From assembly GCA_963697065.1 (NCBI GenBank), contig CAVOMQ010000001.1, positions 252,538-316,537 on the forward strand: a stretch of 64,000 nt of DNA, written 5' to 3'. Both the position numbers and the translations under genes were made by a program. Positions within the stretch are counted from its first letter, which is position 1, and each line of letters opens with the position of its first letter. Source of the DNA: an uncultured Gemmatimonadales bacterium. GTDB lineage: Bacteria; Gemmatimonadota; Gemmatimonadetes; Gemmatimonadales; GWC2-71-9. Positions 1-64,000 of this stretch are shown here, piece after piece. Under the pieces are notes generated by a model, which was not told where the DNA came from, searched no databases, and saw only the letters and a program-made list of their open reading frames with translations.

Positions 1-165
1 GCCCGAACCGTCTGCCGCCGCGCCGAACGCGACGTCACCGCACTGGCCGAGCACGAGGAAGTGCCGCCGCTCTTCCTGATGTACCTCAACCGGCTGTCCG
101 ACCTCCTCTTCACGCTGGCACGCCTCGCCAATCACCGCGCCGGCAAGGCCGACGTCATCTGGTGA
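1..165 (+). CDS. ATP:cob(I)alamin adenosyltransferase (PduO-type), C-terminal fragment; 5' end outside window
   Basis: Frame +1 is open from base 1 and reads ...[39 protein letters not shown]. The LNRLSDxLFxxAR helix is the conserved C-terminus of PduO-type adenosyltransferases. It is absent from the ORF track because no start lies in the window. TGA 163-165 overlaps the aroB GTG (GTGA). Confidence 0.7.
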
Positions 166-1229
166 ACGAGATCACGGTCCGGCATCGGGACGGCGCCTAC
201 CGCGTCAACGTCGCCGCCGGCGCGCGGCACCAACTCGGGGCGCTGCTCGCCGGCGACCACGCCGGAAGCCGCGCGGTGATCATCAGCGATGCCATGGTCG
301 CCGCCGCGGTGCCGAATCCGTTGCCTGGCGTCGAACAGCTCGTCTTTCCCGCGGGCGAAGCCCACAAGGTGCGGGACACCTGGAACGCCCTCACCGACGA
401 GCTCCTCGCCCGGCATTTCGGCCGCGACACCGTCATCGTGGCACTCGGCGGCGGCGTCACCACCGATCTCGCCGGATTCGTGGCGGCCACGTTCCTGCGC
501 GGCGTCCCGTGGATCGCCGTGCCGACCACGACGCTCGCCATGCTCGACGCCGCGATCGGCGGCAAGACCGGCGTCGACACCGCCGCAGGCAAGAACCTGG
601 TCGGCGCGTTCCACCCGCCGCATGCCGTCCTGTGCGATCCCGAGCTGCTCGCCACCCTTGACGACCGCCGGTACCGCGAAGGACTCGCCGAAGCCGTCAA
701 GCACGCGGTGACGATGGATGCCGCCTACGCCGACTGGATCGCCGATCACGCACCGGCAATTCTCCGCCGCGACCCGGACACCCTCACCCGTCTGGTGCAC
801 CGCAGCGCCGAACTCAAGGCCGCCGTCGTCACCGCCGACGAACGCGAGAGCGGCCGGCGCGCCGTGCTCAACGCCGGCCACACCATCGGCCACGCCATCG
901 AGCATGCCGCCGACTACACCATTCCACACGGCGAAGCGGTGGCCATCGGTCTCGTGCTCGAGGCCCGGCTCGGCGAAGCGATGCGGATTGCCAGGACAGG
1001 CACCGCCGATCGTATCGCGGCACTTCTCGGCGCGCTGGGCCTTCCGGTGAACGTGCCGGTTGATCTCGACGCGCCGCGAATCGAACGCGCGATGGCGTTC
1101 GACAAGAAGAACCGGCGTGGCGTCGTGCGCGCCGCACTCGTCGCCGACTGGGGCCATGCGCACCGGACCGGCGATAACCACTGGACCGTCCCGATCGACG
1201 TCGAAGCGCTGCACGCCGTCCTCAGCTGA
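162..1229 (+). CDS. aroB: 3-dehydroquinate synthase
   Basis: 355-aa track ORF. Motifs [12 protein letters not shown] (Gly-rich NAD loop), [11 protein letters not shown] and [11 protein letters not shown]...HGEAVAIG (metal-binding His) are diagnostic of AroB. Confidence 0.93.
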
Positions 1230-1492
1230 CCCTCTCGCTGTCACTTACCCACAAATGCACCGGTCCGCACAACTCCGGACTCCCGTCCGCCGCAAGAGGT
1301 TGTGGCATTCATGCACATCAATGTGGAGAGTCCGCTGTTGACGGTGTGCAGGAACGGCGCAACACCTGACGCCACAAGTCGTTGTGATGTAGAGAGTTAC
1401 AGGACCTTGACAGCCGCCCTGAAGACCCCATCTTGAGCAGGCGATTTCGACATTTTCCCGATAACCAATTCACATCCGCCGAGTGGGCCCTC

Positions 1493-2383
1493 ATGCCCCG
1501 TCGTCGCCGTGCTCCGGAACGGACACGTTTGCCTGTGGCCGCTGCCGAATCGTTCGAGCAGTATCTGCGTGACATCAAGGATCTCCCCATGATCGCCAAC
1601 GTCGAAGAAGAACGACGTCTGGCGCGCCGGGCCCGCGAAGGCGACATCGACGCGGTCGATCGGCTGGTCACCGCGAACCTCCGCTTCGTGATTGCCTTCG
1701 TCAAACGCTACCAGGGTCACGGACTCGATCTTTCCGATCTGGTCGCGATCGGCAACGAGGGACTGCTCCGCGCCGTCCGCAAGTTCGACCCCGATCGCGG
1801 CGTCAAGTTCATCTCGTATGCGGTGTGGTGGGTGCGGCAGGCGGTGCTCAAGGCGCTCGCCGAGCAGACCCGGTCGGTGCGCTTCCCGCTCAACCAGAAC
1901 ACCGCGGTGGTGCGGTTCGCCAAAGCGCAGGGACTGTTGGCGCAGGAATTGGGGCGGACGCCCACCGATCAGGAGCTTTCCACGGCACTGGCGGTGTCGC
2001 TCGACGAGGTCCGCGACGCCAAGCGGCTCTTCGTCACCGAGGTATCGCTCGACGCGCCGGTGGAAACCAGCGACAGCCGTTCGACGACGCTCGGCGAACG
2101 TCTGCCGGTAGGCGACGCCAGCGAGATCGAACTCCGCACCGACGAGGTCCTGCGTCGCGATTTCATCGAACGGCTCTTCCGGCGCTACCTCACGCCGCGG
2201 GAACGCCGCATCCTCTCGCTGTACTACGGCCTCGACCCCACCGAAGAGGCGCGCACCCTGGAAGAGATCGGCGAGGCGCTGGGCGTGACGCGCGAGCGCA
2301 TCCGCCAGCTGCGTGAACGGGCGTTCGCGAAGCTGCGCGCCTGCCCCGAAATCCGGTATCTGGGAGAATTCCGGGCGGCGTGA
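1493..2383 (+). CDS. RNA polymerase sigma factor, sigma-70 family (alternative, group-3-like; no region 1.1)
   Basis: Track ORF 1433..2383 starts at TTG; I prefer ATG 1493. Region 2 is DLVAIGNEGLLRAVRKFDPDRGVKFISYAVWWVRQAV and the region 4.2 HTH is TLEEIGEALGVTRERIRQLRERAFAKLR. At about 297 aa it is too short for a primary RpoD. The start codon is uncertain. Confidence 0.85.
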   Translation: MPRRRRAPERTRLPVAAAESFEQYLRDIKDLPMIANVEEERRLARRAREGDIDAVDRLVTANLRFVIAFVKRYQGHGLDLSDLVAIGNEGLLRAVRKFDPDRGVKFISYAVWWVRQAVLKALAEQTRSVRFPLNQNTAVVRFAKAQGLLAQELGRTPTDQELSTALAVSLDEVRDAKRLFVTEVSLDAPVETSDSRSTTLGERLPVGDASEIELRTDEVLRRDFIERLFRRYLTPRERRILSLYYGLDPTEEARTLEEIGEALGVTRERIRQLRERAFAKLRACPEIRYLGEFRAA

Positions 2384-2426
2384 CCGCCGTCCGGCGCGCG
2401 CCGCTGGACGCTGCTTAGTTTCGGTG

Positions 2427-3095
2427 ATGTCGCGGCGCCTCCCGTTGTTCCCGCTCGACGTCGTGCTCTTCCCCGGTGTGGAGCTGCCGCTCCACATCTT
2501 CGAGCCGCGTTATCAGGCGATGCTGGCCGACGTGCTCGAAGCCGACCAGCGGTTCGGCATGCTCTCCGGCGGCCCGCAGAACGCCCCTCCCGAAAGTGGC
2601 ACCATCGGTTGCGTCGCCCGTGTCGCGACACAGATCGCGCTGCCCGACGGCCGGTCCAACATCGTCGTGGCGGGTGAATCGCGCTTCGTGCTCCGTCGCC
2701 TCGTGGACGAAGACCGCCCCTACCTGGTGGGCCTGGTCGACGAATTCGACGACGAGGAGGGCGTCGACGAGCTTCCCGCTGACATGGTCGAAGCGTTGCG
2801 CCAACTGGCCGGACGCTGTCGCGCCGCGCTCGGCGTGCTGACCGACCGGCCCGACGGCGCGCCCTGGGCCGCCGATCCGGCGACGCTCACGTTCCAGGTG
2901 GCGGGTGCATTGCCGTGGGGCACCGAGCAGGGACGACGCCTGCTTGCGGCGAGGTCTCCCGCGCTCCGTGCCGACATGCTGCTCCGGGTCCTGCCGCGAC
3001 TCGTGCCCGACCTCGAACGCCGCGCCAGTGTGCATCGCCATGCTGGCGGAAACGGCAAGGGACATCACCCGCCCGAGTGGGACGGCGAGTCGTGA
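2427..3095 (+). CDS. LON N-terminal (substrate-binding, PUA-like) domain protein
   Basis: Track ORF 2313..3095 trimmed to ATG 2427. MSRRLPLFPLDVVLFPGVELPLHIFEPRYQAM is the canonical start of stand-alone Lon N-domain proteins. Its stop overlaps the glcD start. Confidence 0.8.
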   Translation: MSRRLPLFPLDVVLFPGVELPLHIFEPRYQAMLADVLEADQRFGMLSGGPQNAPPESGTIGCVARVATQIALPDGRSNIVVAGESRFVLRRLVDEDRPYLVGLVDEFDDEEGVDELPADMVEALRQLAGRCRAALGVLTDRPDGAPWAADPATLTFQVAGALPWGTEQGRRLLAARSPALRADMLLRVLPRLVPDLERRASVHRHAGGNGKGHHPPEWDGES

Positions 3096-4510
3096 TCTCC
3101 GACGCGCTGATCGACGCATTCCGTGCGCTGGTCGGCACCGAACACGTCCGGCTGGCACCCGCCGAGCGACTCGTCTTCGCCAGCGACGGACTGCCGGCAC
3201 GACGGCAATCGCCGGGCGCGGTCGTCCTTCCCGGCACCCGCGGCGAACTGCTTGCCGTGGTGCGCGCCCTGCACGCGGCCGGCGTGCCGTTCGTGGCGCG
3301 CGGCGCCGGAACCGGTCTCAGCGGCGGCGCCCTCGCCGGCGCTGACACCGTCCTGGTGGTGCTCACCCGCCTCGACCGGATTCTCGCCATCGACGCGGTC
3401 AACCGCCGCGCCACGGTCGAACCGGGCGTCGTCAACCAGGCGCTCAACATCGCCGCCGCCCCACATGGTCTCCGCTTCGCACCCGATCCGTCGAGTCAGG
3501 TGGCGTGCACCATCGGCGGCAACGTCGCCGAAAACGCCGGCGGACCGCACTGCCTCAAGTACGGCGTGACGGCGCACCACGTCTGCGCGCTCGACGTCAT
3601 TCTTCCCGACGGGACCGAGGTGGCCCTCGGCTCGCCACACGGCGACAACTGGGGACCCGATCTCACCGGCCTGTTCATCGGCAGCGAAGGGACGTTCGGC
3701 GTGGCGGCATCCGTCACCGTGCGGCTCGAACCGCTGCCCGAGGCGATCGCCACCATGCTCGCCGGCTTTCCGTCGATCCGTGCCGCGGGAGCAGCGGTAT
3801 CGGCGCTGATCGCGTCCGGGATGGTGCCCGCCGCGCTCGAGATGATGGACCGCGCCTGTGTCGAGATCGTCGAAGCGTCAATCTATGCCGCCGGCTATCC
3901 GCGCGACGCCGCAGCGGTGTTGCTCTGCGAACTCGACGGCGCCGCGGCCGCGGTGGCGGAAGACGCCGTCACCGCCGAACGGATCCTGCGCTCGCATGGC
4001 GCCAGCACGCTGCACCGCGCCGACAGCGCCGCTGAACGCGACCGGCTCTGGAAGGGGCGCAAGCGCGCGTTCGGCGCCATGGGACGCCTTGGCCGCGATC
4101 TCGCGGTGCAGGACGCGGTCGTGCCTCGCACCGCGCTTCCCGACATCCTCGAGCGCATCACCGACGTAGCCCGCCGCTACCACCTGGTCATCACCAACGT
4201 CTTCCATGCTGGTGACGGCAACCTTCACCCGAGCATTTCGTTCGACTCGCGCGACCCCGATCTCACCGCACGCGTCCGGCAGGCGTCGGCCGAGATCATG
4301 GCGGCGTGTCTCGCACTGGGCGGCACCATCACTGGCGAACATGGCGTCGGGATCGACAAGATCGACTGGATGCCGAAGGCGTTCGACGCCGCGTCGCTGG
4401 CGGCGATGTGCCAGGTGCGCCGCGTCTTCGACCCCGAACACCGCGCCAACCCGGGCAAGGTCATCCCGGCGCACGCCTGCAAGGAATGGCACGCGGGCGG
4501 CGTGCGATGA
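3092..4510 (+). CDS. glcD: FAD-linked oxidase, glycolate oxidase subunit GlcD-like
   Basis: Track ORF 2915..4510 trimmed to GTG 3092 (GTGA overlap). It has an FAD-binding PCMH domain (VVLPGTRGELLAVVRALHAAGVPFVARGAGTGLSGGA) and the C-terminal GGTITGEHGVGIDK motif of glycolate/D-lactate oxidases. Confidence 0.88.
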   Translation: MISDALIDAFRALVGTEHVRLAPAERLVFASDGLPARRQSPGAVVLPGTRGELLAVVRALHAAGVPFVARGAGTGLSGGALAGADTVLVVLTRLDRILAIDAVNRRATVEPGVVNQALNIAAAPHGLRFAPDPSSQVACTIGGNVAENAGGPHCLKYGVTAHHVCALDVILPDGTEVALGSPHGDNWGPDLTGLFIGSEGTFGVAASVTVRLEPLPEAIATMLAGFPSIRAAGAAVSALIASGMVPAALEMMDRACVEIVEASIYAAGYPRDAAAVLLCELDGAAAAVAEDAVTAERILRSHGASTLHRADSAAERDRLWKGRKRAFGAMGRLGRDLAVQDAVVPRTALPDILERITDVARRYHLVITNVFHAGDGNLHPSISFDSRDPDLTARVRQASAEIMAACLALGGTITGEHGVGIDKIDWMPKAFDAASLAAMCQVRRVFDPEHRANPGKVIPAHACKEWHAGGVR

Positions 4511-5724
4511 ACGACGCGATGCGGCGGCTGCTGGCGGATATCGTCGGCCCCGGGGCGGTCGATCGCGACGCGCGGGGCCGGATCCGGATCCGGCCCCGCG
4601 CGACCGACGGCGTGGCCGCGGCGCTCACCACCGCCAACCGCGAGGGATGGAACGTGACGGTCGAAGGACAGGGCAGCTGGCAGCACGATGACGCTCCCGC
4701 CGACCTGGTGCTCTCGCTCGCGGCACTCGACCGCATCACCGACCTGCGCGCCGCCGATCTCGTCGTCACGGTCGGCGCCGGCGTCCCGCTCGACAGCCTG
4801 CGCCGCGCCGCACTCGAACACGCGACCTGGTGCGCGCTCGATCCACCGGGCCGCGCGGATCGCACCGTGGGCTCGGTCGTGGCGACCGCGACGGCCGGCC
4901 CGCTCCGCCATGGCTACGGGCCGGTCCGGCACCAGGTGCTGGGCCTGGTGACCGTCAGCGGCGATGGCACCGTTACCCATGCCGGTGGCACCACGGTCAA
5001 GAACGTCGCCGGGTTCGATCTGGTCAAACTCCACACCGGCGGTTTCGGCGGCTTCGGCGTCATCACCGAGTGCCATCTCCGGCTCCGCGGGCTGCCGCGC
5101 GCCGACACCACCTGGATCGCCGCCGGCGCACGTGACCGGCTCCTCGACGCGGCCCACCGCCTCACCGCGTCGCGCAGCGAGGCGGTCGCGGTCGAACTCT
5201 TCTCCCCGCGCCTGGCGGTGCGATCCGAATGGTTGCTGGCGGTCCGCCTCGCCGGTGGACCGGACGCCGTGCAGGCCGAAAGCGCGCGGCTTCCGGGCGC
5301 CGAGGATATCGACTGGGTGCAGCTCGGCAGCGACGAACCGGCGACGTTCTGGCGCGAGCAGGCATACCGCATCGTGTCCCAGCCGGTCACGCTCCGCATC
5401 GGGGTGCTCCCCGAAGGAATGGCCGAAACACTCGATCTCGTCGCCGACCGCATCGGCGAATCACTGCTGGCAGTCGGACCCGGAACCGGCAGCGTCCGAT
5501 GGAGTGGCGATGCCGACGCGGCAAGTCTGATGCTGCTCCGCGGACAGCTCGCCGTGCGCGAGATTCCGCTCACGCTCGAGCGGGCGCCGTGGGCGATCCG
5601 CGCGGCGGTCGGACATTTCGGCGCCTATCGCGAAGGTGTCGGACCGCTCGTGTCGCGTTTGCGGCATGTCTTCGACCCCGGCCGGCAACTGGTCGTGGCG
5701 CTGGAAGGAACCAGCGCGGCGTGA
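4507..5724 (+). CDS. glcE: FAD-binding oxidase subunit, GlcE-like
   Basis: Track ORF 4306..5724 trimmed to ATG 4507 (ATGA overlap). FAD-binding-4-like segments are REGWNVTVEGQGSW and GTTVKNVAGFDLVKL. It sits directly after glcD. Confidence 0.8.
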   Translation: MNDAMRRLLADIVGPGAVDRDARGRIRIRPRATDGVAAALTTANREGWNVTVEGQGSWQHDDAPADLVLSLAALDRITDLRAADLVVTVGAGVPLDSLRRAALEHATWCALDPPGRADRTVGSVVATATAGPLRHGYGPVRHQVLGLVTVSGDGTVTHAGGTTVKNVAGFDLVKLHTGGFGGFGVITECHLRLRGLPRADTTWIAAGARDRLLDAAHRLTASRSEAVAVELFSPRLAVRSEWLLAVRLAGGPDAVQAESARLPGAEDIDWVQLGSDEPATFWREQAYRIVSQPVTLRIGVLPEGMAETLDLVADRIGESLLAVGPGTGSVRWSGDADAASLMLLRGQLAVREIPLTLERAPWAIRAAVGHFGAYREGVGPLVSRLRHVFDPGRQLVVALEGTSAA

Positions 5725-6041
5725 ACGACGACTTCCGCGGGCTTGACCCCTGCACCCATTGCGGCTTCTGTCTCCCCGCCTGCCCCACCTACGCCACCAG
5801 CGGCGACGAACTTGCGTCTCCCCGCGGCCGCATCGTCCTGCTCCGGGCCCTCGCCGACGGGGAACTCGACGCCACCGATCCCGCGTTGCTTCGCCATCTG
5901 GGGAGTTGCACCCTCTGCGAAGCATGCGAACCGGCGTGCCCGTCAGGGGTGGCGTTCGGCGCCGCCTACCGCGCCGCCCAGCAGCTGCTGGCCGCTCGCG
6001 GCGTGCGGCTCGTTCCGTCGCCAGGAAGTTCACCGGCATGA
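5721..6041 (+). CDS. Short GlcF-like iron-sulfur subunit (2x[4Fe-4S] ferredoxin domain only)
   Basis: GTG 5721 (GTGA overlap) to TGA 6041, 106 aa. It has two CxxCxxCxxxCP motifs (CTHCGFCLPACP, CTLCEACEPACP), as in the GlcF N-terminus. The C-terminal CCG domains of full-length GlcF are missing. Confidence 0.7.
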   Translation: MNDDFRGLDPCTHCGFCLPACPTYATSGDELASPRGRIVLLRALADGELDATDPALLRHLGSCTLCEACEPACPSGVAFGAAYRAAQQLLAARGVRLVPSPGSSPA

Positions 6042-6952
6042 ACGTCGACATCGCGATGACCGGATCGGCATACCGTGACCTGCTGGCGGGGCGGTTTGCC
6101 GTGACAGTCGACGACGCCGTGTTCCGGCTGTCGGGACCGGGCACCATCGCCTGCCTGCAGGGCGTGCTCACCAACGACGTGGCCGGCGCCGGCACCGATG
6201 CGCTGCTCTGGGGCGCGGTGCTCACACCCAAGGGAATGATCATCACCGACCTGTGGGTGCGGCGGCAGGGTGCCGATGCGCTGCTGCTGGTGCCGGCTGG
6301 CGCGCGCGAGACGGTACGCCAGCTGCTGACCCGCTCCTTTCCGCCCCGGCTCACCCGTGCCACCGACGTCACCGGTGAGATTGCGGTTCGCTGGCTGGTG
6401 GGAGGGTCGCCACCGGCCCTCGACGCCGTCGACGTGGCGCGACCCGCTGGTGCCGCCCCCTTTGCGGCCGTGGTGCTGGCCCCCGATCCCGCCGCTGTCG
6501 ACGCGCGCCTCACCGCCGCCGGGTGGAAGCCGGCTCCTGCCGGGTATGCCGACGCCCTGCGACTGCTGGCCGGGTGGCCCGCCCTCGGCCGCGACATCGA
6601 TGCACGGACGCTGCCCCAGGAAGTGCGCTTCGACGAGCTCGGCGGGGTGCGCTACGACAAGGGCTGTTATACGGGACAGGAAACTGTTGCTCGATTGCAC
6701 TTCCGGGGGCACACCAACCGGTCGCTGCGCGGGCTCCACTTCGCCGCCGGCACCGTGCCGGACCAGCGCGAGGTGACCCGCGACGGCCGTCCGGTCGGCA
6801 CGGTCGGAACCACCGGGAAGATCGGCGACACACTGGTGGCGCTGGCCACGCTGCGGCGCGAAGTGGCTACCGGCGACATCGTCCGGGTGGGTGACGCGGC
6901 CGCCACCATCGTCGAGCTGCCGTTCGACCGGACCCTGTTCACGACGCCCTGA
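6038..6952 (+). CDS. ygfZ: Folate-binding YgfZ / GcvT-like Fe-S cluster assembly-repair protein
   Basis: ATG 6038 (ATGA overlap) inside track ORF 5759..6952. It carries the YgfZ signature KGCYTGQE (YDKGCYTGQETVARLHFRG). Confidence 0.85.
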   Translation: MNVDIAMTGSAYRDLLAGRFAVTVDDAVFRLSGPGTIACLQGVLTNDVAGAGTDALLWGAVLTPKGMIITDLWVRRQGADALLLVPAGARETVRQLLTRSFPPRLTRATDVTGEIAVRWLVGGSPPALDAVDVARPAGAAPFAAVVLAPDPAAVDARLTAAGWKPAPAGYADALRLLAGWPALGRDIDARTLPQEVRFDELGGVRYDKGCYTGQETVARLHFRGHTNRSLRGLHFAAGTVPDQREVTRDGRPVGTVGTTGKIGDTLVALATLRREVATGDIVRVGDAAATIVELPFDRTLFTTP

Positions 6953-6959
6953 AAGCAAA

Positions 6960-6987
6960 GCGCCCCGAAGGATCTGCTCCGGGGCGC
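6960..6987 (-). terminator. Intrinsic terminator hairpin between convergent genes
   Basis: GCGCCCCG (6960-6967) pairs with CGGGGCGC (6980-6987) around a 12-nt loop. Read on the minus strand it is followed by TTTGCTTTC, so it fits the lipoprotein gene ending at 7013. It may also stop ygfZ transcripts. Confidence 0.55.
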
Positions 6988-7012
6988 CTTCGGTGCGACA
7001 GCGAAACGGCGG

Positions 7013-7216
7013 TTACGGCTTCTTCATGCCCTTGCCGGTATCCGGCTTCTGCATGTTCATCCCGCTGTCACCACCCATCTTCGTGGTGTCCTTCTTCGTG
7101 GTGTCGGGGCTCATCGCCGGTGCCGACATGCCGGTCGTGTCGGTGGCCGGCGCCTTCGACTTGCTGCCACAAGCCGCAGCACCCAACACGGCCACAGCAA
7201 TCAGGTACTTCCGCAT
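7013..7216 (-). CDS. Small lipoprotein, unknown function
   Basis: 67-aa ORF with signal peptide plus lipobox MRKYLIAVAVLGAAAC, an SD-like GGGAGAGG upstream, and a Lys/Thr/Met/Asp-rich mature part. Confidence 0.65.
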   Translation of the reverse strand: MRKYLIAVAVLGAAACGSKSKAPATDTTGMSAPAMSPDTTKKDTTKMGGDSGMNMQKPDTGKGMKKP

Positions 7217-7468
7217 CGCCTCTCCCTTGGGTTGTGATGATGACGTGGGTCACCGAAGCCGGTACCGTGTATCGGCCGCTGTCGCCCGATGCACCGGGGA
7301 ACAAGTTAGGGCCGGTACGGGCGCTGTCAAGCCGCTAACCCGCTTCCCCGCCGCGACTTCCGGGCCAAAGTCCGGAACCGCGATACCTTCCGGGAGACGC
7401 GCGGCACCCGCCCACGTCGCACCACCGGGCCCCTTCCGGTGAACCAGCCGTACCGTTCCGGAGCGCAA

Positions 7469-8938
7469 ATGACCGTTCGACCGCGCACCCTTGCCGACCT
7501 CAAGCGGACCCGTTGGGCGGAGCCCCCATTGCGGGGCCGTTCCATCCGGGACGAAATCCGCGCCAACGTCCTGCACCGCCTGGCTTCCGGCGAGCCGCTC
7601 GTCCCCGGCATCGTGGGCTTCGACGACACCGTCATCCCGGAGATCGTCAACGCCCTGCTGGCCCGCCATGACTTCATCCTCCTCGGCACCCGCGGGCAGG
7701 CCAAATCCCGGCTGCTCCGGGGCCTCACCGGCTTCCTCGACGACGAGATTCCGATCATCGCCGGCAGCGAGATCAATGACGACCCGTTCGCGCCGATCTC
7801 GAAATACGGCAGGGAACGGCTCGACGAGTGCGGCGACGCCACGCCGATCGACTGGGTCGGCCGGGAGCAGCGCTACGTGGAGAAGCTGGCGACACCCGAC
7901 GTGACCATCGCGGACATCATCGGCGATGTCGACCCGATCAAGGCAGCCCGCGGCGGCCACGTGCTGGGCGACGAACTCACCATGCACTTCGGCCTGCTCC
8001 CCCGCGCCAACCGCGGCATCTTCGCCCTCAATGAGCTCCCCGATCTCTCCGGCAAGATCCAGGTGGGACTGTTCAACATCATGCAGGAAGGCGACGTCCA
8101 GATCAAAGGATATCCGGTCCGACTGCCGCTCGACCTGCTGCTGGTGTTCACGGCCAACCCCGAGGATTACACCGCCCGCGGCAAGATCATCACACCGCTC
8201 AAGGACCGCATCGGCTCCGAGATCCGCACCCACTACCCGCGCTCGATCGAGGTCGGGCTGGCCATCACCGCCCAGGAAGCGTGGCTCGATCGCGGCCCGG
8301 CGGGAGCCGAAATCCCCGCCTTCATCGCCGAGCTCGTCGAGCAGGTGGCCTTCGCCGCCCGCGAAGACAAGCGCGTCGACCGTCGCGCCGGCGTCAGCCA
8401 GCGACTGCCGATTTCGCTCATCGAGGTGGTGGCGAGCAACGCCGAACGGCGCGGCCTGGGCACCGGCGACAGCCGCAGTGTGGCACGGGTCAGCGACATC
8501 TACGCCGGCATCCCCGGGATCACCGGCAAGCTCGAGCTGGAATACGAAGGCGAACTGCAGGGCGGCGACACCATCGCACGCGAGTTGATCCGGCAGGCGG
8601 CCGCACTCGTCTTCGATGCCCACGTCGAGAGCGGACCGGAGGTGGAGGAGATCGTGGGATGGTTCGACCAGGGCGGCGCGCTCAAGGTATCCGCCGACGA
8701 ACGCGCCGAAACCTGCTGGCGCGCGTTCGGCATGATCCCGGGGCTCCTGCCGCTGGTTCGCGACAGCGGCCTGGCCGAGCGCGGCGATCACCCGACGGCG
8801 GTGGCGGCGTGCGAACTGGTGCTCGAGGCGCTGGCCGCCAAGCAGCGCATCAGCCGCAGCGACGAATCCGGTTGGCAGCGCGCCCGGGCGCCGCGCCGCA
8901 AACCGGGATACGGTGAAGGGGAGAACTTCAACCTGTAG
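7469..8938 (+). CDS. AAA+ ATPase, Mg-chelatase ChlI/BchI-like
   Basis: Track ORF 7439..8938 trimmed to ATG 7469, with GGAG 7 nt upstream. Walker A-like LLGTRGQAKS, Walker B-like GIFALNELPDL, then LLVFTANPEDY and GKIITPLKDRIG as in ChlI-type AAA+ modules. Confidence 0.85.
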   Translation: MTVRPRTLADLKRTRWAEPPLRGRSIRDEIRANVLHRLASGEPLVPGIVGFDDTVIPEIVNALLARHDFILLGTRGQAKSRLLRGLTGFLDDEIPIIAGSEINDDPFAPISKYGRERLDECGDATPIDWVGREQRYVEKLATPDVTIADIIGDVDPIKAARGGHVLGDELTMHFGLLPRANRGIFALNELPDLSGKIQVGLFNIMQEGDVQIKGYPVRLPLDLLLVFTANPEDYTARGKIITPLKDRIGSEIRTHYPRSIEVGLAITAQEAWLDRGPAGAEIPAFIAELVEQVAFAAREDKRVDRRAGVSQRLPISLIEVVASNAERRGLGTGDSRSVARVSDIYAGIPGITGKLELEYEGELQGGDTIARELIRQAAALVFDAHVESGPEVEEIVGWFDQGGALKVSADERAETCWRAFGMIPGLLPLVRDSGLAERGDHPTAVAACELVLEALAAKQRISRSDESGWQRARAPRRKPGYGEGENFNL

Positions 8939-9545
8939 CGCGGGCGCGGGCCGCCGCGACGACGACGGCGGCGGCGCGCTCGATGCCGAGCCATCCGGTG
9001 TTGAGCACCAGATGGTAGAGGTGCGGATCGCTCCAGTCGCGGTGGTAGTACTCCCGGTGGTAGCGTGCCCGGTGCGCGTCGATGTCCTTGATCTGCCGCC
9101 GCGCCTCGTCGTCGCTGACGCCGTTGCGCCTGGCGATGATCCCGGCGCGATAGTCGACGGCGGCCACCAGCCGCACGTGCAACACCTCCGCCGTCCTGTC
9201 GACCACGGCCGCCGCCGCGCGCCCCACCAACACGGCATGATCGGCGGCCGCTTCGGCCACCACCTGTTCGGTGATGCGCACCAACCGCGCTTCGGCCGCG
9301 TCCGGCGCGAGCGGCAGGTCGCCGGTCATCTCCGGTGTCGCCGCCGCGAGCGCGCGCGCCACCCGCTCGGGGAAGGTGGCACCGCGTTCTTCGCGGCGTT
9401 CCACTTCGGCGGCCGAAAGCCCGGCGCGCCGCGCCACTTCCTCGACCAGCTCGTTGTCCACCACGTGCCATCCGAGCGTGGCGGCCACGCGGGCCGCCAC
9501 CGCGGATCCCCCCGCGCCGTATTCGCGCGAGATGGTGATCAGCAT
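8928..9545 (-). CDS. Cytidylate kinase-like family protein
   Basis: These are the last 205 codons of the 953-aa track ORF 8928..11789, starting at ATG 9545. MLITISREYGAGGSAVAARVA is the P-loop-like start of the cytidylate_kin2 family. The C-terminal ...RYHREYYHRDWSDPHLYHLVLNT is typical. Confidence 0.8.
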   Translation of the reverse strand: MLITISREYGAGGSAVAARVAATLGWHVVDNELVEEVARRAGLSAAEVERREERGATFPERVARALAAATPEMTGDLPLAPDAAEARLVRITEQVVAEAAADHAVLVGRAAAAVVDRTAEVLHVRLVAAVDYRAGIIARRNGVSDDEARRQIKDIDAHRARYHREYYHRDWSDPHLYHLVLNTGWLGIERAAAVVVAAARARATG

Positions 9546-10810
9546 GGTTCCTCCCGGCTCTCCCACAGGCGTTTGCGCAGCACCAGCGTGCCCAGCAGCC
9601 CGACCAGGCCGTCGATCGCAATGCTCCAGCTGATGCCGAGATGCTCCGCAAGCCACCCGGCCTGGAACGCGCCCAACGGCGCCAGACCGAGCACCACGAA
9701 CGAATACACCGCCATCACTCGTCCGCGGAGCGCCGATGGCGTCGCCAGCTGCAACATCGTCGCGGTGGCGATGCTCTGCCCCGCCATCGCGGCACCCGCA
9801 GCGGCCAGCACCACGAACGCCAGTCCGGCGTTGGTCGTGACCGCGAGCAGCAGCACGCTCAGCGCCAGCGCGGCGCCGCACGCCGCGGCACTCCGCGTGC
9901 GCGAGACGCTGTTCCCCAGCGCGCCCATCACGATCGCGCCGATCGACGCGCCCACACCGACCGCCGAGGTCAGCGCGCCGAAGCCCTGCGCGCCGACATG
10001 CACCGCCTGGCGGGCGTATACCGGCAGCATCGGCACGAAACTCGCCGTGAACACCGTCAGCAGCACCATCTCCCACGTGATCGCTTCCAGCTCCGGGCGC
10101 GAGCGGATGAACTGCATTCCGGTGAAGACCGACTGGCGTTCGACGAGCTCCAACCGGTCGTCGCGGCGCTCGATCCGCGCGAAGCCGACCAGTGCGGCGA
10201 CGTAGCTCACGGCGTTGACCAGGAACGCCCAACCCGCACCGGCGGCCGCCACCACGACGCCGGCGATCGCCGGTCCGATGACACGCGCCAGGTTGTAGAT
10301 CGTGGAGTTGAAGGCTGCCGCGGAGATCACGTCGCCCGGCGGCACCAGCTCCACCAGGAACGATTGCCGCGCCGGGACTTCGAACGCCGTCGCGATGCCG
10401 GTGAGCACGGCCAGCACCCAGATCCACATCACCGTCACGCGGCCCGACAGCGTCAGGTACGCCAGCATGGCCGCCGTCACCAGCATCGCGGCCTGGAATC
10501 CGATGATGAACCGTCGCCGGTCGACGCGGTCGGCCACCACGCCGCCGTACAGCGTCAGCGCCAGAATCGGCAGGGTGCCGAGCGTGGTGGTGAGTCCGAC
10601 GGCGAACGCCGAATGGGTGAGATCGAGCACCAGCCATCCCTGGGCGATGGTCTGCATCCAGGTGCCGATGAGCGAGATGCCCTGGCCGAGCGCGAACCGC
10701 CGGTAATCGGGGTGGCGCAACGCCCGGAACGGGCCGTTGATCGCCACCAGCGCCGCGTCGCGCACGGGGCGGCGGACGCGATCGATGAGGCGCGGGTTGC
10801 TGGTGGCCAT
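9539..10810 (-). CDS. MFS transporter (EntS / MFS_3-like)
   Basis: Track ORF 9539..10879 trimmed to ATG 10810. About 12 hydrophobic helices and the loop motif GGVVADRVDRRR (MFS GxxxDRxGRR). A 7-nt ATGCTGA overlap with the downstream gene. Confidence 0.88.
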   Translation of the reverse strand: MATSNPRLIDRVRRPVRDAALVAINGPFRALRHPDYRRFALGQGISLIGTWMQTIAQGWLVLDLTHSAFAVGLTTTLGTLPILALTLYGGVVADRVDRRRFIIGFQAAMLVTAAMLAYLTLSGRVTVMWIWVLAVLTGIATAFEVPARQSFLVELVPPGDVISAAAFNSTIYNLARVIGPAIAGVVVAAAGAGWAFLVNAVSYVAALVGFARIERRDDRLELVERQSVFTGMQFIRSRPELEAITWEMVLLTVFTASFVPMLPVYARQAVHVGAQGFGALTSAVGVGASIGAIVMGALGNSVSRTRSAAACGAALALSVLLLAVTTNAGLAFVVLAAAGAAMAGQSIATATMLQLATPSALRGRVMAVYSFVVLGLAPLGAFQAGWLAEHLGISWSIAIDGLVGLLGTLVLRKRLWESREEPC

Positions 10811-10877
10811 CGGACGCGGAAAGTAATGACGAGGATTGCCCCGGTCGCCCGGACCGGGTAGCATCGACAGAGATCCC

Positions 10878-12158
10878 ATGCGCTACACCACCTACGCGAA
10901 ATATGTCGCCGGTCTCGCCGACCAGATCAACCTGCAGGCGCTGCTCGATCAACTGAGCGACTTCCTGCTCCAGTCGGGTTTTGCCGGCACGCCGTGGTGG
11001 GGGGAACCGGGCGAGGGCGGCGACGACCGCTCGCTCGACGATCTCCGCGAGGCGATCCTCCAGGCGCTGATGGAATCGGGGCAGCTCAACGAAGACATGC
11101 TCAAGCTGCTGCGCGGCGAATCGACCGGGGACGAAGCGCGCGACCGCCAGACGATGCAGGACCTCGCCGAACTGCTCGACCGCATCGTGCAGCGGCTGAT
11201 GGACGAGGGGTATCTCAAGCTGCAGGACGCCGGCGGCAAGATGGTTCCGCCCGATCAACTCCCCGGCGGCCAGGAGCGGCAGGCGGCACGGACGGTGCAC
11301 TTCGATCTCACCGAGAAGGGCGCCGACTTCCTCGGTTACAAGACACTGAAAGACCTCCTCGGCGCCCTGGGCAAGTCGACGGTGGGCGCGCACGAGACGG
11401 CGCACCTCGCCACCAGCGTCGAAGCCGAAGCGGCCAGCCGGCAATACCAGTTCGGCGACGTGCTCAATCTCGACGTCCCCGCCACCCTGTCGAACGCCAT
11501 CGCGCGCCACGGCCTGCAGGTCCCGATCGATCTCGACTACGACGACCTGATGGTGGTGCAGTCCGACTACCGGTCGTCGGCGGCGACGGTGCTGATGCTC
11601 GACTGCTCGCACTCGATGATCCTCTACGGCGAAGATCGCTTCACCCCGGCCAAGAAGGTGGCGCTGGCGCTCACCCACCTGATCCGAACCCAGTATCCGG
11701 GCGATTCGATCCGCGTGGTGCTCTTTCACGACAGCGCCGAAGAGATCCCCGTCGCGGCGCTCGCCAACGTGCAGGTGGGCCCGTATCACACCAACACCGC
11801 CGAAGGACTCGCGCTGGCCCGCCGCATCCTGGCCGGCCAGCGCAAGGACATGAAGCAGATCATCATGATCACCGACGGCAAGCCGTCGGCGCTGTCGCTG
11901 CCGGACGGACAGATCTATGTCAACTCCGCCGGCCTCGATCCGCGGATCGTGCGCGCCACGTTCGCCGAGGTGGCGGCGTGCCGGCGCAGCAACATCCTCA
12001 TCAACACGTTCATGCTGGCGCGCGACCGGCAGCTGGTCGAGTTCGTCAAACAGGTGTCGCGCATCTGCCGCGGCAAGGCGTATTTCGCCAGCCCGATGAC
12101 GCTGGGACAGTTCCTGTTGATGGATTTTCTGAAGGGGAAGACGCGGCGGGTGGCGTAG
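10878..12158 (+). CDS. VWA (von Willebrand factor A) domain protein, CoxE-like
   Basis: Track ORF 10836..12158 trimmed to ATG 10878. MIDAS motif DxSxS in [10 protein letters not shown], then HTNTAEGL and [11 protein letters not shown]. Confidence 0.85.
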
Positions 12159-12159
12159 C

Positions 12160-13917
12160 CTACTTCAACTCCATCACGCTCGCCAGTTCGCCCACGCTCG
12201 CCACCGTGCCGGTCGATCCGTCGATGGCCAGCAACAGACCCGGAAGTCCCGAACTGATGCCGCTCCAGTCGCTCCCGGTCCAGCGCCATACCATGCCCCC
12301 CGCGCCGGCGACGTAGATCACGCCGCGAATGCCGCGCACCGCGCGGATCGCGTCGGGCGTAGGTGGCGGCAGCGTTTGCCAGCCGCGGCCGTCCCAATGC
12401 AACACGGTGCCGCCTTCCCCCACCACCCAGACGTCGCGCGACGATGTTCCCCAGACGCCCCGCAGCAACTGCGTGGTCGGCGCCGCCAGGCGGGTCCATC
12501 GCGTGCCGTCGAAGCGCAACACCAGGCCGCTGTCGCCGACCGCCCAGACGTCGGACCAGTCGGGGCCCCAGACATGGCGCAGGAATGCCGTCGATCCGGT
12601 GCCGAGGCGGCGCCACGCGCCACCATCGGACACCAGTGACACGCCCGAGTCGGCGACGATCACGGCGCGGCCGCCGGCGTCACACCAGACGCTGCGCAGC
12701 AACCCGTGATAGGGTGACGGTTCCGTCTGCCACGCGCCGACTCGCATCCGCAGGATGGTGCCGCTGTCGCCCACGGCGAGGCGATCGCCGTTGGCGCAGT
12801 CGGTGATGCCGTAGAGCGACGTCGCCGTCGGCAGGTCGAGCGGCTGCCACGAGGTGCCCTCGCGCTCCAGCGCCAACCCGCCGATGCCGACGGCGATCGG
12901 TGGGGCCGCGCCGGGCGCGTCGACGTCGTAGAGAACCCCGCCGCTGAGCCGCGTCGCCCAACCGCCGCCGGCGTCGCTGACCACGATGCCGTACCATCCC
13001 GCCGCGAAGTGGCGTCCGCCGGCTGCGGCGAGCGCCCGGAGATTCTCGTGTTCGCCGGTGGCGGGCACCGGCGTCCACGATGTGCCGTCGCCACTGAGGA
13101 TGAGCCCACCGTCGCCGGCGATGAGAAAGTGACCCGGCGCGTCGCTGATGACGGCAAAGAGATTGAGTCCGGTCGGCGACGCCACCTGACGCCAGCCGCT
13201 CCCGTCATCGACGAGAATCGTCCCGACCGCTCCCACCGCCACCATGGTGCCCGCGCCGTCGCCGGTGACGTCGAAGAGGCCGATCGCCGTGGGCGAGGCG
13301 GCGCTCCGCCACCCGCCGCCGTCGCAGCATTGGAGAATGACGCCGTTCTGCCCCACGGCCACCAGGGTGTCGGGACTCGGTCCCCAGATGCCCCACAGTT
13401 CCGCGGCGCCGGGCGTGGGCATCGCCCGCCAGCCGCTGTCGTTCCGCTCCAATACCGTACCACCGGTGCCGGTCACCCAGAGGTGCGTTCGGTCAAGTCC
13501 CCAGACATCGAGGAGACTCGCGTCGATCGTGGTGTCGATGACCCACTGCCCGGCCCGCCGCTCCATCAGCGCGCCGTTGGAGACAGTGGCAAACACCGCC
13601 GTCGTGTCCGCACCCCAGATGCCGGTGATGATGTCCTGCGTCGGGGTCCGCTCGAAGTGCCAGTTGGTGCCGTCGAAGGCCAGGATGAGCCCGGCCTGAC
13701 CACCGACCCAGGCGCGGGCGGGCGAAGCGGCCCATGCCGCCAGCAGCGAGGCGTTGGTGGGGCCGAGGTGGACGGTGTTGAGCGTCGAAAGCGGCGTCTG
13801 GGGTGTGGTGGCGGCCGGGCCGGCTGGGGTGTCGAGGCAGCCGGCAAGGAGGAGGAGCAGGGCAACGGCGAATGGGCGCGGCACGCTCGCAAGGTAGCCT
13901 TGACGAGTAGCTATCAT
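12160..13917 (-). CDS. Lipoprotein built of ~13-14 beta-propeller blade repeats
   Basis: 585-aa ORF with lipobox ALLLLLAGC. The rest is a ~36-40-aa unit repeated 13-14 times (e.g. VWAVGDSGLVLRFDGTRWTRLAAP, VWVVGEGGTVLHWDGRGWQTLPPP). GTG at the VPRPF position is an alternative start. Confidence 0.8.
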   Translation of the reverse strand: MIATRQGYLASVPRPFAVALLLLLAGCLDTPAGPAATTPQTPLSTLNTVHLGPTNASLLAAWAASPARAWVGGQAGLILAFDGTNWHFERTPTQDIITGIWGADTTAVFATVSNGALMERRAGQWVIDTTIDASLLDVWGLDRTHLWVTGTGGTVLERNDSGWRAMPTPGAAELWGIWGPSPDTLVAVGQNGVILQCCDGGGWRSAASPTAIGLFDVTGDGAGTMVAVGAVGTILVDDGSGWRQVASPTGLNLFAVISDAPGHFLIAGDGGLILSGDGTSWTPVPATGEHENLRALAAAGGRHFAAGWYGIVVSDAGGGWATRLSGGVLYDVDAPGAAPPIAVGIGGLALEREGTSWQPLDLPTATSLYGITDCANGDRLAVGDSGTILRMRVGAWQTEPSPYHGLLRSVWCDAGGRAVIVADSGVSLVSDGGAWRRLGTGSTAFLRHVWGPDWSDVWAVGDSGLVLRFDGTRWTRLAAPTTQLLRGVWGTSSRDVWVVGEGGTVLHWDGRGWQTLPPPTPDAIRAVRGIRGVIYVAGAGGMVWRWTGSDWSGISSGLPGLLLAIDGSTGTVASVGELASVMELK

Positions 13918-13928
13918 AAAGCTATCAT
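13900..13928 (+). promoter_or_regulatory. Candidate sigma-70-type promoter for the SPFH gene
   Basis: TTGACG (13900-13905), a 17-nt spacer, then TATCAT (13923-13928), about 30 nt upstream of ATG 13959. This is the only AT-rich patch in the region. Confidence 0.45.
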
Positions 13929-13929
13929 A
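13909..13929. repeat. Tandem direct repeat AGCTATCATA x2 (11-bp period)
   Basis: AGCTATCATA at 13909-13918 and again at 13920-13929, separated by one A. It lies in the 41-bp divergent spacer, and copy 1 contains the ATG of the minus-strand gene. Confidence 0.8.
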
Positions 13930-13958
13930 TCGATGTCACTTCAACCGGATCGGCAGAC

Positions 13959-14825
13959 ATGCTGAAGGAAATCGAGCGCCGCGTCGTCAACGGATTCGTC
14001 GCATTGGTGGCGCTGGTGATCGCGAGCGGTGCCGTGCTGGCCCTCTTCGTGACGAGTGTCAACAGCGCCAATGGCGGGCGCACCGTTCTCGGGGCACTCG
14101 CCGCCGCCGTCGTGCTGCTCGGGTGGAGCGGACTCTTCTCGATCCAACCCAACCAGGCCAAGGCGCTGACGCTCTTCGGCGCCTACCGGGGTTCGGTCAA
14201 GACCGCCGGGCTGTGGTGGGCCAATCCGTTCTATGCCAAGCGCAGCGTTTCGCTGCGGGTGCGGAACTTCGAGACCGCCGAGCTCAAGGTGAACGACAAG
14301 AACTCCAACCCGATCGAGATCGGCGCGATCGTGGTCTGGCAGGTCATCGACACCGCCGAAGCGCTCTTCGCGGTCGACAATTTCGAAGACTACGTCAAGG
14401 TGCAGAGCGAGTCCGCGGTGCGGGCGCTGGCCAGCAGCTACCCGTACGACGCCCACACCGAGGGCGAGCGGTCGCTGAGCCACAACGTCGCCGAAATCTC
14501 CGACCAGCTCACCGGCGAAGTGCAGGCGCGGCTCGACAAGGCCGGCATGAAGGTGCTGGAAACGCGGATCGCCCATCTCGCCTATGCGCCCGAAATCGCC
14601 AACGCGATGCTCCGCCGGCAGCAGGCCAGCGCCATCATCGCCGCCCGCACGCTGATCGTCGAGGGGGCGGTCTCGATGGTGGACATGGCGCTCAAGAGCA
14701 TCGCCGAGCGCGGCATGGTGCAGCTCGACGAAGAGCGCAAAGCCACGATGATCTCGAACCTGCTGGTGACGCTCTGCGCCGAACAACCGATGCAGCCGGT
14801 GGTGAATGCCGGATCGATCTACTGA
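13959..14825 (+). CDS. SPFH / band-7 (stomatin-prohibitin) domain membrane protein
   Basis: 288-aa ORF with two N-terminal TM helices followed by an SPFH core ([35 protein letters not shown]...[21 protein letters not shown]). Confidence 0.9.
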
Positions 14826-15018
14826 CCGGCGCGGGGACGGCACGAGCGGGCGCAAGTCGTTTCTGCTGCGTCTCGAGCCGGCGCTCTATGCGGCGCTTGC
14901 CACGTGGGCGGCCGACGACCTGCGGTCGCTCAACGCCCAGATCGAGTACGTGCTGCGCCAGGCGGCGCGGAACGCGGGGCGCTTCTACGAACAACCGGAG
15001 CGCGGGCCCGGCAAGTGA
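14806..15018 (+). CDS. Ribbon-helix-helix (Arc/HicB-antitoxin-like) small DNA-binding protein
   Basis: 70-aa ORF overlapping the SPFH gene by 20 nt. [37 protein letters not shown] has the beta-strand / helix / helix pattern of RHH proteins. ATG 14806 is the only in-frame start. Confidence 0.6.
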
Positions 15019-15028
15019 ACACCGCCGA

Positions 15029-15730
15029 TCAGTCCGGCAGCAGCCGGTTCGACGCCAGCAGATCGGGGAGATCGGCGACGCTGTCGATCAGGTGATCGTG
15101 CGGATGGGTGGCGAGCGAATCGCGCCGATGCGACCCGGTGAGCACGCCGACGACCAGCCCGCAGCGCGCCATCGTCCCTTCATGCAGATCGACCGGCGTG
15201 TCGCCGACCTTCGCCACCTGCGCGTACGGCACGCCGCCGAGACGGGTCCGCAGCGCATCGATCATGTCGGGGTGGGGGCGCCCCCGCGCCACCTCGTCGC
15301 TGGCCAGCGTGGCATCGACCACCTCCGCCGGCGGCGCCCACCCCACCCGCGTCAGCACGGCGTCGAGGACGGTGCGCGAGAACCCGCTACCGAGGGCCAC
15401 CTGGATCCCGGCGGCGCGGAGCCGCGCGAACGCGGCTTCAGCGCCGTCGATCGGCCGCACGCCCGGGTCGTTCTGGTAGAAGGCGACCATCCGGCGGACG
15501 AAGTCGTCGTGGATGCGCGGCACGTCGGGCAGCAATTCGTCGCGGCCGTGGCCTTCGAGAATGGTCCGGAGCGCCTGCGGCTTGGCCATGCCGAGCACCC
15601 CTTCGATGGCGCCGGGCCGGACGGTGACGCCGGCGGTGGCCAGCGCGTCGCGCATCGCGCGCTGCACCGCCCCGCCACCGTCGTGTACCGTGGTTCCGGA
15701 CACGTCGAATACCACCAGTCGAATGCCCAT
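15029..15730 (-). CDS. HAD-superfamily hydrolase, phosphonatase-like (PhnX-like) subgroup
   Basis: Last 233 codons of track ORF 15029..16234, starting at ATG 15730. Motif I is VVFDVSGTTV, motif III/IV is KVGDTPVDLHEG. Confidence 0.85.
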   Translation of the reverse strand: MGIRLVVFDVSGTTVHDGGGAVQRAMRDALATAGVTVRPGAIEGVLGMAKPQALRTILEGHGRDELLPDVPRIHDDFVRRMVAFYQNDPGVRPIDGAEAAFARLRAAGIQVALGSGFSRTVLDAVLTRVGWAPPAEVVDATLASDEVARGRPHPDMIDALRTRLGGVPYAQVAKVGDTPVDLHEGTMARCGLVVGVLTGSHRRDSLATHPHDHLIDSVADLPDLLASNRLLPD

Positions 15731-15860
15731 CCCGTCCCCCCGCAGCGGAATCTCGCCGCACCGGCACCGCCAGCCAATTGCGCCTCGGCTGGCGCCGCAT
15801 AGCTTCCCCCGCGCGGGCGCCCGTGATTGCGCCCGAACGAACTTCAACCCGATCGGTACG

Positions 15861-16334
15861 ATGCGACGCCTTTGCCTGCTCTCCCTGTTCGCCGCTGTGG
15901 CGGTCCTCGCCGCGTGCTCACGGAAATCACCCCAGGACGCGGCCTTCGACAGCGCCGCCGCGGCCGGCGTCACCCCCGAGCCGCGCAACCCGCACGTCAT
16001 GGCTTTCGATCTGGGCCACGCGCTCGATTCGACGGGCAATATCTTCGGCGGCGTCGACAGCCACTTCACGCCTCGCGATTCGATCTTCGTCTCCGTCCGG
16101 GCCCAGTATGCCCCGGCCGGGGCCACCACCAGCGCCCGCATCTTGCGGGGCAAGGTGACGGTCGATTCGAGCAGCCTCGACCTCGGGGCACCCGACAATT
16201 CCGGGGTTGCCACGGTCGGATTCCGGTTCGGCAAGCGTGGTGCCGGATGGCCGCTGGGAGAGTATTCGGTCGAGGTCTTCCTGAACGGCGCGTCGCAGGG
16301 ACTGAAGACGTTTCAGGTGCAGGCGTCGCGCTGA
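15861..16334 (+). CDS. Lipoprotein, unknown function
   Basis: ATG 15861 inside track ORF 15513..16334. Signal peptide plus lipobox MRRLCLLSLFAAVAVLAAC. Confidence 0.7.
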   Translation: MRRLCLLSLFAAVAVLAACSRKSPQDAAFDSAAAAGVTPEPRNPHVMAFDLGHALDSTGNIFGGVDSHFTPRDSIFVSVRAQYAPAGATTSARILRGKVTVDSSSLDLGAPDNSGVATVGFRFGKRGAGWPLGEYSVEVFLNGASQGLKTFQVQASR

Positions 16335-16356
16335 TCTGCCGCCGGCACGCTCCGCG

Positions 16357-16614
16357 TCACTCCTCCCGACCGGGCTCACGCGAACGGAAGACCGTCGTCA
16401 CCAGCTGAGCGTGGAGCGCCCCCGAGGGGCATTTCCGGACCGCGGCGATCACTTCGTCCGGGGTCGCTTCCTCCGGACGGATCCATGGAGTGCGGTCCGT
16501 GTCGAACACCGCGCTGAGGGTGCGGAGGCAGACACCGGAGTCGCGGCAGATGTCGGGATCGTAGGTCACACGGACCTGACTCGTCTGGTAGACCTGCAGC
16601 CGCCTGGATGCCAT
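16357..16614 (-). CDS. YjdI-family divergent 4Fe-4S mono-cluster protein
   Basis: ATG 16614 inside track ORF 16357..16773, 85 aa. ICRDSGVCLRT...RTPWIRPEEATPDEVIAAVRKCPSGAL matches the YjdI pattern (IC.HSG.C...RKPWI.PDE...CPSGAL). Confidence 0.75.
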   Translation of the reverse strand: MASRRLQVYQTSQVRVTYDPDICRDSGVCLRTLSAVFDTDRTPWIRPEEATPDEVIAAVRKCPSGALHAQLVTTVFRSREPGREE

Positions 16615-16760
16615 GAGCTCCTCTCGTGGTGCCGATCGCGTGTCGCAGCAGCGGAACAATCCTACCGTTGCACGGCGCAGGCAAGAGCCCGGGCCCATCC
16701 CGGAATCGGTGTTCATTCGGCGGTGGCCGGTCGAACGCGTCCCGGAGTAGACTCTCCAGC

Positions 16761-17813
16761 ATGACGACAGCAACCCCGCTCCCCGGACGTCGCACGCTGC
16801 TGCGCGCCGTCTCGCGCCGTGATCCGGCCTGGGACGGTTTGTTCATCGTGGCGGTGCGCACCACCGGAGTCGCCTGCCGCCCGGTCTGCCCCTCGCGCCG
16901 CGCGCGCACCGAGCACCTCGAATTCTTTCCGACGCTCGACGCCGCCCGCCGGGCGGGTTATCGGCCCTGTCTCCGCTGCCGGCCGGACCGGAGCGACGAC
17001 ATGCCGTCGTGGTGGCCGGCGTTGCTGCGGCTGGTCGACTCGGCGGGGACGGCGCGGATCTCCGACGCCATGCTCCGCACCGCCGGCATCAATCCGGTGC
17101 AGGTGCGCCGCCACTTCCGGCGCGTCCATCACACCACGTTTCACGCCTGGATCCGCGCCCGCCGTCTTGCCGATGCGCAGCGGCGGCTGCGGAAGGGAGA
17201 GCGCTTGGACACCGTCATCATCGACTCGGCCTGGGACTCGCACAGCGGGTTCCGCGACGCGTTCACCCGCGTGGTCGGCGCTCCACCCGGACAGGCGCGG
17301 CACGGCGAAGCGATCACCGTCACCACCTGGAACTCACCGCTGGGTCCGATGGTGCTCGGCGCCACGGACGCCGGCGCGGTGCTGGTGGAATTCGGTGACA
17401 TGACCCGGCTCGAGAAGCAGGCGCCGTCGCTGCGACGCTGGTTCCAGGGACCGATCGTCAGCGGCCGGCACGAACATCTCGACCAGCTGGCCAACGAATT
17501 GGAGTCGTACTTCGCCGGCAACCTGCGCGATTTCACCGTGCCGTTGGTGCTCCGCGGCTCGCCGTTCGAGCTGTCGGTCTGGGAGGCGCTGCGCACCATC
17601 CCGTTTGGTGAGACGCGATCGTACAGCGACATCGCCCGCGTGGTGGACAACCCCCGCGCCGTGCGAGCGGTGGGAAGCGCCAACGGGCGCAACCGGCTGT
17701 CCGTGGTGGTGCCCTGCCATCGGGTGGTGAACGCCGACGGCAAGCTGGGCGGCTACGGCGGCGGGTTATGGCGCAAGGTGCGGCTACTGGAAATCGAAGG
17801 GGTGCGGCCGTAA
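16761..17813 (+). CDS. ada: Bifunctional Ada: methylphosphotriester-DNA methyltransferase / AraC-type regulator / O6-methylguanine-DNA methyltransferase
   Basis: ATG 16761 inside track ORF 16626..17813. It has the N-terminal Ada Zn-binding Cys cluster (CRPVCPSRR...PCLRCRP), an AraC HTH, and a C-terminal MGMT domain with the active site VVPCHRVV. Confidence 0.9.
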   Translation: MTTATPLPGRRTLLRAVSRRDPAWDGLFIVAVRTTGVACRPVCPSRRARTEHLEFFPTLDAARRAGYRPCLRCRPDRSDDMPSWWPALLRLVDSAGTARISDAMLRTAGINPVQVRRHFRRVHHTTFHAWIRARRLADAQRRLRKGERLDTVIIDSAWDSHSGFRDAFTRVVGAPPGQARHGEAITVTTWNSPLGPMVLGATDAGAVLVEFGDMTRLEKQAPSLRRWFQGPIVSGRHEHLDQLANELESYFAGNLRDFTVPLVLRGSPFELSVWEALRTIPFGETRSYSDIARVVDNPRAVRAVGSANGRNRLSVVVPCHRVVNADGKLGGYGGGLWRKVRLLEIEGVRP

Positions 17814-17850
17814 CCGCACCCCCCGGATCGGACCGGCCGGCGAACGGCGG

Positions 17851-18378
17851 TCAGGGCTTCTTCATCGCGGGCTTCATCGCCGGCGCCTTGACGGTGGCGT
17901 CGACGTTGAAGTCGTGGTGCGCCATCCAGTTACCGTCGCTTCCCTTTACCAGGTGGGTGGCGAAGTAGTTGATGTGCTGCTCCGGCTTCTTCCCCTTCAC
18001 GTAGAGGGTATACGGCACCTGGGCGAAGATGACTGCATCGGTGGAATCGACCGGAAAGAACGCCTCGACCTGGGTCGGTTGGGTCGTGATCGAATCGAAG
18101 GTCTTGAACCACGCCGCGGCGGCGGTCTGAATGGAGTCGCGGCCATGGAAGATCGAGCCATCGGGGAGGAGCCAGGTGGCATCGGGAGCATAGAGTGCCG
18201 CCAGTGCGGCAGCGTCCTTGTGGACGACAGCCGAATCCATCTTGTCGCCGGTCTGCATGACCCCGGCGCGCATGGCGGCGGGATCCATCGTCGGGGCGGC
18301 GGGCTTGGCGGGTGCAGGACTGCACGCGGCGGCGACCAGGGCAATTGCGGCAAAACCGAGCAGCGGACGAACGCGCAT
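17851..18378 (-). CDS. Lipoprotein with SnoaL/DUF4440 (NTF2-like) domain
   Basis: 175-aa ORF with lipobox ALVAAAC. DAAALAALYAPDATWLLPDGSIFHGRDSI is typical of DUF4440/SnoaL-like folds. Confidence 0.75.
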   Translation of the reverse strand: MRVRPLLGFAAIALVAAACSPAPAKPAAPTMDPAAMRAGVMQTGDKMDSAVVHKDAAALAALYAPDATWLLPDGSIFHGRDSIQTAAAAWFKTFDSITTQPTQVEAFFPVDSTDAVIFAQVPYTLYVKGKKPEQHINYFATHLVKGSDGNWMAHHDFNVDATVKAPAMKPAMKKP

Positions 18379-18472
18379 AACGGACCCTCGACATTCCTTG
18401 GAGTTCGCCGGTTCGTGGCGCCGGACAGAGCGTCCGTTCCACCCGGCGGAAAGACGCGACAGGTGTCAGAAC

Positions 18473-18502
18473 GGGCCGGAGGACGACATCGTCCGCCGGC
18501 CC
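18473..18502 (-). terminator. Possible terminator hairpin downstream of the ABC-transporter operon
   Basis: GGGCCGGAGGACG / CGTCCGCCGGCCC forms a 13-bp stem with one mismatch and an ACAT loop, about 95 nt past the stop at 18598. The trailing U-tract is weak. Confidence 0.35.
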
Positions 18503-18597
18503 GTCGCTCCGCTAATGGTACTGTCGGTTCAGCCGGTCGCTAGGGGGGTGCGGTGCCGATCATCCGTAGAACCCCACCACGCCATGGCCGATTGCGG

Positions 18598-19602
18598 CTA
18601 CGGCGGCAGTCCCCCGCGCGAACCGGCTCGAGCGCCGATTCCCGCCGGAATCTCACTTCCGACGAACCGCGGCGGCGTCAGCACATCGACATGTTGTGCC
18701 CGGAACAGCGCGGTGGCGCTGTCGGAAAGCAGGAACCGGACGAAGCGGATCGCGGCATCGCGGTGCGGCGCGCCGATGGGAACGGTCAACCCGAACAGGA
18801 TCGGCGCGCCGTGGACGGTGAGTGTGTCGCCCGGCGTCTTGCCGAGCACACGAACGACGGCCGTGGCGTAGATGGCGCTGTCGTCGGGATCGCCGAGGTC
18901 GACCGCATCGGGGAGCTTGACGAATCGCAGCCCGTCGTTTTCGGCGAGATTCTGATACGTCCAGATGTAATCAAGTTCGCCGGCCTGCAGCAGCGCGACC
19001 TGGTCGGCTTCGCGCGGCCGGACGTTCGCGGCGGGGGAGGCGTCGAGGAGGCGCCGCGCCAGGCCCGGCGCGTGGTAGTATGTCTCCGCCAGCTGCATCG
19101 CGAGCAGCGCGCGATACCCGGACGGGTCGGTGTTCGGATCGGCTCTTCCCACCTGCACGCCGGACGTGGCGACGATTCGCCACCAGTTGTCGCCGGTGAT
19201 CGCGCTCGCCTGACGAGAACGTGGGGTATACGCGATGACCATCCGGTTCCGGGCGAAGACGGCGTACCAACTGGCGTCCGCCGGCATGAGCAGCCGCGGA
19301 ATGACGTCGGGGTCGGCGAGCAGGATCACGTCCGCCGGGCGGTGCAGATCGGCGATCCACCGCGCGATCTCGAGCGTGGCGCCGGGTTGCTGTTGGTAAT
19401 CGACGCCGGTTCGCGCCTTGAACGTGTCGAGCAGCGTCCTCACCGGCCGACTGATCGATGCGGCGTTGAACACCACCAGCGCGCCGCTGTCGGCGGGCAC
19501 CCGGCTGCTGTTCAAGTCGCTCCCGCGGGCGGGATGCCGCCGGCAGCCGGCGGCCAGGAGGGTGACACCAAGCACCAATGCGATCGAGCGCCCGGTCAGC
19601 AC
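18598..19602 (-). CDS. Tungstate/molybdate-type ABC transporter substrate-binding protein (WtpA/ModA-like)
   Basis: GTG 19602 (7-nt GTGCTGA overlap) inside track ORF 18598..19896. Signal/lipobox LALVLGVTLLAAGC and a type-II periplasmic binding fold (ALVVFNAASISRPV...DPNTDPSGYRA). Confidence 0.8.
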   Translation of the reverse strand: MLTGRSIALVLGVTLLAAGCRRHPARGSDLNSSRVPADSGALVVFNAASISRPVRTLLDTFKARTGVDYQQQPGATLEIARWIADLHRPADVILLADPDVIPRLLMPADASWYAVFARNRMVIAYTPRSRQASAITGDNWWRIVATSGVQVGRADPNTDPSGYRALLAMQLAETYYHAPGLARRLLDASPAANVRPREADQVALLQAGELDYIWTYQNLAENDGLRFVKLPDAVDLGDPDDSAIYATAVVRVLGKTPGDTLTVHGAPILFGLTVPIGAPHRDAAIRFVRFLLSDSATALFRAQHVDVLTPPRFVGSEIPAGIGARAGSRGGLPP

Positions 19603-20624
19603 AGATGAACACTCGTGGCCTTGAAGGTGGCGTAGACCGGGTCGCCGATGGCGATCGGCAGTTCCCGGACCGATTGCTCGGTGACGGTGGCGATCAGCAC
19701 GGTGCCGTCCACGTCGACATGCACGCTCGCCAGCCCGCCGAACGGCAGGATCGCGGTGACCATGCCGCGGAACCGGTTGCGGGCGGAGCTTGCGCCCGGG
19801 GCGTCGCGCGACAGCACGATCTCCTCGCCGCGCAGCACCACGTGCACCGGTCCCGGTTCCTGCGGTTCGGCGGCGTGGAACAGCAGCGCGCCGCACCGCA
19901 CCACTGCGCCGTCCGGCGTGGCCTCGACGCGGCCGGCGAACACGTTTTCAGCGCCGAGGAATTCGGCCGCGAACGGTGTCGCGGGACGCCGGAAGATCGC
20001 CGCCGGCTCGCCGCTCTGGACCAGGTGACCGCCGTCGAGCAACACCGCCAGCTGGCCCAGGAACCCCGCTTCGGCAAAATCGTGGGTGACGTGCACGGTG
20101 GTCAGCTGCCACTCGTGGTGCAGCCGGCGTACCGTCTGGCGTGCGCGCGCACGGCGGCGCGGATCGAGCGCGCTGAACGGCTCGTCGAGTAGCAGAATGC
20201 CCGGCCGCCGGGCGAGCGCGCGCGCCAGCGCCACCAGTTGGCGTTCACCGCCGCTCAACGTGGCAACCTGCCGATCGAGCAACCCGCCGAGTTCCAGTCG
20301 TTCGATCGCTTCGGCGGCGGCGGGCGATCGGCCGGCCCCATAGCCGATGTTGCCGGCGACGGAGAGGTGAGGAAACAGGCAACTGCTCTGATACACCAGT
20401 CCGATGTCGCGCCGTTCCACCGGCAGCAACGCCGCGTCACGGCCGGCAAGGCGCAGGCGCCCGGCGGACGGGCGGATCAGACCGGCGATCACTTCCAGCA
20501 GCGTGGTCTTGCCGGCGCCGGCGGGGCCGATCACCACCGCGTACGTGCCGGCATCGATGGTCAGCGTGATATCGCGCAACTCGAAGGAGCCGGAACGCGC
20601 GGAGAGACCTTCGGCGGTGATCAT
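19596..20624 (-). CDS. ABC transporter ATP-binding protein with C-terminal TOBE domain (ModC/WtpC-like)
   Basis: 342-aa ORF. Walker A GPAGAGKTT, signature LSGGERQ, Walker B ILLLDEPFSALD, and a C-terminal OB/TOBE region (NRFRGMVTAILPFGGLASVHVDV...). Confidence 0.9.
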   Translation of the reverse strand: MITAEGLSARSGSFELRDITLTIDAGTYAVVIGPAGAGKTTLLEVIAGLIRPSAGRLRLAGRDAALLPVERRDIGLVYQSSCLFPHLSVAGNIGYGAGRSPAAAEAIERLELGGLLDRQVATLSGGERQLVALARALARRPGILLLDEPFSALDPRRRARARQTVRRLHHEWQLTTVHVTHDFAEAGFLGQLAVLLDGGHLVQSGEPAAIFRRPATPFAAEFLGAENVFAGRVEATPDGAVVRCGALLFHAAEPQEPGPVHVVLRGEEIVLSRDAPGASSARNRFRGMVTAILPFGGLASVHVDVDGTVLIATVTEQSVRELPIAIGDPVYATFKATSVHLC

Positions 20625-21436
20625 GACCGTTCCGGCGCCGACTCGGCGCGCAACGCCCGGAGTGCGGTGAGCGGCAGCAGCGCCAGCAGCGCCAGCGCCG
20701 CGGCCACCGGGAGCGCGTCGTTCAGACCGAAGTTGGTGAACCGGTCGTAGCTCAGCACGCTGACGACCTTGGGATTGTACGTCAGGACGACGATGGCGCC
20801 GAACTCACTCACCGCGCGGGCCCACATGACCACGGCGGATGCCAGCAGGCCGCGACCGGCAAGCGGCAGCGTGACCCGCCGGAAGGCGCGCCACGGCGAA
20901 TCGCCGAGGGTGCGAGCCACCCCTTCCAGCCGCCGGTCGACGCCGGCGAGTGCCTCACGAGCCCCACTGATGTAGAGCGGAGCCGCCACGAAGAGCATGG
21001 CGGCGACAATGCCCCACGGGGTGCCGACGATACGGAGCCCGAGCGCCAGCAACGCGTTCCCCACGGGGCGGCCGCGTCCGAGAAAGAGGAGCAGCGCGAT
21101 ACCAGCCACGGGATGCGGAATCACCAGCGGAAGATCGAGCACCGCCGCGACCAGTGGCCGCGCCGGCACGTGCCGGCGGGCGAGCGCCCAGGCGATTGGT
21201 GTTCCGGCAATCATGCCGAGGAGGACGGCGGCGGTTGCGGTCGTCACCGTGAGCGCAATTGCGCCGCGGAGTTCGGCGTCGCTCCCCAGGCGGAGCACAC
21301 CGGCGACGCCGCCCGCGCCGACCAGCCCCGCCACCGGCCCGATCAGGAAGAGCAACAGCAGCGACCCGGCGAGCGCGGCGACGACGCCGCGCGCATCCGG
21401 CAGCCGGAATGCCCGCCGCGCCGGTGCAGCGCTCAT
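20621..21436 (-). CDS. ABC transporter permease (ModB/WtpB-like)
   Basis: ATG 21436 inside track ORF 20621..21802, 271 aa. Six hydrophobic helices and the EAA-type loop (ISGAREALAGVDRRLEGVARTLG). ATGA overlaps at both ends. Confidence 0.88.
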   Translation of the reverse strand: MSAAPARRAFRLPDARGVVAALAGSLLLLFLIGPVAGLVGAGGVAGVLRLGSDAELRGAIALTVTTATAAVLLGMIAGTPIAWALARRHVPARPLVAAVLDLPLVIPHPVAGIALLLFLGRGRPVGNALLALGLRIVGTPWGIVAAMLFVAAPLYISGAREALAGVDRRLEGVARTLGDSPWRAFRRVTLPLAGRGLLASAVVMWARAVSEFGAIVVLTYNPKVVSVLSYDRFTNFGLNDALPVAAALALLALLPLTALRALRAESAPERS

Positions 21437-22569
21437 GGCCGAGGCGTGATACCGTACTGGCGGAGAATGGCGCGCACCGAATCGATCGGCAGCGCCGCGA
21501 CGGTGCGGCCACGTGCCGTCACCGAGGTGGCGCGGAAGAGCGAGTTGTAGATCGCCTCTTCCGTTGCCTCGATCGCGGCCTCGAATACCGGCGACACCGC
21601 GTCGTCGTCGAGATTGCGGAGCTGCCGTTCGGCGGGCGGGTGGCGGCGCACGTCGAGCGACGTGGAAAACGCCAGCGCGTAGTCGCCCGATCCGTTGGAG
21701 CCGTCGGCTCCGGTGCGCGCCAGGCCCATGATGCCGCGCGCGGCGACCCGCTCGAGCTGCCGATCGGACAGCGGCGCGTCGGTGGCGATCACGATGACGC
21801 ACGACCCGTCGCCGCGTTCGCGGAGCAGCTGGTTGCGGTACGAATATCGCCCCAGCGCCTTGCCCACCGGTGCGCCCTCGATCTGCAGCACACCGCCGAA
21901 GTTGGTCTGAACCAGCACACCTACCGTGTAGCCGCCGAGCGAGGCCGGCAGGCGCCGGGAGGACGTGCCGATCCCGCCCTTCCAGCCGAACGCGATGGTC
22001 CCGGTGCCGGCTCCGACGGTCCCTTCGTCGACCGGACCGGATCTGGCCGATGTGATCGCCGACACCACCTCATCGGGGGTGATCGGCCGGTCGCGGATCG
22101 CGTTCAGCGTGCCGTCGTTCGTTTCGGCGACGACCGGATTGATCGAGCGGATGTTTGCCATCCCCGGCTGGGCCAGCAGATAGGCGACCATCGCATCGGC
22201 GGCTTTCCAGACGCAGAGGGTGCAGGTGAGCAGGATCGGGGTTTCGAGTTCGCCGAGTTCGCGGAGCTGGGTGGCACCGATCAGTTTGCCAAACCCGTTG
22301 CCGACATACAGCCCGGCGGGAACGCGATCCGCGAAGAGATTGCCGCCGTGCGGCAGAATGGCGGTGATACCGGTACGGACGGAGTCACCGGCGACGACCG
22401 TGGTCTGGCCCACCAGCACGCCGGCCACGTCGGTGATGGCGTCGAGCGGACCGGGCGCGAAGATCCCCGGCGCCACGCCGAGATCGCGCGCCCGCGGCCG
22501 GCTCTGCGCGGCGAGCGGCAGCGACCAGGCCGCCACCACCGCCAGCGCAAGCCGTGCCGGGACGTTCAC
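21433..22569 (-). CDS. Peptidase family S58 (DmpA / L-aminopeptidase-D-esterase-like), secreted
   Basis: GTG 22569 inside track ORF 21433..22875. Signal peptide ARLALAVVAAWSLPLAAQ. The family-typical GITDVAGVLVG-type N-terminus and the GAGTGT...GGIGTSS self-processing region are present. Confidence 0.88.
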   Translation of the reverse strand: MNVPARLALAVVAAWSLPLAAQSRPRARDLGVAPGIFAPGPLDAITDVAGVLVGQTTVVAGDSVRTGITAILPHGGNLFADRVPAGLYVGNGFGKLIGATQLRELGELETPILLTCTLCVWKAADAMVAYLLAQPGMANIRSINPVVAETNDGTLNAIRDRPITPDEVVSAITSARSGPVDEGTVGAGTGTIAFGWKGGIGTSSRRLPASLGGYTVGVLVQTNFGGVLQIEGAPVGKALGRYSYRNQLLRERGDGSCVIVIATDAPLSDRQLERVAARGIMGLARTGADGSNGSGDYALAFSTSLDVRRHPPAERQLRNLDDDAVSPVFEAAIEATEEAIYNSLFRATSVTARGRTVAALPIDSVRAILRQYGITPRP

Positions 22570-22904
22570 CGCACCGCACCGGGTCCCGCGCCGACCAGCA
22601 TGCCCGCGCCGACCAGCACGAACGTCGTCAGCTGGATCAACGGTTCGCCGACGGGTATCCCCGCGGCCGCCGCCGCGAGCGCAAACCCGCAGAGTGCGCC
22701 GATCGATCCGCCGCGGCGCCGCTCGGGATCGAGCCACCCCATCCGGATCAGCACCTGGACCGCCAACATGATCGCCAGCGTGCCACCGACCACCGCGCCG
22801 AGGAAGGCGCCCTGGCGTCCGAACGGACTGCCGAGAATCCGGCCGATGACGGCGCCAAGGCCGGCGATGAACCACGAGACGACGAGAACGCGAAGATGGC
22901 GCAT
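22566..22904 (-). CDS. Small integral membrane protein, unknown function
   Basis: ATG 22904 inside track ORF 22566..23009, 112 aa. Three to four Gly/Ala-rich hydrophobic helices. GTGA overlap with the dmpA-like gene. Confidence 0.6.
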   Translation of the reverse strand: MRHLRVLVVSWFIAGLGAVIGRILGSPFGRQGAFLGAVVGGTLAIMLAVQVLIRMGWLDPERRRGGSIGALCGFALAAAAAGIPVGEPLIQLTTFVLVGAGMLVGAGPGAVR

Positions 22905-22920
22905 GGCGGTTGCGTCAAGC

Positions 22921-23091
22921 CTATCGGATCGCCGGCCCGGACACCATGGCGCGCGGAACGTCGGCGCCAGCGTGCGAGCCGGACACCAGTGTCGCGGCCG
23001 GGGTGACATGCAGCAGGGTCAACGCGCCGCGACCGATACCCGGCCTGCAGGTCGAGTCGGGAATCACGCCAGCCACGACACCGTGGAACAT
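22921..23091 (-). CDS. Candidate small protein (56 aa), unknown function
   Basis: ATG 23091 is preceded by AGGAGA with 6-7 nt spacing. GC3 is about 80%, like the real genes. The product is MFHGVVAGVIPDSTCRPGIGRGALTLLHVTPAATLVSGSHAGADVPRAMVSGPAIR. It has no recognisable family, so this is speculative. Confidence 0.35.
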   Translation of the reverse strand: MFHGVVAGVIPDSTCRPGIGRGALTLLHVTPAATLVSGSHAGADVPRAMVSGPAIR

Positions 23092-23208
23092 CGAGGATCT
23101 CCTGTCGGGACGAGCGACGACGATTGTGCGATCCCGATAGGATATCAATACATCACGCCGGCCGCCACCGACGGCGTGGCCGGGTGCCGGACCGGGTAGG
23201 CCGGTGGC

Positions 23209-23610
23209 TCAGAACCGGCGAACGGTGATGCTCTCTCCGGCGGCGCCAAGGCAGAACAGTGGCACCCCGAGCAGGCCGCCGACCCACATCCACGTGGGAT
23301 GGGGAGCGGTGACCAGATTGGCGACGGTGACTGCGGTGAACAGGCCGGTGTAGACCAGCAACGGGCCGCGCTCGCGGCTGGTCCGCGACGCCACCGATCC
23401 ACCGGCCCACGCCGCCACCAGCCACCCACCGAGCACGAGGGCGAAGTTGATCGCGGTCGGGAGATCACCTTCCTCGATCGCACGGCGCAGATCGACGCCG
23501 GCCGGCTGCGGGCTGAGCGTGTCGGCCAGGTGGCGCAGCAGCGTGACGATCGTCACCGCCACCAGCAGGCCGGCGAGGATCGAGAAGAGACGGCGAAACG
23601 CCGGAGACAT
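23209..23610 (-). CDS. Integral membrane protein (4 TM), unknown function
   Basis: 133-aa ORF with four hydrophobic helices, 16 nt downstream of the cytochrome gene on the same strand. Confidence 0.6.
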   Translation of the reverse strand: MSPAFRRLFSILAGLLVAVTIVTLLRHLADTLSPQPAGVDLRRAIEEGDLPTAINFALVLGGWLVAAWAGGSVASRTSRERGPLLVYTGLFTAVTVANLVTAPHPTWMWVGGLLGVPLFCLGAAGESITVRRF

Positions 23611-23626
23611 GAGTCGGGCCGACCGC

Positions 23627-24106
23627 TCAGGCCCCCGCCGTGTCGATCGACAGGGTGGGCTTGAGTTGGCCGCGGTGACACGTCACACAGTCGATCCGGA
23701 CTCCGGTGTCGCTCATCTTCGGAATCGCCCTGAGGAAGCGGATGTTGATGGTGTCCATCATGGTGACCATCTTCCGGGTGACTTCTTTCTGCACCGAATC
23801 CTCCCTGCTGTACCGGCCCGGCACGTGACAATAGGTGCAATTGACGCCGAGGGCCGCACCGTACCTGTCCATCAGCGCGAGGAACTTCCGCGCCGGCATC
23901 GAACCGTCGATGACCTCCACGTCGTACACGGAATCGACCGGGAGCGTGTCGCGGTCGCCGAGCCGGTCGAGGAGTGCCTGCACCAGCCGGTGGCGCGCTT
24001 CGGCAGTAGTATCGGCCGGAACGGGTCGGGAGAAACGGGCAGCCTGGCCCGGCGAGGTTATCGCGAGAGCGATCGCGGTAGCGACACCGAGGATGGCAAG
24101 ACGCAT
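23627..24106 (-). CDS. Diheme c-type cytochrome (reaction-centre cytochrome c subunit-like family)
   Basis: ATG 24106 inside track ORF 23627..24184. It has a signal peptide and two CxxCH heme motifs (CTYCH, CVTCH). The context MVxMxxxIN...CxxCH is typical of the CytoC_RC family. Confidence 0.75.
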   Translation of the reverse strand: MRLAILGVATAIALAITSPGQAARFSRPVPADTTAEARHRLVQALLDRLGDRDTLPVDSVYDVEVIDGSMPARKFLALMDRYGAALGVNCTYCHVPGRYSREDSVQKEVTRKMVTMMDTINIRFLRAIPKMSDTGVRIDCVTCHRGQLKPTLSIDTAGA

Positions 24107-24207
24107 GACGCGGAACCTTCCTGGAGATCGACATGCCCGCTCCACCGGCGTGCCGGCGGCCGCGGCGTGGCAGCCCGCTCGCATGGCGGGAACTTCCGAA
24201 TGATGCC

Positions 24208-26142
24208 ATGATTCGCGCAGGCAACCAAGGGAGACAGATGCAGCGCGACGCCCGACACGGCCTGCGCCAGGCGCTGCTCGGGCCGGCGGTCCCGCTGGTC
24301 TGCATCGCCGCGGGCGCCGGACTGTGGCTGTTCACCACCGACCGCAGCTGGGCGCTGTGGATCTGGCGCGCGGGGCTGGTGGCGTCGGGAACGCCGGTGC
24401 TGTGGCGTACCGCCCGCGGCATGCTGGCCGGGCGGTTCGCCGCCGACATCGTCGCCGCCCTCGCCATCCTCGGCGCGGTCGTCGTGGATCAGCCGTTGGC
24501 CGGACTGGTCGTCGTGCTGATGCTGCTGGGCGGTGAGGCGCTGGAGCGCTACGCCGAAGGCCGCGCCTCCCGTGCCCTCCACACCCTCGAGCAGGCAGCG
24601 CCGCGCGTCGCCCACCTCGTGACCGGTACCCACGACGGCCCGATCACCGGCGACGTGCGCGACGTTTCCGCCGGGGATGTCAATGTCGGCGACCTCCTGC
24701 TGATCCGGCCCGGCGAACTGATCCCGTGCGACGGGGTCGTCACCGAAGGGGAATCGGCGGTCGACACGTCAGCGATCAACGGCGAGCCGGTGCCGCTGCA
24801 CGCCCGGGCCGGATCGCCCGTGGCCAGCGGCTGGTTGAACGGCGACGGCGCCGTGGTGGTGCGCGCCAGCGCGCGGGCCAGCGAGAGCCAGTATGCCCGG
24901 ATCGTCGAATTGGTGCGGAACGCACAGTCGAGCAAGGCGCATCTGCAGCGGCTCGCGGACCGGTACGCCGTCTGGTTCACGCCCGCGACGCTCGTGGTCT
25001 GCGGTGCAGCGTACTGGTGGTCGGGCGATCCGGTGCGCGCCCTGGCGGTGCTCGTGGTGGCGACGCCGTGCCCGCTCATCCTGGCCACGCCGATCGCCAT
25101 CATCGGCGGCGTCGACCGCGCCGCGCGCCGGCAGATCATCGTGCGCAACGGCGAAGCGCTCGAGCAGCTGGCCCGCGTGGACGTGGCGGTGTTCGACAAG
25201 ACCGGCACGCTCACCATCGGGCAGCCGGCGGTGGCGCGCGTCGTCGTTTCCGATCACATCGGCGCCGACGACGCGTTGCGACTTGCCGCGGCCGTCGAAC
25301 AGCGCTCCAGCCACCTGCTGGCCCGCACCACCGTCGACGCGGCGCGCGATGCGGGCATTGGCATTCCCACCGTGACCGAGGTTGTCGAACGGCCCGGGCG
25401 GGGCGTCGAAGGGCGCGCCGACGGGCATCAGGTGCTGGTCGGCGCCGCCTCACTGGCCGCGGAGCGATACCCCGCCGAGCGTGCCGCAATCGACGCACTG
25501 CAACACCGGACAGTGGGACTCCGCGCGCAGGTGATGATCGACGGCCGGGCGGCGGCGGTGATCGAGTACGCCGACCGGCTGCGCCACGGCACCGCCGACG
25601 TGCTGGCGAGACTGACCCGGCTCGGCGTGCGGCGCACGGTGCTGCTGTCGGGCGATCGCGGCGACGAGGCGCGCGCCGTCGCCGCGGTCGCCGGAATCGC
25701 CGAAGCGATCGGCGATCTCCTGCCCGAAGGCAAGGTGGAGTTCGTGGCGGCGCTGGTGCGGGGCGGACACACTGTCATGATGGTCGGCGACGGCACCAAC
25801 GATGCACCAGCGCTGGCGCGTGCCTCCGTAGGCGTGGCGCTCGCCGGGCACGGCGGCGGGGTCACCGCCGAAGCGGCCGACGTGGTGGTGCTCAACGACG
25901 ACCTGGGGCGCGTGGTCGATGCGATCACGATCGGACGGCGAACGATGCGGGTGGCCCGCCAGGGGATCTGGATCGGCCTGGCGTTGAGCGGCATCGCCAT
26001 GGCATGGGCCGCCGCTGGCGCCATCCCGCCGGTGCAGGGCGCCCTGCTGCAGGAACTGATCGATGTGGGCGTCATTCTCAACGCGCTGCGCGCGGCGCGG
26101 ACGCCACGTGCCGCGTCCGGCACGGATCCGTCGCCGGCGTGA
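24208..26142 (+). CDS. Heavy-metal P1B-type ATPase, TPCP-motif subgroup (P1B-5-like), no N-terminal HMA domain
   Basis: Track ORF 24133..26142; ATG 24208 or 24238 is the likely start. Motifs: DKTGTLT phosphorylation site, GDGTNDAPAL hinge, and the TM motif VVATPCPLILATP (TPCP in place of CPC). Confidence 0.9.
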   Translation: MIRAGNQGRQMQRDARHGLRQALLGPAVPLVCIAAGAGLWLFTTDRSWALWIWRAGLVASGTPVLWRTARGMLAGRFAADIVAALAILGAVVVDQPLAGLVVVLMLLGGEALERYAEGRASRALHTLEQAAPRVAHLVTGTHDGPITGDVRDVSAGDVNVGDLLLIRPGELIPCDGVVTEGESAVDTSAINGEPVPLHARAGSPVASGWLNGDGAVVVRASARASESQYARIVELVRNAQSSKAHLQRLADRYAVWFTPATLVVCGAAYWWSGDPVRALAVLVVATPCPLILATPIAIIGGVDRAARRQIIVRNGEALEQLARVDVAVFDKTGTLTIGQPAVARVVVSDHIGADDALRLAAAVEQRSSHLLARTTVDAARDAGIGIPTVTEVVERPGRGVEGRADGHQVLVGAASLAAERYPAERAAIDALQHRTVGLRAQVMIDGRAAAVIEYADRLRHGTADVLARLTRLGVRRTVLLSGDRGDEARAVAAVAGIAEAIGDLLPEGKVEFVAALVRGGHTVMMVGDGTNDAPALARASVGVALAGHGGGVTAEAADVVVLNDDLGRVVDAITIGRRTMRVARQGIWIGLALSGIAMAWAAAGAIPPVQGALLQELIDVGVILNALRAARTPRAASGTDPSPA

Positions 26143-26206
26143 AGGGCTAGCTGATCGCTGCGGCGCTGCTCGCCGTCGACTGGCGCGCGGTGCTCGACCG
26201 CCGCCA

Positions 26207-26902
26207 TCAGCGCGGGATGTGAGAGATCCGGCTCCAGCGGGTGGCGGTGAAGAACGGGAACGGCCGGTAGCTGCCGGCATTCCACGAGTAGTAGATGATG
26301 ATCGGCGTGCCGCGCACATTCCTGCGGGGCGCAAACCCCCAGAACCGGGAATCACGCGAGCTGTCGCGGTTGTCGCCCATCATCCACAACGAATCGGGTG
26401 GCACCACGATCGGTCCCCATTCGTGCACGTCGGGGAGGTAATGCGCCGGATCAGGACCGATGTAATGCGGCAGCTGGAAGGCGCGCATCTGCAGGCGCGT
26501 GGTGGAGTCGGCCGACCATTCGGGGTCGAGCGATTGCGCGTATGGCTCCTCGAGCTCCTTGCCGTTGCGGTAGAGCACGCCCTGCCGCATCTGCAGCGTG
26601 TCGCCGGGCACGCCGATGAGGCGCTTGACCAGCATCGAGTCTTCGATCGGTGAGAGGAACACGACGATGTCGCCGCGACGCGGCTGGCGTACCGCCGGCA
26701 GGTGCGCCGTGACAAAGGGAATCTTGGCGCCGTAGAGGAACTTGTTGACGAACAGCACGTCGCCCACCAACAGCGTCTTTTCCATGCTCGGCGACGGAAT
26801 GAAGTACGCCTGCACCACGAACGTGCTGAGCACCAGCCAGATGCCCAGCGCCCATGCGCCTGCCCGGATCCATTCCCAGATCTTTGTCTTCGCCGTGACC
26901 AC
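26207..26902 (-). CDS. lepB: Signal peptidase I
   Basis: Track ORF 26207..27037 trimmed to GTG 26902, which avoids overlap with msrA. Catalytic boxes SPSM, KRLIGVPGD and GDNRDSSRDSR are present. Confidence 0.88.
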   Translation of the reverse strand: MVTAKTKIWEWIRAGAWALGIWLVLSTFVVQAYFIPSPSMEKTLLVGDVLFVNKFLYGAKIPFVTAHLPAVRQPRRGDIVVFLSPIEDSMLVKRLIGVPGDTLQMRQGVLYRNGKELEEPYAQSLDPEWSADSTTRLQMRAFQLPHYIGPDPAHYLPDVHEWGPIVVPPDSLWMMGDNRDSSRDSRFWGFAPRRNVRGTPIIIYYSWNAGSYRPFPFFTATRWSRISHIPR

Positions 26903-26958
26903 GGCACCTCCACGGTGGATGACATCGGCCGCCGGACGCCCACGGCTGCCGCGGAATG

Positions 26959-27504
26959 CTACACCGGTTCCGGGGCGAGCAACTCCGACCATTTCTGCCG
27001 CAGTTTCGCCACTTTCGGCGCGATCAGCGCCGCGCAATATGCCCGCTGCGGATTCCGTTCGAAATAGCGCTGATGATATTCCTCGGCCGGCCAGAACGTG
27101 TCGAGGGGACGGACCGCGGTCACGACCGGCGCGCCGAACGTCTCCTCGCGGTCGAACGCCTCGATGGCCTCGCGCGCCTGCCGTGCCTGGTCGTCGTCCG
27201 CGGTGAAGATGACGGACCGGTACTGGATGCCGACGTCAGGACCTTGCTGATTCAGGGTCGTGGGATCGTGAAAGGCGAAGAACACTTCCAACAGCTGACG
27301 GTACGAGACGATCGCCGGATCAAACGTCACCTGCACCACCTCGGCGTGCCCGGTGGCACCGCTGCAAACGCGCTCGTAGGACGGGTTCGGCACCCGCCCG
27401 CCGGCGTAACCGGAGACGACCTGCCGGACGCCGCGAAGGCGGCGGAACACCGCTTCGAGACACCAGAAGCAACCACCGCCGAACACTGCCTGCTGTTCCG
27501 TCAT
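26959..27504 (-). CDS. msrA: Peptide-methionine (S)-S-oxide reductase
   Basis: ATG 27504 inside track ORF 26959..27720, 181 aa. Active site GGGCFWC, then GYAGG and EEYHQRYF. Confidence 0.93.
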   Translation of the reverse strand: MTEQQAVFGGGCFWCLEAVFRRLRGVRQVVSGYAGGRVPNPSYERVCSGATGHAEVVQVTFDPAIVSYRQLLEVFFAFHDPTTLNQQGPDVGIQYRSVIFTADDDQARQAREAIEAFDREETFGAPVVTAVRPLDTFWPAEEYHQRYFERNPQRAYCAALIAPKVAKLRQKWSELLAPEPV

Positions 27505-28376
27505 CGTGGCGCGAACTCCCAGACCGCCGTTGGTCCCGGACCGAATTCGAGGTGGGTCCGCAGGCCGAACCGGTAGGTCGGATTGGCGGCCGCGTCGTGG
27601 TTGAGCGTGAATGTGAGATTCTGCACACCCGCGCCGGCATAGGCCGGCACCAGGCGCAGCGTCATCGCCGGCAGCTCCACCACCGCGCCCGCCCCTTCCG
27701 GATACACCTTGATTCCCCATGCGGCCAGCGTTTGCCGCATCCGGGCAAGCTCGTCGACCGGAATCGCCAACGTGGCGCGGGAGACGTCGCCGAACAGTTG
27801 CAACGAGTCGTAGTGACTGGCGATGAAACGGTCGCGATCGCGGTCTTCGGTGCCGAAGGAATCCCGCGCCGCGACCCGCCGCGTCATGGCCAGCGTGTAC
27901 TCCATCGCCCAGAGCGCGTCATGCGGGCCGGAACGGTCGGGGCCCGCCGGGCGCAGCTCCTGATACCACGGCACCGATCCGGTGGAGTCGCGCAACGTCA
28001 CCGTCGCGGTGTCGAATGGCAGGCTGTCGAAGGCCAGGTGTCGCGCCAGCTGGAGCAGTCCACCCGGTGTATCGGTGGACAGCGCAATTCCGATGTCGCC
28101 CGGCTCGGCGCCGGGAAACCCACCTGGTGGTACGAAGATCAGGTAGGTGTGGTGTCCGTAGAGATAAACGCCCGCCGGTTCCCCGGGAGCGGCGCTGTCG
28201 TGCAGCGCGTAGCCGCCGAACTCGCCGTGCAGGAATGGAGATACGGTGAGGTCGTGATAGGTGGCTGAATCGATGACCATGTAGACGTGATTCAGGCGCA
28301 ACACCGGCGGCAGCGTCTGCGCCGCGACCGGGGCCGCGAGCTGGACCGCGCCGAGCAGCATCGTCAGTCGCTTCAC
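27501..28376 (-). CDS. Secreted hypothetical protein (DUF5829/glyoxalase-fold-like)
   Basis: GTG 28376 (GTGA overlap) inside track ORF 27501..28460. Signal peptide KRLTMLLGAVQLAAPVAAQ. ATGA overlap with msrA. The family assignment is tentative. Confidence 0.7.
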   Translation of the reverse strand: MKRLTMLLGAVQLAAPVAAQTLPPVLRLNHVYMVIDSATYHDLTVSPFLHGEFGGYALHDSAAPGEPAGVYLYGHHTYLIFVPPGGFPGAEPGDIGIALSTDTPGGLLQLARHLAFDSLPFDTATVTLRDSTGSVPWYQELRPAGPDRSGPHDALWAMEYTLAMTRRVAARDSFGTEDRDRDRFIASHYDSLQLFGDVSRATLAIPVDELARMRQTLAAWGIKVYPEGAGAVVELPAMTLRLVPAYAGAGVQNLTFTLNHDAAANPTYRFGLRTHLEFGPGPTAVWEFAPR

Positions 28377-28864
28377 GCCGGCACCCCGGCGTGCGACAGC
28401 GCCTCGATGTCGAGCGGCCCGGTCACCATGGCGATGCGGCCTTCGCTGTCCCGGGGCCACGCGTCACGCGGCCGGTCGTAGTAGAGCTCGACCCCGTTGT
28501 CGTCGGGATCGCGGAGGTAGAGCGCTTCGCTGACGCCGTGGTCGGAAGCCCCGTCGAGCGGCACGCCGGCCGACGCCAGGCGCCGCAGCGCTCGACCCAG
28601 GGCCGCCCGGTCGGGATATCGGATGGCGACGTGGTAGAGCCCGGTCGTGCCCCGGGGCGGTGGCGAACCGCCACGGCTTTCCCAGGTGTTGAGCGCGATG
28701 TGGTGGTGATACCCGCCGGCGCTGAGGAACGCGGCGCTGTTGCCGATCCGCGCCTGGACCTCGAACCCGAGCACGCCGTGCCAGAAGGCCAGCGCGCGAT
28801 CGAGATCGGCCACCTTGAGGTGCACGTGGCCAATGTCGACCCCGGGGTCGATGGGTGCCGTCAT
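28373..28864 (-). CDS. VOC-family (glyoxalase / extradiol dioxygenase-like) protein
   Basis: 163-aa ORF. IGHVHLKVADLDRALAFWHGVLGF, HHHIALNTW and EALYLRDPDDNGVELY are typical beta-alpha-beta-beta-beta VOC modules with metal ligands. Confidence 0.85.
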   Translation of the reverse strand: MTAPIDPGVDIGHVHLKVADLDRALAFWHGVLGFEVQARIGNSAAFLSAGGYHHHIALNTWESRGGSPPPRGTTGLYHVAIRYPDRAALGRALRRLASAGVPLDGASDHGVSEALYLRDPDDNGVELYYDRPRDAWPRDSEGRIAMVTGPLDIEALSHAGVPA

Positions 28865-29601
28865 CGCGAAACCAGCCGCGCCAGACCGAACGCCGCGGCG
28901 GCGGCCAGCCCGCCCACGACCAGGGTCTGCAGGGCGCTCTGCAGCCGGGCGGCACCGGTGAACGCCCCCTTGATCCAGCCGAAGATCACCAGGGCGGTCA
29001 ACGTGATGCCGATGGACCAGTGGAGTGCCACTGGAACGCTGTTGGCCGCGAAGTACGACGCGAGCGGAATCAGCCCGCCCACGAGATACGACGCGGCGAT
29101 GGTCGACGCGCTGCGAATCGCGCGGCCGGGGTGCGGCTCTTCCAGGCCGAGTTCGAAGCGCATCATGAAGCGCACCCAGTCGTCGGGGCGGCGGCGGAAC
29201 GAGGCAATGACCGCAGCGCTTTCTTCGGCGGTCACGCCGTAATCGGCAAAGACATCCTGCACCTCATCTGCCTCGCGGTCCGGGACCACCGCCACCTCGC
29301 GATACTCCCGGGTCAACTCACTGGCGTAGTGCTCGGCGTCGCTGCGTGCGGCGAGATATCCGCCGAGCCCCATCGCGATGGCACCGGCGGCGATTTCCGC
29401 CAGCCCGGCGGTGATGACCAATCTGCTCTGGGTCACCGCGCCGGACAGGCCAGCGGCAAGCGCGAACGGGACCGTCAACCCATCGGACATGCCGATGACG
29501 ACGTCGCGCACCGCCTCGGGAGCGCGCATGTGCTCCTCGCCGTGCGGCGCCCCCGGAAGCGGAGGCAATCCGGACGACGGACCAGGGGCCACAGCAGCCA
29601 T
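28861..29601 (-). CDS. VIT1/CCC1-family iron/manganese transporter
   Basis: ATG 29601 inside track ORF 28861..29637. RDVVIGMSDGLTVPFALAAGLSGA, a cytoplasmic acidic loop and C-terminal TM helices match the VIT1 family. Confidence 0.85.
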   Translation of the reverse strand: MAAVAPGPSSGLPPLPGAPHGEEHMRAPEAVRDVVIGMSDGLTVPFALAAGLSGAVTQSRLVITAGLAEIAAGAIAMGLGGYLAARSDAEHYASELTREYREVAVVPDREADEVQDVFADYGVTAEESAAVIASFRRRPDDWVRFMMRFELGLEEPHPGRAIRSASTIAASYLVGGLIPLASYFAANSVPVALHWSIGITLTALVIFGWIKGAFTGAARLQSALQTLVVGGLAAAAAFGLARLVSR

Positions 29602-29827
29602 CGATTCACCTCGGTGGTCGGGGTGCAGGGGCGCCACGGCGCTCGCACCGGCCGGCGCGCCACGATAAGTCTAACGTCGCCCCGATACCCTCGGCTGGGT
29701 GACGCGGGGGTGCGGAAGCGCGCGCGGCCGGCGTCCCCGGCAGTAGCACCCCACGCTGGCTGGGGGGCCCGACTATACTGCCGCTGCAGCCTGTCCCGAA
29801 CCGCACCCGCACCTGGAGTCTGGCATC

Positions 29828-30253
29828 ATGAACCGCAAGGCAACCGCACGCTGGCACGGTGATCTCAAGGACGGCAACGGCACGTTCCGCACCGAGAGCG
29901 ACCTGGTGGTCGGCACGTATTCGTTCGGCACCCGCTTCGGTTCGTCGCCGGGTACCAACCCCGAGGAGCTGATCGCGGCGGCGCACGCCTCGTGTTTCTC
30001 GATGGCGTTCGCCAACGGACTCGCCACCGGCGGCCACACCCCGGACGATGTCGAGACAGTCGCCACCGTCCGGCTCGAAAAGACCCCGGACGGCTTTGCC
30101 ATCACCGGCATCGAGCTCGACTGCACGGTCAAGGTGACCGGCATCCAGGGGGCGGAATTGCAGGCGGTGGCCGATGGCGCGAAGAAGGGGTGCCCGGTTT
30201 CGAAAGCGCTGAGCGCGGTGCCCATCTCCCTCAAGCTCACCCAGGCGTCCTGA
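29828..30253 (+). CDS. osmC: OsmC-family peroxiredoxin
   Basis: 141-aa ORF. NPEELIAAAHASCF and AKKGCPVSKAL carry the two conserved OsmC cysteines. Confidence 0.92.
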   Translation: MNRKATARWHGDLKDGNGTFRTESDLVVGTYSFGTRFGSSPGTNPEELIAAAHASCFSMAFANGLATGGHTPDDVETVATVRLEKTPDGFAITGIELDCTVKVTGIQGAELQAVADGAKKGCPVSKALSAVPISLKLTQAS

Positions 30254-30548
30254 CGGCGGGGTCGCCCGGGTTGGTGGGTGCCCCCTATTGCCAAAACGCG
30301 TCGGGCGACGTTTCTTTGTTGCTTACGGTTGCCAGGCCCCATTCCGGGGCACGGAGAGGCTTCTGGGGGACGCGGTCGGGGGATCGGCGTTCAGTCGGTC
30401 CCCCGCTGAGTATCCCGACCGTACGCACCAGGCGGCAGGAGCCGTCCCGTGCGGAAGCCGACCCGCCGCGAGGGGATGATCGCGTACCTGTAGTCGGTCG
30501 TACGGCATTGCCGGGACTCGATTACACTCATTGAGGAGCAGTACCAGC

Positions 30549-30761
30549 ATGCGCACGACCGGCACAGTCAAGTGGTTCAACGATGCGAAGGGCTTTGGTT
30601 TCATTACGCCCGAGAACGGGGACAAGGATTGTTTCGTCCACCACTCGGCGATCCAGGCCCAGGGCTTCAAGTCGCTCTCCGAAGGGGAGCGCGTCGAGTT
30701 CGACATCGTCCAGGGCGCCAAAGGCCCGGCGGCGGAGAACGTCGTGAAGCTCGGCCGCTGA
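30549..30761 (+). CDS. Cold-shock protein, CspA family
   Basis: ATG 30549, with GAGGAG 10 nt upstream, inside track ORF 30531..30761. [15 protein letters not shown] (RNP-1) and DCFVHHSAI (RNP-2). A ~295-nt upstream non-coding region precedes it, as is usual for csp genes. Confidence 0.93.
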
Positions 30762-30797
30762 GGCGAGCCCGTCGCGGCCTCTGAGCCACGACGCCGG

Positions 30798-30840
30798 ACG
30801 GCCGGTCCACCTCACGGTGGGCCGGCCGTTTCGTTTGTGT
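30798..30840 (+). terminator. Rho-independent terminator of the csp gene
   Basis: ACGGCCGGTCCACC (30798-30811) pairs with GGTGGGCCGGCCGT (30816-29) as a 14-bp stem with one GU pair and a TCAC loop, followed by TTCGTTTGTGT. Confidence 0.75.
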
Positions 30841-30866
30841 CGGGCCGCGGCGGCGGGAACGACTCG

Positions 30867-32384
30867 CTACACCTCCCACCCCGACTGGTATCCCGGCTTG
30901 AGGTAGGGATTGGCCAGCGGCGCGTTGGTGACGGTCATGTTGTCCGCGTCGTAGAGAATCTTCTTCCCCTGACCGGTGCGCAGTGCCACAATGCCGAGCA
31001 ACATTGTCTCGGTCAGGCGCGCGGCGTAACTGATCGGCGACGTCGCCTCGCCCTGGCCCTTGCAGGCCAGCGCCCAGTTCATCTCGTGACTCACGGTGAT
31101 GCGGGGATATTTCTGCGGCACCGACGCCGTCTGCTGCATCAGCTCGGCGGGGAAGAGCCGCGGATGCTCACCGTAGGTCTCGTGCATCAGCAGTCCGCGA
31201 TCGCCGACGAAGATGGCACCGCCTTCGGCGTTGAGCGCCACCGAGTCGGGGAGTGACGCCGGCCGCTGCGGGTAGAGCCCGCCGTCGTACCAGGTCATGC
31301 GCACCGGCGGCTGTGCGCCACGCGCCGCGAAGTCGTAGTGCACCGTCATGGCCCATGGGTACGACACCGGGTCGCGGCGAGACCCACCCCACGGCGTCGA
31401 TGTTGCTTCGATGCTGAGCGGCAGCCCCAGGTCGAGCGCCCAGAACGGATGGTCGATCAGGTGCGCGCCCATGTCGCCCAGTGCGCCGGCCCCGAAATCG
31501 AGCCACCCGCGCCAGTTGAACGGATGGTAGATAGGGTGGTAGTCGATGGGGTTCTCGGCCGGCCCGGTGTAGAGGTCCCAGTGCAGCGTCGACGGCACCG
31601 CGTGGGTGTTGTTGGCCAGGCCGTTGGCGATGACGGCGTTGACGGTCCCTTCGTCCCACTCCATCGGCACGTCAGGATTCTGCGGGGCGTTGGGATCGGG
31701 AGTCCACAGCGGCCGTTGCGCCGGCGCCGGAATGGACTGCGGCCAGATCGGGCGGTTGGTCCAGACGTGGACTTCGCGCACGTCGCCGATCAACCCGGCC
31801 TGGACCCACTCGTTGATCAGCCGGGCGTCATCGCTGGAATGGCCCTGATTGCCCATCTGCGTCACCACGCCGGTGTCGGCCGCCGTCTTCGCCAGCACGC
31901 GGGACTCCCACACCGAATGCGTCAGCGGCTTCTGCACGTAGACGTGTTTCTTCGCCAGCATCGCCGTCTTGGCGACGATGGCGTGCGCCACGTCAGGCGT
32001 GGCGATGACCAGCGCTTCGATGTCCTTCTGCTTGTCGAGCATCTCGCGGAAATCGGCGTACCGCTTGGCCTTGGCATACTGGTCGCGGAGCTTGAGCACG
32101 TCGGGGGGCGTGGCGCCGTTCTTGTCCTTCTGCTTGAGATGGTCGGCCAGGGAGCGATCGACGTAGCCGAAGTCGACGTCGCACACCGCCACGATGTTCT
32201 CGCTGACCAGCGCCTGCGCGTTGTTCATGCCCATGCCGCCGGTGCCGACCATGGCGATGTTGAGCGTGTCGCTGGGCGCCTGGAAGCCGCGCCCCAGCAC
32301 GTGGCGCGGCACGATCATCGCGCTCAGTGCAGCCTGCCCCGTTCCGGCCACGAATTTCCGCCGGGTCAGCTTGCCACGTGCCAT
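30867..32384 (-). CDS. Gfo/Idh/MocA-family oxidoreductase with Tat signal
   Basis: ATG 32384 inside track ORF 30867..32480. Twin-arginine signal [11 protein letters not shown] and a Rossmann motif [10 protein letters not shown]. Confidence 0.88.
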
Positions 32385-32463
32385 GACGACCGCCTTTCTG
32401 TCGTTTGGAAGAGGATCTCCGGCAAATAGGTTCGCCGCCGCCGATCCTGTCAAGCAGCGCCGA

Positions 32464-32931
32464 TCAGCCGGCGCCGCCACCGTCCGACGCCGCCTGGACC
32501 GCCTGACGGAACGCCAGCGGCGCCTGGATTCCCTCGAACCGCTCGTTGGTGCCGCCGCTGCCGGTCACGACGATCTCGCCGTAGCCGAACATGCGGCCGG
32601 CCAGCGTCTGCTCCACAGTGATGGCCTCGACCTTGGGAAGGAGCAATTCCAGCGAGCGGGTGTTGAGCGCGCCGAGCTTGACGACGACGCGCTTGTTGGT
32701 GACGGCGAACTCGGACGTCCGCCGCCTGAGCCAGGGTCCGACCAGCAGGAGCAACGCCAGGATGCCCGGGATCAGCGCCAGCAGGTGCGGCGCGGTGGAC
32801 GTGAGGATCCAGACCGCCGCCGCGGCAAGCAGTATCGTGCCGCAGAGCGGCAGCACGTACACCTTCCAGTGAAGGCGCGTCCGGAACAGCACCGTCTCGC
32901 CCGGCAACAGGTTGGCATTGATGAAGCTCAT
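32464..32931 (-). CDS. Membrane-anchored bacterial PH-domain (bPH_2 / YdbS-T-like) protein
   Basis: 155-aa [15 protein letters not shown], two TM helices, then [13 protein letters not shown]...[21 protein letters not shown]. Confidence 0.8.
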
Positions 32932-32997
32932 GAAACCACTCGCGGAGTCTGGGGCGCTGGAACTTACCCGCCCCGCTCGACGCCGGCGACCCGACGA

Positions 32998-33441
32998 CTA
33001 CCGCAGGGTGGAAAGCGCCTTCCCGAGCGTGCCGCGATCGAGCGGTGAGAGCTGCTCAGCGAACTCGGCGCCGATCCGGGCCAGCTCGGCGGCACCGGCG
33101 GCCTGGCGCTCCTCTCCCAGACGCGTCACGGCGGCCCGCACCGAACGACGGTCGGCGGCGTCGTGCACCCGGCGAACCAAGCCTTCCGATTCGAGACGGT
33201 CCACCAGCTGCGTCATGTTCGACCGCACGCAGCTCAACCGCGCCGCCAGCTCGCTCAACGGCAGCGGCTCCGTGGCATCGATGAGCTGGGTCAGCACACC
33301 GAGTTTGGCGACCGACAGCCCGACGGCGGCCAGCGCCGACTCGAGACGGTCCTCCCACATGTGGGCGGCGCCGAAGAGGGAGAGCATTGTCCGGTCGCCT
33401 CCCTCGGTGGCGGACGGCGCGGGTTTCAGACGACGATTCAT
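32998..33441 (-). CDS. MarR-family transcriptional regulator
   Basis: 147-aa ORF. The winged HTH is LSELAARLSCVRSNMTQLVDRLESEGLVRRVHDAADRRSVRAAVT. Confidence 0.88.
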   Translation of the reverse strand: MNRRLKPAPSATEGGDRTMLSLFGAAHMWEDRLESALAAVGLSVAKLGVLTQLIDATEPLPLSELAARLSCVRSNMTQLVDRLESEGLVRRVHDAADRRSVRAAVTRLGEERQAAGAAELARIGAEFAEQLSPLDRGTLGKALSTLR

Positions 33442-33475
33442 ATATGAACTATATCGCGTGGGACGCCGCTGTCAA
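33437..33475 (-). promoter_or_regulatory. Near-consensus promoter plus palindromic operator; predicted leaderless marR transcript
   Basis: On the minus strand: TTGACA (33475-33470), 16 nt, TATAGT (33453-33448), 6 nt, then ATG (33441). The perfect 12-bp palindrome TTCATATATGAA (33448-33437) spans the predicted +1 and the start codon. Confidence 0.55.
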
Positions 33476-33493
33476 CCCCGGGGGCGGCGAGAC

Positions 33494-34135
33494 TCACCGC
33501 TTGCGGGCCAGCAGGACGCCGTCGCGAATGGGAACCAGCGCCGCGGTCCAGGCGGGATCACCGAAGACCCGGCGGGTCAGCTCGCGGACCCCTTCGGTGG
33601 CGGCCGAGCGGTCGGCGGCGTCGAAAACACGCCCGCTCCAGAGCAGGTTGTCGACGATGAGCACGCCGCCGGGGCGGAGCTTTTCGGCAATCACCGGCAG
33701 CGAGGCGGGGTAGCCCGACTTGTCGATGTCGTTGAAGATCAGGTCGAACGGTCCCTCGCTGCGCCGCAGCGCCTCGACCGCCTCGCCCACGTGGTAGCTG
33801 ATCAGGTGTTGCAGGCCGAGCCGATCGAGGTGTCCACGTGCGCGAACGGAGAGGGCGTCGTCCCACACCACGTGGTGGACGGTCCCGCCGCCATTCTCGT
33901 CCACGCCGCGCGCGAACCACGCCGTCGAGTAGCCGAACCCCGACCCCATTTCGAACACCTGCCGGGCACCGATCAGCCGGGTCACCAGATAGCAGAGCTG
34001 GCCCGCCACCGGCCCGATGATCGGGAAGCTGGTGCGCGCCGCCTCGGCTTCCATTTCCTGCAGCTCGCGAGGCCGCTCGGGCACGAGGGCTTCGAGATGC
34101 GCGACGACGCGCGGATCGAACGGATCGATGGACAC
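33494..34135 (-). CDS. Class I SAM-dependent O-methyltransferase (caffeoyl-CoA OMT-like)
   Basis: GTG 34135 inside track ORF 33494..34369. SAM motif VFEMGSGFGYST, then DLIFNDIDKSGYP and LRPGGVLIVDNLLWSG. Confidence 0.85.
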   Translation of the reverse strand: MSIDPFDPRVVAHLEALVPERPRELQEMEAEAARTSFPIIGPVAGQLCYLVTRLIGARQVFEMGSGFGYSTAWFARGVDENGGGTVHHVVWDDALSVRARGHLDRLGLQHLISYHVGEAVEALRRSEGPFDLIFNDIDKSGYPASLPVIAEKLRPGGVLIVDNLLWSGRVFDAADRSAATEGVRELTRRVFGDPAWTAALVPIRDGVLLARKR

Positions 34136-34142
34136 AGGCCGC

Positions 34143-34439
34143 TCAGCGCGCCAGGAGGGCGCCGAAGAGGACCACGGCGCCGATGGCGAAGACGACGATG
34201 ACCAGGCGCTGACGAAGCGCCCGCAGGGCATCCCAGCTGGGGAGATCGAGATACCAGCGATCCGGCTCCGCTTCGCGGAGCACGGCGCGCCGTTGCAGTC
34301 TCCGCCACGCGGCACCGGCGTGCACCGAGAGGTGTTCGCGCGTGACGGCGCGGTCCGGCGAGGTGGCACCGGCCGCCTGGAACGCGGCGACGATGCGCTT
34401 CTCGCGGATGATCATGGCGCCGGCAGCCGCGGCAGTCAT
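34143..34439 (-). CDS. Hypothetical protein with C-terminal TM anchor
   Basis: 98-aa ORF with an ATGA overlap with the upstream gene and a C-terminal hydrophobic helix LVIVVFAIGAVVLFGALLA. No family recognised. Confidence 0.5.
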   Translation of the reverse strand: MTAAAAGAMIIREKRIVAAFQAAGATSPDRAVTREHLSVHAGAAWRRLQRRAVLREAEPDRWYLDLPSWDALRALRQRLVIVVFAIGAVVLFGALLAR

Positions 34440-34645
34440 TGGCTACCTCCGGTCGGAATCGAGAGGGACGTGGCACCGGCTCGCGGGCGACGCACCAGCT
34501 CGCCGCCGCAGTTGGGGCAGCGCCCGGCCATCGCCTCGGTGCACGACGTGCAGAAGGTACATTCGTAGCGGCAGATGAACGCCACGCCGTCCGCGGACAA
34601 CGCCGAGTCGCACCGTTCGCACCGCGTTCGCATCTCCAGCGCCAT
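34436..34645 (-). CDS. DUF1272 zinc-ribbon protein
   Basis: ATG 34645 inside track ORF 34436..34681. MALEMRTRCERCDSAL...CRYECTFCTSCTEAMAGRCPNCGGELVRRP matches the DUF1272 Cys pattern. Confidence 0.75.
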   Translation of the reverse strand: MALEMRTRCERCDSALSADGVAFICRYECTFCTSCTEAMAGRCPNCGGELVRRPRAGATSLSIPTGGSQ

Positions 34646-34652
34646 GATCCGA

Positions 34653-37600
34653 CTACCTCGGGGCGAGCGTGCGCCCGGCATCGAGGTGATCGAAGTTCAG
34701 GATCGCGTTGAAGACCAGAAAGTAGCTCCCGATCGTCTCCCCGCGGTAGATCGGGTTGTTGGCGAACAACACCACGTTCCCCTTTCCGACCGGATCGTCG
34801 ACCACCACCGGGCGCTGCGCGATCTCGCTGCCGCCGTCAAGCAACCCGGAGACCAGCAGGTCGCTCTGGTCGCTGAACCGCAGCACGACGCGAGGGCGTT
34901 GGTCGGGCGGAATAAGGTTGAGCGGGCTGCGCAGCTGATCGTCGGTGACCGACGGCAGTTCCCACGGCATCACCCGCTCGCGCGGCAGCGCGAGGTTGGC
35001 GGTATCGAGCGGCGGCCTGCCCTGCACCACGTCGGTGTCGTCAGGCGTGCCGCGGCCGGTGGCCGCGTTCCGCGCCGCCGCCGCGCCCACCACCACCACC
35101 ACGGCCGCCCCGGCTGTTACTCACGGCGAAGCTCTCGCCGTCGTCGCTGTACACCGCCAGGCGGTCGCGGATGCCGTAGGCAATCGGCGACAGCGAATCG
35201 ACCAGCCGGGTGCGCAGCAGGCTCCCCACCACCTTGCTCCGGGCGGCGTTGGCACTGACGCCGCTGGTGATGCCGAAATCGATGGCAAAGTCGGCGGTGT
35301 TGGCGACGCCGATGTACAACCCGCCGCTGTCGACGAACTGCTGCAGATGTTCCAGGCCATCCCACCCCAGCCCGGGGCGGATGTCGTCGGTCTGGGCCCA
35401 GGTGCCGATGTTGGGCGTGAGCGCGGTGTGTTTCCACGGCATCGGGTTGCGCCACATCGGCATGCCCTCGATGATCGACTGCCCGCTGCCGCCGCCCGGC
35501 CCGAAGATGATGACGTCGTAGCGGGCGTGCAGGTCGGCGTCGCGCGCCACGTCCTGCGTGCTGATGTAGTCGTAGGGCACCTGCAGCTTGTCGAGCGCCT
35601 CGCGCCACCACCCTTCGGTCTGGGTGCTGCTCCAGGTGTGCACCAAGGCGATGCGGGCCGCCCGCACCGGATGGGTGGGGACATCCGGCGCCGATGGCAA
35701 CGCGAGGACCGGAATGCCCAGTCGTGGCGGCCGCGTTCGCCAGCTGGTCGCGCGAGACACCCTGCACCAGGAACGAGCCGCGATCGAAGTGGCGGCCGCC
35801 GGCGTCGAACGGTTGTTCGGCGGCGTCGAATCTGGCGTCCTTGAGCTGATACCGCAGCGTCACCAGGGCGTTGTCGCCGTCATGATCGATGGCGTAGATG
35901 TCTCCGGTGCCGGAGACGCCGCCCGGCGCCGTGACGGTGTCGGTGACGTGCTCCATGGGCACCGCCAGCACGGTCGTGTCGGTCACGCGCACCGCCTCGA
36001 CGGCAAAGCCTTCGGGAAAGGTCCAGCCGGTGTCGTCGTAGGGATGCTTCTGCGGATCGTTCGGGCTCCAATACTGGTAGTCGAGCAGCGCGTCGGCGAT
36101 CCGCGAATAGGGCTGGTCCATCCGCACGATATAGGTGCCGGCCGGAAAGCGCCGCGTCGTGGCAGCCGCACCATTCGCCGGCGCGGCCGCGCCCCGCCCG
36201 CCCCGGCCCGCGGCGCCGCCTCCACCGCCCCGGCCGCCGCGACCGCCGCCGCCGCCCGGTGACGGCACCGTCACGCTGAACGGCGCGCGTGGCCCGGGAG
36301 ATCTCGACATGCTGGTGCTGCAGCACGCGCAGCAGATCCGCCTGCGCGCCCGGGCGCGGGTCGTCGGCCGGGAACACGTATGCCGCCGGGCCTTCGGTCC
36401 GCGCCTTGGCGATCGATCGTTTGCTCTTCTGCTAGAAGTTCTGCAGGAACAGCTGGCGATTGTTGGCGAAGTAACTGAGCGACACGAGCAGGCCGGTCTC
36501 TTCGTAATTGTTGTTGTCGCGCATCGACCATTCCACCCGCGGCAGCGGCGGATCCTGCCGGTACCAGGTGCGACTCGGTTTCCGACGGACGACAGCGTGC
36601 GTTCCAGCGTTTCCGGCGGTGCCGCCGTTGCCGAACGTCTCGTAGAGGCGGCGAGATACCGTTGTGCGTGGCCGCCATGAACATCAGGTATCCGGGCGAC
36701 CAGGTGTCGAAGTCGCCGTGGGCGAAGACGCCGGGCATGCCGAAGCGCGTCATCTCCTGCACGTTGTTCCAGCCGATCATCTGCCACTCGTTGGTGAGCA
36801 GCGGATCGAGCCAGGCGTTGTACGGGCCGTCGCCGATGGTGTTGTCGTAGAGGTACGGTTCCGACTCGTGCAGGTCGTGCAGCACCTGGGCATTCCAGCC
36901 GAGGTAGGTGTCGAGCACGTGCTGCGAGAGCTCGAGCGTCAGCGCCATGGCGTCACGGTTGTTGTCATGCGCCACGTAATGGCCCCAGTAGATCAGCGGC
37001 GGCACGGTTTCGCCGGGATGCTGCACGTGCCAGTGGTAGAGATCGACCATCGCGGTCACGGCCGTCGACTTCCACGATCGGTGTGATCAGCGTGATGACG
37101 TGATCGCGGATATTGCTGGATGTAGGGGCTGTTGTCGACCGCGAGGCGATAGGCCAGCTCCATCAGCGCCGTCGGCGCGCCCGCTTCGGTGGAGTGGATC
37201 GTGCCCGGTGATGTAGTAGACCGGCGCCGTGGTGGCTGCCAGCCGCCGCGCCAGCGAATCGTCGAAATGGATGGTACGCGGATCGGCGAGCTTCGCGAGG
37301 TTGGCGTTGTTGGCGTCGAGATGCGCCATCAGCGCCTCCGACGCCACGCCGACGGCGATCATCTCCCGGCCTTCCTCCGTCGTCGCCGATCGAGAACACC
37401 CGCACGCTTGGCGTGGCCTTCGCGAGCATCCGCATGTAGGCGTAGACCTCCTTCGAGTAGGGCAGGTTGGTCGGGATTGCCGGCGATGTCGCCAAGCACT
37501 GCGGCCGGGGTCGGGCACCGTCTTCGATGCCGGCAGATAGTCCACCAGCGGCGAGAGGAAGAACGGTTCGGTGGTGTACTCGCAGGATCTTGCGGGTGTA

Positions 37601-37738
37601 GGCCGAGTCGACCGGCTGCGCCGGGTCGCGACCCGGCGGCGCCAGCGAGGGATCGACGCCCTGCGCCCGGAGCGGAGCCCGGGCGGTCAGCACCGCGGCA
37701 GTGAGCAGACATCCCGTCGACACGACACGGCGCAGCAT
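34653..37738 (-). pseudogene. Peptidase M14 (zinc carboxypeptidase family), secreted; disrupted by ~13 frameshifts and one in-frame TAG
   Basis: Family-typical sequence is spread over track ORFs 37163..37786, 37359..37766, 37087..37545, 36271..37059, 35880..36377, 35117..36787, 35041..35760 and 34653..35102. Examples are TIHSTEAGAPTALMELAYRL, YWGHYVAHDNNRDA, HDLHESEPYLYDNTIGDGPYNAW and FAHGDFDTWSPGYL. See the findings for breakpoints. Confidence 0.85.
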
Positions 37739-37786
37739 GACACCTCCGGCGGCACGAGACGACCACAGCGGGAATCGCAACGGCAT

Positions 37787-38482
37787 TCAGTCTTCGCTGG
37801 GCAGGTGGAGATACATCGACTGCAGCGCGACCCGCCCCGGCCCGGTGAACCGGTTCATCACCAGGTTGGTGCCGGCCAGGATGCCGGTCGCCATCCGTTG
37901 CATCAGCGTCTCCATCCGCACATGCGGATCCTTGTAGAGCCAGCCGCCGGGCTCGATGTCGATCGACTCGCCGGCCGCGAGCGGCTTTTCGAACACGTTG
38001 CCATAGCCGTGCAGCCAGAGCACGCCCTCACCCTGGTCGAGATGGAACTTGTCGATGAAGAACCCGGTGCCGCCGAAGAGGAGATTGGCGACGCCGCGAA
38101 CCCGCTCGAAGGTGTAGGAAATGTTGGCGGTGGCGGCCAGGAACTGGTGCTCCCGGACGTGGATCTCACCACCCGCATGCAGGTGAATCGCCGCGATATG
38201 CCCCGGGCCGTCCCGGCTGAACGCCACCTGCCCCGGTCCGCGCGCTTCGGTGAGGAAGACCGGCATGCCGGCCATCATCCGTTTCATCGCGCCCTTCATG
38301 GGTCGCAGCGCGATCTGTACTTCGGGATGCTTCCACAGCAGGACATGGTGTTCGAAGAAGACCGCCTCGCCGGCCGGCAGTTCGACCGTCAGCGCCGGCA
38401 CCAGCTCGCCATCGAGGTGATACGCGACGCCGGCAATTGTCTCCTCCACCACACTGGTCGACAGCAGCGTCGGCCGCTCCAT
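37787..38482 (-). CDS. AIM24-family (DUF124 / TIGR00266) protein
   Basis: ATG 38482 inside track ORF 37787..38551. GEAVFFEHHVLLWK, GTGFFIDKF.G.G.LWLHGYGNVFE and GWLYKDP are characteristic of the AIM24 family. Confidence 0.85.
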   Translation of the reverse strand: MERPTLLSTSVVEETIAGVAYHLDGELVPALTVELPAGEAVFFEHHVLLWKHPEVQIALRPMKGAMKRMMAGMPVFLTEARGPGQVAFSRDGPGHIAAIHLHAGGEIHVREHQFLAATANISYTFERVRGVANLLFGGTGFFIDKFHLDQGEGVLWLHGYGNVFEKPLAAGESIDIEPGGWLYKDPHVRMETLMQRMATGILAGTNLVMNRFTGPGRVALQSMYLHLPSED

Positions 38483-38525
38483 CGGGTCTCCCTGGTACGA
38501 GTCGATGCACCGCTCCGGGCAGCGG

Positions 38526-38834
38526 CTACTTGCGCGGAATCCGCCGTCCACGGCGCGCCTGATACTCCGGATGATCCTTCAGCTCGACATAGACCTTGCG
38601 CAGCAATTCCAGCCGGTGCCGGATGTCGGCGACGTCGGCACCGCCTTCCTTCTCCTGCTCCAGCCGGAGTATCTGGGTGTTCAGCGAGCGACGGAATCGG
38701 CCATCGGTGGTGACATTGAGCAGCTCGCGCAGCTTCACGAGCTGCCGCTCGACCTGGGCCGCGTCGCCCCCCTCGGTGCGCTTCGTCAATTGCTCGATGT
38801 GCCGGGAAAGTGCCTTCCGAAACATGATGGACAT
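38526..38834 (-). CDS. Hypothetical coiled-coil protein
   Basis: ATG 38834, with AGGA 6 nt upstream, inside track ORF 38526..38867, 102 aa. It is charged and has a heptad-like sequence (QVERQLVKLRELL, ILRLEQEKE, RHRLELLRKVYVELK). No family recognised. Confidence 0.55.
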   Translation of the reverse strand: MSIMFRKALSRHIEQLTKRTEGGDAAQVERQLVKLRELLNVTTDGRFRRSLNTQILRLEQEKEGGADVADIRHRLELLRKVYVELKDHPEYQARRGRRIPRK

Positions 38835-38967
38835 GGACGATCCTGATTCTGCAAAGTGAGGAGCCAAGCGGTCGGGCCAAGTATAACGGGATTTCGACCG
38901 CGACGATCAAGAAAACTTCTCCGGACTTTCATCGTTCCTTCATGCCGCCGGAGGTAGGATAAGGGCT

Positions 38968-39012
38968 GCGAACGGATGCGTTCGCGCGATGTTTTCTTTC
39001 CAGGAGGACAAT
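38968..39012 (+). promoter_or_regulatory. Structured hsp20 leader: hairpin plus U-tract facing the Shine-Dalgarno (fourU-like RNA thermometer candidate)
   Basis: Hairpin GCGAACG-GATG-CGTTCGC (38968-38985). Then UUUU (38992-38995) can pair with AGGA of the SD AGGAGGA (39002-39008), extended by G38991-C39009 and U38990-A39010. The ATG is at 39013. Confidence 0.3.
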
Positions 39013-39456
39013 ATGCGACTCACGAGGAGTTCCTCAACCCCGACCACCTATCCGGCGGTCCGGGAGAATCTCGACCGGTTGGTCGATCGGTTCTTCAATG
39101 GCGACTTCCTGCCGGCGCGCGACGTCGAAACCATGTGGACGCCAAGCCTCGATTTTTCGGAAACCGGCACCGAGTATCTGGTCCGGCTCGAGGCACCCGG
39201 CATCCCCAAGGACGATCTCGACGTCAAGCTCGACGGCCAGACCCTCACGCTGAGCGGGCGGCGGGACTTTGCCAACGAGGAGAAGACCGAAGACTTCTTC
39301 TGGCGGGAGCGGGAGCAAGGGCGTTTCATGCGGGTACTCCAGCTGCCGACGATGGTCGACGGGACCAAGGTCGAGGCGAAATACGACAACGGCATCATGA
39401 CCGTCCGGCTGCCCAAGAAAGAGGCCGCGGGCAAGACCCAGATCCCGATCAGGTAG
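39013..39456 (+). CDS. Hsp20 / alpha-crystallin small heat-shock protein
   Basis: ATG 39013, with AGGAGG 5 nt upstream, inside track ORF 38989..39456. The alpha-crystallin domain is WTPSLDFSETGTEYLVRLEAPGIPKDDLDVKL...GRFMRVLQLP...AKYDNGIMTVRLPK. Confidence 0.9.
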   Translation: MRLTRSSSTPTTYPAVRENLDRLVDRFFNGDFLPARDVETMWTPSLDFSETGTEYLVRLEAPGIPKDDLDVKLDGQTLTLSGRRDFANEEKTEDFFWREREQGRFMRVLQLPTMVDGTKVEAKYDNGIMTVRLPKKEAAGKTQIPIR

Positions 39457-39485
39457 ACCTGATCGGACCAACCAGGAGACCGGCC

Positions 39486-39875
39486 ATGCGAGTCGCCGAA
39501 CTGATGCAGACGCAGGTTCGAACCATCTCGATCGACAGCACCTTGTTGGACGTGGTGGTGGAGCTGGCCGACGGGCACGTTTCGGCCCTGCCGGTAATGG
39601 ACGGCGGCAATCACATGGTCGGCGTCGTTTCGACGGCCGACGTGCTGGTGGCGCAGGCGGAACACGGTCAGCGGTGGGAAGAGATCACCGTCGACGAAGT
39701 CATGACGCAGCCGGCACTCACCATCACGCCGGACGCCGAGGTGGCGGAAGCCGCGCAACGCATGCTGTACGGCGACGTCCACCGGCTCTTCGTCGAAGAC
39801 GGCGGCGAACTGGTGGGGGTGATTTCGCAGACCGACGTCGTCCGCGCGCTGGCAACCCGAAAACTGGGGCGCTGA
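39486..39875 (+). CDS. CBS-domain pair protein
   Basis: ATG 39486 inside track ORF 38976..39875, 129 aa. Two CBS repeats (VAELMQTQVRTISIDSTLLDVV...HVSALPVMD; VDEVMTQPALTITPDAEVAEAAQRM...HRLFVED..LVGVISQTDVVRAL). Confidence 0.88.
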   Translation: MRVAELMQTQVRTISIDSTLLDVVVELADGHVSALPVMDGGNHMVGVVSTADVLVAQAEHGQRWEEITVDEVMTQPALTITPDAEVAEAAQRMLYGDVHRLFVEDGGELVGVISQTDVVRALATRKLGR

Positions 39876-39960
39876 CCGCCGCGAAAACCGCCCGCTCGCC
39901 CCGGCATGGAGCCGAACGGGCGGTCTCCCGTCTCCCCGCGAGACGGCGTATTCCGCGCCG

Positions 39961-40164
39961 TTACGCCGGGTGCGTCCCGGCTCGGCGGCGGGCGTCGACG
40001 ACCCGATACATCGGACAAAACCCCGTCACCGCCGTACCCAGCGGAATGAGACCGATCAACGCCAGATAATGCCAGGCCCCTGGCAATGCTGCGTACAGCC
40101 CGAGTATCACCAGTCCGATGATCGCCCGTGCGATCCGCTCGACCGGTCCAACGTTGCGCTCCAT
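39961..40164 (-). CDS. DUF2892 (YgaP-like) small membrane protein
   Basis: 67-aa ORF. NVGPVERIARAIIGLVILGL...GFCPMY matches the DUF2892 pattern (N.G..DR..R...G....GWCP.Y). Confidence 0.75.
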   Translation of the reverse strand: MERNVGPVERIARAIIGLVILGLYAALPGAWHYLALIGLIPLGTAVTGFCPMYRVVDARRRAGTHPA

Positions 40165-40260
40165 GGTCCACCTCCCTCTTCAGGACTGATTCGGAGCCTA
40201 GTGGTCTCCGAGTGAAGAGAGCGTGAAACGCCGATGAGCGAACGTTCCTGTTGCCCGGCC

Positions 40261-41310
40261 CTACGGACGGGGATGCACCCAGTGCGGAGCGGTCTGCCAC
40301 GTCGCCGGATCGAAGAGCGCGTCGGGGAGGTCGCGGGTGACGCTCCAATCGTAGTACTCCTCGACCTGGTGGATCCCCGGAGCGGTGATGTCGACCCGCG
40401 TGGCCAACCAGCCGCCGCCCGCCTGGCGATAGTCGCCGAGCCGGATGTCGATCGGCGGGCCGCCGCTGAAGCCGCCGCGCATCCGTACCGCCACCAGTCG
40501 TGCCGGGTCGACCCAGAACTGCGGCGAGGTGGTGTCCGCCGGATCGGACGTCCCCACGATGATCACCGGCACGCCGTTCCACCCGGTGCGCGTGGTGCGG
40601 CTCAGGTCGACACCGAACGACCGCAACTGCCGCAACGATGAGTCGACCGGCTGCAGATAGATACCCATGACGAACGGCAGCGCTTCGTTGCCGCCGGCGC
40701 GGCGCACCGCCACGGTACCGTTGCGCAGCACCGTCAGCGAATCGACCGTGTACAACACGCCGTTACCGGTCGCGGGGTCGCCCGTGTCGATGCGGAGCAG
40801 CCGCGGTCCCTTGAGGCTTTCATACCAGATGGCGGTGTCAGTGGTGGTGCCGTGGGTGCGGATGGTGCGCTGCGAGAAGGTCAAAGTCGAGAACCACTTT
40901 CCGGCATAACCGTCGTGCATTCGGGTCACGACGTCGACGCCGTCGGTGTTGCGTTCGGCCGCCGGGCGCGCGGCGCGGAAGTCGCCGGTTCCCTCGCCGT
41001 TGAAGTCGACGGTTCCCGTCATCGAGTCCCCGCGTACCCGCGCCACCATGGTGAGGGTCAACGGATGACCGTTGTAGTCCACGACATAGCTGAAGGTCAC
41101 CGTATCGCGCCGGATCGCACCGGTCAGCGGCTTGGCGCCGTTGTCGTCCACGGTTCCCGAGAGCGTGTCACCCGAGACGGCGAACGTGATGCCCAGCGGG
41201 ACCGACCCGCCGGGAGTGTCCATCGCTCCGTTCCACCTGCCGGCAACCGATTGCGCCACCAGCGGGTGGGCCAGCGCGAACAACGCCAACAACCTCCAGG
41301 GGGTCTTCAT
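40261..41310 (-). CDS. Secreted hypothetical protein
   Basis: ATG 41310 inside track ORF 40261..41763, 349 aa. Signal peptide MKTPWRLLALFALAHPLVAQ. No family recognised. Confidence 0.7.
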   Translation of the reverse strand: MKTPWRLLALFALAHPLVAQSVAGRWNGAMDTPGGSVPLGITFAVSGDTLSGTVDDNGAKPLTGAIRRDTVTFSYVVDYNGHPLTLTMVARVRGDSMTGTVDFNGEGTGDFRAARPAAERNTDGVDVVTRMHDGYAGKWFSTLTFSQRTIRTHGTTTDTAIWYESLKGPRLLRIDTGDPATGNGVLYTVDSLTVLRNGTVAVRRAGGNEALPFVMGIYLQPVDSSLRQLRSFGVDLSRTTRTGWNGVPVIIVGTSDPADTTSPQFWVDPARLVAVRMRGGFSGGPPIDIRLGDYRQAGGGWLATRVDITAPGIHQVEEYYDWSVTRDLPDALFDPATWQTAPHWVHPRP

Positions 41311-41487
41311 CGTGCGCCTCCGGGCGTGCCAATCGTCATGAAATCGGATCCGCGGCCGCACCGGCCGCGCCATTCGCCGTCCAAACCTAACGCGCCGCGA
41401 CGCCGGCCCGGGCGCGCCAGCATGCCGACCGCGGCCCGGCGTGGTATCGTTACCGGAGCAGACTTCCCGCCCCGCCGAGGATTCAGG

Positions 41488-42918
41488 ATGCGTCTCCCAT
41501 CCTTTCCGTTTCGCCGCGCGACGCTGCTGCGATGGCCCGCAGCAGTGCTGGCGCTCGCCGCCTTCGCGCCGGTGGCCCGCCCACCCGCGGTCGACTGGAC
41601 CCGCTTCGGATTCGACATGGGCCGAGCCAGCGCCCCCACCGCCAACATGGGGTTCGCCGCCGCCAACATCACGACGCTGCGCCGACAACAGGTGACTCTC
41701 GACGGCACCGTCGACGCCTCGGCCATCTATCTCCACGGTGTGGCGGTGCACGGCGCGCCGCACGACGTCTTCTTCGTCACCACGACGTACGGCAAGACGG
41801 TCGCGATCGATGCCGGCGACGGCACGGTGCTGTGGGAATACACGCCGCCCAGCTACGACGCCGTCGCCGGGTCGCGCCAGATCACCACCGCCACGCCGGT
41901 GGCAGATCCGGATCGGCGCTTCATCTATGCCGCGTCACCCGATGGAATGATCCACAAGCTCTCGGTGGCCGACGGCCGGGTCATCTGGAGCACATCCATC
42001 ACGCGCCTGCCGCGGCGCGAGAAGATCGCGTCGGCGTTGAATTACGATCGCGGCCACGTCATCGCCACCACCGGTGGCTATATCGGTGATGCTCCGCCGT
42101 ACCAGGGGCACGTCGCCATCCTCGATGCCGGCACGGGGCGATTGGAGCACATCTGGAATTCGCTCTGCAGCGACCGGCACGAGCTGATCGATCCGGCGTC
42201 GTGCAAGTCGAGTGACTCCGCCATCTGGGGACGGGCCGGTGCGGTGGTCGATTCGGTGACCGGCGATCTCTTCGTCGCCACCGGCAACGGCCCGTGGAAC
42301 GGCACCAGCGACTGGGGCGACGCCATCGTCGAACTCGACCCGGGGGCCGCCACCATCCTCGGCAACTACACGCCGGAGAACACCGCCGAGCTCGATGCGG
42401 ACGACGCCGACCTGGGGTCGACCTCGCCCGTCGTGCTGGGCGGTGGTTTCGTGGTACAAGGCGGCAAGGACGACCTGATCCGGATCATCGACTGGTCGAA
42501 GATGCGCGGCACCACGCCGCACAAGGGCGGCGAACTGCAGACGGTGCCGACGCCGTCGGGCACCCGACTGTTCACGGCGCCGGCGGTGTGGCACGACGGT
42601 GCCGCCGTGTGGTTGTTCGCCGCGGACAACGGCGGCACCACCGCCTGGCGCATCGAAAACAACCGGCTGCAACCGGTGTGGCACAATGCCACCGGCGGCA
42701 CGAGTCCGATCGTGGTCGACGGCATGCTGTTTGTGTACGATCCGGGAGGCGGGCTGCACCTTTACGACGCCGCCAGCGGTCACGGCATCGGCACGCTGCC
42801 CTGCGGCAGCGGCCACTGGAACAGCCCCATCGCCGTCGACGGCCGCATCGCCCTCCCCGAAGGGAATGCCAACGATCGCCGCACCAGCGGAGTATTCGAC
42901 ATCTGGCGGCTACCGTGA
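41488..42918 (+). CDS. Secreted PQQ-like / BamB-like beta-propeller repeat protein
   Basis: ATG 41488 inside track ORF 40852..42918. It has a signal peptide and repeated blades of the type GKTVAIDAGDGTVLWEY, GMIHKLSVADGRVIWS and HVAILDAGTGRLEHIW. Confidence 0.8.
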   Translation: MRLPSFPFRRATLLRWPAAVLALAAFAPVARPPAVDWTRFGFDMGRASAPTANMGFAAANITTLRRQQVTLDGTVDASAIYLHGVAVHGAPHDVFFVTTTYGKTVAIDAGDGTVLWEYTPPSYDAVAGSRQITTATPVADPDRRFIYAASPDGMIHKLSVADGRVIWSTSITRLPRREKIASALNYDRGHVIATTGGYIGDAPPYQGHVAILDAGTGRLEHIWNSLCSDRHELIDPASCKSSDSAIWGRAGAVVDSVTGDLFVATGNGPWNGTSDWGDAIVELDPGAATILGNYTPENTAELDADDADLGSTSPVVLGGGFVVQGGKDDLIRIIDWSKMRGTTPHKGGELQTVPTPSGTRLFTAPAVWHDGAAVWLFAADNGGTTAWRIENNRLQPVWHNATGGTSPIVVDGMLFVYDPGGGLHLYDAASGHGIGTLPCGSGHWNSPIAVDGRIALPEGNANDRRTSGVFDIWRLP

Positions 42919-44771
42919 CATTCCGGCGCGGCACGCTCGCCGGCGTGACCGCACTGTTCATCGCGGCGGCACCGGCCGGGGCGCAATATCAGTCGGCCAA
43001 CGGAACGGACGTGATCGAAGAGCGGTCCGCCGCGGCGCGACCGGTAGCCGACTATGTCATTCACGTCGATCCCGCCGACACCACCGGATTCGGCGTCAGC
43101 ATGCACGTCGGGAATGTGCCGGACACGTTCCGGGTGGCGATGGCGGCGCACCCGGAATACGACGACGCCTACTGGCGCTACCTCGCCGACCTGCATGCCG
43201 AGTCGCCGCGCGGCACCGCGTCGATCACGCCGGTCGACCACGGCCTCTGGCGGGTCGTCACGACCGGTGGTGACGTCACGATCCGATACCGTCTCGTGCT
43301 CCCGGCGCAGCCGGGCGGGCGCTATGCGTACCGGCCATTCGTCTCGCGGAGCGGCGCGATGGTGGGCGACATCCACAGCCTGATGTATGTGGTGGGTGCG
43401 ACGCAGGCACCGGCACATGTCACGGTCGACGTGCCGGCCGACTGGACGATCGCCACCGGCCTGGAACCGGGCGCTCAACCCCGGACGTTTATCGCGCCGA
43501 ATGCGTCGGCACTGCTGGACTCGCCGATTCTGGCCGGACATGTCGCCGAGTGGCGGTTCACCGTCGACGGCGTGCCCCACCGTGTGGTGTACTGGCCGGC
43601 GCCCCGGGCCGCGGTGTTCGACACAGCCGCCTTCGTGGGCGGCATCGAGCGGATCGTGCAGCAGGCAGTGGCGCTCTTCGGAGATGCGCCCTATCGCGAT
43701 TACACCTTCCTGTTTCGCGACAGCGCCTTCGGTTCGCTGGAACACGCCAACTCGGTGACCATCGGGATTCCGGCTGCCGATCTGGCTCGCGATCCCGCCT
43801 CATATTTCGAGGAGATCGCGCACGAATACTTCCACGCGTGGAACATGATCCGCATCCGTCCAGCGGAGTTCGGCGACGTGAGCTACCGCACGCCGGCGCG
43901 GAGTTCGGCGCTCTGGTGGAGCGAAGGGGCGACGATGTTCTACGCCGACCTTCTGACACGCCGTGCCGGACTCGAGACGGAAGATTCGACACGGGTCTCG
44001 CACCTCGAGCGATTGCTGGGGGAATATTTCAGCACGTCAGGCAACACGACGTTGTCGCCCGAACGCGTCAGCCGCGCCGCCTACGGCCCGCAGGAAACGC
44101 AGCTGGGTGACAACACCGCCAGCACCCATCTGCAGGGTGAACTCATCACCGCTGCGCTGGATCTGACGATCCGCAACGCCACGGCCGGGGCGCGTTCGAT
44201 CGACGACGTGATGCGGGCCATGCTGGCACACCACTCCGGTGCGCCGGGGTTCACCAGCGACGATGTGGCGCGCGAGGCGGCGGCGGTGTGCGGGTGTGAC
44301 ATGACGCGGTTCTTTGCCGAGCACGTGCACGGCGATCGGCCGGTCGAGATGAACCGGTATCTGGCGTTCCTCGGTCTGGTGAGCCGAACGGAATGGGAGC
44401 CGGCGCGCAACGCCGACGGTACCCGGCAGCCCGATCTGCGCTTCTATGCCTGGAAGCCGGATAGTGGCGGCGGTTTGCGCCTCTACGTGCTCGACACCGC
44501 AAGCGTCTGGGAGCATGCCGGCCTGCATACCGGCGATCGACTGGTGTCGCTCGACGACCGTCCCGTGGATACCGTGGCGGATTTCGCCGCGATGGTTCAC
44601 GCGTTGCGGATCGGCGACTCGGTGCGCGTCGTGGTGCGGCGTCCGGCCGGCAACTATCGGACGACGGTGGTGGTGACGGGCTACCGCCGCGCCGTGGTAA
44701 CGATCACCGAACAACCCGGCGCCACACCGGCCCAGCGCGCACTGCGCCGCGCCTGGCTGGCGGGACGCTAA
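42915..44771 (+). CDS. Peptidase M61 (glycyl aminopeptidase family) with C-terminal PDZ domain
   Basis: GTG 42915 (GTGA overlap) inside track ORF 42294..44771. It has a signal peptide, the zinc motif HEYFHAWN (HExxH), and a C-terminal PDZ-like GLHTGDRLVSLDDRPV. Confidence 0.88.
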   Translation: MTFRRGTLAGVTALFIAAAPAGAQYQSANGTDVIEERSAAARPVADYVIHVDPADTTGFGVSMHVGNVPDTFRVAMAAHPEYDDAYWRYLADLHAESPRGTASITPVDHGLWRVVTTGGDVTIRYRLVLPAQPGGRYAYRPFVSRSGAMVGDIHSLMYVVGATQAPAHVTVDVPADWTIATGLEPGAQPRTFIAPNASALLDSPILAGHVAEWRFTVDGVPHRVVYWPAPRAAVFDTAAFVGGIERIVQQAVALFGDAPYRDYTFLFRDSAFGSLEHANSVTIGIPAADLARDPASYFEEIAHEYFHAWNMIRIRPAEFGDVSYRTPARSSALWWSEGATMFYADLLTRRAGLETEDSTRVSHLERLLGEYFSTSGNTTLSPERVSRAAYGPQETQLGDNTASTHLQGELITAALDLTIRNATAGARSIDDVMRAMLAHHSGAPGFTSDDVAREAAAVCGCDMTRFFAEHVHGDRPVEMNRYLAFLGLVSRTEWEPARNADGTRQPDLRFYAWKPDSGGGLRLYVLDTASVWEHAGLHTGDRLVSLDDRPVDTVADFAAMVHALRIGDSVRVVVRRPAGNYRTTVVVTGYRRAVVTITEQPGATPAQRALRRAWLAGR

Positions 44772-44885
44772 CCGGCGGCACCGCGATCAGCGGCGCGTGA
44801 CGCGATACTCGGCGAACAGATTGCAGTGCCCGCCCGAGTCGCCCGATTCGAGCCGGACGAACCACAAGGGCGGGCCGCACTGCCC

Positions 44886-45290
44886 TCATCGCTTCGCTCC
44901 CCGCTTCCCGGAAGCTCCTGACGGTCGTCGCTCGCGCTGCTGCTGCCGGCTCGACGGACGGCGATGGAGCGGCTGGTAGACGCCGAGCTTGCCGCCACCC
45001 GGCAGCGACACTGCTGTCAGCAGGCCCCATGGCTGGCGGCGCACCGGCGCACACCTGGTCCCCTGTCGCCGCATGGCGGCGACGAAGTTCTCGATGTCAT
45101 CGCACATCAGATAGAGTTCGTGGTGTCCGTTTCTGGCGGCGGGATGAACGGCGACTTCCGCCGCGGGCAACGCCATGATCAGCCAACCGCCGCCGACATC
45201 GACGGCCGGAAGGCACAGCAACTCGTGAAGAAAGGCACGATCCGCATCGGCATCGCGCGACGAGAGCACCACATGAGCACCGTTGATCAC
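44886..45290 (-). CDS. VOC-family (glyoxalase-like) protein
   Basis: GTG 45290, with GGAGGG upstream, inside track ORF 44886..45425. VINGAHVVLSSRDADADRAFLHELL...HELYLMCDDIENFVAAMRRQG...PWGLLTAVSLPGGGKLGVYQP. Confidence 0.7.
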   Translation of the reverse strand: MINGAHVVLSSRDADADRAFLHELLCLPAVDVGGGWLIMALPAAEVAVHPAARNGHHELYLMCDDIENFVAAMRRQGTRCAPVRRQPWGLLTAVSLPGGGKLGVYQPLHRRPSSRQQQRERRPSGASGKRGAKR

Positions 45291-45399
45291 GTTCCCTCCG
45301 ATGAAGACGGCCGTATCTCGCGGAAGAAGTGGTGGCGAACCCCGGGCGTGACACGACAGACCAGCATGGCCCAAGCGATGGTGTATGGTCGGCCCTGCC

Positions 45400-45699
45400 C
45401 TAGATCCGGCCATGGAGCAGGACAACCGCGAATGCGAGCAACACGGCCAGAACGGCCGCCGTCACGGCACCGAAGACCCACCGGCGGCCGATCACGCGCT
45501 GGGAACGCTGATAGGCGACGTTGATGCCGCCGGAGACGATCACCAGCAACATCAGGTCCCACGAGGACTCGCCCTGCACCAGTGAGCGGTATGCCGCCAG
45601 CAGCAGCAGGCCGAACGCAATCACGTTGTACGACCACCGGTATCCGGCGTTTTCGACCGCCACCGTCCGCTCGTCGCGGAGCATCTCCTGCGCGCTCAT
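45400..45699 (-). CDS. Small membrane protein (3 TM) partnered with the XRE regulator
   Basis: 99-aa ORF with an ATGA overlap with the upstream HTH gene and three hydrophobic helices. Confidence 0.65.
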   Translation of the reverse strand: MSAQEMLRDERTVAVENAGYRWSYNVIAFGLLLLAAYRSLVQGESSWDLMLLVIVSGGINVAYQRSQRVIGRRWVFGAVTAAVLAVLLAFAVVLLHGRI

Positions 45700-45905
45700 G
45701 AGTTGCCATCCTTGAGAAAGAAGAGTTCCCCCACCGGCTTGCCCAGCTTGTCGGCCATTACGAACGCCAGCAGCGCCGAGGGCGCGTACTGCTCGTTCTC
45801 GATGGCGCTGATCGTCTGGCGGGTGACACCTGCCATCGCCGCGAGCTGCTCCTGTGAGAGCCGCCGCTCCGCCCGCGCCACCCGGATCCGATTCCCCAAC
45901 CGCAT
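45696..45905 (-). CDS. XRE-family helix-turn-helix transcriptional regulator (YozG-like, 69 aa)
   Basis: LGNRIRVARAERRLSQEQLAAMAGVTRQTISAIENEQYAPSALLAFVMADKLGKPVGELF is a complete HTH_XRE domain. Confidence 0.9.
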   Translation of the reverse strand: MRLGNRIRVARAERRLSQEQLAAMAGVTRQTISAIENEQYAPSALLAFVMADKLGKPVGELFFLKDGNS

Positions 45906-45934
45906 CGTCCCCCCAATCCTCAGTTGCGGCTTGG

Positions 45935-45989
45935 AGTGTAATTCACGGCGGACAAAATGTCAATTATACGCGTCATATTGACGCGTATA
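45935..45989 (-). promoter_or_regulatory. Consensus-like promoter plus 25-bp perfect palindrome upstream of the XRE gene
   Basis: On the minus strand: TTGACA (45963-45958), 17 nt, TACACT (45940-45935), with the ATG at 45905. Immediately upstream is TATACGCGTCA-TAT-TGACGCGTATA (45965-45989), an 11-bp perfect inverted repeat. Confidence 0.6.
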
Positions 45990-46045
45990 GATGGCGTTCC
46001 ATGGGGTCTTCTTGGGGTATGAGTCCCGGTGAAGGCGAGCCGGGC

Positions 46046-47737
46046 TCAGCGATCTGGCGCGAGGTGCTCCGGCGGCAACATCGTCTTGAGCTGGTCGAGG
46101 GGAATGATTCCCTCGTTGACCAGCGCCAGGGCGTGATCGCGCAGCGGCATCAGGCCGGCGGTCATGGCATGGTGGCGCAATTCGTCGACGGTGGCGTTGC
46201 GCGCGATGGCAAGCCGCAGCGCCGGCGACGCCGGCAGGTACTCCACCACGGCGATCCGCCCGTAGCCGCCGGTGCCGCGGCAATGGTCGCACCCGGCGCC
46301 CTTGAAGAACTTCATGTCCGCCGGGACGCCGTCGGGGAAGACCTCCGCGGCCAGCGTGGCGTCGGGCGTGTCGGGCACGCGGCAGCCGTCGCAGATGCGC
46401 CGTGCCAGCCGCTGCGAGAAGACCGCCAGCAGTTCACTGCCGATCGAATTGGGGTGCATGCCGAGGTCGCGGAGGCGCTGCACCGCGTCGACCGAATCGT
46501 TGCAGTGCAGCGTCGACAGCACCAGGTGCCCGGTCTGCGAGGCCCGCAGCGCTTCCAAGGCGGTTTCAGCGTCGCGGATTTCGCCGACGAGGATCACGTC
46601 GGGGTCCTCGCGCACGAAGGCCCGCATCGCGTCGGCGAACTCGAACCCGATCTCCGGCTTGACCTGCGTCTGCTGCACACCGTCGAGCGCGTATTCGATC
46701 GGATCCTCGACGGTGATCACCTTCCGGGTCACGTCCGCCGCCAGCACCTGCAGGCCGGCATACAGTGTGGTCGACTTTCCCGATCCGGTCGGGCCGACCA
46801 CGAGAATCAGCCCTCCCGGCGAGTCGAGCAGGCGCCGGTATACCGTCGCCACGCGCTCGGGGAATCCGAGTTCGTTGATGCCGACCATCGTGGTGTCCTG
46901 GGGCAGCAACCGCATCACCACGTGCTCGCCGTGCAGGCAGGGCTGGGTCTGCACCCGGATATCGAACACCTGCTTTCCCGAACGCGTCACGAACCGCCCG
47001 CCCTGCGGCAATCGATGCTCGGCGATATCGAGGCCGGAGCGGATCTTGATCACGTTGACCAGGCCCATTCGCTGCGCGTCGGTCAACTGATAGTGCTTGA
47101 GATCCCGCAGGTCGCCGTCGACGCGGAGCCGGACCCGAGTGCGGCCGCGGTAGGTCTCGACGTGAATGTCGCTGGCCCGTTCGCCCACGGCATCGAGCAG
47201 CATCTCGTCGAGCAATTTCTGCGCATATTCATTGGTCGCGGCGTCGAGACCCACAAGCAGGTCTTCGGCCTGACGCATCGACGGCGCGGAGGCCTGTTCC
47301 TTGCCGGCCTGTTCCAGGTCAAGCGCCATCCGCAAGCGCCGCAGATCGGTGGGCGTGACCACCACCTGGTCGACCTTTTCGGCGCCGAGCGCCGACCCGA
47401 GTCCGGGGACTTCGAGAAACGGGTCGCTGGTCGCCACCACCAGATGGCCGTTGAGCTTCCGGATCGGCAGGACGTGATTGTATTCCTGGAAACGTTGCGA
47501 CACCGAGCGAGCCAGTTCGGGATCGATGTCGGCAAGCAGCTCGTCGCTGCTGCGATACGGCATGTTATGAATACTGGCGAGCGCGCGATACACGTCGCGT
47601 TCTTCGAGCACGCCCTGCTCGATCAGCGTCTCGCCCAGTGGCCGACGGGCACGTTTCGCTTCGGCGACGCCCTTGTCGATCTGCTCTGTCGTCGCCATAC
47701 CGGCGCGGACCAGCTCGGCACCAAGTTTCATCGGCAT
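46046..47737 (-). CDS. GspE/PilB-family secretion (type II / type IV pilus-like) ATPase
   Basis: 563-aa ORF. Walker A GPTGSGKST, Asp box VITVEDPIEY, Walker B ILVGEIRD, His box LVLSTLH, and a tetracysteine CDGC...CDHC. It has an N-terminal T2SSE_N/MshEN-like domain. Confidence 0.92.
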   Translation of the reverse strand: MPMKLGAELVRAGMATTEQIDKGVAEAKRARRPLGETLIEQGVLEERDVYRALASIHNMPYRSSDELLADIDPELARSVSQRFQEYNHVLPIRKLNGHLVVATSDPFLEVPGLGSALGAEKVDQVVVTPTDLRRLRMALDLEQAGKEQASAPSMRQAEDLLVGLDAATNEYAQKLLDEMLLDAVGERASDIHVETYRGRTRVRLRVDGDLRDLKHYQLTDAQRMGLVNVIKIRSGLDIAEHRLPQGGRFVTRSGKQVFDIRVQTQPCLHGEHVVMRLLPQDTTMVGINELGFPERVATVYRRLLDSPGGLILVVGPTGSGKSTTLYAGLQVLAADVTRKVITVEDPIEYALDGVQQTQVKPEIGFEFADAMRAFVREDPDVILVGEIRDAETALEALRASQTGHLVLSTLHCNDSVDAVQRLRDLGMHPNSIGSELLAVFSQRLARRICDGCRVPDTPDATLAAEVFPDGVPADMKFFKGAGCDHCRGTGGYGRIAVVEYLPASPALRLAIARNATVDELRHHAMTAGLMPLRDHALALVNEGIIPLDQLKTMLPPEHLAPDR

Positions 47738-47777
47738 GCCTGCTGCCTCACGCCGCGGATCGTATCCCCATGCCCCG

Positions 47778-48410
47778 TCACAATACCCCTACCATGACCC
47801 GTGGCGCCCACGCCGGCTCGGGCACCCGCGGCTTCAGGGCGGAACGGCGGGACAAGTCGCCGACGCCGGTGACCGGCCGTTGCAGTCCGGCGGCAAAACG
47901 GCGCGCGAACGCCCGCAGGTCGGGCCAGTCGGTGTATTCGTAATCCCGGCTGGTGTCGGTGTCGCCGCCCGCTTTGGCGACGATCCGCTGCATGGCGCGG
48001 CGCTTGAGCCAGCCATATCGCGTGTACTTGAGCGCTCCGGCCACGAACTTCACCTCACCGGGCGTCCAACGGGTCCGCGCGACAAACCGGCGTACGCTCT
48101 CGTCGAGATCGTGGCCCGCCCGTGCGGTCTGTTCACGCACCGCGAGACAGACACCGACGAACACGGCCGGCCGCTCGCCGAGTGCCGCGGCGTTCTGCCG
48201 GGCCCAGCGCACCACGTTCCGCTGATAGCGCCCCGCGTGGAGTGAGGCGGCGACGATCACACCGTCGTAACTCCACGCCCTGGCCGGTGCCGCCCCGGCA
48301 CGGATCAGGTCCACGCCAAGCCCGAGGCCTCGCAGTTCTTCCGTGAGATACGCGGCGATCTTCTCGGTCTGGCCGTCAGTAGTGCCGTACGTGATCAGGA
48401 CCCGCGCCAT
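47778..48410 (-). CDS. hemG: Protoporphyrinogen IX dehydrogenase (menaquinone), flavodoxin-like
   Basis: 210-aa ORF. MARVLITYGTTDGQTEKIA (flavodoxin FMN loop) and the HemG-specific insert GALKYTRYGWLKRRAMQRIVAKAGGDTDTSRDYEYTDW. Confidence 0.8.
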   Translation of the reverse strand: MARVLITYGTTDGQTEKIAAYLTEELRGLGLGVDLIRAGAAPARAWSYDGVIVAASLHAGRYQRNVVRWARQNAAALGERPAVFVGVCLAVREQTARAGHDLDESVRRFVARTRWTPGEVKFVAGALKYTRYGWLKRRAMQRIVAKAGGDTDTSRDYEYTDWPDLRAFARRFAAGLQRPVTGVGDLSRRSALKPRVPEPAWAPRVMVGVL

Positions 48411-48490
48411 GGCGATACCCTCCCCCGACTGGTGCGGGGATCATCGCCGTCGCGCGGTGGACCCAGCATGAAAATCCGGTGAAGGAATCT

Positions 48491-49213
48491 TCAGGAACGG
48501 CGGCGCCATGGCCGCGGCACCAGCGCCGGGACCTGGGCCTGGTATTCAGCGTATGGCGCGCCGAAATGCCCCGTCAGCAGCCGCTCTTCCTGCCCGGCCT
48601 TGATGACAAACCCGATCAGCACCAGCAGGAATCCTGTGGCGGCGGCGACGGTGGTCTCCATGACGGCCGTGCCGAACAGCGCCAGCAGCAGGCCGGTGTA
48701 AATCGGATGGCGCACCAGCGCGTACGGCCCGGTGCGGATGATGGCATGGGACGCCTTGAGCGTCGGCATGACGCTCCAGTACTGGCCCAGAACCCGGCGC
48801 GCCCAGACGGTGAACAGCAGACCGGCCAGGACGCACGCCAGCCCGAACCACGCGAGCGGCGTCGGGGACAGCGCTCGCCACGGCTGCAGCAGTCCGGCCC
48901 CGCGCGGATTCGCGACGAGCAACATCGCCCCGGCAACCGTCGGCACACCATACGCCAAGCGGTCCGCGATCGGCTGGACGATCACACCCTTGCGGTTCGA
49001 CCAGCCGACCGCCCGCCATCCCACGATCCAGACGATCCAGAGGAAGGCAATCGAGATACGCGGGAAGGCGATGGACATGGCAGGGCTCATCCGCCGTGGG
49101 AGTACACCGTTGAAAATACCCGCGAACGCGACAACCCCCTCACGGTGGGGCATCGCCATCACCGTGAGGGGGCTGTCATCGCTGGCGACGAGCGTCCGGT
49201 CTTTCGACATCAC
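48491..49213 (-). CDS. ICMT/PEMT-family membrane methyltransferase
   Basis: 240-aa track ORF; a later Met may be the true start. The C-terminal signature is LGQYWS...IIRTGPYALVRHPIYTGLLLALFG...EERLLTGHFGAPYAEY. Confidence 0.8.
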   Translation of the reverse strand: MMSKDRTLVASDDSPLTVMAMPHREGVVAFAGIFNGVLPRRMSPAMSIAFPRISIAFLWIVWIVGWRAVGWSNRKGVIVQPIADRLAYGVPTVAGAMLLVANPRGAGLLQPWRALSPTPLAWFGLACVLAGLLFTVWARRVLGQYWSVMPTLKASHAIIRTGPYALVRHPIYTGLLLALFGTAVMETTVAAATGFLLVLIGFVIKAGQEERLLTGHFGAPYAEYQAQVPALVPRPWRRRS

Positions 49214-49590
49214 GCGATACGTGATCCGGCCCGCTCGTCTTACCCTTGTCGCACGGCCGACTCAGGTGTGCCGCGCTCAGGCGGCTCCTCGGTTGTGGCC
49301 AGCGGCCTCACAACCTGACCGACAGCGTCGAATCGCTGTCGCCCGCTCTTCCGGCGGCGTCCCGCGGGAAGATCCCGTCCGCGGTCTGTTCCGTGCCGCG
49401 GACGCAGAGGAGATATTACCGCCGCTCCCGGAACGCGCAAGTAGGTGAAAGCCGGACAGGAAAGCGGTCGAGGGTGGAGGGACCGAGGGATGCTACGGTC
49501 GAATGCCATCGACAACGACCCCGGCCGCCGATATTCTCCAAACCCCGATCCGGTGATGTCCACGGTCGCAACGTCATCAGGAGTGACGCC

Positions 49591-50706
49591 ATGAGCGGAG
49601 TCAGGGTGCTGGTCGGCACGCACAAGGGTGCCTTCATTCTTACCGCCGACGCCGGTCGCGCGAAATGGAAGGTGTCCGGCCCACACCTTTCCGGCTGGGA
49701 CATCTACCACCTGAAGGGATCGCCGGTCGATCCTGACCGGATCTACGCCTCGCAGACCAGTTCGTGGTTCGGGCAGGTGGTGCAGCGCTCCGACGACGGC
49801 GGCCGGACCTGGAACGCCGTGGGGAACGAGTTCAAGTACGACGGCGTCCCCGGCACCCACCAGTGGTACGACGGCACGCCGCATCCCTGGGAATTCAAGC
49901 GGGTCTGGCACTTCGAGCCGTCGCTGACCGAGCGCGATACGGTCTACGCCGGCGTCGAGGATGCTGCCCTGTTCCGCTCGACCGACGGCGGCCAGAGCTG
50001 GCACGAACTCTCCGGCCTGCGCGGCCACGGCACCGGCCCCAGGTGGTCGCCGGGTGCCGGCGGAATGTGTCTCCACACCATCGTGCTCGATCGCGGCAAC
50101 CCGCAACGGATGTTCATCGCCATCTCGGCCGCGGGGGCGTTCCGCACCGACGATGGCGGCGCCACCTGGAAACCGATCACCAAGGGGCTGCACTCGGAAC
50201 ACATTCCCGATCCGACCGCCGAGGTGGGCCATTGTGTCCATCGCATCGCGATGCATCCGTCGCGCCCGGACACACTCTACATGCAGAAGCACTGGGACGT
50301 GCTGCGGACCGACAATGCGGGCGACGAGTGGCACGAAGTGAGCGGCAACCTGCCGACCGATTTCGGCTTCGTGATCGACGTGCACGCCCACGAACCGGAA
50401 ACGATCTACGTGGTGCCGATCACCAGTGACTCGCAGCACTACCCGCCCAAGGGGCGGCTCCGCGTGTATCGCAGTCGCACCGGCGGGAACGAGTGGGAAC
50501 CGCTTTCGAAGGGACTGCCGCAGCGCAACTGCTACGTGAACGTGTTGCGGGACGCGATGGCGGTCGATTCCCTCGACGAGTGCGGAGTCTATTTCGGAAC
50601 GACCGGCGGCCAGGTGTATGCGTCGGCAGATGGCGGCGACAGCTGGAAGGCGATCGCGAGTCACCTGCCGTCGGTGCTCTCGGTCGAAGTGCAGACGCTG
50701 GCATGA
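49591..50706 (+). CDS. BNR/Asp-box repeat beta-propeller protein (sialidase-like fold), no signal peptide
   Basis: ATG 49591, with AGGAG 8 nt upstream, inside track ORF 49246..50706. Six Asp-box-like motifs: [48 protein letters not shown]. Confidence 0.85.
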
Positions 50707-50999
50707 TCCGGGTGGCGCTGCCCGAGCCGTTGCGGGTGTTGGCGCGGATCAATGGCGACGTGCGGGTGACGACCACCGGTCCGGCGACCCAGCGCAGCGT
50801 GCTCGACGCCGTCGAGACATGCTATCCGATGCTCAAGGGCACGATCCGCGACCGCGACACCCAGCATCGCCGGGCCTATCTCCGCTTCTACGCTTGTGAA
50901 CAGGATCTGTCGTTCGAGTCGCCCGACGCCCCCCTGCCGGAGGCGGTGGTGCGGGGGGAGGAGCCGTTCCAGATCGTGGGTGCGATCGCGGGAGGGTGA
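50703..50999 (+). CDS. MoaD/ThiS-family ubiquitin-like beta-grasp protein ending in Gly-Gly
   Basis: ATG 50703 (ATGA overlap) inside track ORF 50493..50999, 98 aa. It starts [14 protein letters not shown] and ends ...[14 protein letters not shown]. Confidence 0.75.
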
Positions 51000-51111
51000 T
51001 CGTCCACGGCAGGTAGCCTGTCGAAATCCGCGCCCCTCATTCGACATCATGGTGAAGACTCGATACCCGGGATCCCCCCGGATCGACAGTGCGCTCCACC
51101 AGGAGATAACC

Positions 51112-51507
51112 ATGCGATTCATGATGCTGATGATCCCCAGGGTGTACCAGCAGGGGGCGGTCGACCCCGGCTTTGCGCCCGACGCGGCAGCGGTGGCGGC
51201 GATGTCGAAGTTCAACGAGTCGCTCAGCAAGGCCGGGGTGTTGCTGGCGCTCGACGGCCTGCACCCGCGCCAAGCCGGATGCCGCGTTGCCTACAGCGGC
51301 GGCAAGTCGAAGGTCCTCGACGGTCCCTACAGCGAGACCAAGGAAGTGCTCGGCGGCTTCTGGATCATCCAGGCCAAGTCGTTCGACGAGGCGCGGGCGT
51401 GGGCGCTCCGCGTGCCGGCGGCGGACGGCGACGTCGTCGAAGTGCGCCAGGTGTTCGAAATGTCGGACTTCCCGGACGACGTGCAGAAGGCGGCCGGCGC
51501 GGCATGA
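51112..51507 (+). CDS. YCII-related (DGPF) domain protein
   Basis: ATG 51112, with AGGAG upstream, inside track ORF 50896..51507. VLDGPYSETKEVLGGFWIIQAKSFDEARAWA is typical of YCII/DGPF. Confidence 0.85.
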   Translation: MRFMMLMIPRVYQQGAVDPGFAPDAAAVAAMSKFNESLSKAGVLLALDGLHPRQAGCRVAYSGGKSKVLDGPYSETKEVLGGFWIIQAKSFDEARAWALRVPAADGDVVEVRQVFEMSDFPDDVQKAAGAA

Positions 51508-52766
51508 CCGATGGTCCCGATGTTGGCGGGACGATCGAGGCAGTCTGGCGCATCGAAGCTCCGCGCCTGATTGCCTCGCTCACTCGCTACTCCGGCGACG
51601 TCGGGACAGCGGAAGACCTGGCCCAGGATGCGCTGGTGGCCGCCCTGGAGCAGTGGCCCGACCGCGGCATTCCCGACAATCCGGCGGCGTGGCTGATGAC
51701 CACCGCCAGACGCCGCGCGATCGACCTGATCCGGCGCGCGCACATGCTCGAGCGCAAGCACGGCGAACTGGAACATGAGCTGGCGCGGCGGGAACAGACG
51801 TTGCCCGATTTCGACACGGCGATCGACGATCCGGTCGGCGACGATCTCCTTGGCCTGATCTTCATCGCGTGCCACCCGGTGCTGCCGCCGGAAGCGCGGA
51901 TCGCGTTGACGCTGCGCCTGCTCGGCGGTCTGACGACGGAAGAGATCGCCCGCGCGTTTCTCGCTCCCACCGTAACGGTCGCACAACGGATCGTGCGCGC
52001 CAAACGGACACTGGCCGAAGCGCACGTGCCGTTCGAGGTTCCCCGCGGCGACGAACTCACGGCGCGCCTTCCCGCCGTGCTCAGCGTCATCTATCTCATC
52101 TTCAACGAAGGCTATTCGGCCACGAGCGGTGCCGACTGGTTCCGTACCGGGCTCTGCCACGAAGCGCTGCGGCTGGGACGCGTCGTTGCCGGCCTGGCAC
52201 CTGACGAGGCGGAGGCCCACGGACTGGTGGCACTGATGGAGCTGCAGGCGTCGCGGTTGCGGGCGCGGGTGGGACCCGAAGGCGAACCGGTACTACTGCT
52301 CGACCAGGACCGGTCCCGATGGGATCAGGTGGGGATTCGCCGCGGCATCACCGCGTTGGCGCGCGCCGCGGGACTGGGCGATGCGCTCGGCCCCTATGCG
52401 CTGCAGGCCGCAATCGCCTCCTGCCACGCCACCGCACGCGCCGCGGCCGAGACCGACTGGGAACGGATCGTGGCGCTCTACGACGCGCTCGCCGGACTGC
52501 AGCCGTCACCGGTGGTTCAGCTCAACCGTGCCGTGGCCGTGGGTATGGCGTACGGCCCCAAGGCCGCGCTCGAGATTGTCGACCAGTTGGCCGGCGAGCC
52601 GGTGCTGCAATCGTACCACCTGTTGCCGACGGTGCGCGGCGACCTGCTGCAGAAACTGGGTCGGATTGTTGAAGCTGGCGATGAATTCCGGCGCGCCGCT
52701 TCGCTCACGTCCAACGCGCGGGAACGGACGATGCTGCTGGCGCGCGCCGACTCGTGCGCCAACTGA
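51504..52766 (+). CDS. ECF sigma factor with long C-terminal TPR-like extension (ECF42-type architecture)
   Basis: ATG 51504 (ATGA overlap) inside track ORF 51279..52766, 420 aa. Sigma-2 is AEDLAQDALVAALEQWP...PAAWLMTTARRRAIDLIR and sigma-4 is LTLRLLGGLTTEEIARAFLAPTVTVAQRIVRAKR. A ~230-aa helical extension follows. Confidence 0.9.
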   Translation: MTDGPDVGGTIEAVWRIEAPRLIASLTRYSGDVGTAEDLAQDALVAALEQWPDRGIPDNPAAWLMTTARRRAIDLIRRAHMLERKHGELEHELARREQTLPDFDTAIDDPVGDDLLGLIFIACHPVLPPEARIALTLRLLGGLTTEEIARAFLAPTVTVAQRIVRAKRTLAEAHVPFEVPRGDELTARLPAVLSVIYLIFNEGYSATSGADWFRTGLCHEALRLGRVVAGLAPDEAEAHGLVALMELQASRLRARVGPEGEPVLLLDQDRSRWDQVGIRRGITALARAAGLGDALGPYALQAAIASCHATARAAAETDWERIVALYDALAGLQPSPVVQLNRAVAVGMAYGPKAALEIVDQLAGEPVLQSYHLLPTVRGDLLQKLGRIVEAGDEFRRAASLTSNARERTMLLARADSCAN

Positions 52767-52791
52767 ATCCACTCGACATCCCGGCCAATCG

Positions 52792-53268
52792 TCACATCCA
52801 GCGCCGCACGCGGCGCCGGTACTCGGCGTATGTGACGGGAAATGCCGCCGCGAGATACCGCTCTTCGCGGACGATGATGGCGCGGTCGATGACCACCAGT
52901 ACCAACGGGAGCAGCATGACCGGCCACCAGGAATCGATCAGCAGTGCCGCGCCGACGTAGAGCATGGTCAGCGACAGGTACATCGGATTCCTCGTGAACC
53001 GGTAGATGCCGGTCACGACCAGCGTGCGTGCAGGACGGTGGGGGAGGATCGCGGTGTGCGCGCGCACGAATTGCGCCAGCGCCGACCCGGCGACGAGTAC
53101 CGAGAGCGCCGCCAGCACCCAGCCGGCCATGGTGAAGGTATGCGCGCCGGCTGCCGACGGCGCGATCGACAACCGGTCGCGTCGGTCGAGTCCGTATCCG
53201 ATCAGGAAGCCGATCGCGTAGACAAACGGTGGTGGGAAATGGACCCCGGCGTCCTTGGGCGTCGACAC
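52792..53268 (-). CDS. ICMT/PEMT-family membrane methyltransferase (second copy of the family)
   Basis: 158-aa ORF. LVVTGIYRFTRNPMYLSLTMLYVG...EERYLAAAFPVTYAEYRRRVRRW. Confidence 0.85.
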   Translation of the reverse strand: MSTPKDAGVHFPPPFVYAIGFLIGYGLDRRDRLSIAPSAAGAHTFTMAGWVLAALSVLVAGSALAQFVRAHTAILPHRPARTLVVTGIYRFTRNPMYLSLTMLYVGAALLIDSWWPVMLLPLVLVVIDRAIIVREERYLAAAFPVTYAEYRRRVRRWM

Positions 53269-53392
53269 CGCGGAGTCGGCCTTCAGTGACGCGGCCCGCG
53301 GTGGCCGAGCGTGCGGAGTTCGTCCTTTGCCGCCTCGAGCCGCGTCCGCGGCGTGGTCGAGAGATCCGGGCCGGCGCGATTGATGGAGAACG

Positions 53393-54076
53393 TCATGCCA
53401 CCGGCGCGCTCCGCCACTGCAACCGCGAATCGAGCCACCCGGACAGCACCACCAACAGCAACATCTCGACCAGCACCGCGCCTTCGGACCAACCGAAATA
53501 ATCCGTGGCGAGCAGCGCCAGCATCAGCGCCCCGGTGACCCCGGCCGCCCAGGCCGCCCTGGCCTTTCCGCCCGGAACCCCGTTCGCGACAACCGGCGAC
53601 CGCACCGCCGCCCGCGCATACAGGTAACCGCCTGCCAGCACCAGCAGCAGCTCGACCGACGCGCTGGCCACCGGATGCCCCCACAGTCCGAAGCCGAGCA
53701 ACGGCAGATGGCCGGCGTTGCCGGGAAGAATCGGCATGTCGGGGTGATGCACGATGAGGTCGAGCACCCAGTGGGAGAAGGCGACGCCGGCGATGACAAG
53801 TCCGGCGCGCGCGCCCCACACCATCCGCGCGAGCGCGCCCGCGATCATCGCGATGAGCAGCGCGCCCAGGAGCGAATGATCGTAGAAGGCCCGGATCGTG
53901 ACCTCCCCGTAGGCCGGGTGCGTCGGATCGAACGGCGTGAAGCTCTCGACACCGGCCAGCACCAGGATGATGAACACGACGTCGAGGAGATACGTGCTGA
54001 GCATCAACGCCCAGAGTGGAACCCGCGGGGCGCCGGCTTTGACGCCCGCGGCAAATCCGAAATGTCCGGCGGTCAT
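53393..54076 (-). CDS. Membrane-bound metal-dependent hydrolase (YdjM/DUF457-like)
   Basis: ATG 54076 inside track ORF 53393..54109. It is polytopic and has His-rich motifs (FYDHSLLGA, SHWVLDLIVHHPDMP). The family call is tentative. Confidence 0.6.
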   Translation of the reverse strand: MTAGHFGFAAGVKAGAPRVPLWALMLSTYLLDVVFIILVLAGVESFTPFDPTHPAYGEVTIRAFYDHSLLGALLIAMIAGALARMVWGARAGLVIAGVAFSHWVLDLIVHHPDMPILPGNAGHLPLLGFGLWGHPVASASVELLLVLAGGYLYARAAVRSPVVANGVPGGKARAAWAAGVTGALMLALLATDYFGWSEGAVLVEMLLLVVLSGWLDSRLQWRSAPVA

Positions 54077-54155
54077 GAGCTGCCTCCTCGGAACCCCGTC
54101 GCGGTCCACCCGCCCGGCCGGCCGGCGGTTCGGGCGGATGGTCGCGGTTCATCGG

Positions 54156-54923
54156 CTACGGGGTTGCTGCCGCGGCAAACCCGGTGAAGGTGAACTTGTA
54201 TGCCTTGGCCGTGCTGTCCCAGGTCGCTTCGAAATGCGTCGGGTAGTGCACGCCCGCCGCGCCATTGGGAACAGCCGGAACATCGTCCGCAAAGGTCTGT
54301 TGCTTCATCAGCGTGGCCTTGCTGATCATCGGCTCGACAAAAATCGGCTGCTGGTGATTGTAGCCAATGAGAATATCGTGGCCGAAGAGCGTGGTGCCGT
54401 TGGCCTCCGCGGTCGGCAGCGAATGCATGCCCATCTTGGGCACGCAGATGCCCACCAGCGTACCCATCCCGGGAATCGTCTCGTCGGGAAGCTCATAGCC
54501 CGCCGGAAGCTGCGCCGGCTTGGTCGTATCGGCACAATCGATCGCATCGATCTGCGCCGTCGGGATGTGGTAGAAATGAAAATCGAAATGCGGCGTCAGG
54601 TATGGCGCCGGCGGATGCCCGTCCGGTTCCCAATAGAACGTGGCGGCGGTGAATCCGGTGGCGGACGTCACCTCGGCCGGGAGCGGCAGGATAGCATCGG
54701 CCACCGGCGGCCAGACCATCGGGATGCTGTCCGGCGCGTTGGAGATTGCCGCCAGCGGGATGGTGGCGCCGAAGCTCGTCAGCGTCTTGCCGGTCATTTC
54801 GCCCCACACGCAGACCTGGGCACCGTTCATGTCGTGGCAACTGCCCTGCACGACCTGCACCTTGTTGTTGCTGCATCCTGCAAGCGCCAGACTCACGAAG
54901 ACGCTCAACGCGCCAAGGCGCAT
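54156..54923 (-). CDS. Lipoprotein, unknown function
   Basis: ATG 54923 inside track ORF 54156..55028. Lipobox VFVSLALAGC. No family recognised. Confidence 0.7.
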   Translation of the reverse strand: MRLGALSVFVSLALAGCSNNKVQVVQGSCHDMNGAQVCVWGEMTGKTLTSFGATIPLAAISNAPDSIPMVWPPVADAILPLPAEVTSATGFTAATFYWEPDGHPPAPYLTPHFDFHFYHIPTAQIDAIDCADTTKPAQLPAGYELPDETIPGMGTLVGICVPKMGMHSLPTAEANGTTLFGHDILIGYNHQQPIFVEPMISKATLMKQQTFADDVPAVPNGAAGVHYPTHFEATWDSTAKAYKFTFTGFAAAATP

Positions 54924-55177
54924 CGTTGTACCGCTGACTGCCCTTGCGATCACGAAATACCTCCGTTGCCGGGGTTCGGTGGAACGTGCGACTGCATCGG
55001 GGGAAGACCCGAGTATACGCCGCCGCACGGCGCTGGCAAGCGCCCCGTCGATAGCGCGACGGTGTGGCGGCGAATTGACGCTGCCCGACCCATGGCGGTA
55101 CCGTCCGCCATGGCCGCAAACCCGTCGCCCCGCCCCGCCCGCCGGCAGCTGGTCCGGATGCTGGTCGCGTTCCGGCC

Positions 55178-55567
55178 GTGCTAGAGCCTCCCCCGCGCGT
55201 CATCGTCATCATGCGTCAACGCGAGCCGCGTGCGCTGCTGCGCGCCGCACTGGAAGCAGCGGGTTACGACGCTGTCGGCGCCCGCACCGTGGGTGAGGCG
55301 CTGCAGTCGGCCGTTTCGGAACCCGATCGTGGCCCGGTGCGACTTGTCATCGTCGACCAGCGCTCCGCGATCGACGGCAACGGCCTGCTCGCCGAGCTGC
55401 TCGAACGCCACCAACGGTCGGCCGCACTCCTCATCGCGTCATCGGTCGAAGCCGAGCCACCGGGGCCGTGGGGACACGTGATGCGACGCCCGGTCCGCAT
55501 CGGCGAAATCGTCGATGCGGCCCGGGCGTTGGTCGATCCTGGCGCTCAGGCGCCCGGCGGCCGATAG
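55178..55567 (+). CDS. Stand-alone receiver-like (pseudo-receiver) domain protein
   Basis: 129-aa ORF (GTG 55178; ATG 55211 is an alternative). The order RVIVIM...VRLVIVDQ...ALLIASS...RRPVRIGEIV mirrors REC beta1/beta3/beta4/beta5. The N-terminal acidic pair is absent and the conserved Lys is Arg. Confidence 0.5.
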   Translation: MLEPPPRVIVIMRQREPRALLRAALEAAGYDAVGARTVGEALQSAVSEPDRGPVRLVIVDQRSAIDGNGLLAELLERHQRSAALLIASSVEAEPPGPWGHVMRRPVRIGEIVDAARALVDPGAQAPGGR

Positions 55568-55704
55568 CAGCCGGCTTCCTTCGTTGCAGCGTCGATCTCT
55601 TCCAGCGCCATCGGCGCAACAATCCGGGGCTGCACCACGCCGCTTGTGTTGGTCGCCGTCACGACCGCCGCCGTGACGGCGTCAGGGAGTGCCCCGATCC
55701 GGCG

Positions 55705-56103
55705 CTACTTCACGTCGTCAATCTCGAAATCGAAGCGGTAGCTGTGGGTGCCGCTCGCGATGATGATTTCCATCCGACCCGACAATCCCGCCAGCTCGTC
55801 GGTACCCGAATCGGGAACGACGGCAAGGATCAGCTCGCTCGTACCCCGATCCAGCACGCCATGATGCTGCAGCGTGAACGACCCGCGCCGCCCTGCCAGC
55901 GTCCCCATCACACGCTCCAGAGCCACGTACCCGGCCGACCCGTCGATCGCGGTGCGGTACGCCAGCATCTGGCCCAGGCTGGTGGCCTCGAGCGGGCCAT
56001 GATACCGCTTGTCGAGCAGCAGGCGGGCGATACCCGTGGCCTCGTGACCGGGGTCCGGCGCCTGCGGCACCATGGCGACGTCGAACCGACCTTCGACCTG
56101 CAT
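55705..56103 (-). CDS. DUF3224 domain protein
   Basis: ATG 56103 inside track ORF 55705..56163. GRFDV...LLLDKRYHGPLEATSLGQML...GSAGYVALERV.G.L.GR.GSF.LQH matches the DUF3224 pattern. Confidence 0.75.
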   Translation of the reverse strand: MQVEGRFDVAMVPQAPDPGHEATGIARLLLDKRYHGPLEATSLGQMLAYRTAIDGSAGYVALERVMGTLAGRRGSFTLQHHGVLDRGTSELILAVVPDSGTDELAGLSGRMEIIIASGTHSYRFDFEIDDVK

Positions 56104-56117
56104 CGGAGCGCTCCGGT

Positions 56118-56684
56118 TCAGGGTGTCGAGTTGTCGAGGTGCGCCTCGACGAACCAGAGCCACTTGTCCACCCCGCGAGAGATCTCGGTCAGGATGTCGG
56201 CGCCGTCGGCGTCTTCGAGGTCGTTCAGTTCATCGATGCCGATGCGCACCGAACGCCCGAACTCCGACAACGCGTCCGACAGCGCGGCGACGTGCTCGGT
56301 TCCGCTGGAGAGTGTCATCGGGTAGTCGATCAGGACGGTACGGCTCGCCACCGCCCCGATCGTCCCTTCCGCGATGCCACCGAGCTGCACCACCCGTTCG
56401 GCGATCAGGTCGACGTAGTCCTCGACCTCTTCGTTGACCTCGTCGAACAGCTTGTGCAGCGCGATGAACGTCGGGCCTTTGACGTTCCAGTGCGCCTGCT
56501 TGCACTGCGTCTGCAGGTCGATGGCGCTGGCAAGGCGCTGATTGAGCAGCCGCGCCACTTCGATGCGGACCTGTTCGGGGAGATCGTTCTTGGTCTGCCG
56601 CAGGATCGGCTTGGCGAATCGCGTTTCTGAAACGCTGCGCGAAATCGGCGCCGTCTTCTTCGCGGTCGAGCGTTGACGTGCCAT
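56118..56684 (-). CDS. dps: Dps (DNA starvation/stationary-phase protection, ferritin-like)
   Basis: ATG 56684, with GAGGGA upstream, inside track ORF 56118..56762. QTQCKQAHWNVKGPTFIALHKLFDE...DLIAERVVQLGG contains the ferroxidase-site residues. Confidence 0.92.
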   Translation of the reverse strand: MARQRSTAKKTAPISRSVSETRFAKPILRQTKNDLPEQVRIEVARLLNQRLASAIDLQTQCKQAHWNVKGPTFIALHKLFDEVNEEVEDYVDLIAERVVQLGGIAEGTIGAVASRTVLIDYPMTLSSGTEHVAALSDALSEFGRSVRIGIDELNDLEDADGADILTEISRGVDKWLWFVEAHLDNSTP

Positions 56685-56828
56685 GTTGTCCCTCGCTTCA
56701 TTCCAGGGTGAATCGGCCTTGTGACTCGCGTCGCGGCGGCCAGCGCCGCGATCCGTCCACAAACATGCCCCATCGGCGCCGATTCCGCATCACCCCGCGA
56801 ACATCAGGTCCGCCCAGACGCCGAGTCG

Positions 56829-57476
56829 TTACTTCGCGTTGCGGCCGGTCTTCTCCTTGCGGCGCCGCACTTCGGGGTCGTGAATCTTCTCGCCCCGCGC
56901 CAGCATGGCCACGAACTTCGCGATGCGGCTGGCGCGGGTAGCGGGCGAAGCGGTCTGAATCCGATAAAGCACCGCGTAGCGATTGAGCCGATCGAGGCCG
57001 TCGAAGAACGCCGCAGCCTCGCGGTTGCGCCTGAGCGCCGCCACGAGGTCCGGCGGCGGCTCGGCGGTGCGGTACGAATCGTACGCCCGTTCCCAACGGC
57101 CGTCGGATCGGGCACGCTCGATGGCGGCATGCCCGTGTGGTCTCATGCGGCCCTTCTCGATCAATGCCTCGGCCTTGTTGCGGTTGATCTTCGACCATGC
57201 GCTCTTCGGGCCGCGGGGGGTGAAGCGCTGGATCCATGACTGATCGTCATGCGGCTTGCGTTGACCGTCGATCCAGCCGTGGCAGAGCGCCACCTCCACC
57301 GCTTCGTCATACGTCACGGACCGGAGTGGCGCCGCCTTTCGCGCCAGGCGCAACCACAGGCCGGGCGACACGTGGCCGTTCCGGGTCAGCCACGTGTCCC
57401 ACGTCTTGGCGCTCTTGAAATGGCGGATCGGCAACTCGGCCACCGGCCTGGCAGCGCGGCGCGTCCCGGCGGTCAC
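56829..57476 (-). CDS. YdeI/OmpD-associated family protein
   Basis: GTG 57476 (GTGA overlap) inside track ORF 56829..58112. WDTWLTRNGHVSPGLWLRLARK...AVEVALCHGWIDGQRKPHDDQSWIQRFTPRGPKSAWSKIN. Confidence 0.8.
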   Translation of the reverse strand: MTAGTRRAARPVAELPIRHFKSAKTWDTWLTRNGHVSPGLWLRLARKAAPLRSVTYDEAVEVALCHGWIDGQRKPHDDQSWIQRFTPRGPKSAWSKINRNKAEALIEKGRMRPHGHAAIERARSDGRWERAYDSYRTAEPPPDLVAALRRNREAAAFFDGLDRLNRYAVLYRIQTASPATRASRIAKFVAMLARGEKIHDPEVRRRKEKTGRNAK

Positions 57477-58102
57477 CGAGCCGACTCCGGCACCCCGTCG
57501 AAGAATTCCACCGTCCCCGATTCCAGCGAGTATTCCGCGCCCACCACGAGCAGCGCCTCGTCGCGAATCAGCTGTTCCAGCAACGCCGATCCGTGCCGGA
57601 GATGATTCGCCGACGCCCTGATGTTGGCCCGCACCGCCGCGTGTACCAACGCATCGTGATCGGCGGCGAGGTGGGTATCGAGAAGGGACTCGACCGATGG
57701 TCGCACCCGGTCGACGATGGCATGCAGGTTGGGCGATTGCGTTTCCGATGGACGCCGCAGCTCCTCCAGCGTTGCGAGAATGGCGCCGCACTGCGTGTGC
57801 CCCAGGACTACCACCAGTCGTGTTCCAAAACGTCCCGCGGCAAACTCGATGCTCCCCACCAGCGATGGTGCCACGATGTTCCCCGCCACCCGGATCACGA
57901 AGAGATCGCCGAGCCCCTGATCGAATACGATTTCGGCGGGAACACGGGAATCGGAGCAGCCGAGGATGATGGCGAACGGCTCCTGCGCACCGGGCAGCGC
58001 CACGACGTTCGGCGCAGTCATCCGGGTGCTGCCGTCCAATCGGCCAACGAAACGGGCGTTCCCTGCACGCAGGCGCTGCAAGGCTTCGACTGCCGGTATC
58101 AT
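57473..58102 (-). CDS. Beta-class carbonic anhydrase
   Basis: ATG 58102 inside track ORF 57473..59023. Zinc ligands lie in ILGCSDSRVP and LGHTQCGA. Confidence 0.9.
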   Translation of the reverse strand: MIPAVEALQRLRAGNARFVGRLDGSTRMTAPNVVALPGAQEPFAIILGCSDSRVPAEIVFDQGLGDLFVIRVAGNIVAPSLVGSIEFAAGRFGTRLVVVLGHTQCGAILATLEELRRPSETQSPNLHAIVDRVRPSVESLLDTHLAADHDALVHAAVRANIRASANHLRHGSALLEQLIRDEALLVVGAEYSLESGTVEFFDGVPESAR

Positions 58103-58300
58103 CAGCTGCCATCCTCCCGATCGGTCCCGCCGGGCGGCATGCCGCCGTGTTTGTCGGCGTGCCGGCGGCTGGTGTGCGTCCGTTGCCAGGACGGGTGGCG
58201 CCAATCTAACGGTGTCGGCTGCCGCTACCGCGCGTAACCATCCGGAAACAGCGCCTGTCGGCCCTTGCGGGCGCGCCCACCGGCAGCGACACTGGTAGCG

Positions 58301-59254
58301 ATGTCCACCCGACGGCAATTCATCCGTTCTGCCGGGACCTTCACGGCGCTGGTGGCAGGTCGCGTCATTCCGCTTCGACTGCCCCGCCCACGGCGTCTCG
58401 AGCCGGTGCGTCTGGCGGTCATCGCGGATCTGCACTTCGGCCTCGCGCCCGACGCGTCGATGCGGTTCGACGCCTTTCTCCGGGCGGCAGGGGCGCGCAC
58501 GTCCGACGCCTACCTGCAGATGGGTGATTTCTGCTATTCCGACGCCGGCGCCGCGCCGTGCCTCGCCCGCTGGCACGCCATCACCACACCGCGCCTCAAT
58601 GTCCTCGGCAATCACGACATGGACAAGTGTGACAAGGCAACGGCGATGCAGGCCTTCGGCATGCCGCGCCGCTACTACGCCGCCACTTTCGGTGGCTACC
58701 GCTTCGTCGTGCTCGATCTCAACAACTTCCGGAAGGACGGGGCCCTGTATCCGTATGCCGACGGCAACTACTTCACGGATAACGCGGTGTGGAACTGCGC
58801 CGACCCCGATCAGCTGAACTGGCTCCGCGAAGAACTCGGCACCACGACTGACCCGGTGGTCCTCATCTCGCACCAGCCGCTCGGCTTCGCCGACGCCGGG
58901 CAGCCGCTGCCCGTGGAACAGGTCGAGGTGCTCGATGTGGTCTCGGCGATGGCGGCGAAGAATCCGCGTGGCGCCGTCGCGGTCTGCCTCAGCGGGCATC
59001 TGCATGTGGATCGCCTGGAACACGCCGCCGGCGCGCCGTGTGTCCTGATCAACTCATCGAGCTACTTCTGGTACAACGGCATGCACCCGTACACCAACCC
59101 GCTGTATGCGTTCATGGAGTTCACGTCGGACGGCGTGTTGCGGATCGAGGGACGAGCCGGCGCCTTCGTCAGACCGCCGCCGTCAGCGTCGGACAACGTG
59201 CTCGGGCGTGGAGCGTCGATCACCAGCCGGAACGTGCCGCTGCGGCGCGGGTGA
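58301..59254 (+). CDS. Tat-exported metallophosphoesterase
   Basis: ATG 58301 inside track ORF 58265..59254. Twin-arginine signal MSTRRQFIRSAG. Motifs VIADLHFG, MGDFCY, LGNHD and SGHLH are present. Confidence 0.85.
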   Translation: MSTRRQFIRSAGTFTALVAGRVIPLRLPRPRRLEPVRLAVIADLHFGLAPDASMRFDAFLRAAGARTSDAYLQMGDFCYSDAGAAPCLARWHAITTPRLNVLGNHDMDKCDKATAMQAFGMPRRYYAATFGGYRFVVLDLNNFRKDGALYPYADGNYFTDNAVWNCADPDQLNWLREELGTTTDPVVLISHQPLGFADAGQPLPVEQVEVLDVVSAMAAKNPRGAVAVCLSGHLHVDRLEHAAGAPCVLINSSSYFWYNGMHPYTNPLYAFMEFTSDGVLRIEGRAGAFVRPPPSASDNVLGRGASITSRNVPLRRG

Positions 59255-59293
59255 GCGGCGCCCAGTAGGCGACGACGAGGGCGAAGGCCGCAG

Positions 59294-59788
59294 TCAGCGG
59301 CGCAGGACGTATTCCAGGTACTGCTTGCCGCGGATGTTCACAGCTCCCTCGGCGCGACCGCCGAGCCGTTCCGCGAGACGGATCGAACGGTCGTTGTCCG
59401 GATGGATGACGGCGCGGACCTGCTCGCGATCAAGCGTCTCATGCGCATACCCGACAGCCGCCCGGGCCGCCTGGTATCCGTAACCTCGCCCCCAGGCCGA
59501 CGGCGCCAGCGCCCAGCCGACTTCCAGGCCGAGCCCACCCTCAGGATCGAGCAGTCCGGCGTAGCCGACCATCGTGTCGCTCGCCCGGTCGGTCAGCGCC
59601 CACATGCCGTAGCCGCGCAACTCCCAATGGCCGATGTACCTGGCGAGCTGCCACCACGCGTCCTCCCGGCTGAGCGGGCCGTCACCGATGTAACGCCGTA
59701 CCTCCGGTTCCGCGTTCATGACCGCAAACGGTTCGAAGTGCTCGGCGGTGAGTCGCCGCAACAGGAGATGCTCGGTGATCAGTTCCAT
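59294..59788 (-). CDS. GNAT-family N-acetyltransferase (RimJ/RimL-like)
   Basis: ATG 59788 inside track ORF 59294..59932. TEHLLLRRLTAEHFEPF...VGWALAPSAWGRGYGYQAARAAVGYA...IHPDNDRSIRLAERLG. Confidence 0.88.
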   Translation of the reverse strand: MELITEHLLLRRLTAEHFEPFAVMNAEPEVRRYIGDGPLSREDAWWQLARYIGHWELRGYGMWALTDRASDTMVGYAGLLDPEGGLGLEVGWALAPSAWGRGYGYQAARAAVGYAHETLDREQVRAVIHPDNDRSIRLAERLGGRAEGAVNIRGKQYLEYVLRR

Positions 59789-59835
59789 CAGACCTCGCCA
59801 GCGTACGTTGGGCCATTGGAGCCGCGTGGCGCCGC

Positions 59836-61542
59836 TCAACCGGCGGCAGACAGACCATCGGCACCGGTCCAGTCGAAGCGGGCATCCCGCCCCATCAGGT
59901 GCCAGTCGCGGGGCCAGATCGCCCGTTGCCAATCAAGCGCCTCTCCGAGCGGCTGCGGCACCGCGGCGAGCGCAAGCGCGGCACGCACGTCGCTGCGCTG
60001 CTGCTCTCCCATCGCGTCGGGTGCCAGCGAGACGAACAGCATCGTACCGCTCCGCGCCAGCAGATCGAGCCACTGGCGATTCTCGGCCCAGGGGATATTG
60101 GTGGTGACACCGACGCAGTCCGGGTCGGCCACATAGAACGCACCCTGCTGGACGCCGCGGAATGCAAGCGCGTTGACACCCATGCGCGGCACGCGGATCC
60201 ACTCCTGGCCGCTGGTGTCGTCGCCGATGCGGCACATTTCGAACAGACCCGCCGAGAGATGGCTCAAGGTGTTGCAACCGATGACGAGACCATCACCCGC
60301 TCCACGGCGAATGGTGCGATAGAGGTCACCGATCACCTCGGCCGTCGTTCGCACCGGACCGGTGCCGAACGTCCAGCCGTCACGGGTGATCGCCGCGTCC
60401 ATCGTGCGTCCCCAGCGGCCAAGTATGTCGAACGTCGAGTAGTCGTGCTTGATCAGTTCGAACCCCCAGCTGCGGATCCGTGACACGTCGGCGGCGACCT
60501 TCTCGAGCGCGGCGGGATGCGTGGGGTCGAGATACGACCTGTCGCGCGGCAGGCGCCATGCGTCGGGCGCGTCCTTCGGCGCGAGCAATGGCCGCATCCA
60601 GATGCCGGGCCGGGCACCGGCGGCCGTGATGCCGGCGGCCAGCCCCGGCATGTCGGGAAACCGCTCGTTGCCGCGGTCCCATTCGCCCACACCGCTCTTG
60701 CCCGCGCCTCGCTCCGGCTGCCAGCCGTCGTCGATCACCACGAGCGGCCGGTTGCCTCCCGCCGGCGACAGCTCCACGGTCCGGCCGGCATCGGCCAGTA
60801 CGCTCGTTGCACTGTTGTTGCCGTAGGCGTAGTACCAGTCGTTGTGTCCGTAGACCGGTGCAGACGGGAGGCGCGGAGCCTGTGAGAGCGTCCGACAGAA
60901 GGCGCGGAGCGCCGCGAACGCCCGTTCACCTTTTCCCTGGCGTGCCACCACGTCGCAGGCAACCAGCTCCCGTGAGCCAAGTTGCAGCGGCGCGCTGCCG
61001 CTGCGCACGTCGACCCGGAGGCTGACGCCGTCGGGGTCGATCTGCCAGAAGCACAACGCCGCGGCGCCGGTGCGGACACCGTAGCAATGGGTGTCGTGGC
61101 CGTCGAACGTCGCCGCGTACCACGGCATGATCCGATCAGGTGCCATTCCGCGCCATTCCAGATCGCCGTACGCTCGTTCCCATGCGTCGCCAAGGAGCAG
61201 TGTGACGTCGTGCAACGCGGCGTGCCAGCGCAGGTGAAGGCGGCTGATGCCGTCGGCTGGGGCGCTGAGCGCCACACGCGTCGTGCCGTCGGTCAACGCC
61301 GTCGTCACCACGATCCGCCCCGACTCGAATCGACGTTCCGCGATCGGTGTCAGGGGTCGATACCCGCTGGACGTCTGCACCGTGACCCCATCGGGCGGGC
61401 GGCGCAGGTCGACGAACGGGCTGGCGCGACGGCGCATTTGCACCCGCGACAGCCCGCCGAGCACGCCGCCGCCGGGACGCAACAACGCGGCGCCCAGCAT
61501 CGACGTGGCGCTGCCCTGCAGGAAATCGCGGCGACTCGTCAT
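59836..61542 (-). CDS. Tat-exported alpha-galactosidase-like glycoside hydrolase (clan GH-D)
   Basis: ATG 61542 inside track ORF 59836..61572. Twin-arginine signal MTSRRDFLQG. VVIDDGWQ and GFELIKHDY are typical of melibiase-type TIM barrels. Confidence 0.8.
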   Translation of the reverse strand: MTSRRDFLQGSATSMLGAALLRPGGGVLGGLSRVQMRRRASPFVDLRRPPDGVTVQTSSGYRPLTPIAERRFESGRIVVTTALTDGTTRVALSAPADGISRLHLRWHAALHDVTLLLGDAWERAYGDLEWRGMAPDRIMPWYAATFDGHDTHCYGVRTGAAALCFWQIDPDGVSLRVDVRSGSAPLQLGSRELVACDVVARQGKGERAFAALRAFCRTLSQAPRLPSAPVYGHNDWYYAYGNNSATSVLADAGRTVELSPAGGNRPLVVIDDGWQPERGAGKSGVGEWDRGNERFPDMPGLAAGITAAGARPGIWMRPLLAPKDAPDAWRLPRDRSYLDPTHPAALEKVAADVSRIRSWGFELIKHDYSTFDILGRWGRTMDAAITRDGWTFGTGPVRTTAEVIGDLYRTIRRGAGDGLVIGCNTLSHLSAGLFEMCRIGDDTSGQEWIRVPRMGVNALAFRGVQQGAFYVADPDCVGVTTNIPWAENRQWLDLLARSGTMLFVSLAPDAMGEQQRSDVRAALALAAVPQPLGEALDWQRAIWPRDWHLMGRDARFDWTGADGLSAAG

Positions 61543-61549
61543 CGCTGCG

Positions 61550-61744
61550 CTACCCTGCCCTCTTGCGGGCACTCTTCGCGCGTCGCCACTGGCTGATCTC
61601 CGCCTTCAGGTTGGCGGGGACCGGCCGGCAACCACATGCCTCTGCGTGAGCGGCGTGCCACTCCAGCCGTTCCACTCGAGGCGGGTTCTTCGGCATGCGA
61701 TGGGCCCGATGCCACTCAGCATTGAGTTTCGAGTTCACGCACAT
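61550..61744 (-). CDS. Small conserved-looking His/Cys-rich protein (64 aa)
   Basis: LNAEWHRAHRMPKNPPRVERLEWHAAHAEACGCRPVP followed by a basic tail. It lies 7 nt upstream of the hydrolase gene on the same strand. No family name recognised. Confidence 0.55.
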   Translation of the reverse strand: MCVNSKLNAEWHRAHRMPKNPPRVERLEWHAAHAEACGCRPVPANLKAEISQWRRAKSARKRAG

Positions 61745-61758
61745 CTCCCGTGTACCGG

Positions 61759-62265
61759 TCAGTCGAACTCGACGTTCGAAGGTGGCTGATCGGCACCGAC
61801 GTGTCCGACCGCGATCGACGCCTTGAAGTAGTTCTCCCCGCGAACCGGGCTCCCGGCGCGGCGACGGAGCAGCGCCAGTTGGCCGATATGGGTCAACGCG
61901 TCCGCCACCGGTCCCTGGAACAGTGCCTCGGCCGAATTGCCAAGCGGCCGCCCGTCCGCAAGCCGATCGTCGAAGCGGCCCAATCCAGCATGGAATCGCA
62001 CCACTTCGGCATCCCAGTCATCGGGGCTCGAGTTGTGCCAGACATGCTCGCCGTTGGCCAGGTGCCACGCCCAGTCGAAAAGGTCGTTGATATGCGCCAG
62101 GATCGCGATCGGCGTTCGGGTGTCCCGTCCCAACTTGAACGTCGCGAAGCTGGCGGGAGCCCCGCGCAGCACCTTGCCGCCACGATAAGCGACGGTCGCG
62201 ACGGTGTGGCGAAGCAGCTCACGCGCCGCCGCGTCTTCCGTCCCGCTTGATTGCCCAACGGCCAT
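61759..62265 (-). CDS. DinB-family (DinB_2) protein
   Basis: 168-aa ORF. The helical-bundle pattern LLRHTVATVAYRG...ILAHINDLFDWAW...ALTHIGQLALLRR has the conserved His triad positions. Confidence 0.85.
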   Translation of the reverse strand: MAVGQSSGTEDAAARELLRHTVATVAYRGGKVLRGAPASFATFKLGRDTRTPIAILAHINDLFDWAWHLANGEHVWHNSSPDDWDAEVVRFHAGLGRFDDRLADGRPLGNSAEALFQGPVADALTHIGQLALLRRRAGSPVRGENYFKASIAVGHVGADQPPSNVEFD

Positions 62266-62394
62266 CGGAATCTCCTCGGGATCGCGTCAGGCCCGGCAAT
62301 ACCGGCGCCGGGAGAATGATACGGCCATGCCTGGCGCTACGGGACCGCGCCGCCGGTTAGACTTCTCCCCCAATTCCGACAGAGGCCGATCGCC

Positions 62395-64000
62395 ATGCGA
62401 CGGATTCGCTTGCTCGCCATGTTGCTCCTCACCCCGGCTGGCGCCATCGTGGCGCAGCAGCCCGGCCCTTCTTTCGACGTCATCATCAGGAACGGGCACA
62501 TCATCGACGGCACCGGGTCGCCCTGGTATCGCGGCGACATCGGCATCCGCGGCGGACGGATCGCGGCAATCGGCGACCTCCAACACGCCGTCGCGACACG
62601 GACCATCGACGCCCGCGGCCTGGTCGTCACCCCCGGATTCATCGACATGCTCGGCCAATCGGAGATGACCATGCTGGTCGATCCGCGCGTGCCGTCGAAG
62701 ATCTTCCAGGGGATCACCACCGAAATCACCGGCGAAGGCGAATCGATCGCGCCGCTCGACAGCGAGATGATCGCCAACAACATGCCCACCTATCGCCATT
62801 ACCGGATCACGCCAGATTGGCGTACCCTGGGCGACTATTTCGCCCGTCTCAGGCGCCAGGGAATGGGCATCAATCTCGGTACCTATGTCGGCGCAGCGTC
62901 GGTGCGCGAGATGGTCCTCGGCTACCGCGACGTGCCGCCGACGCCGGCGCAGCTCGGGCGAATGCAACAGCTGGTCGCCGACGCGATGCGCGAGGGGGCA
63001 CTGGGCGTCTCCACCGCGCTCCAGTATCCCCCTGCGCCCTACGCCAATACCGCCGAGTTGATCGCGCTCGCCAGAACGGCTGCCGAATATGGCGGGATCT
63101 ATGCCACGCACATGCGGAGCGAGGGCGACGGCGAAATGGCGGCGCTCGACGAGACCTTCCGCATCGCGCGTGAGGCGGACACCCCCGTCGAGATCTTCCA
63201 TCTCAAGGCCGGTGGCACGGCCAACTGGGGGAAGATGCCCGCGATCGTGGCGAGGATCGACTCGGCACGGAGCGCCGGACTCGACATCAGTGCCGACACG
63301 TACGCTTACACCGCGTGGGAGAATTCGCTGTCGGCGTTCGCGCCGCCGTGGGCGCATGACGGCGGCGACGCCAGGTTGGTGCAGCGACTCGCCGACACCG
63401 CCATGCGGGCCCGCATGCGGCGTGACATGCTGACCCCGTCGAGCAGCTGGGACAACGAGTGGCTGGAGATTCCGGACCCACATGCCGTGCTGGTCGCGGT
63501 CGTCGACAATCCGGCGCTGCTGCCGCTGGAGGGAAAGCGTCTCGACGACATAGCGTCGTCGTGGCACGAGGATGCGATCGACGCGCTCTTCGACCTGCTG
63601 GTGAAGGACAGCGCCAAGACCACCGTCGCCGTGTTCGCCATGTCGGAGCCGGACGTCGAGCTTGCATTGCGGCAGCCATGGGTGTCGATCGACAACGATG
63701 CATCGGGCACGTCCCCCGAGGGCATCCTTGGCACCGAGCACCCGCATCCCCGGGCGTACGGCACCTTTCCGCGGATTCTCCGGCTGTTCGGGCGCCAGCA
63801 GCATCTGCTCACGCTCCCTGATGCCATCAGAAAGTTCACGTCACTCGCCGCCCAACGACTTCACCTGGCCGACCGGGGCGTGCTCAAGGCGGGAATGTGG
63901 GCTGACGTGGTGGTCTTCGACGCCGATTCGATCGCCGACCGGGCGACGTACGAGGATCCCAACCAGCTGTCGGTCGGCATGAAATACGTGCTCGTCAATG
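62395..64000 (+). CDS. D-aminoacylase (N-acyl-D-amino-acid deacylase, amidohydrolase superfamily); 3' end outside window
   Basis: Not in the ORF track because it has no stop in the window. ATG 62395 opens a frame that stays open to base 64000. Signal peptide MRRIRLLAMLLLTPAGAIVAQ, then FDVIIRNGHIIDGTGSPWYRGDIGIRGGRIAAIGDL, GFIDMLGQSE, YATHMRSEG and the final ...DPNQLSVGMKYVLVN. Confidence 0.88.
   Translation, partial: MRRIRLLAMLLLTPAGAIVAQQPGPSFDVIIRNGHIIDGTGSPWYRGDIGIRGGRIAAIGDLQHAVATRTIDARGLVVTPGFIDMLGQSEMTMLVDPRVPSKIFQGITTEITGEGESIAPLDSEMIANNMPTYRHYRITPDWRTLGDYFARLRRQGMGINLGTYVGAASVREMVLGYRDVPPTPAQLGRMQQLVADAMREGALGVSTALQYPPAPYANTAELIALARTAAEYGGIYATHMRSEGDGEMAALDETFRIAREADTPVEIFHLKAGGTANWGKMPAIVARIDSARSAGLDISADTYAYTAWENSLSAFAPPWAHDGGDARLVQRLADTAMRARMRRDMLTPSSSWDNEWLEIPDPHAVLVAVVDNPALLPLEGKRLDDIASSWHEDAIDALFDLLVKDSAKTTVAVFAMSEPDVELALRQPWVSIDNDASGTSPEGILGTEHPHPRAYGTFPRILRLFGRQQHLLTLPDAIRKFTSLAAQRLHLADRGVLKAGMWADVVVFDADSIADRATYEDPNQLSVGMKYVLVN

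Follow-up and report, generated by a model that had tools for sequence, protein, structure and literature searches.

One-base insertions that break an M14-family carboxypeptidase-like gene in a Gemmatimonadales metagenome contig are very probably consensus errors

Is a gene that can be read only across 14 frame changes a gene in decay, or an intact gene that was broken in the deposited sequence? This question is raised by a 64,000-nucleotide stretch of DNA from an uncultured Gemmatimonadales bacterium (assembly GCA_963697065.1, contig CAVOMQ010000001.1, positions 252,538 to 316,537), the whole of which is called here the window. On its minus strand, between positions 34653 and 37738, the window encodes one M14-family protein of ~1023 amino acids that is readable in full only by changing frame. 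A first-pass annotation had followed this sequence by hopping from frame to frame, and three-frame translation showed the same peptide path. It had left two readings side by side, namely insertion-biased sequencing or assembly error, and a very recent and unusual inactivation. We conclude that in reality there is very probably one intact open reading frame, and that the extra bases are consensus errors of the deposited 2.39-Mb contig, probably made where depth was low or strains were mixed, and not biology.

The identity of the gene was established by frameshift-aware protein-to-DNA alignment. Against each of three orthologues that are intact, namely P0001 (1029 aa), P0002 (1023 aa) and P0003, it yielded a single collinear match, which runs from the start codon ATG (37738-37736) as far as the stop codon TAG (34655-34653), and the identity to P0001 is 88% from end to end (903 of 1030 positions). 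The fragments thus belong to one protein, as the first-pass annotation had supposed. In database searches the reconstructed protein matched thousands of M14 proteins of ~1020 aa at E = 0, and the full-length identity of the corrected protein to thousands of members of this subfamily is 70-88%, with the same gene neighbourhood; the best locus among one-per-species genomes is 76% identical. Gene order around the M14 gene is the same as in loci L001 and L002, and the orthologues used for comparison come from Gemmatimonadota genomes. The gene is most likely an ordinary one, conserved across this phylum. In the NCBI nomenclature, the ~1020-aa Gemmatimonadota subfamily bears the name 'M14 family zinc carboxypeptidase', and no characterised member of it was found with the tools applied.

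For Peptidase_M14 (PF00246), the corrected protein scores 47.5 bits, above the Pfam gathering cut-off of 21.6. The match (residues 97-227) spans only the first third of the profile (positions 1-105 of 286). A H-S-T-E motif lies within this match and is also found in P0001, and the ~800 remaining residues of the corrected protein have no Pfam assignment. At the N-terminus of the ~1023-aa product there is a signal-peptide-like segment, and the zinc-carboxypeptidase-like product is probably secreted.

All 14 frame changes are of the +1 type: at each of them the window has one base too many (Table 1). Thirteen shifts had been reported previously, twelve of them in one direction; the one-directional character holds, and the count and the single exception do not, because the apparent reverse hop near 36580 results from extra bases 10 (~36589) and 11 (~36573), both of which are +1. 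Were an indel as likely to add a base as to remove one, 14 changes out of 14 in the same direction would correspond to a two-sided p of ~1e-4. A three-way DNA alignment with two orthologous genes gave 14 one-base gaps, each present in both orthologues, and some of the MAFFT positions were then shifted by a few bases where the protein alignment, or the Logan contig described below, placed them more exactly (36617, 36589, 36281, 35722, 35065). This three-way alignment contained no further frame-breaking indel of the window within the gene: the other gaps of the window are multiples of three, located in Gly/Arg-rich stretches, and the gaps there that are not multiples of three belong to L002. The in-frame TAG that had been reported inside the gene is also present, where the two nearest orthologues carry a tryptophan codon.

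Table 1. Coordinates of the gene, its neighbours, the extra bases and the stretch between the independent contigs (window positions; contexts read on the gene strand, extra bases in square brackets).
Feature	Position	MAFFT gap	Strand	Context and evidence
M14-family zinc-carboxypeptidase-like gene	34653..37738		-	Alignment to P0001/P0002/P0003, PF00246, gene order
Extra base 1	37582..37583	37583	-	ATC CTG [C] GAG, or CT[G]C; gap in both orthologues, +1 in protein alignment
Extra base 2	37515..37515	37515	-	ACG GTG [C] CCG; protein and DNA alignments
Extra base 3	37472..37475	37472	-	AAT CCC [G] ACC; placement ambiguous within 4 nt; protein and DNA alignments
Extra base 4	37384..37384	37384	-	ATC GGC [G] ACG; protein and DNA alignments
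Extra base 5	37206..37206	37206	-	ATC ACC [G] GGC; just upstream of the H-S-T-E motif; protein and DNA alignments
Extra base 6	37115..37117	37117	-	ATC C[A]G C AAT; without A, CGC (Arg) as in orthologues
Extra base 7	37051..37052	37052	-	GAC CGC [G] ATG; protein and DNA alignments
Extra base 8	36651..36651	36651	-	ATC TCG [C] CGC; protein and DNA alignments
Extra base 9	36617..36619	36619	-	GGC ACC [G] CCG; protein and DNA alignments
Extra base 10	36589..36592	36592	-	CTG TCG [T] CCG; protein and DNA alignments
Extra base 11	36573..36573	36573	-	ACC GAG [T] CGC; protein and DNA alignments
Extra base 12	36281..36288	36288	-	CGC GCC [G] TTC, alternatively (7 nt upstream) ACG [C] GCG; position ambiguous; protein and DNA alignments
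Extra base 13	35722..35722	35730	-	GCC ACG [A] CTG; Logan contig L083 reads GCCACG-CTGGGC
Extra base 14	35065..35065	35064	-	GAA CG[C] G GCC; Logan contig L083 reads GAACG-GGCC
In-frame TAG	36432..36434		-	TGG (Trp) in two nearest orthologues; Tyr in most of the family
AIM24-family neighbour, 231 aa	37787..38482		-	Upstream, intact; PF01987 positions 1-205 of 205; 90.5% identity to L001 orthologue
DUF1272 neighbour, 69 aa	34436..34645		-	Downstream, intact; PF06906 positions 1-56 of 57; identical protein on L083
Stretch outside both recovered Logan contigs	36053..38050		.	L083 ends at 36052, L084 ends at 38051; contains the TAG and extra bases 1-12

The public sequencing run ERR11523645 has been assembled independently from k-mers (Logan; method in PMC12424806), which allowed us to compare the window with a second reconstruction from reads. 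Contig L083, made up of 31-mers that occur two or more times in this run, reproduces window positions 31492-36052, except that extra bases 13 (35722) and 14 (35065) are missing and that there is one synonymous third-position SNP at 35046. These are the two shift sites that it covers; neither carries the extra base, and L083 encodes an unbroken C-terminal ORF of 465 aa of the M14 protein. L083 and the window are identical over 3.2 kb on one side of the gene, and the 10.3 kb compared with Logan contigs outside the gene showed no indel and one mismatch. At 35046 and 45024 the Logan contigs carry SNPs relative to the window, which indicate that more than one sequence variant is present in the data. 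At 35722 and 35065 the extra bases are thus absent from an independent reconstruction of the reads, which supports their origin as consensus errors; the remaining 12 insertions would be artefacts by extension, and the TAG, too, is probably a consensus error.

For the stretch between the two Logan contigs (36053-38050), no independent contig was found by two short protein searches, in which the best match had at most 87% identity and matches were confined to lengths near that of the query, so that fragments of 400-650 aa could escape. Exact look-ups gave no match for the AIM24 protein in a 231-aa or a 254-aa version, for the 97-aa cut product guessed for a contig adjoining L084, or for the products cut at the ends of L083 and of L084. 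Neither L083 nor L084 ends in low-complexity sequence.

The same type of error was found in other contigs. The orthologue on contig L086 has two shifts, both +1. In the orthologue on L087, 6-8 of 9-13 shifts are +1, depending on the reference orthologue chosen, and the neighbouring genes are fragmented too. Both contigs belong to the same ENA accession series as the window and share its contig naming, which suggests a common pipeline. Also, public protein collections already contain pieces of the M14 gene that derive from other contigs of great length.

The inserted bases follow a pattern. At 11 of the 14 sites, a third codon base is followed by a different base that would give a synonymous codon. 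Random insertions would be expected to fit this third-position pattern in 35-45% of cases (about 42%), and the excess is moderately significant (binomial p about 0.01); pooled with L086 and L087, the pattern is seen at 16 of 22 sites. Both insertions that could be checked against Logan differ from either neighbouring base (G[A]C and G[C]G). Most of the inserted bases are unlike both neighbours, and an origin in homopolymer errors was therefore rejected; the insertions mostly lie outside homopolymer runs, the classic Nanopore signature, and thus point to a different error mode. An origin linked to a methylation motif was also considered, since several sites have a GATC close by and five are preceded by ATC. 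However, GATC proximity is not enriched (p = 0.28) because this motif is common in the gene, with 30 copies, and no 4-mer or 5-mer shared by the 14 sites survived multiple testing, so that this origin was rejected as well.

How such errors could arise may be outlined as follows. Over the ~2.5-kb patch, reads would have been too few, or would have stemmed from at least two closely related strains, or both would have applied. At positions of conflict between reads, the consensus caller would retain a base rather than drop it, which would produce insertions only. At sites of silent polymorphism, the two alleles would be written side by side, as the synonymous third-position pattern suggests. The arrest of the Logan contigs on either side of 36053-38050 would follow from low depth or from strain variation. 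The source assembly appears to be a Nanopore-only soil metagenome, processed with metaFlye and one round of Medaka, the pipeline that we take as its source being Nanopore-only with a single Medaka round (PMC12313526); no paper or record placing ERR11523645 or the 2.39-Mb contig in the Microflora Danica long-read project was found.

Parts of this scheme have precedents. Leftover indels and frameshifts at modest coverage are documented in Nanopore-only assemblies (PMC9262707; PMC8302730). Here, likewise, one-base indels break ORFs in a long contig, are missing at the covered sites from an independent assembly, would be worse at low depth and recur in other contigs of the same ENA naming. In published descriptions, however, the consensus errors of Nanopore data are chiefly indels in homopolymers (PMC9262707), and they go in both directions, whereas here there are 14 insertions, mostly outside homopolymers, within 2.5 kb and with a tendency to follow third codon positions. 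Collapsed-strain consensus offers a second likeness: Flye merges strains of about 98-99% identity (Strainberry paper, PMC8302730), and the variants at 35046 and 45024, the k-mer contigs that stop around the patch and the resemblance of the extra bases to synonymous alleles would all fit such a collapse. No published account of an insertion error in which both alleles are kept in tandem was found, and this retention has, in our searches, no published counterpart.

A narrower version of the artefact reading dispenses with the strain mixture and lets raw read errors pass into the consensus because very few reads covered the patch. The Logan contigs would then stop where they do because depth falls there, and the density of errors declines away from 36053-38050. 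In raw Nanopore reads, deletions and mismatches are at least as frequent as insertions, and the patch contains no deletions and no surplus of substitutions at conserved columns. Random insertions would moreover fit the third-position pattern at about 42% of sites, compared with the 11 of 14 observed. Noise without strain mixture is a possible but less likely form of the artefact.

A true and very recent pseudogene would require that the 14 one-base insertions and the nonsense codon be real, with the Logan contig representing a sister strain that has an intact copy. Twelve of the sites and the TAG lie outside the independent assembly, the SNPs reveal more than one variant, and L083 could in principle come from such a co-occurring strain. 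However, this second strain would differ only by the frameshifts, since the assemblies are identical over the 3.2 kb on one side, and both lesions that are covered are absent from the read-based contig. The gene also shows no sign of decay. After removal of the 14 bases, its dN/dS relative to L001 (0.125) lies within the range of eight genes around it (0.07-0.16), and it has only two private changes at columns conserved at 97% or more, which is the family median. Bacterial unitary pseudogenes likewise accumulate many frameshifts and a premature stop between intact neighbours, but genuine decay brings deletions and substitutions, whereas here there are 14 insertions, no deletion, no excess of substitutions and no relaxed constraint; the +1 bias, in addition, occurs in unrelated contigs of the same ENA series and naming. 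A real pseudogene is thus very unlikely, and the inactivation proposed by the first-pass annotation finds no support; the independent contig contradicts it at both covered sites (35722, 35065).

The surroundings of the gene agree with the earlier description. The flanking AIM24 and DUF1272 genes are intact, with near-full matches to PF01987 and PF06906, and the breakage is confined to the M14 gene: a scan with the ORFs of 82 related loci detected no other well-supported frame junction in ~21 kb of flanking sequence, and ORF tiling elsewhere in the window looks normal. Low-support junctions at 26954, 29784-30507, 32396-32404, 33450, 40173 and 49052-49461 lie at gene boundaries or in intergenic regions; those at 32396-32404, 33450 and 40173 correspond to no indel in the Logan contigs and were treated as false positives of the scan.

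It is harder still to credit that the extra bases and the TAG reside in the DNA of the contig's strain, in a gene struck by 14 one-base insertions yet otherwise undecayed. This would imply an unknown mutational process that only inserts, or a +1 recoding system that is tolerated, with L083 again coming from a sister strain. As for programmed recoding proper, in which +1 ribosomal frameshifting, quadruplet decoding or transcript editing would bypass real bases and allow the protein to be made, every shift is +1 and the intervening peptide is perfectly conserved; but the 14 sites have no common motif, two of them are missing from the read-based contig, the 120 closest orthologues among the matches listed (120 of 120) are single ORFs of 984-1061 aa, roughly full length, and to our knowledge no bacterial gene has many recoding sites, so that its probability is close to nil. 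The reading as a consensus artefact, which the first-pass annotation had offered as insertion-biased sequencing or assembly error, is the one supported by the absence of the extra bases at the two covered sites, by the lack of any loss of constraint and by the +1 breaks found elsewhere.

For genome annotation, the effect is that automatic procedures would report at least five fragments, or a pseudogene, instead of one protein of 1023 aa. Insertion-only errors placed after third codon positions are recognisable from the sequence alone and could be used to flag or repair such patches in Nanopore-only metagenome genomes. If the writing of two alleles side by side were confirmed as their cause, such patches would mark places where strains differ. 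For the organism itself the finding is biologically of no consequence, as the locus holds an ordinary conserved gene of the M14 family.

The frameshifts that interrupt the M14 gene of the window are almost certainly artefacts of assembly or consensus and no real biological feature. Long peptide stretches, spread over the three reading frames of the minus strand, succeed one another from 37738 to 34653 (G+C is about 68% across the whole window). A protein search with the joined draft peptide returned thousands of ~1020-aa proteins (E = 0) from Gemmatimonadota metagenome genomes, which carry Pfam PF00246 and are named "M14 family zinc carboxypeptidase" in some sources. The top matches were P0001 (1029 aa, 86% identity) and P0002 (1023 aa, 84%), and both their loci share with the window the gene order HSP20, CBS, 102-aa gene, AIM24, M14, Methyltransf_3, MarR, bPH_2. 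By its Pfam score the gene is assigned to the M14 family, the active-site residues having been checked in part. Another in-frame ATG lies upstream at 37786, immediately adjoining the AIM24 stop, and would lengthen the protein by 16 residues; the start at 37738 is favoured by the spacing in the orthologue, 48 nt after AIM24. Within the protein, two low-complexity linkers rich in Gly and Arg (GGGGGRGGRGGGGGAAGRGGRG... and SRGGRGGGGGRGGG) differ in length by multiples of three among orthologues. Close relatives differ in the small genes that separate M14 from the methyltransferase (see table).

A custom protein-to-DNA alignment permitting frame changes, with P0001, P0002 and a third intact orthologue as references, gave for each reference a single collinear path that begins with the ATG at 37738, ends with the TAG at 34653 and costs 14 frame changes. 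All 14 amount to one extra base in the window, save one site where the P0002 alignment scores a loss of two bases, equivalent in frame; identity to P0001 was 903/1030 positions. A three-way nucleotide alignment with two orthologous genes also contained 14 one-base columns unique to the window, its other gaps there being multiples of three within the linkers. Thus, the single M14 protein proposed in the first-pass annotation was recovered, and three-frame translation bore out the order of its pieces. The multiple shifts stood but not their number (about 13), and one hop near 36580, read as running in the opposite direction, is really two forward shifts 16-19 nt apart.

Coordinates of the features discussed, with L001 and L002 as loci of orthologous gene order, L083 and L084 as Logan contigs of run ERR11523645, and L086 and L087 as other ENA contigs (+1, one extra base)
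Sequence	Feature	Coordinates	Description
Window	AIM24 gene, minus strand	37787-38482	Pfam profile positions 1-205 of 205 matched
Window	Gly/Arg-rich linker, minus strand	36130-36270	
Window	Gly/Arg-rich linker, minus strand	35065-35110	
Window	Between M14 and methyltransferase	34143-34645	DUF1272 (69 aa; Pfam profile positions 1-56 of 57 matched) and 98-aa gene
L001	Between M14 and methyltransferase	13141-13449	Single 102-aa gene, no Pfam hit
L002	Between M14 and methyltransferase	12272-12355	No small gene
L083	Logan contig, 4559 bp	window 31492-36052	Three differences from window
L084	Logan contig, 7145 bp	window 38051-45195	One mismatch, no indel
L086	ERZ25039457 contig_12417, 3.29-Mb contig	6001-9164	M14 orthologue with two frameshifts, both +1
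L087	ERZ25039503 contig_56993, 975-kb contig	800-9500	M14 orthologue with 9-13 frameshifts by reference orthologue; +1 in 6-8

The damage is local, as had been noticed. The flanking AIM24 and DUF1272 genes are indeed intact by their complete and near-complete profile matches, and gene packing elsewhere in the 64 kb is normal by GC3-based segmentation and ORF tiling. All ORFs of 82 related loci were translated and searched against the window for frame junctions; well-supported ones (up to 115 supporting ORF pairs) occurred only inside the M14 gene, the few others, at gene boundaries, having 1-3 supports. The junctions at 32396-32404, 33450 and 40173 were rejected as frameshifts, the independent assembly having no indel there. 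The AIM24 product gave no record by exact look-up in its 231-aa or 254-aa form, while five neighbours from the same contig have exact records; either the depositor used another start or the record differs there. The 3' part of AIM24 falls within the stretch without Logan contig cover.

Exact look-ups placed five neighbouring proteins on one 2,391,133-bp contig (NCBI, ENA) and also in Logan, a k-mer assembly of each public sequencing run (31-mers seen at least 2 times, Minia3 contigs; PMC12424806). L083 lacks the extra bases at 35722 and 35065, the only frameshift sites under it, and encodes an unbroken 465-aa C-terminus of the M14 protein. It also has T where the window has G at 35046 (a third codon position in M14, the change being synonymous), and the mismatch of L084 lies at 45024 (C in the window versus T). 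Both differences may mean that the sample contains more than one sequence variant. Outside the M14 gene, 10.3 kb compared with Logan held zero indels; inside, both checkable insertions (2/14) were gone, which upholds the assembly error first put forward as one of two alternatives. The other 12 insertions and an in-frame TAG lie in 36053-38050, outside both recovered contigs, and protein searches and exact look-ups recovered no read-based contig spanning it. The contig ends sit in ordinary coding sequence, outside repeats; low depth or strain variation would produce such ends.

The other alternative, a recent inactivation leaving a genuine strain-specific pseudogene, is very improbable, as constraint is intact and the lesions are absent at the two checkable sites. 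Once the 14 extra bases are taken out, comparison with the L001 orthologue gives a dN/dS of 0.125 (0.07 to 0.16 for eight neighbouring genes), and an alignment with 120 orthologues shows two private changes at columns at least 97% conserved, which is the family median. The M14 gene is therefore not decaying. By both measures there was no sign of extra substitutions apart from the TAG. Unpolished raw-read noise should bring mismatches and deletions, and is therefore disfavoured. Recoding or programmed +1 frameshifting can be set aside, with no motif at the sites and unshifted orthologues.

As to how an assembly or consensus step could insert these bases, both Logan-verified insertions, G[A]C and G[C]G, and most of the remaining ones are unlike either neighbouring base, which rules out homopolymer extension. 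A methylation motif (GATC) was tested as a cause and rejected. We then scored, over all single-base deletions within 9 nt and against four orthologues, whether a third codon base is followed by a different base yielding a synonymous codon. This pattern occurred at 11/14 sites, against 35-45% for random insertions into the corrected gene (binomial p ~0.01), and at 16/22 sites when pooled with L086 and L087. Two of the three exceptions are two alternative bases in tandem, C[A/G]C (His/Arg) and GA[G/T] (Glu/Asp), both alternatives being present in orthologues. Together with the two SNPs between assemblies, the pattern suggests that both bases were kept: where reads disagree at a silent polymorphic site, or depth is very low, the caller may rate a base deleted in some reads likelier than a substituted one, and would retain both. 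Such an origin would account for shifts that all run one way, for contexts other than homopolymers and for the bias in codon position. A literature search found no published description of this error.

The TAG at 36432-36434 is the sole substitution-type lesion of the gene, inside the stretch without Logan cover. It stands opposite TGG in both nearest orthologues, one G-to-A step away, in a column where 112 of 120 family members carry Tyr and the other 8 Trp. It could be a consensus error, or real; a chimera of a TGG and a TAC allele is also conceivable because both residues occur in the family.

Protein searches also returned many fragments of the M14 gene of 150-300 aa, on contigs of 0.3-3.3 Mb. 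Two such loci, L086 and L087, were analysed, and in both the M14 gene is interrupted mostly by +1 insertions. In L087 neighbouring genes, e.g., Radical_SAM, are likewise split. The ENA accessions and "contig_N" names of L086 and L087 match those of P0001's contig, and the names also agree with Microflora Danica genomes, from which project or pipeline we infer that the window's contig stems. There, Nanopore R10.4.1 reads were assembled with metaFlye, followed by one Medaka round, and short reads were not used (PMC12313526). The run accession ERR11523645 had no mention in searchable literature text.

The breakage resembles the well-documented indel frameshifts of Nanopore-only assemblies (PMC9262707) and also collapsed-strain consensus (PMC8302730); its insertion-only, non-homopolymer signature is unusual. 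Its value is that of a quality-control signature only, with the warning that fragments of the M14 gene in public protein sets are artefacts.
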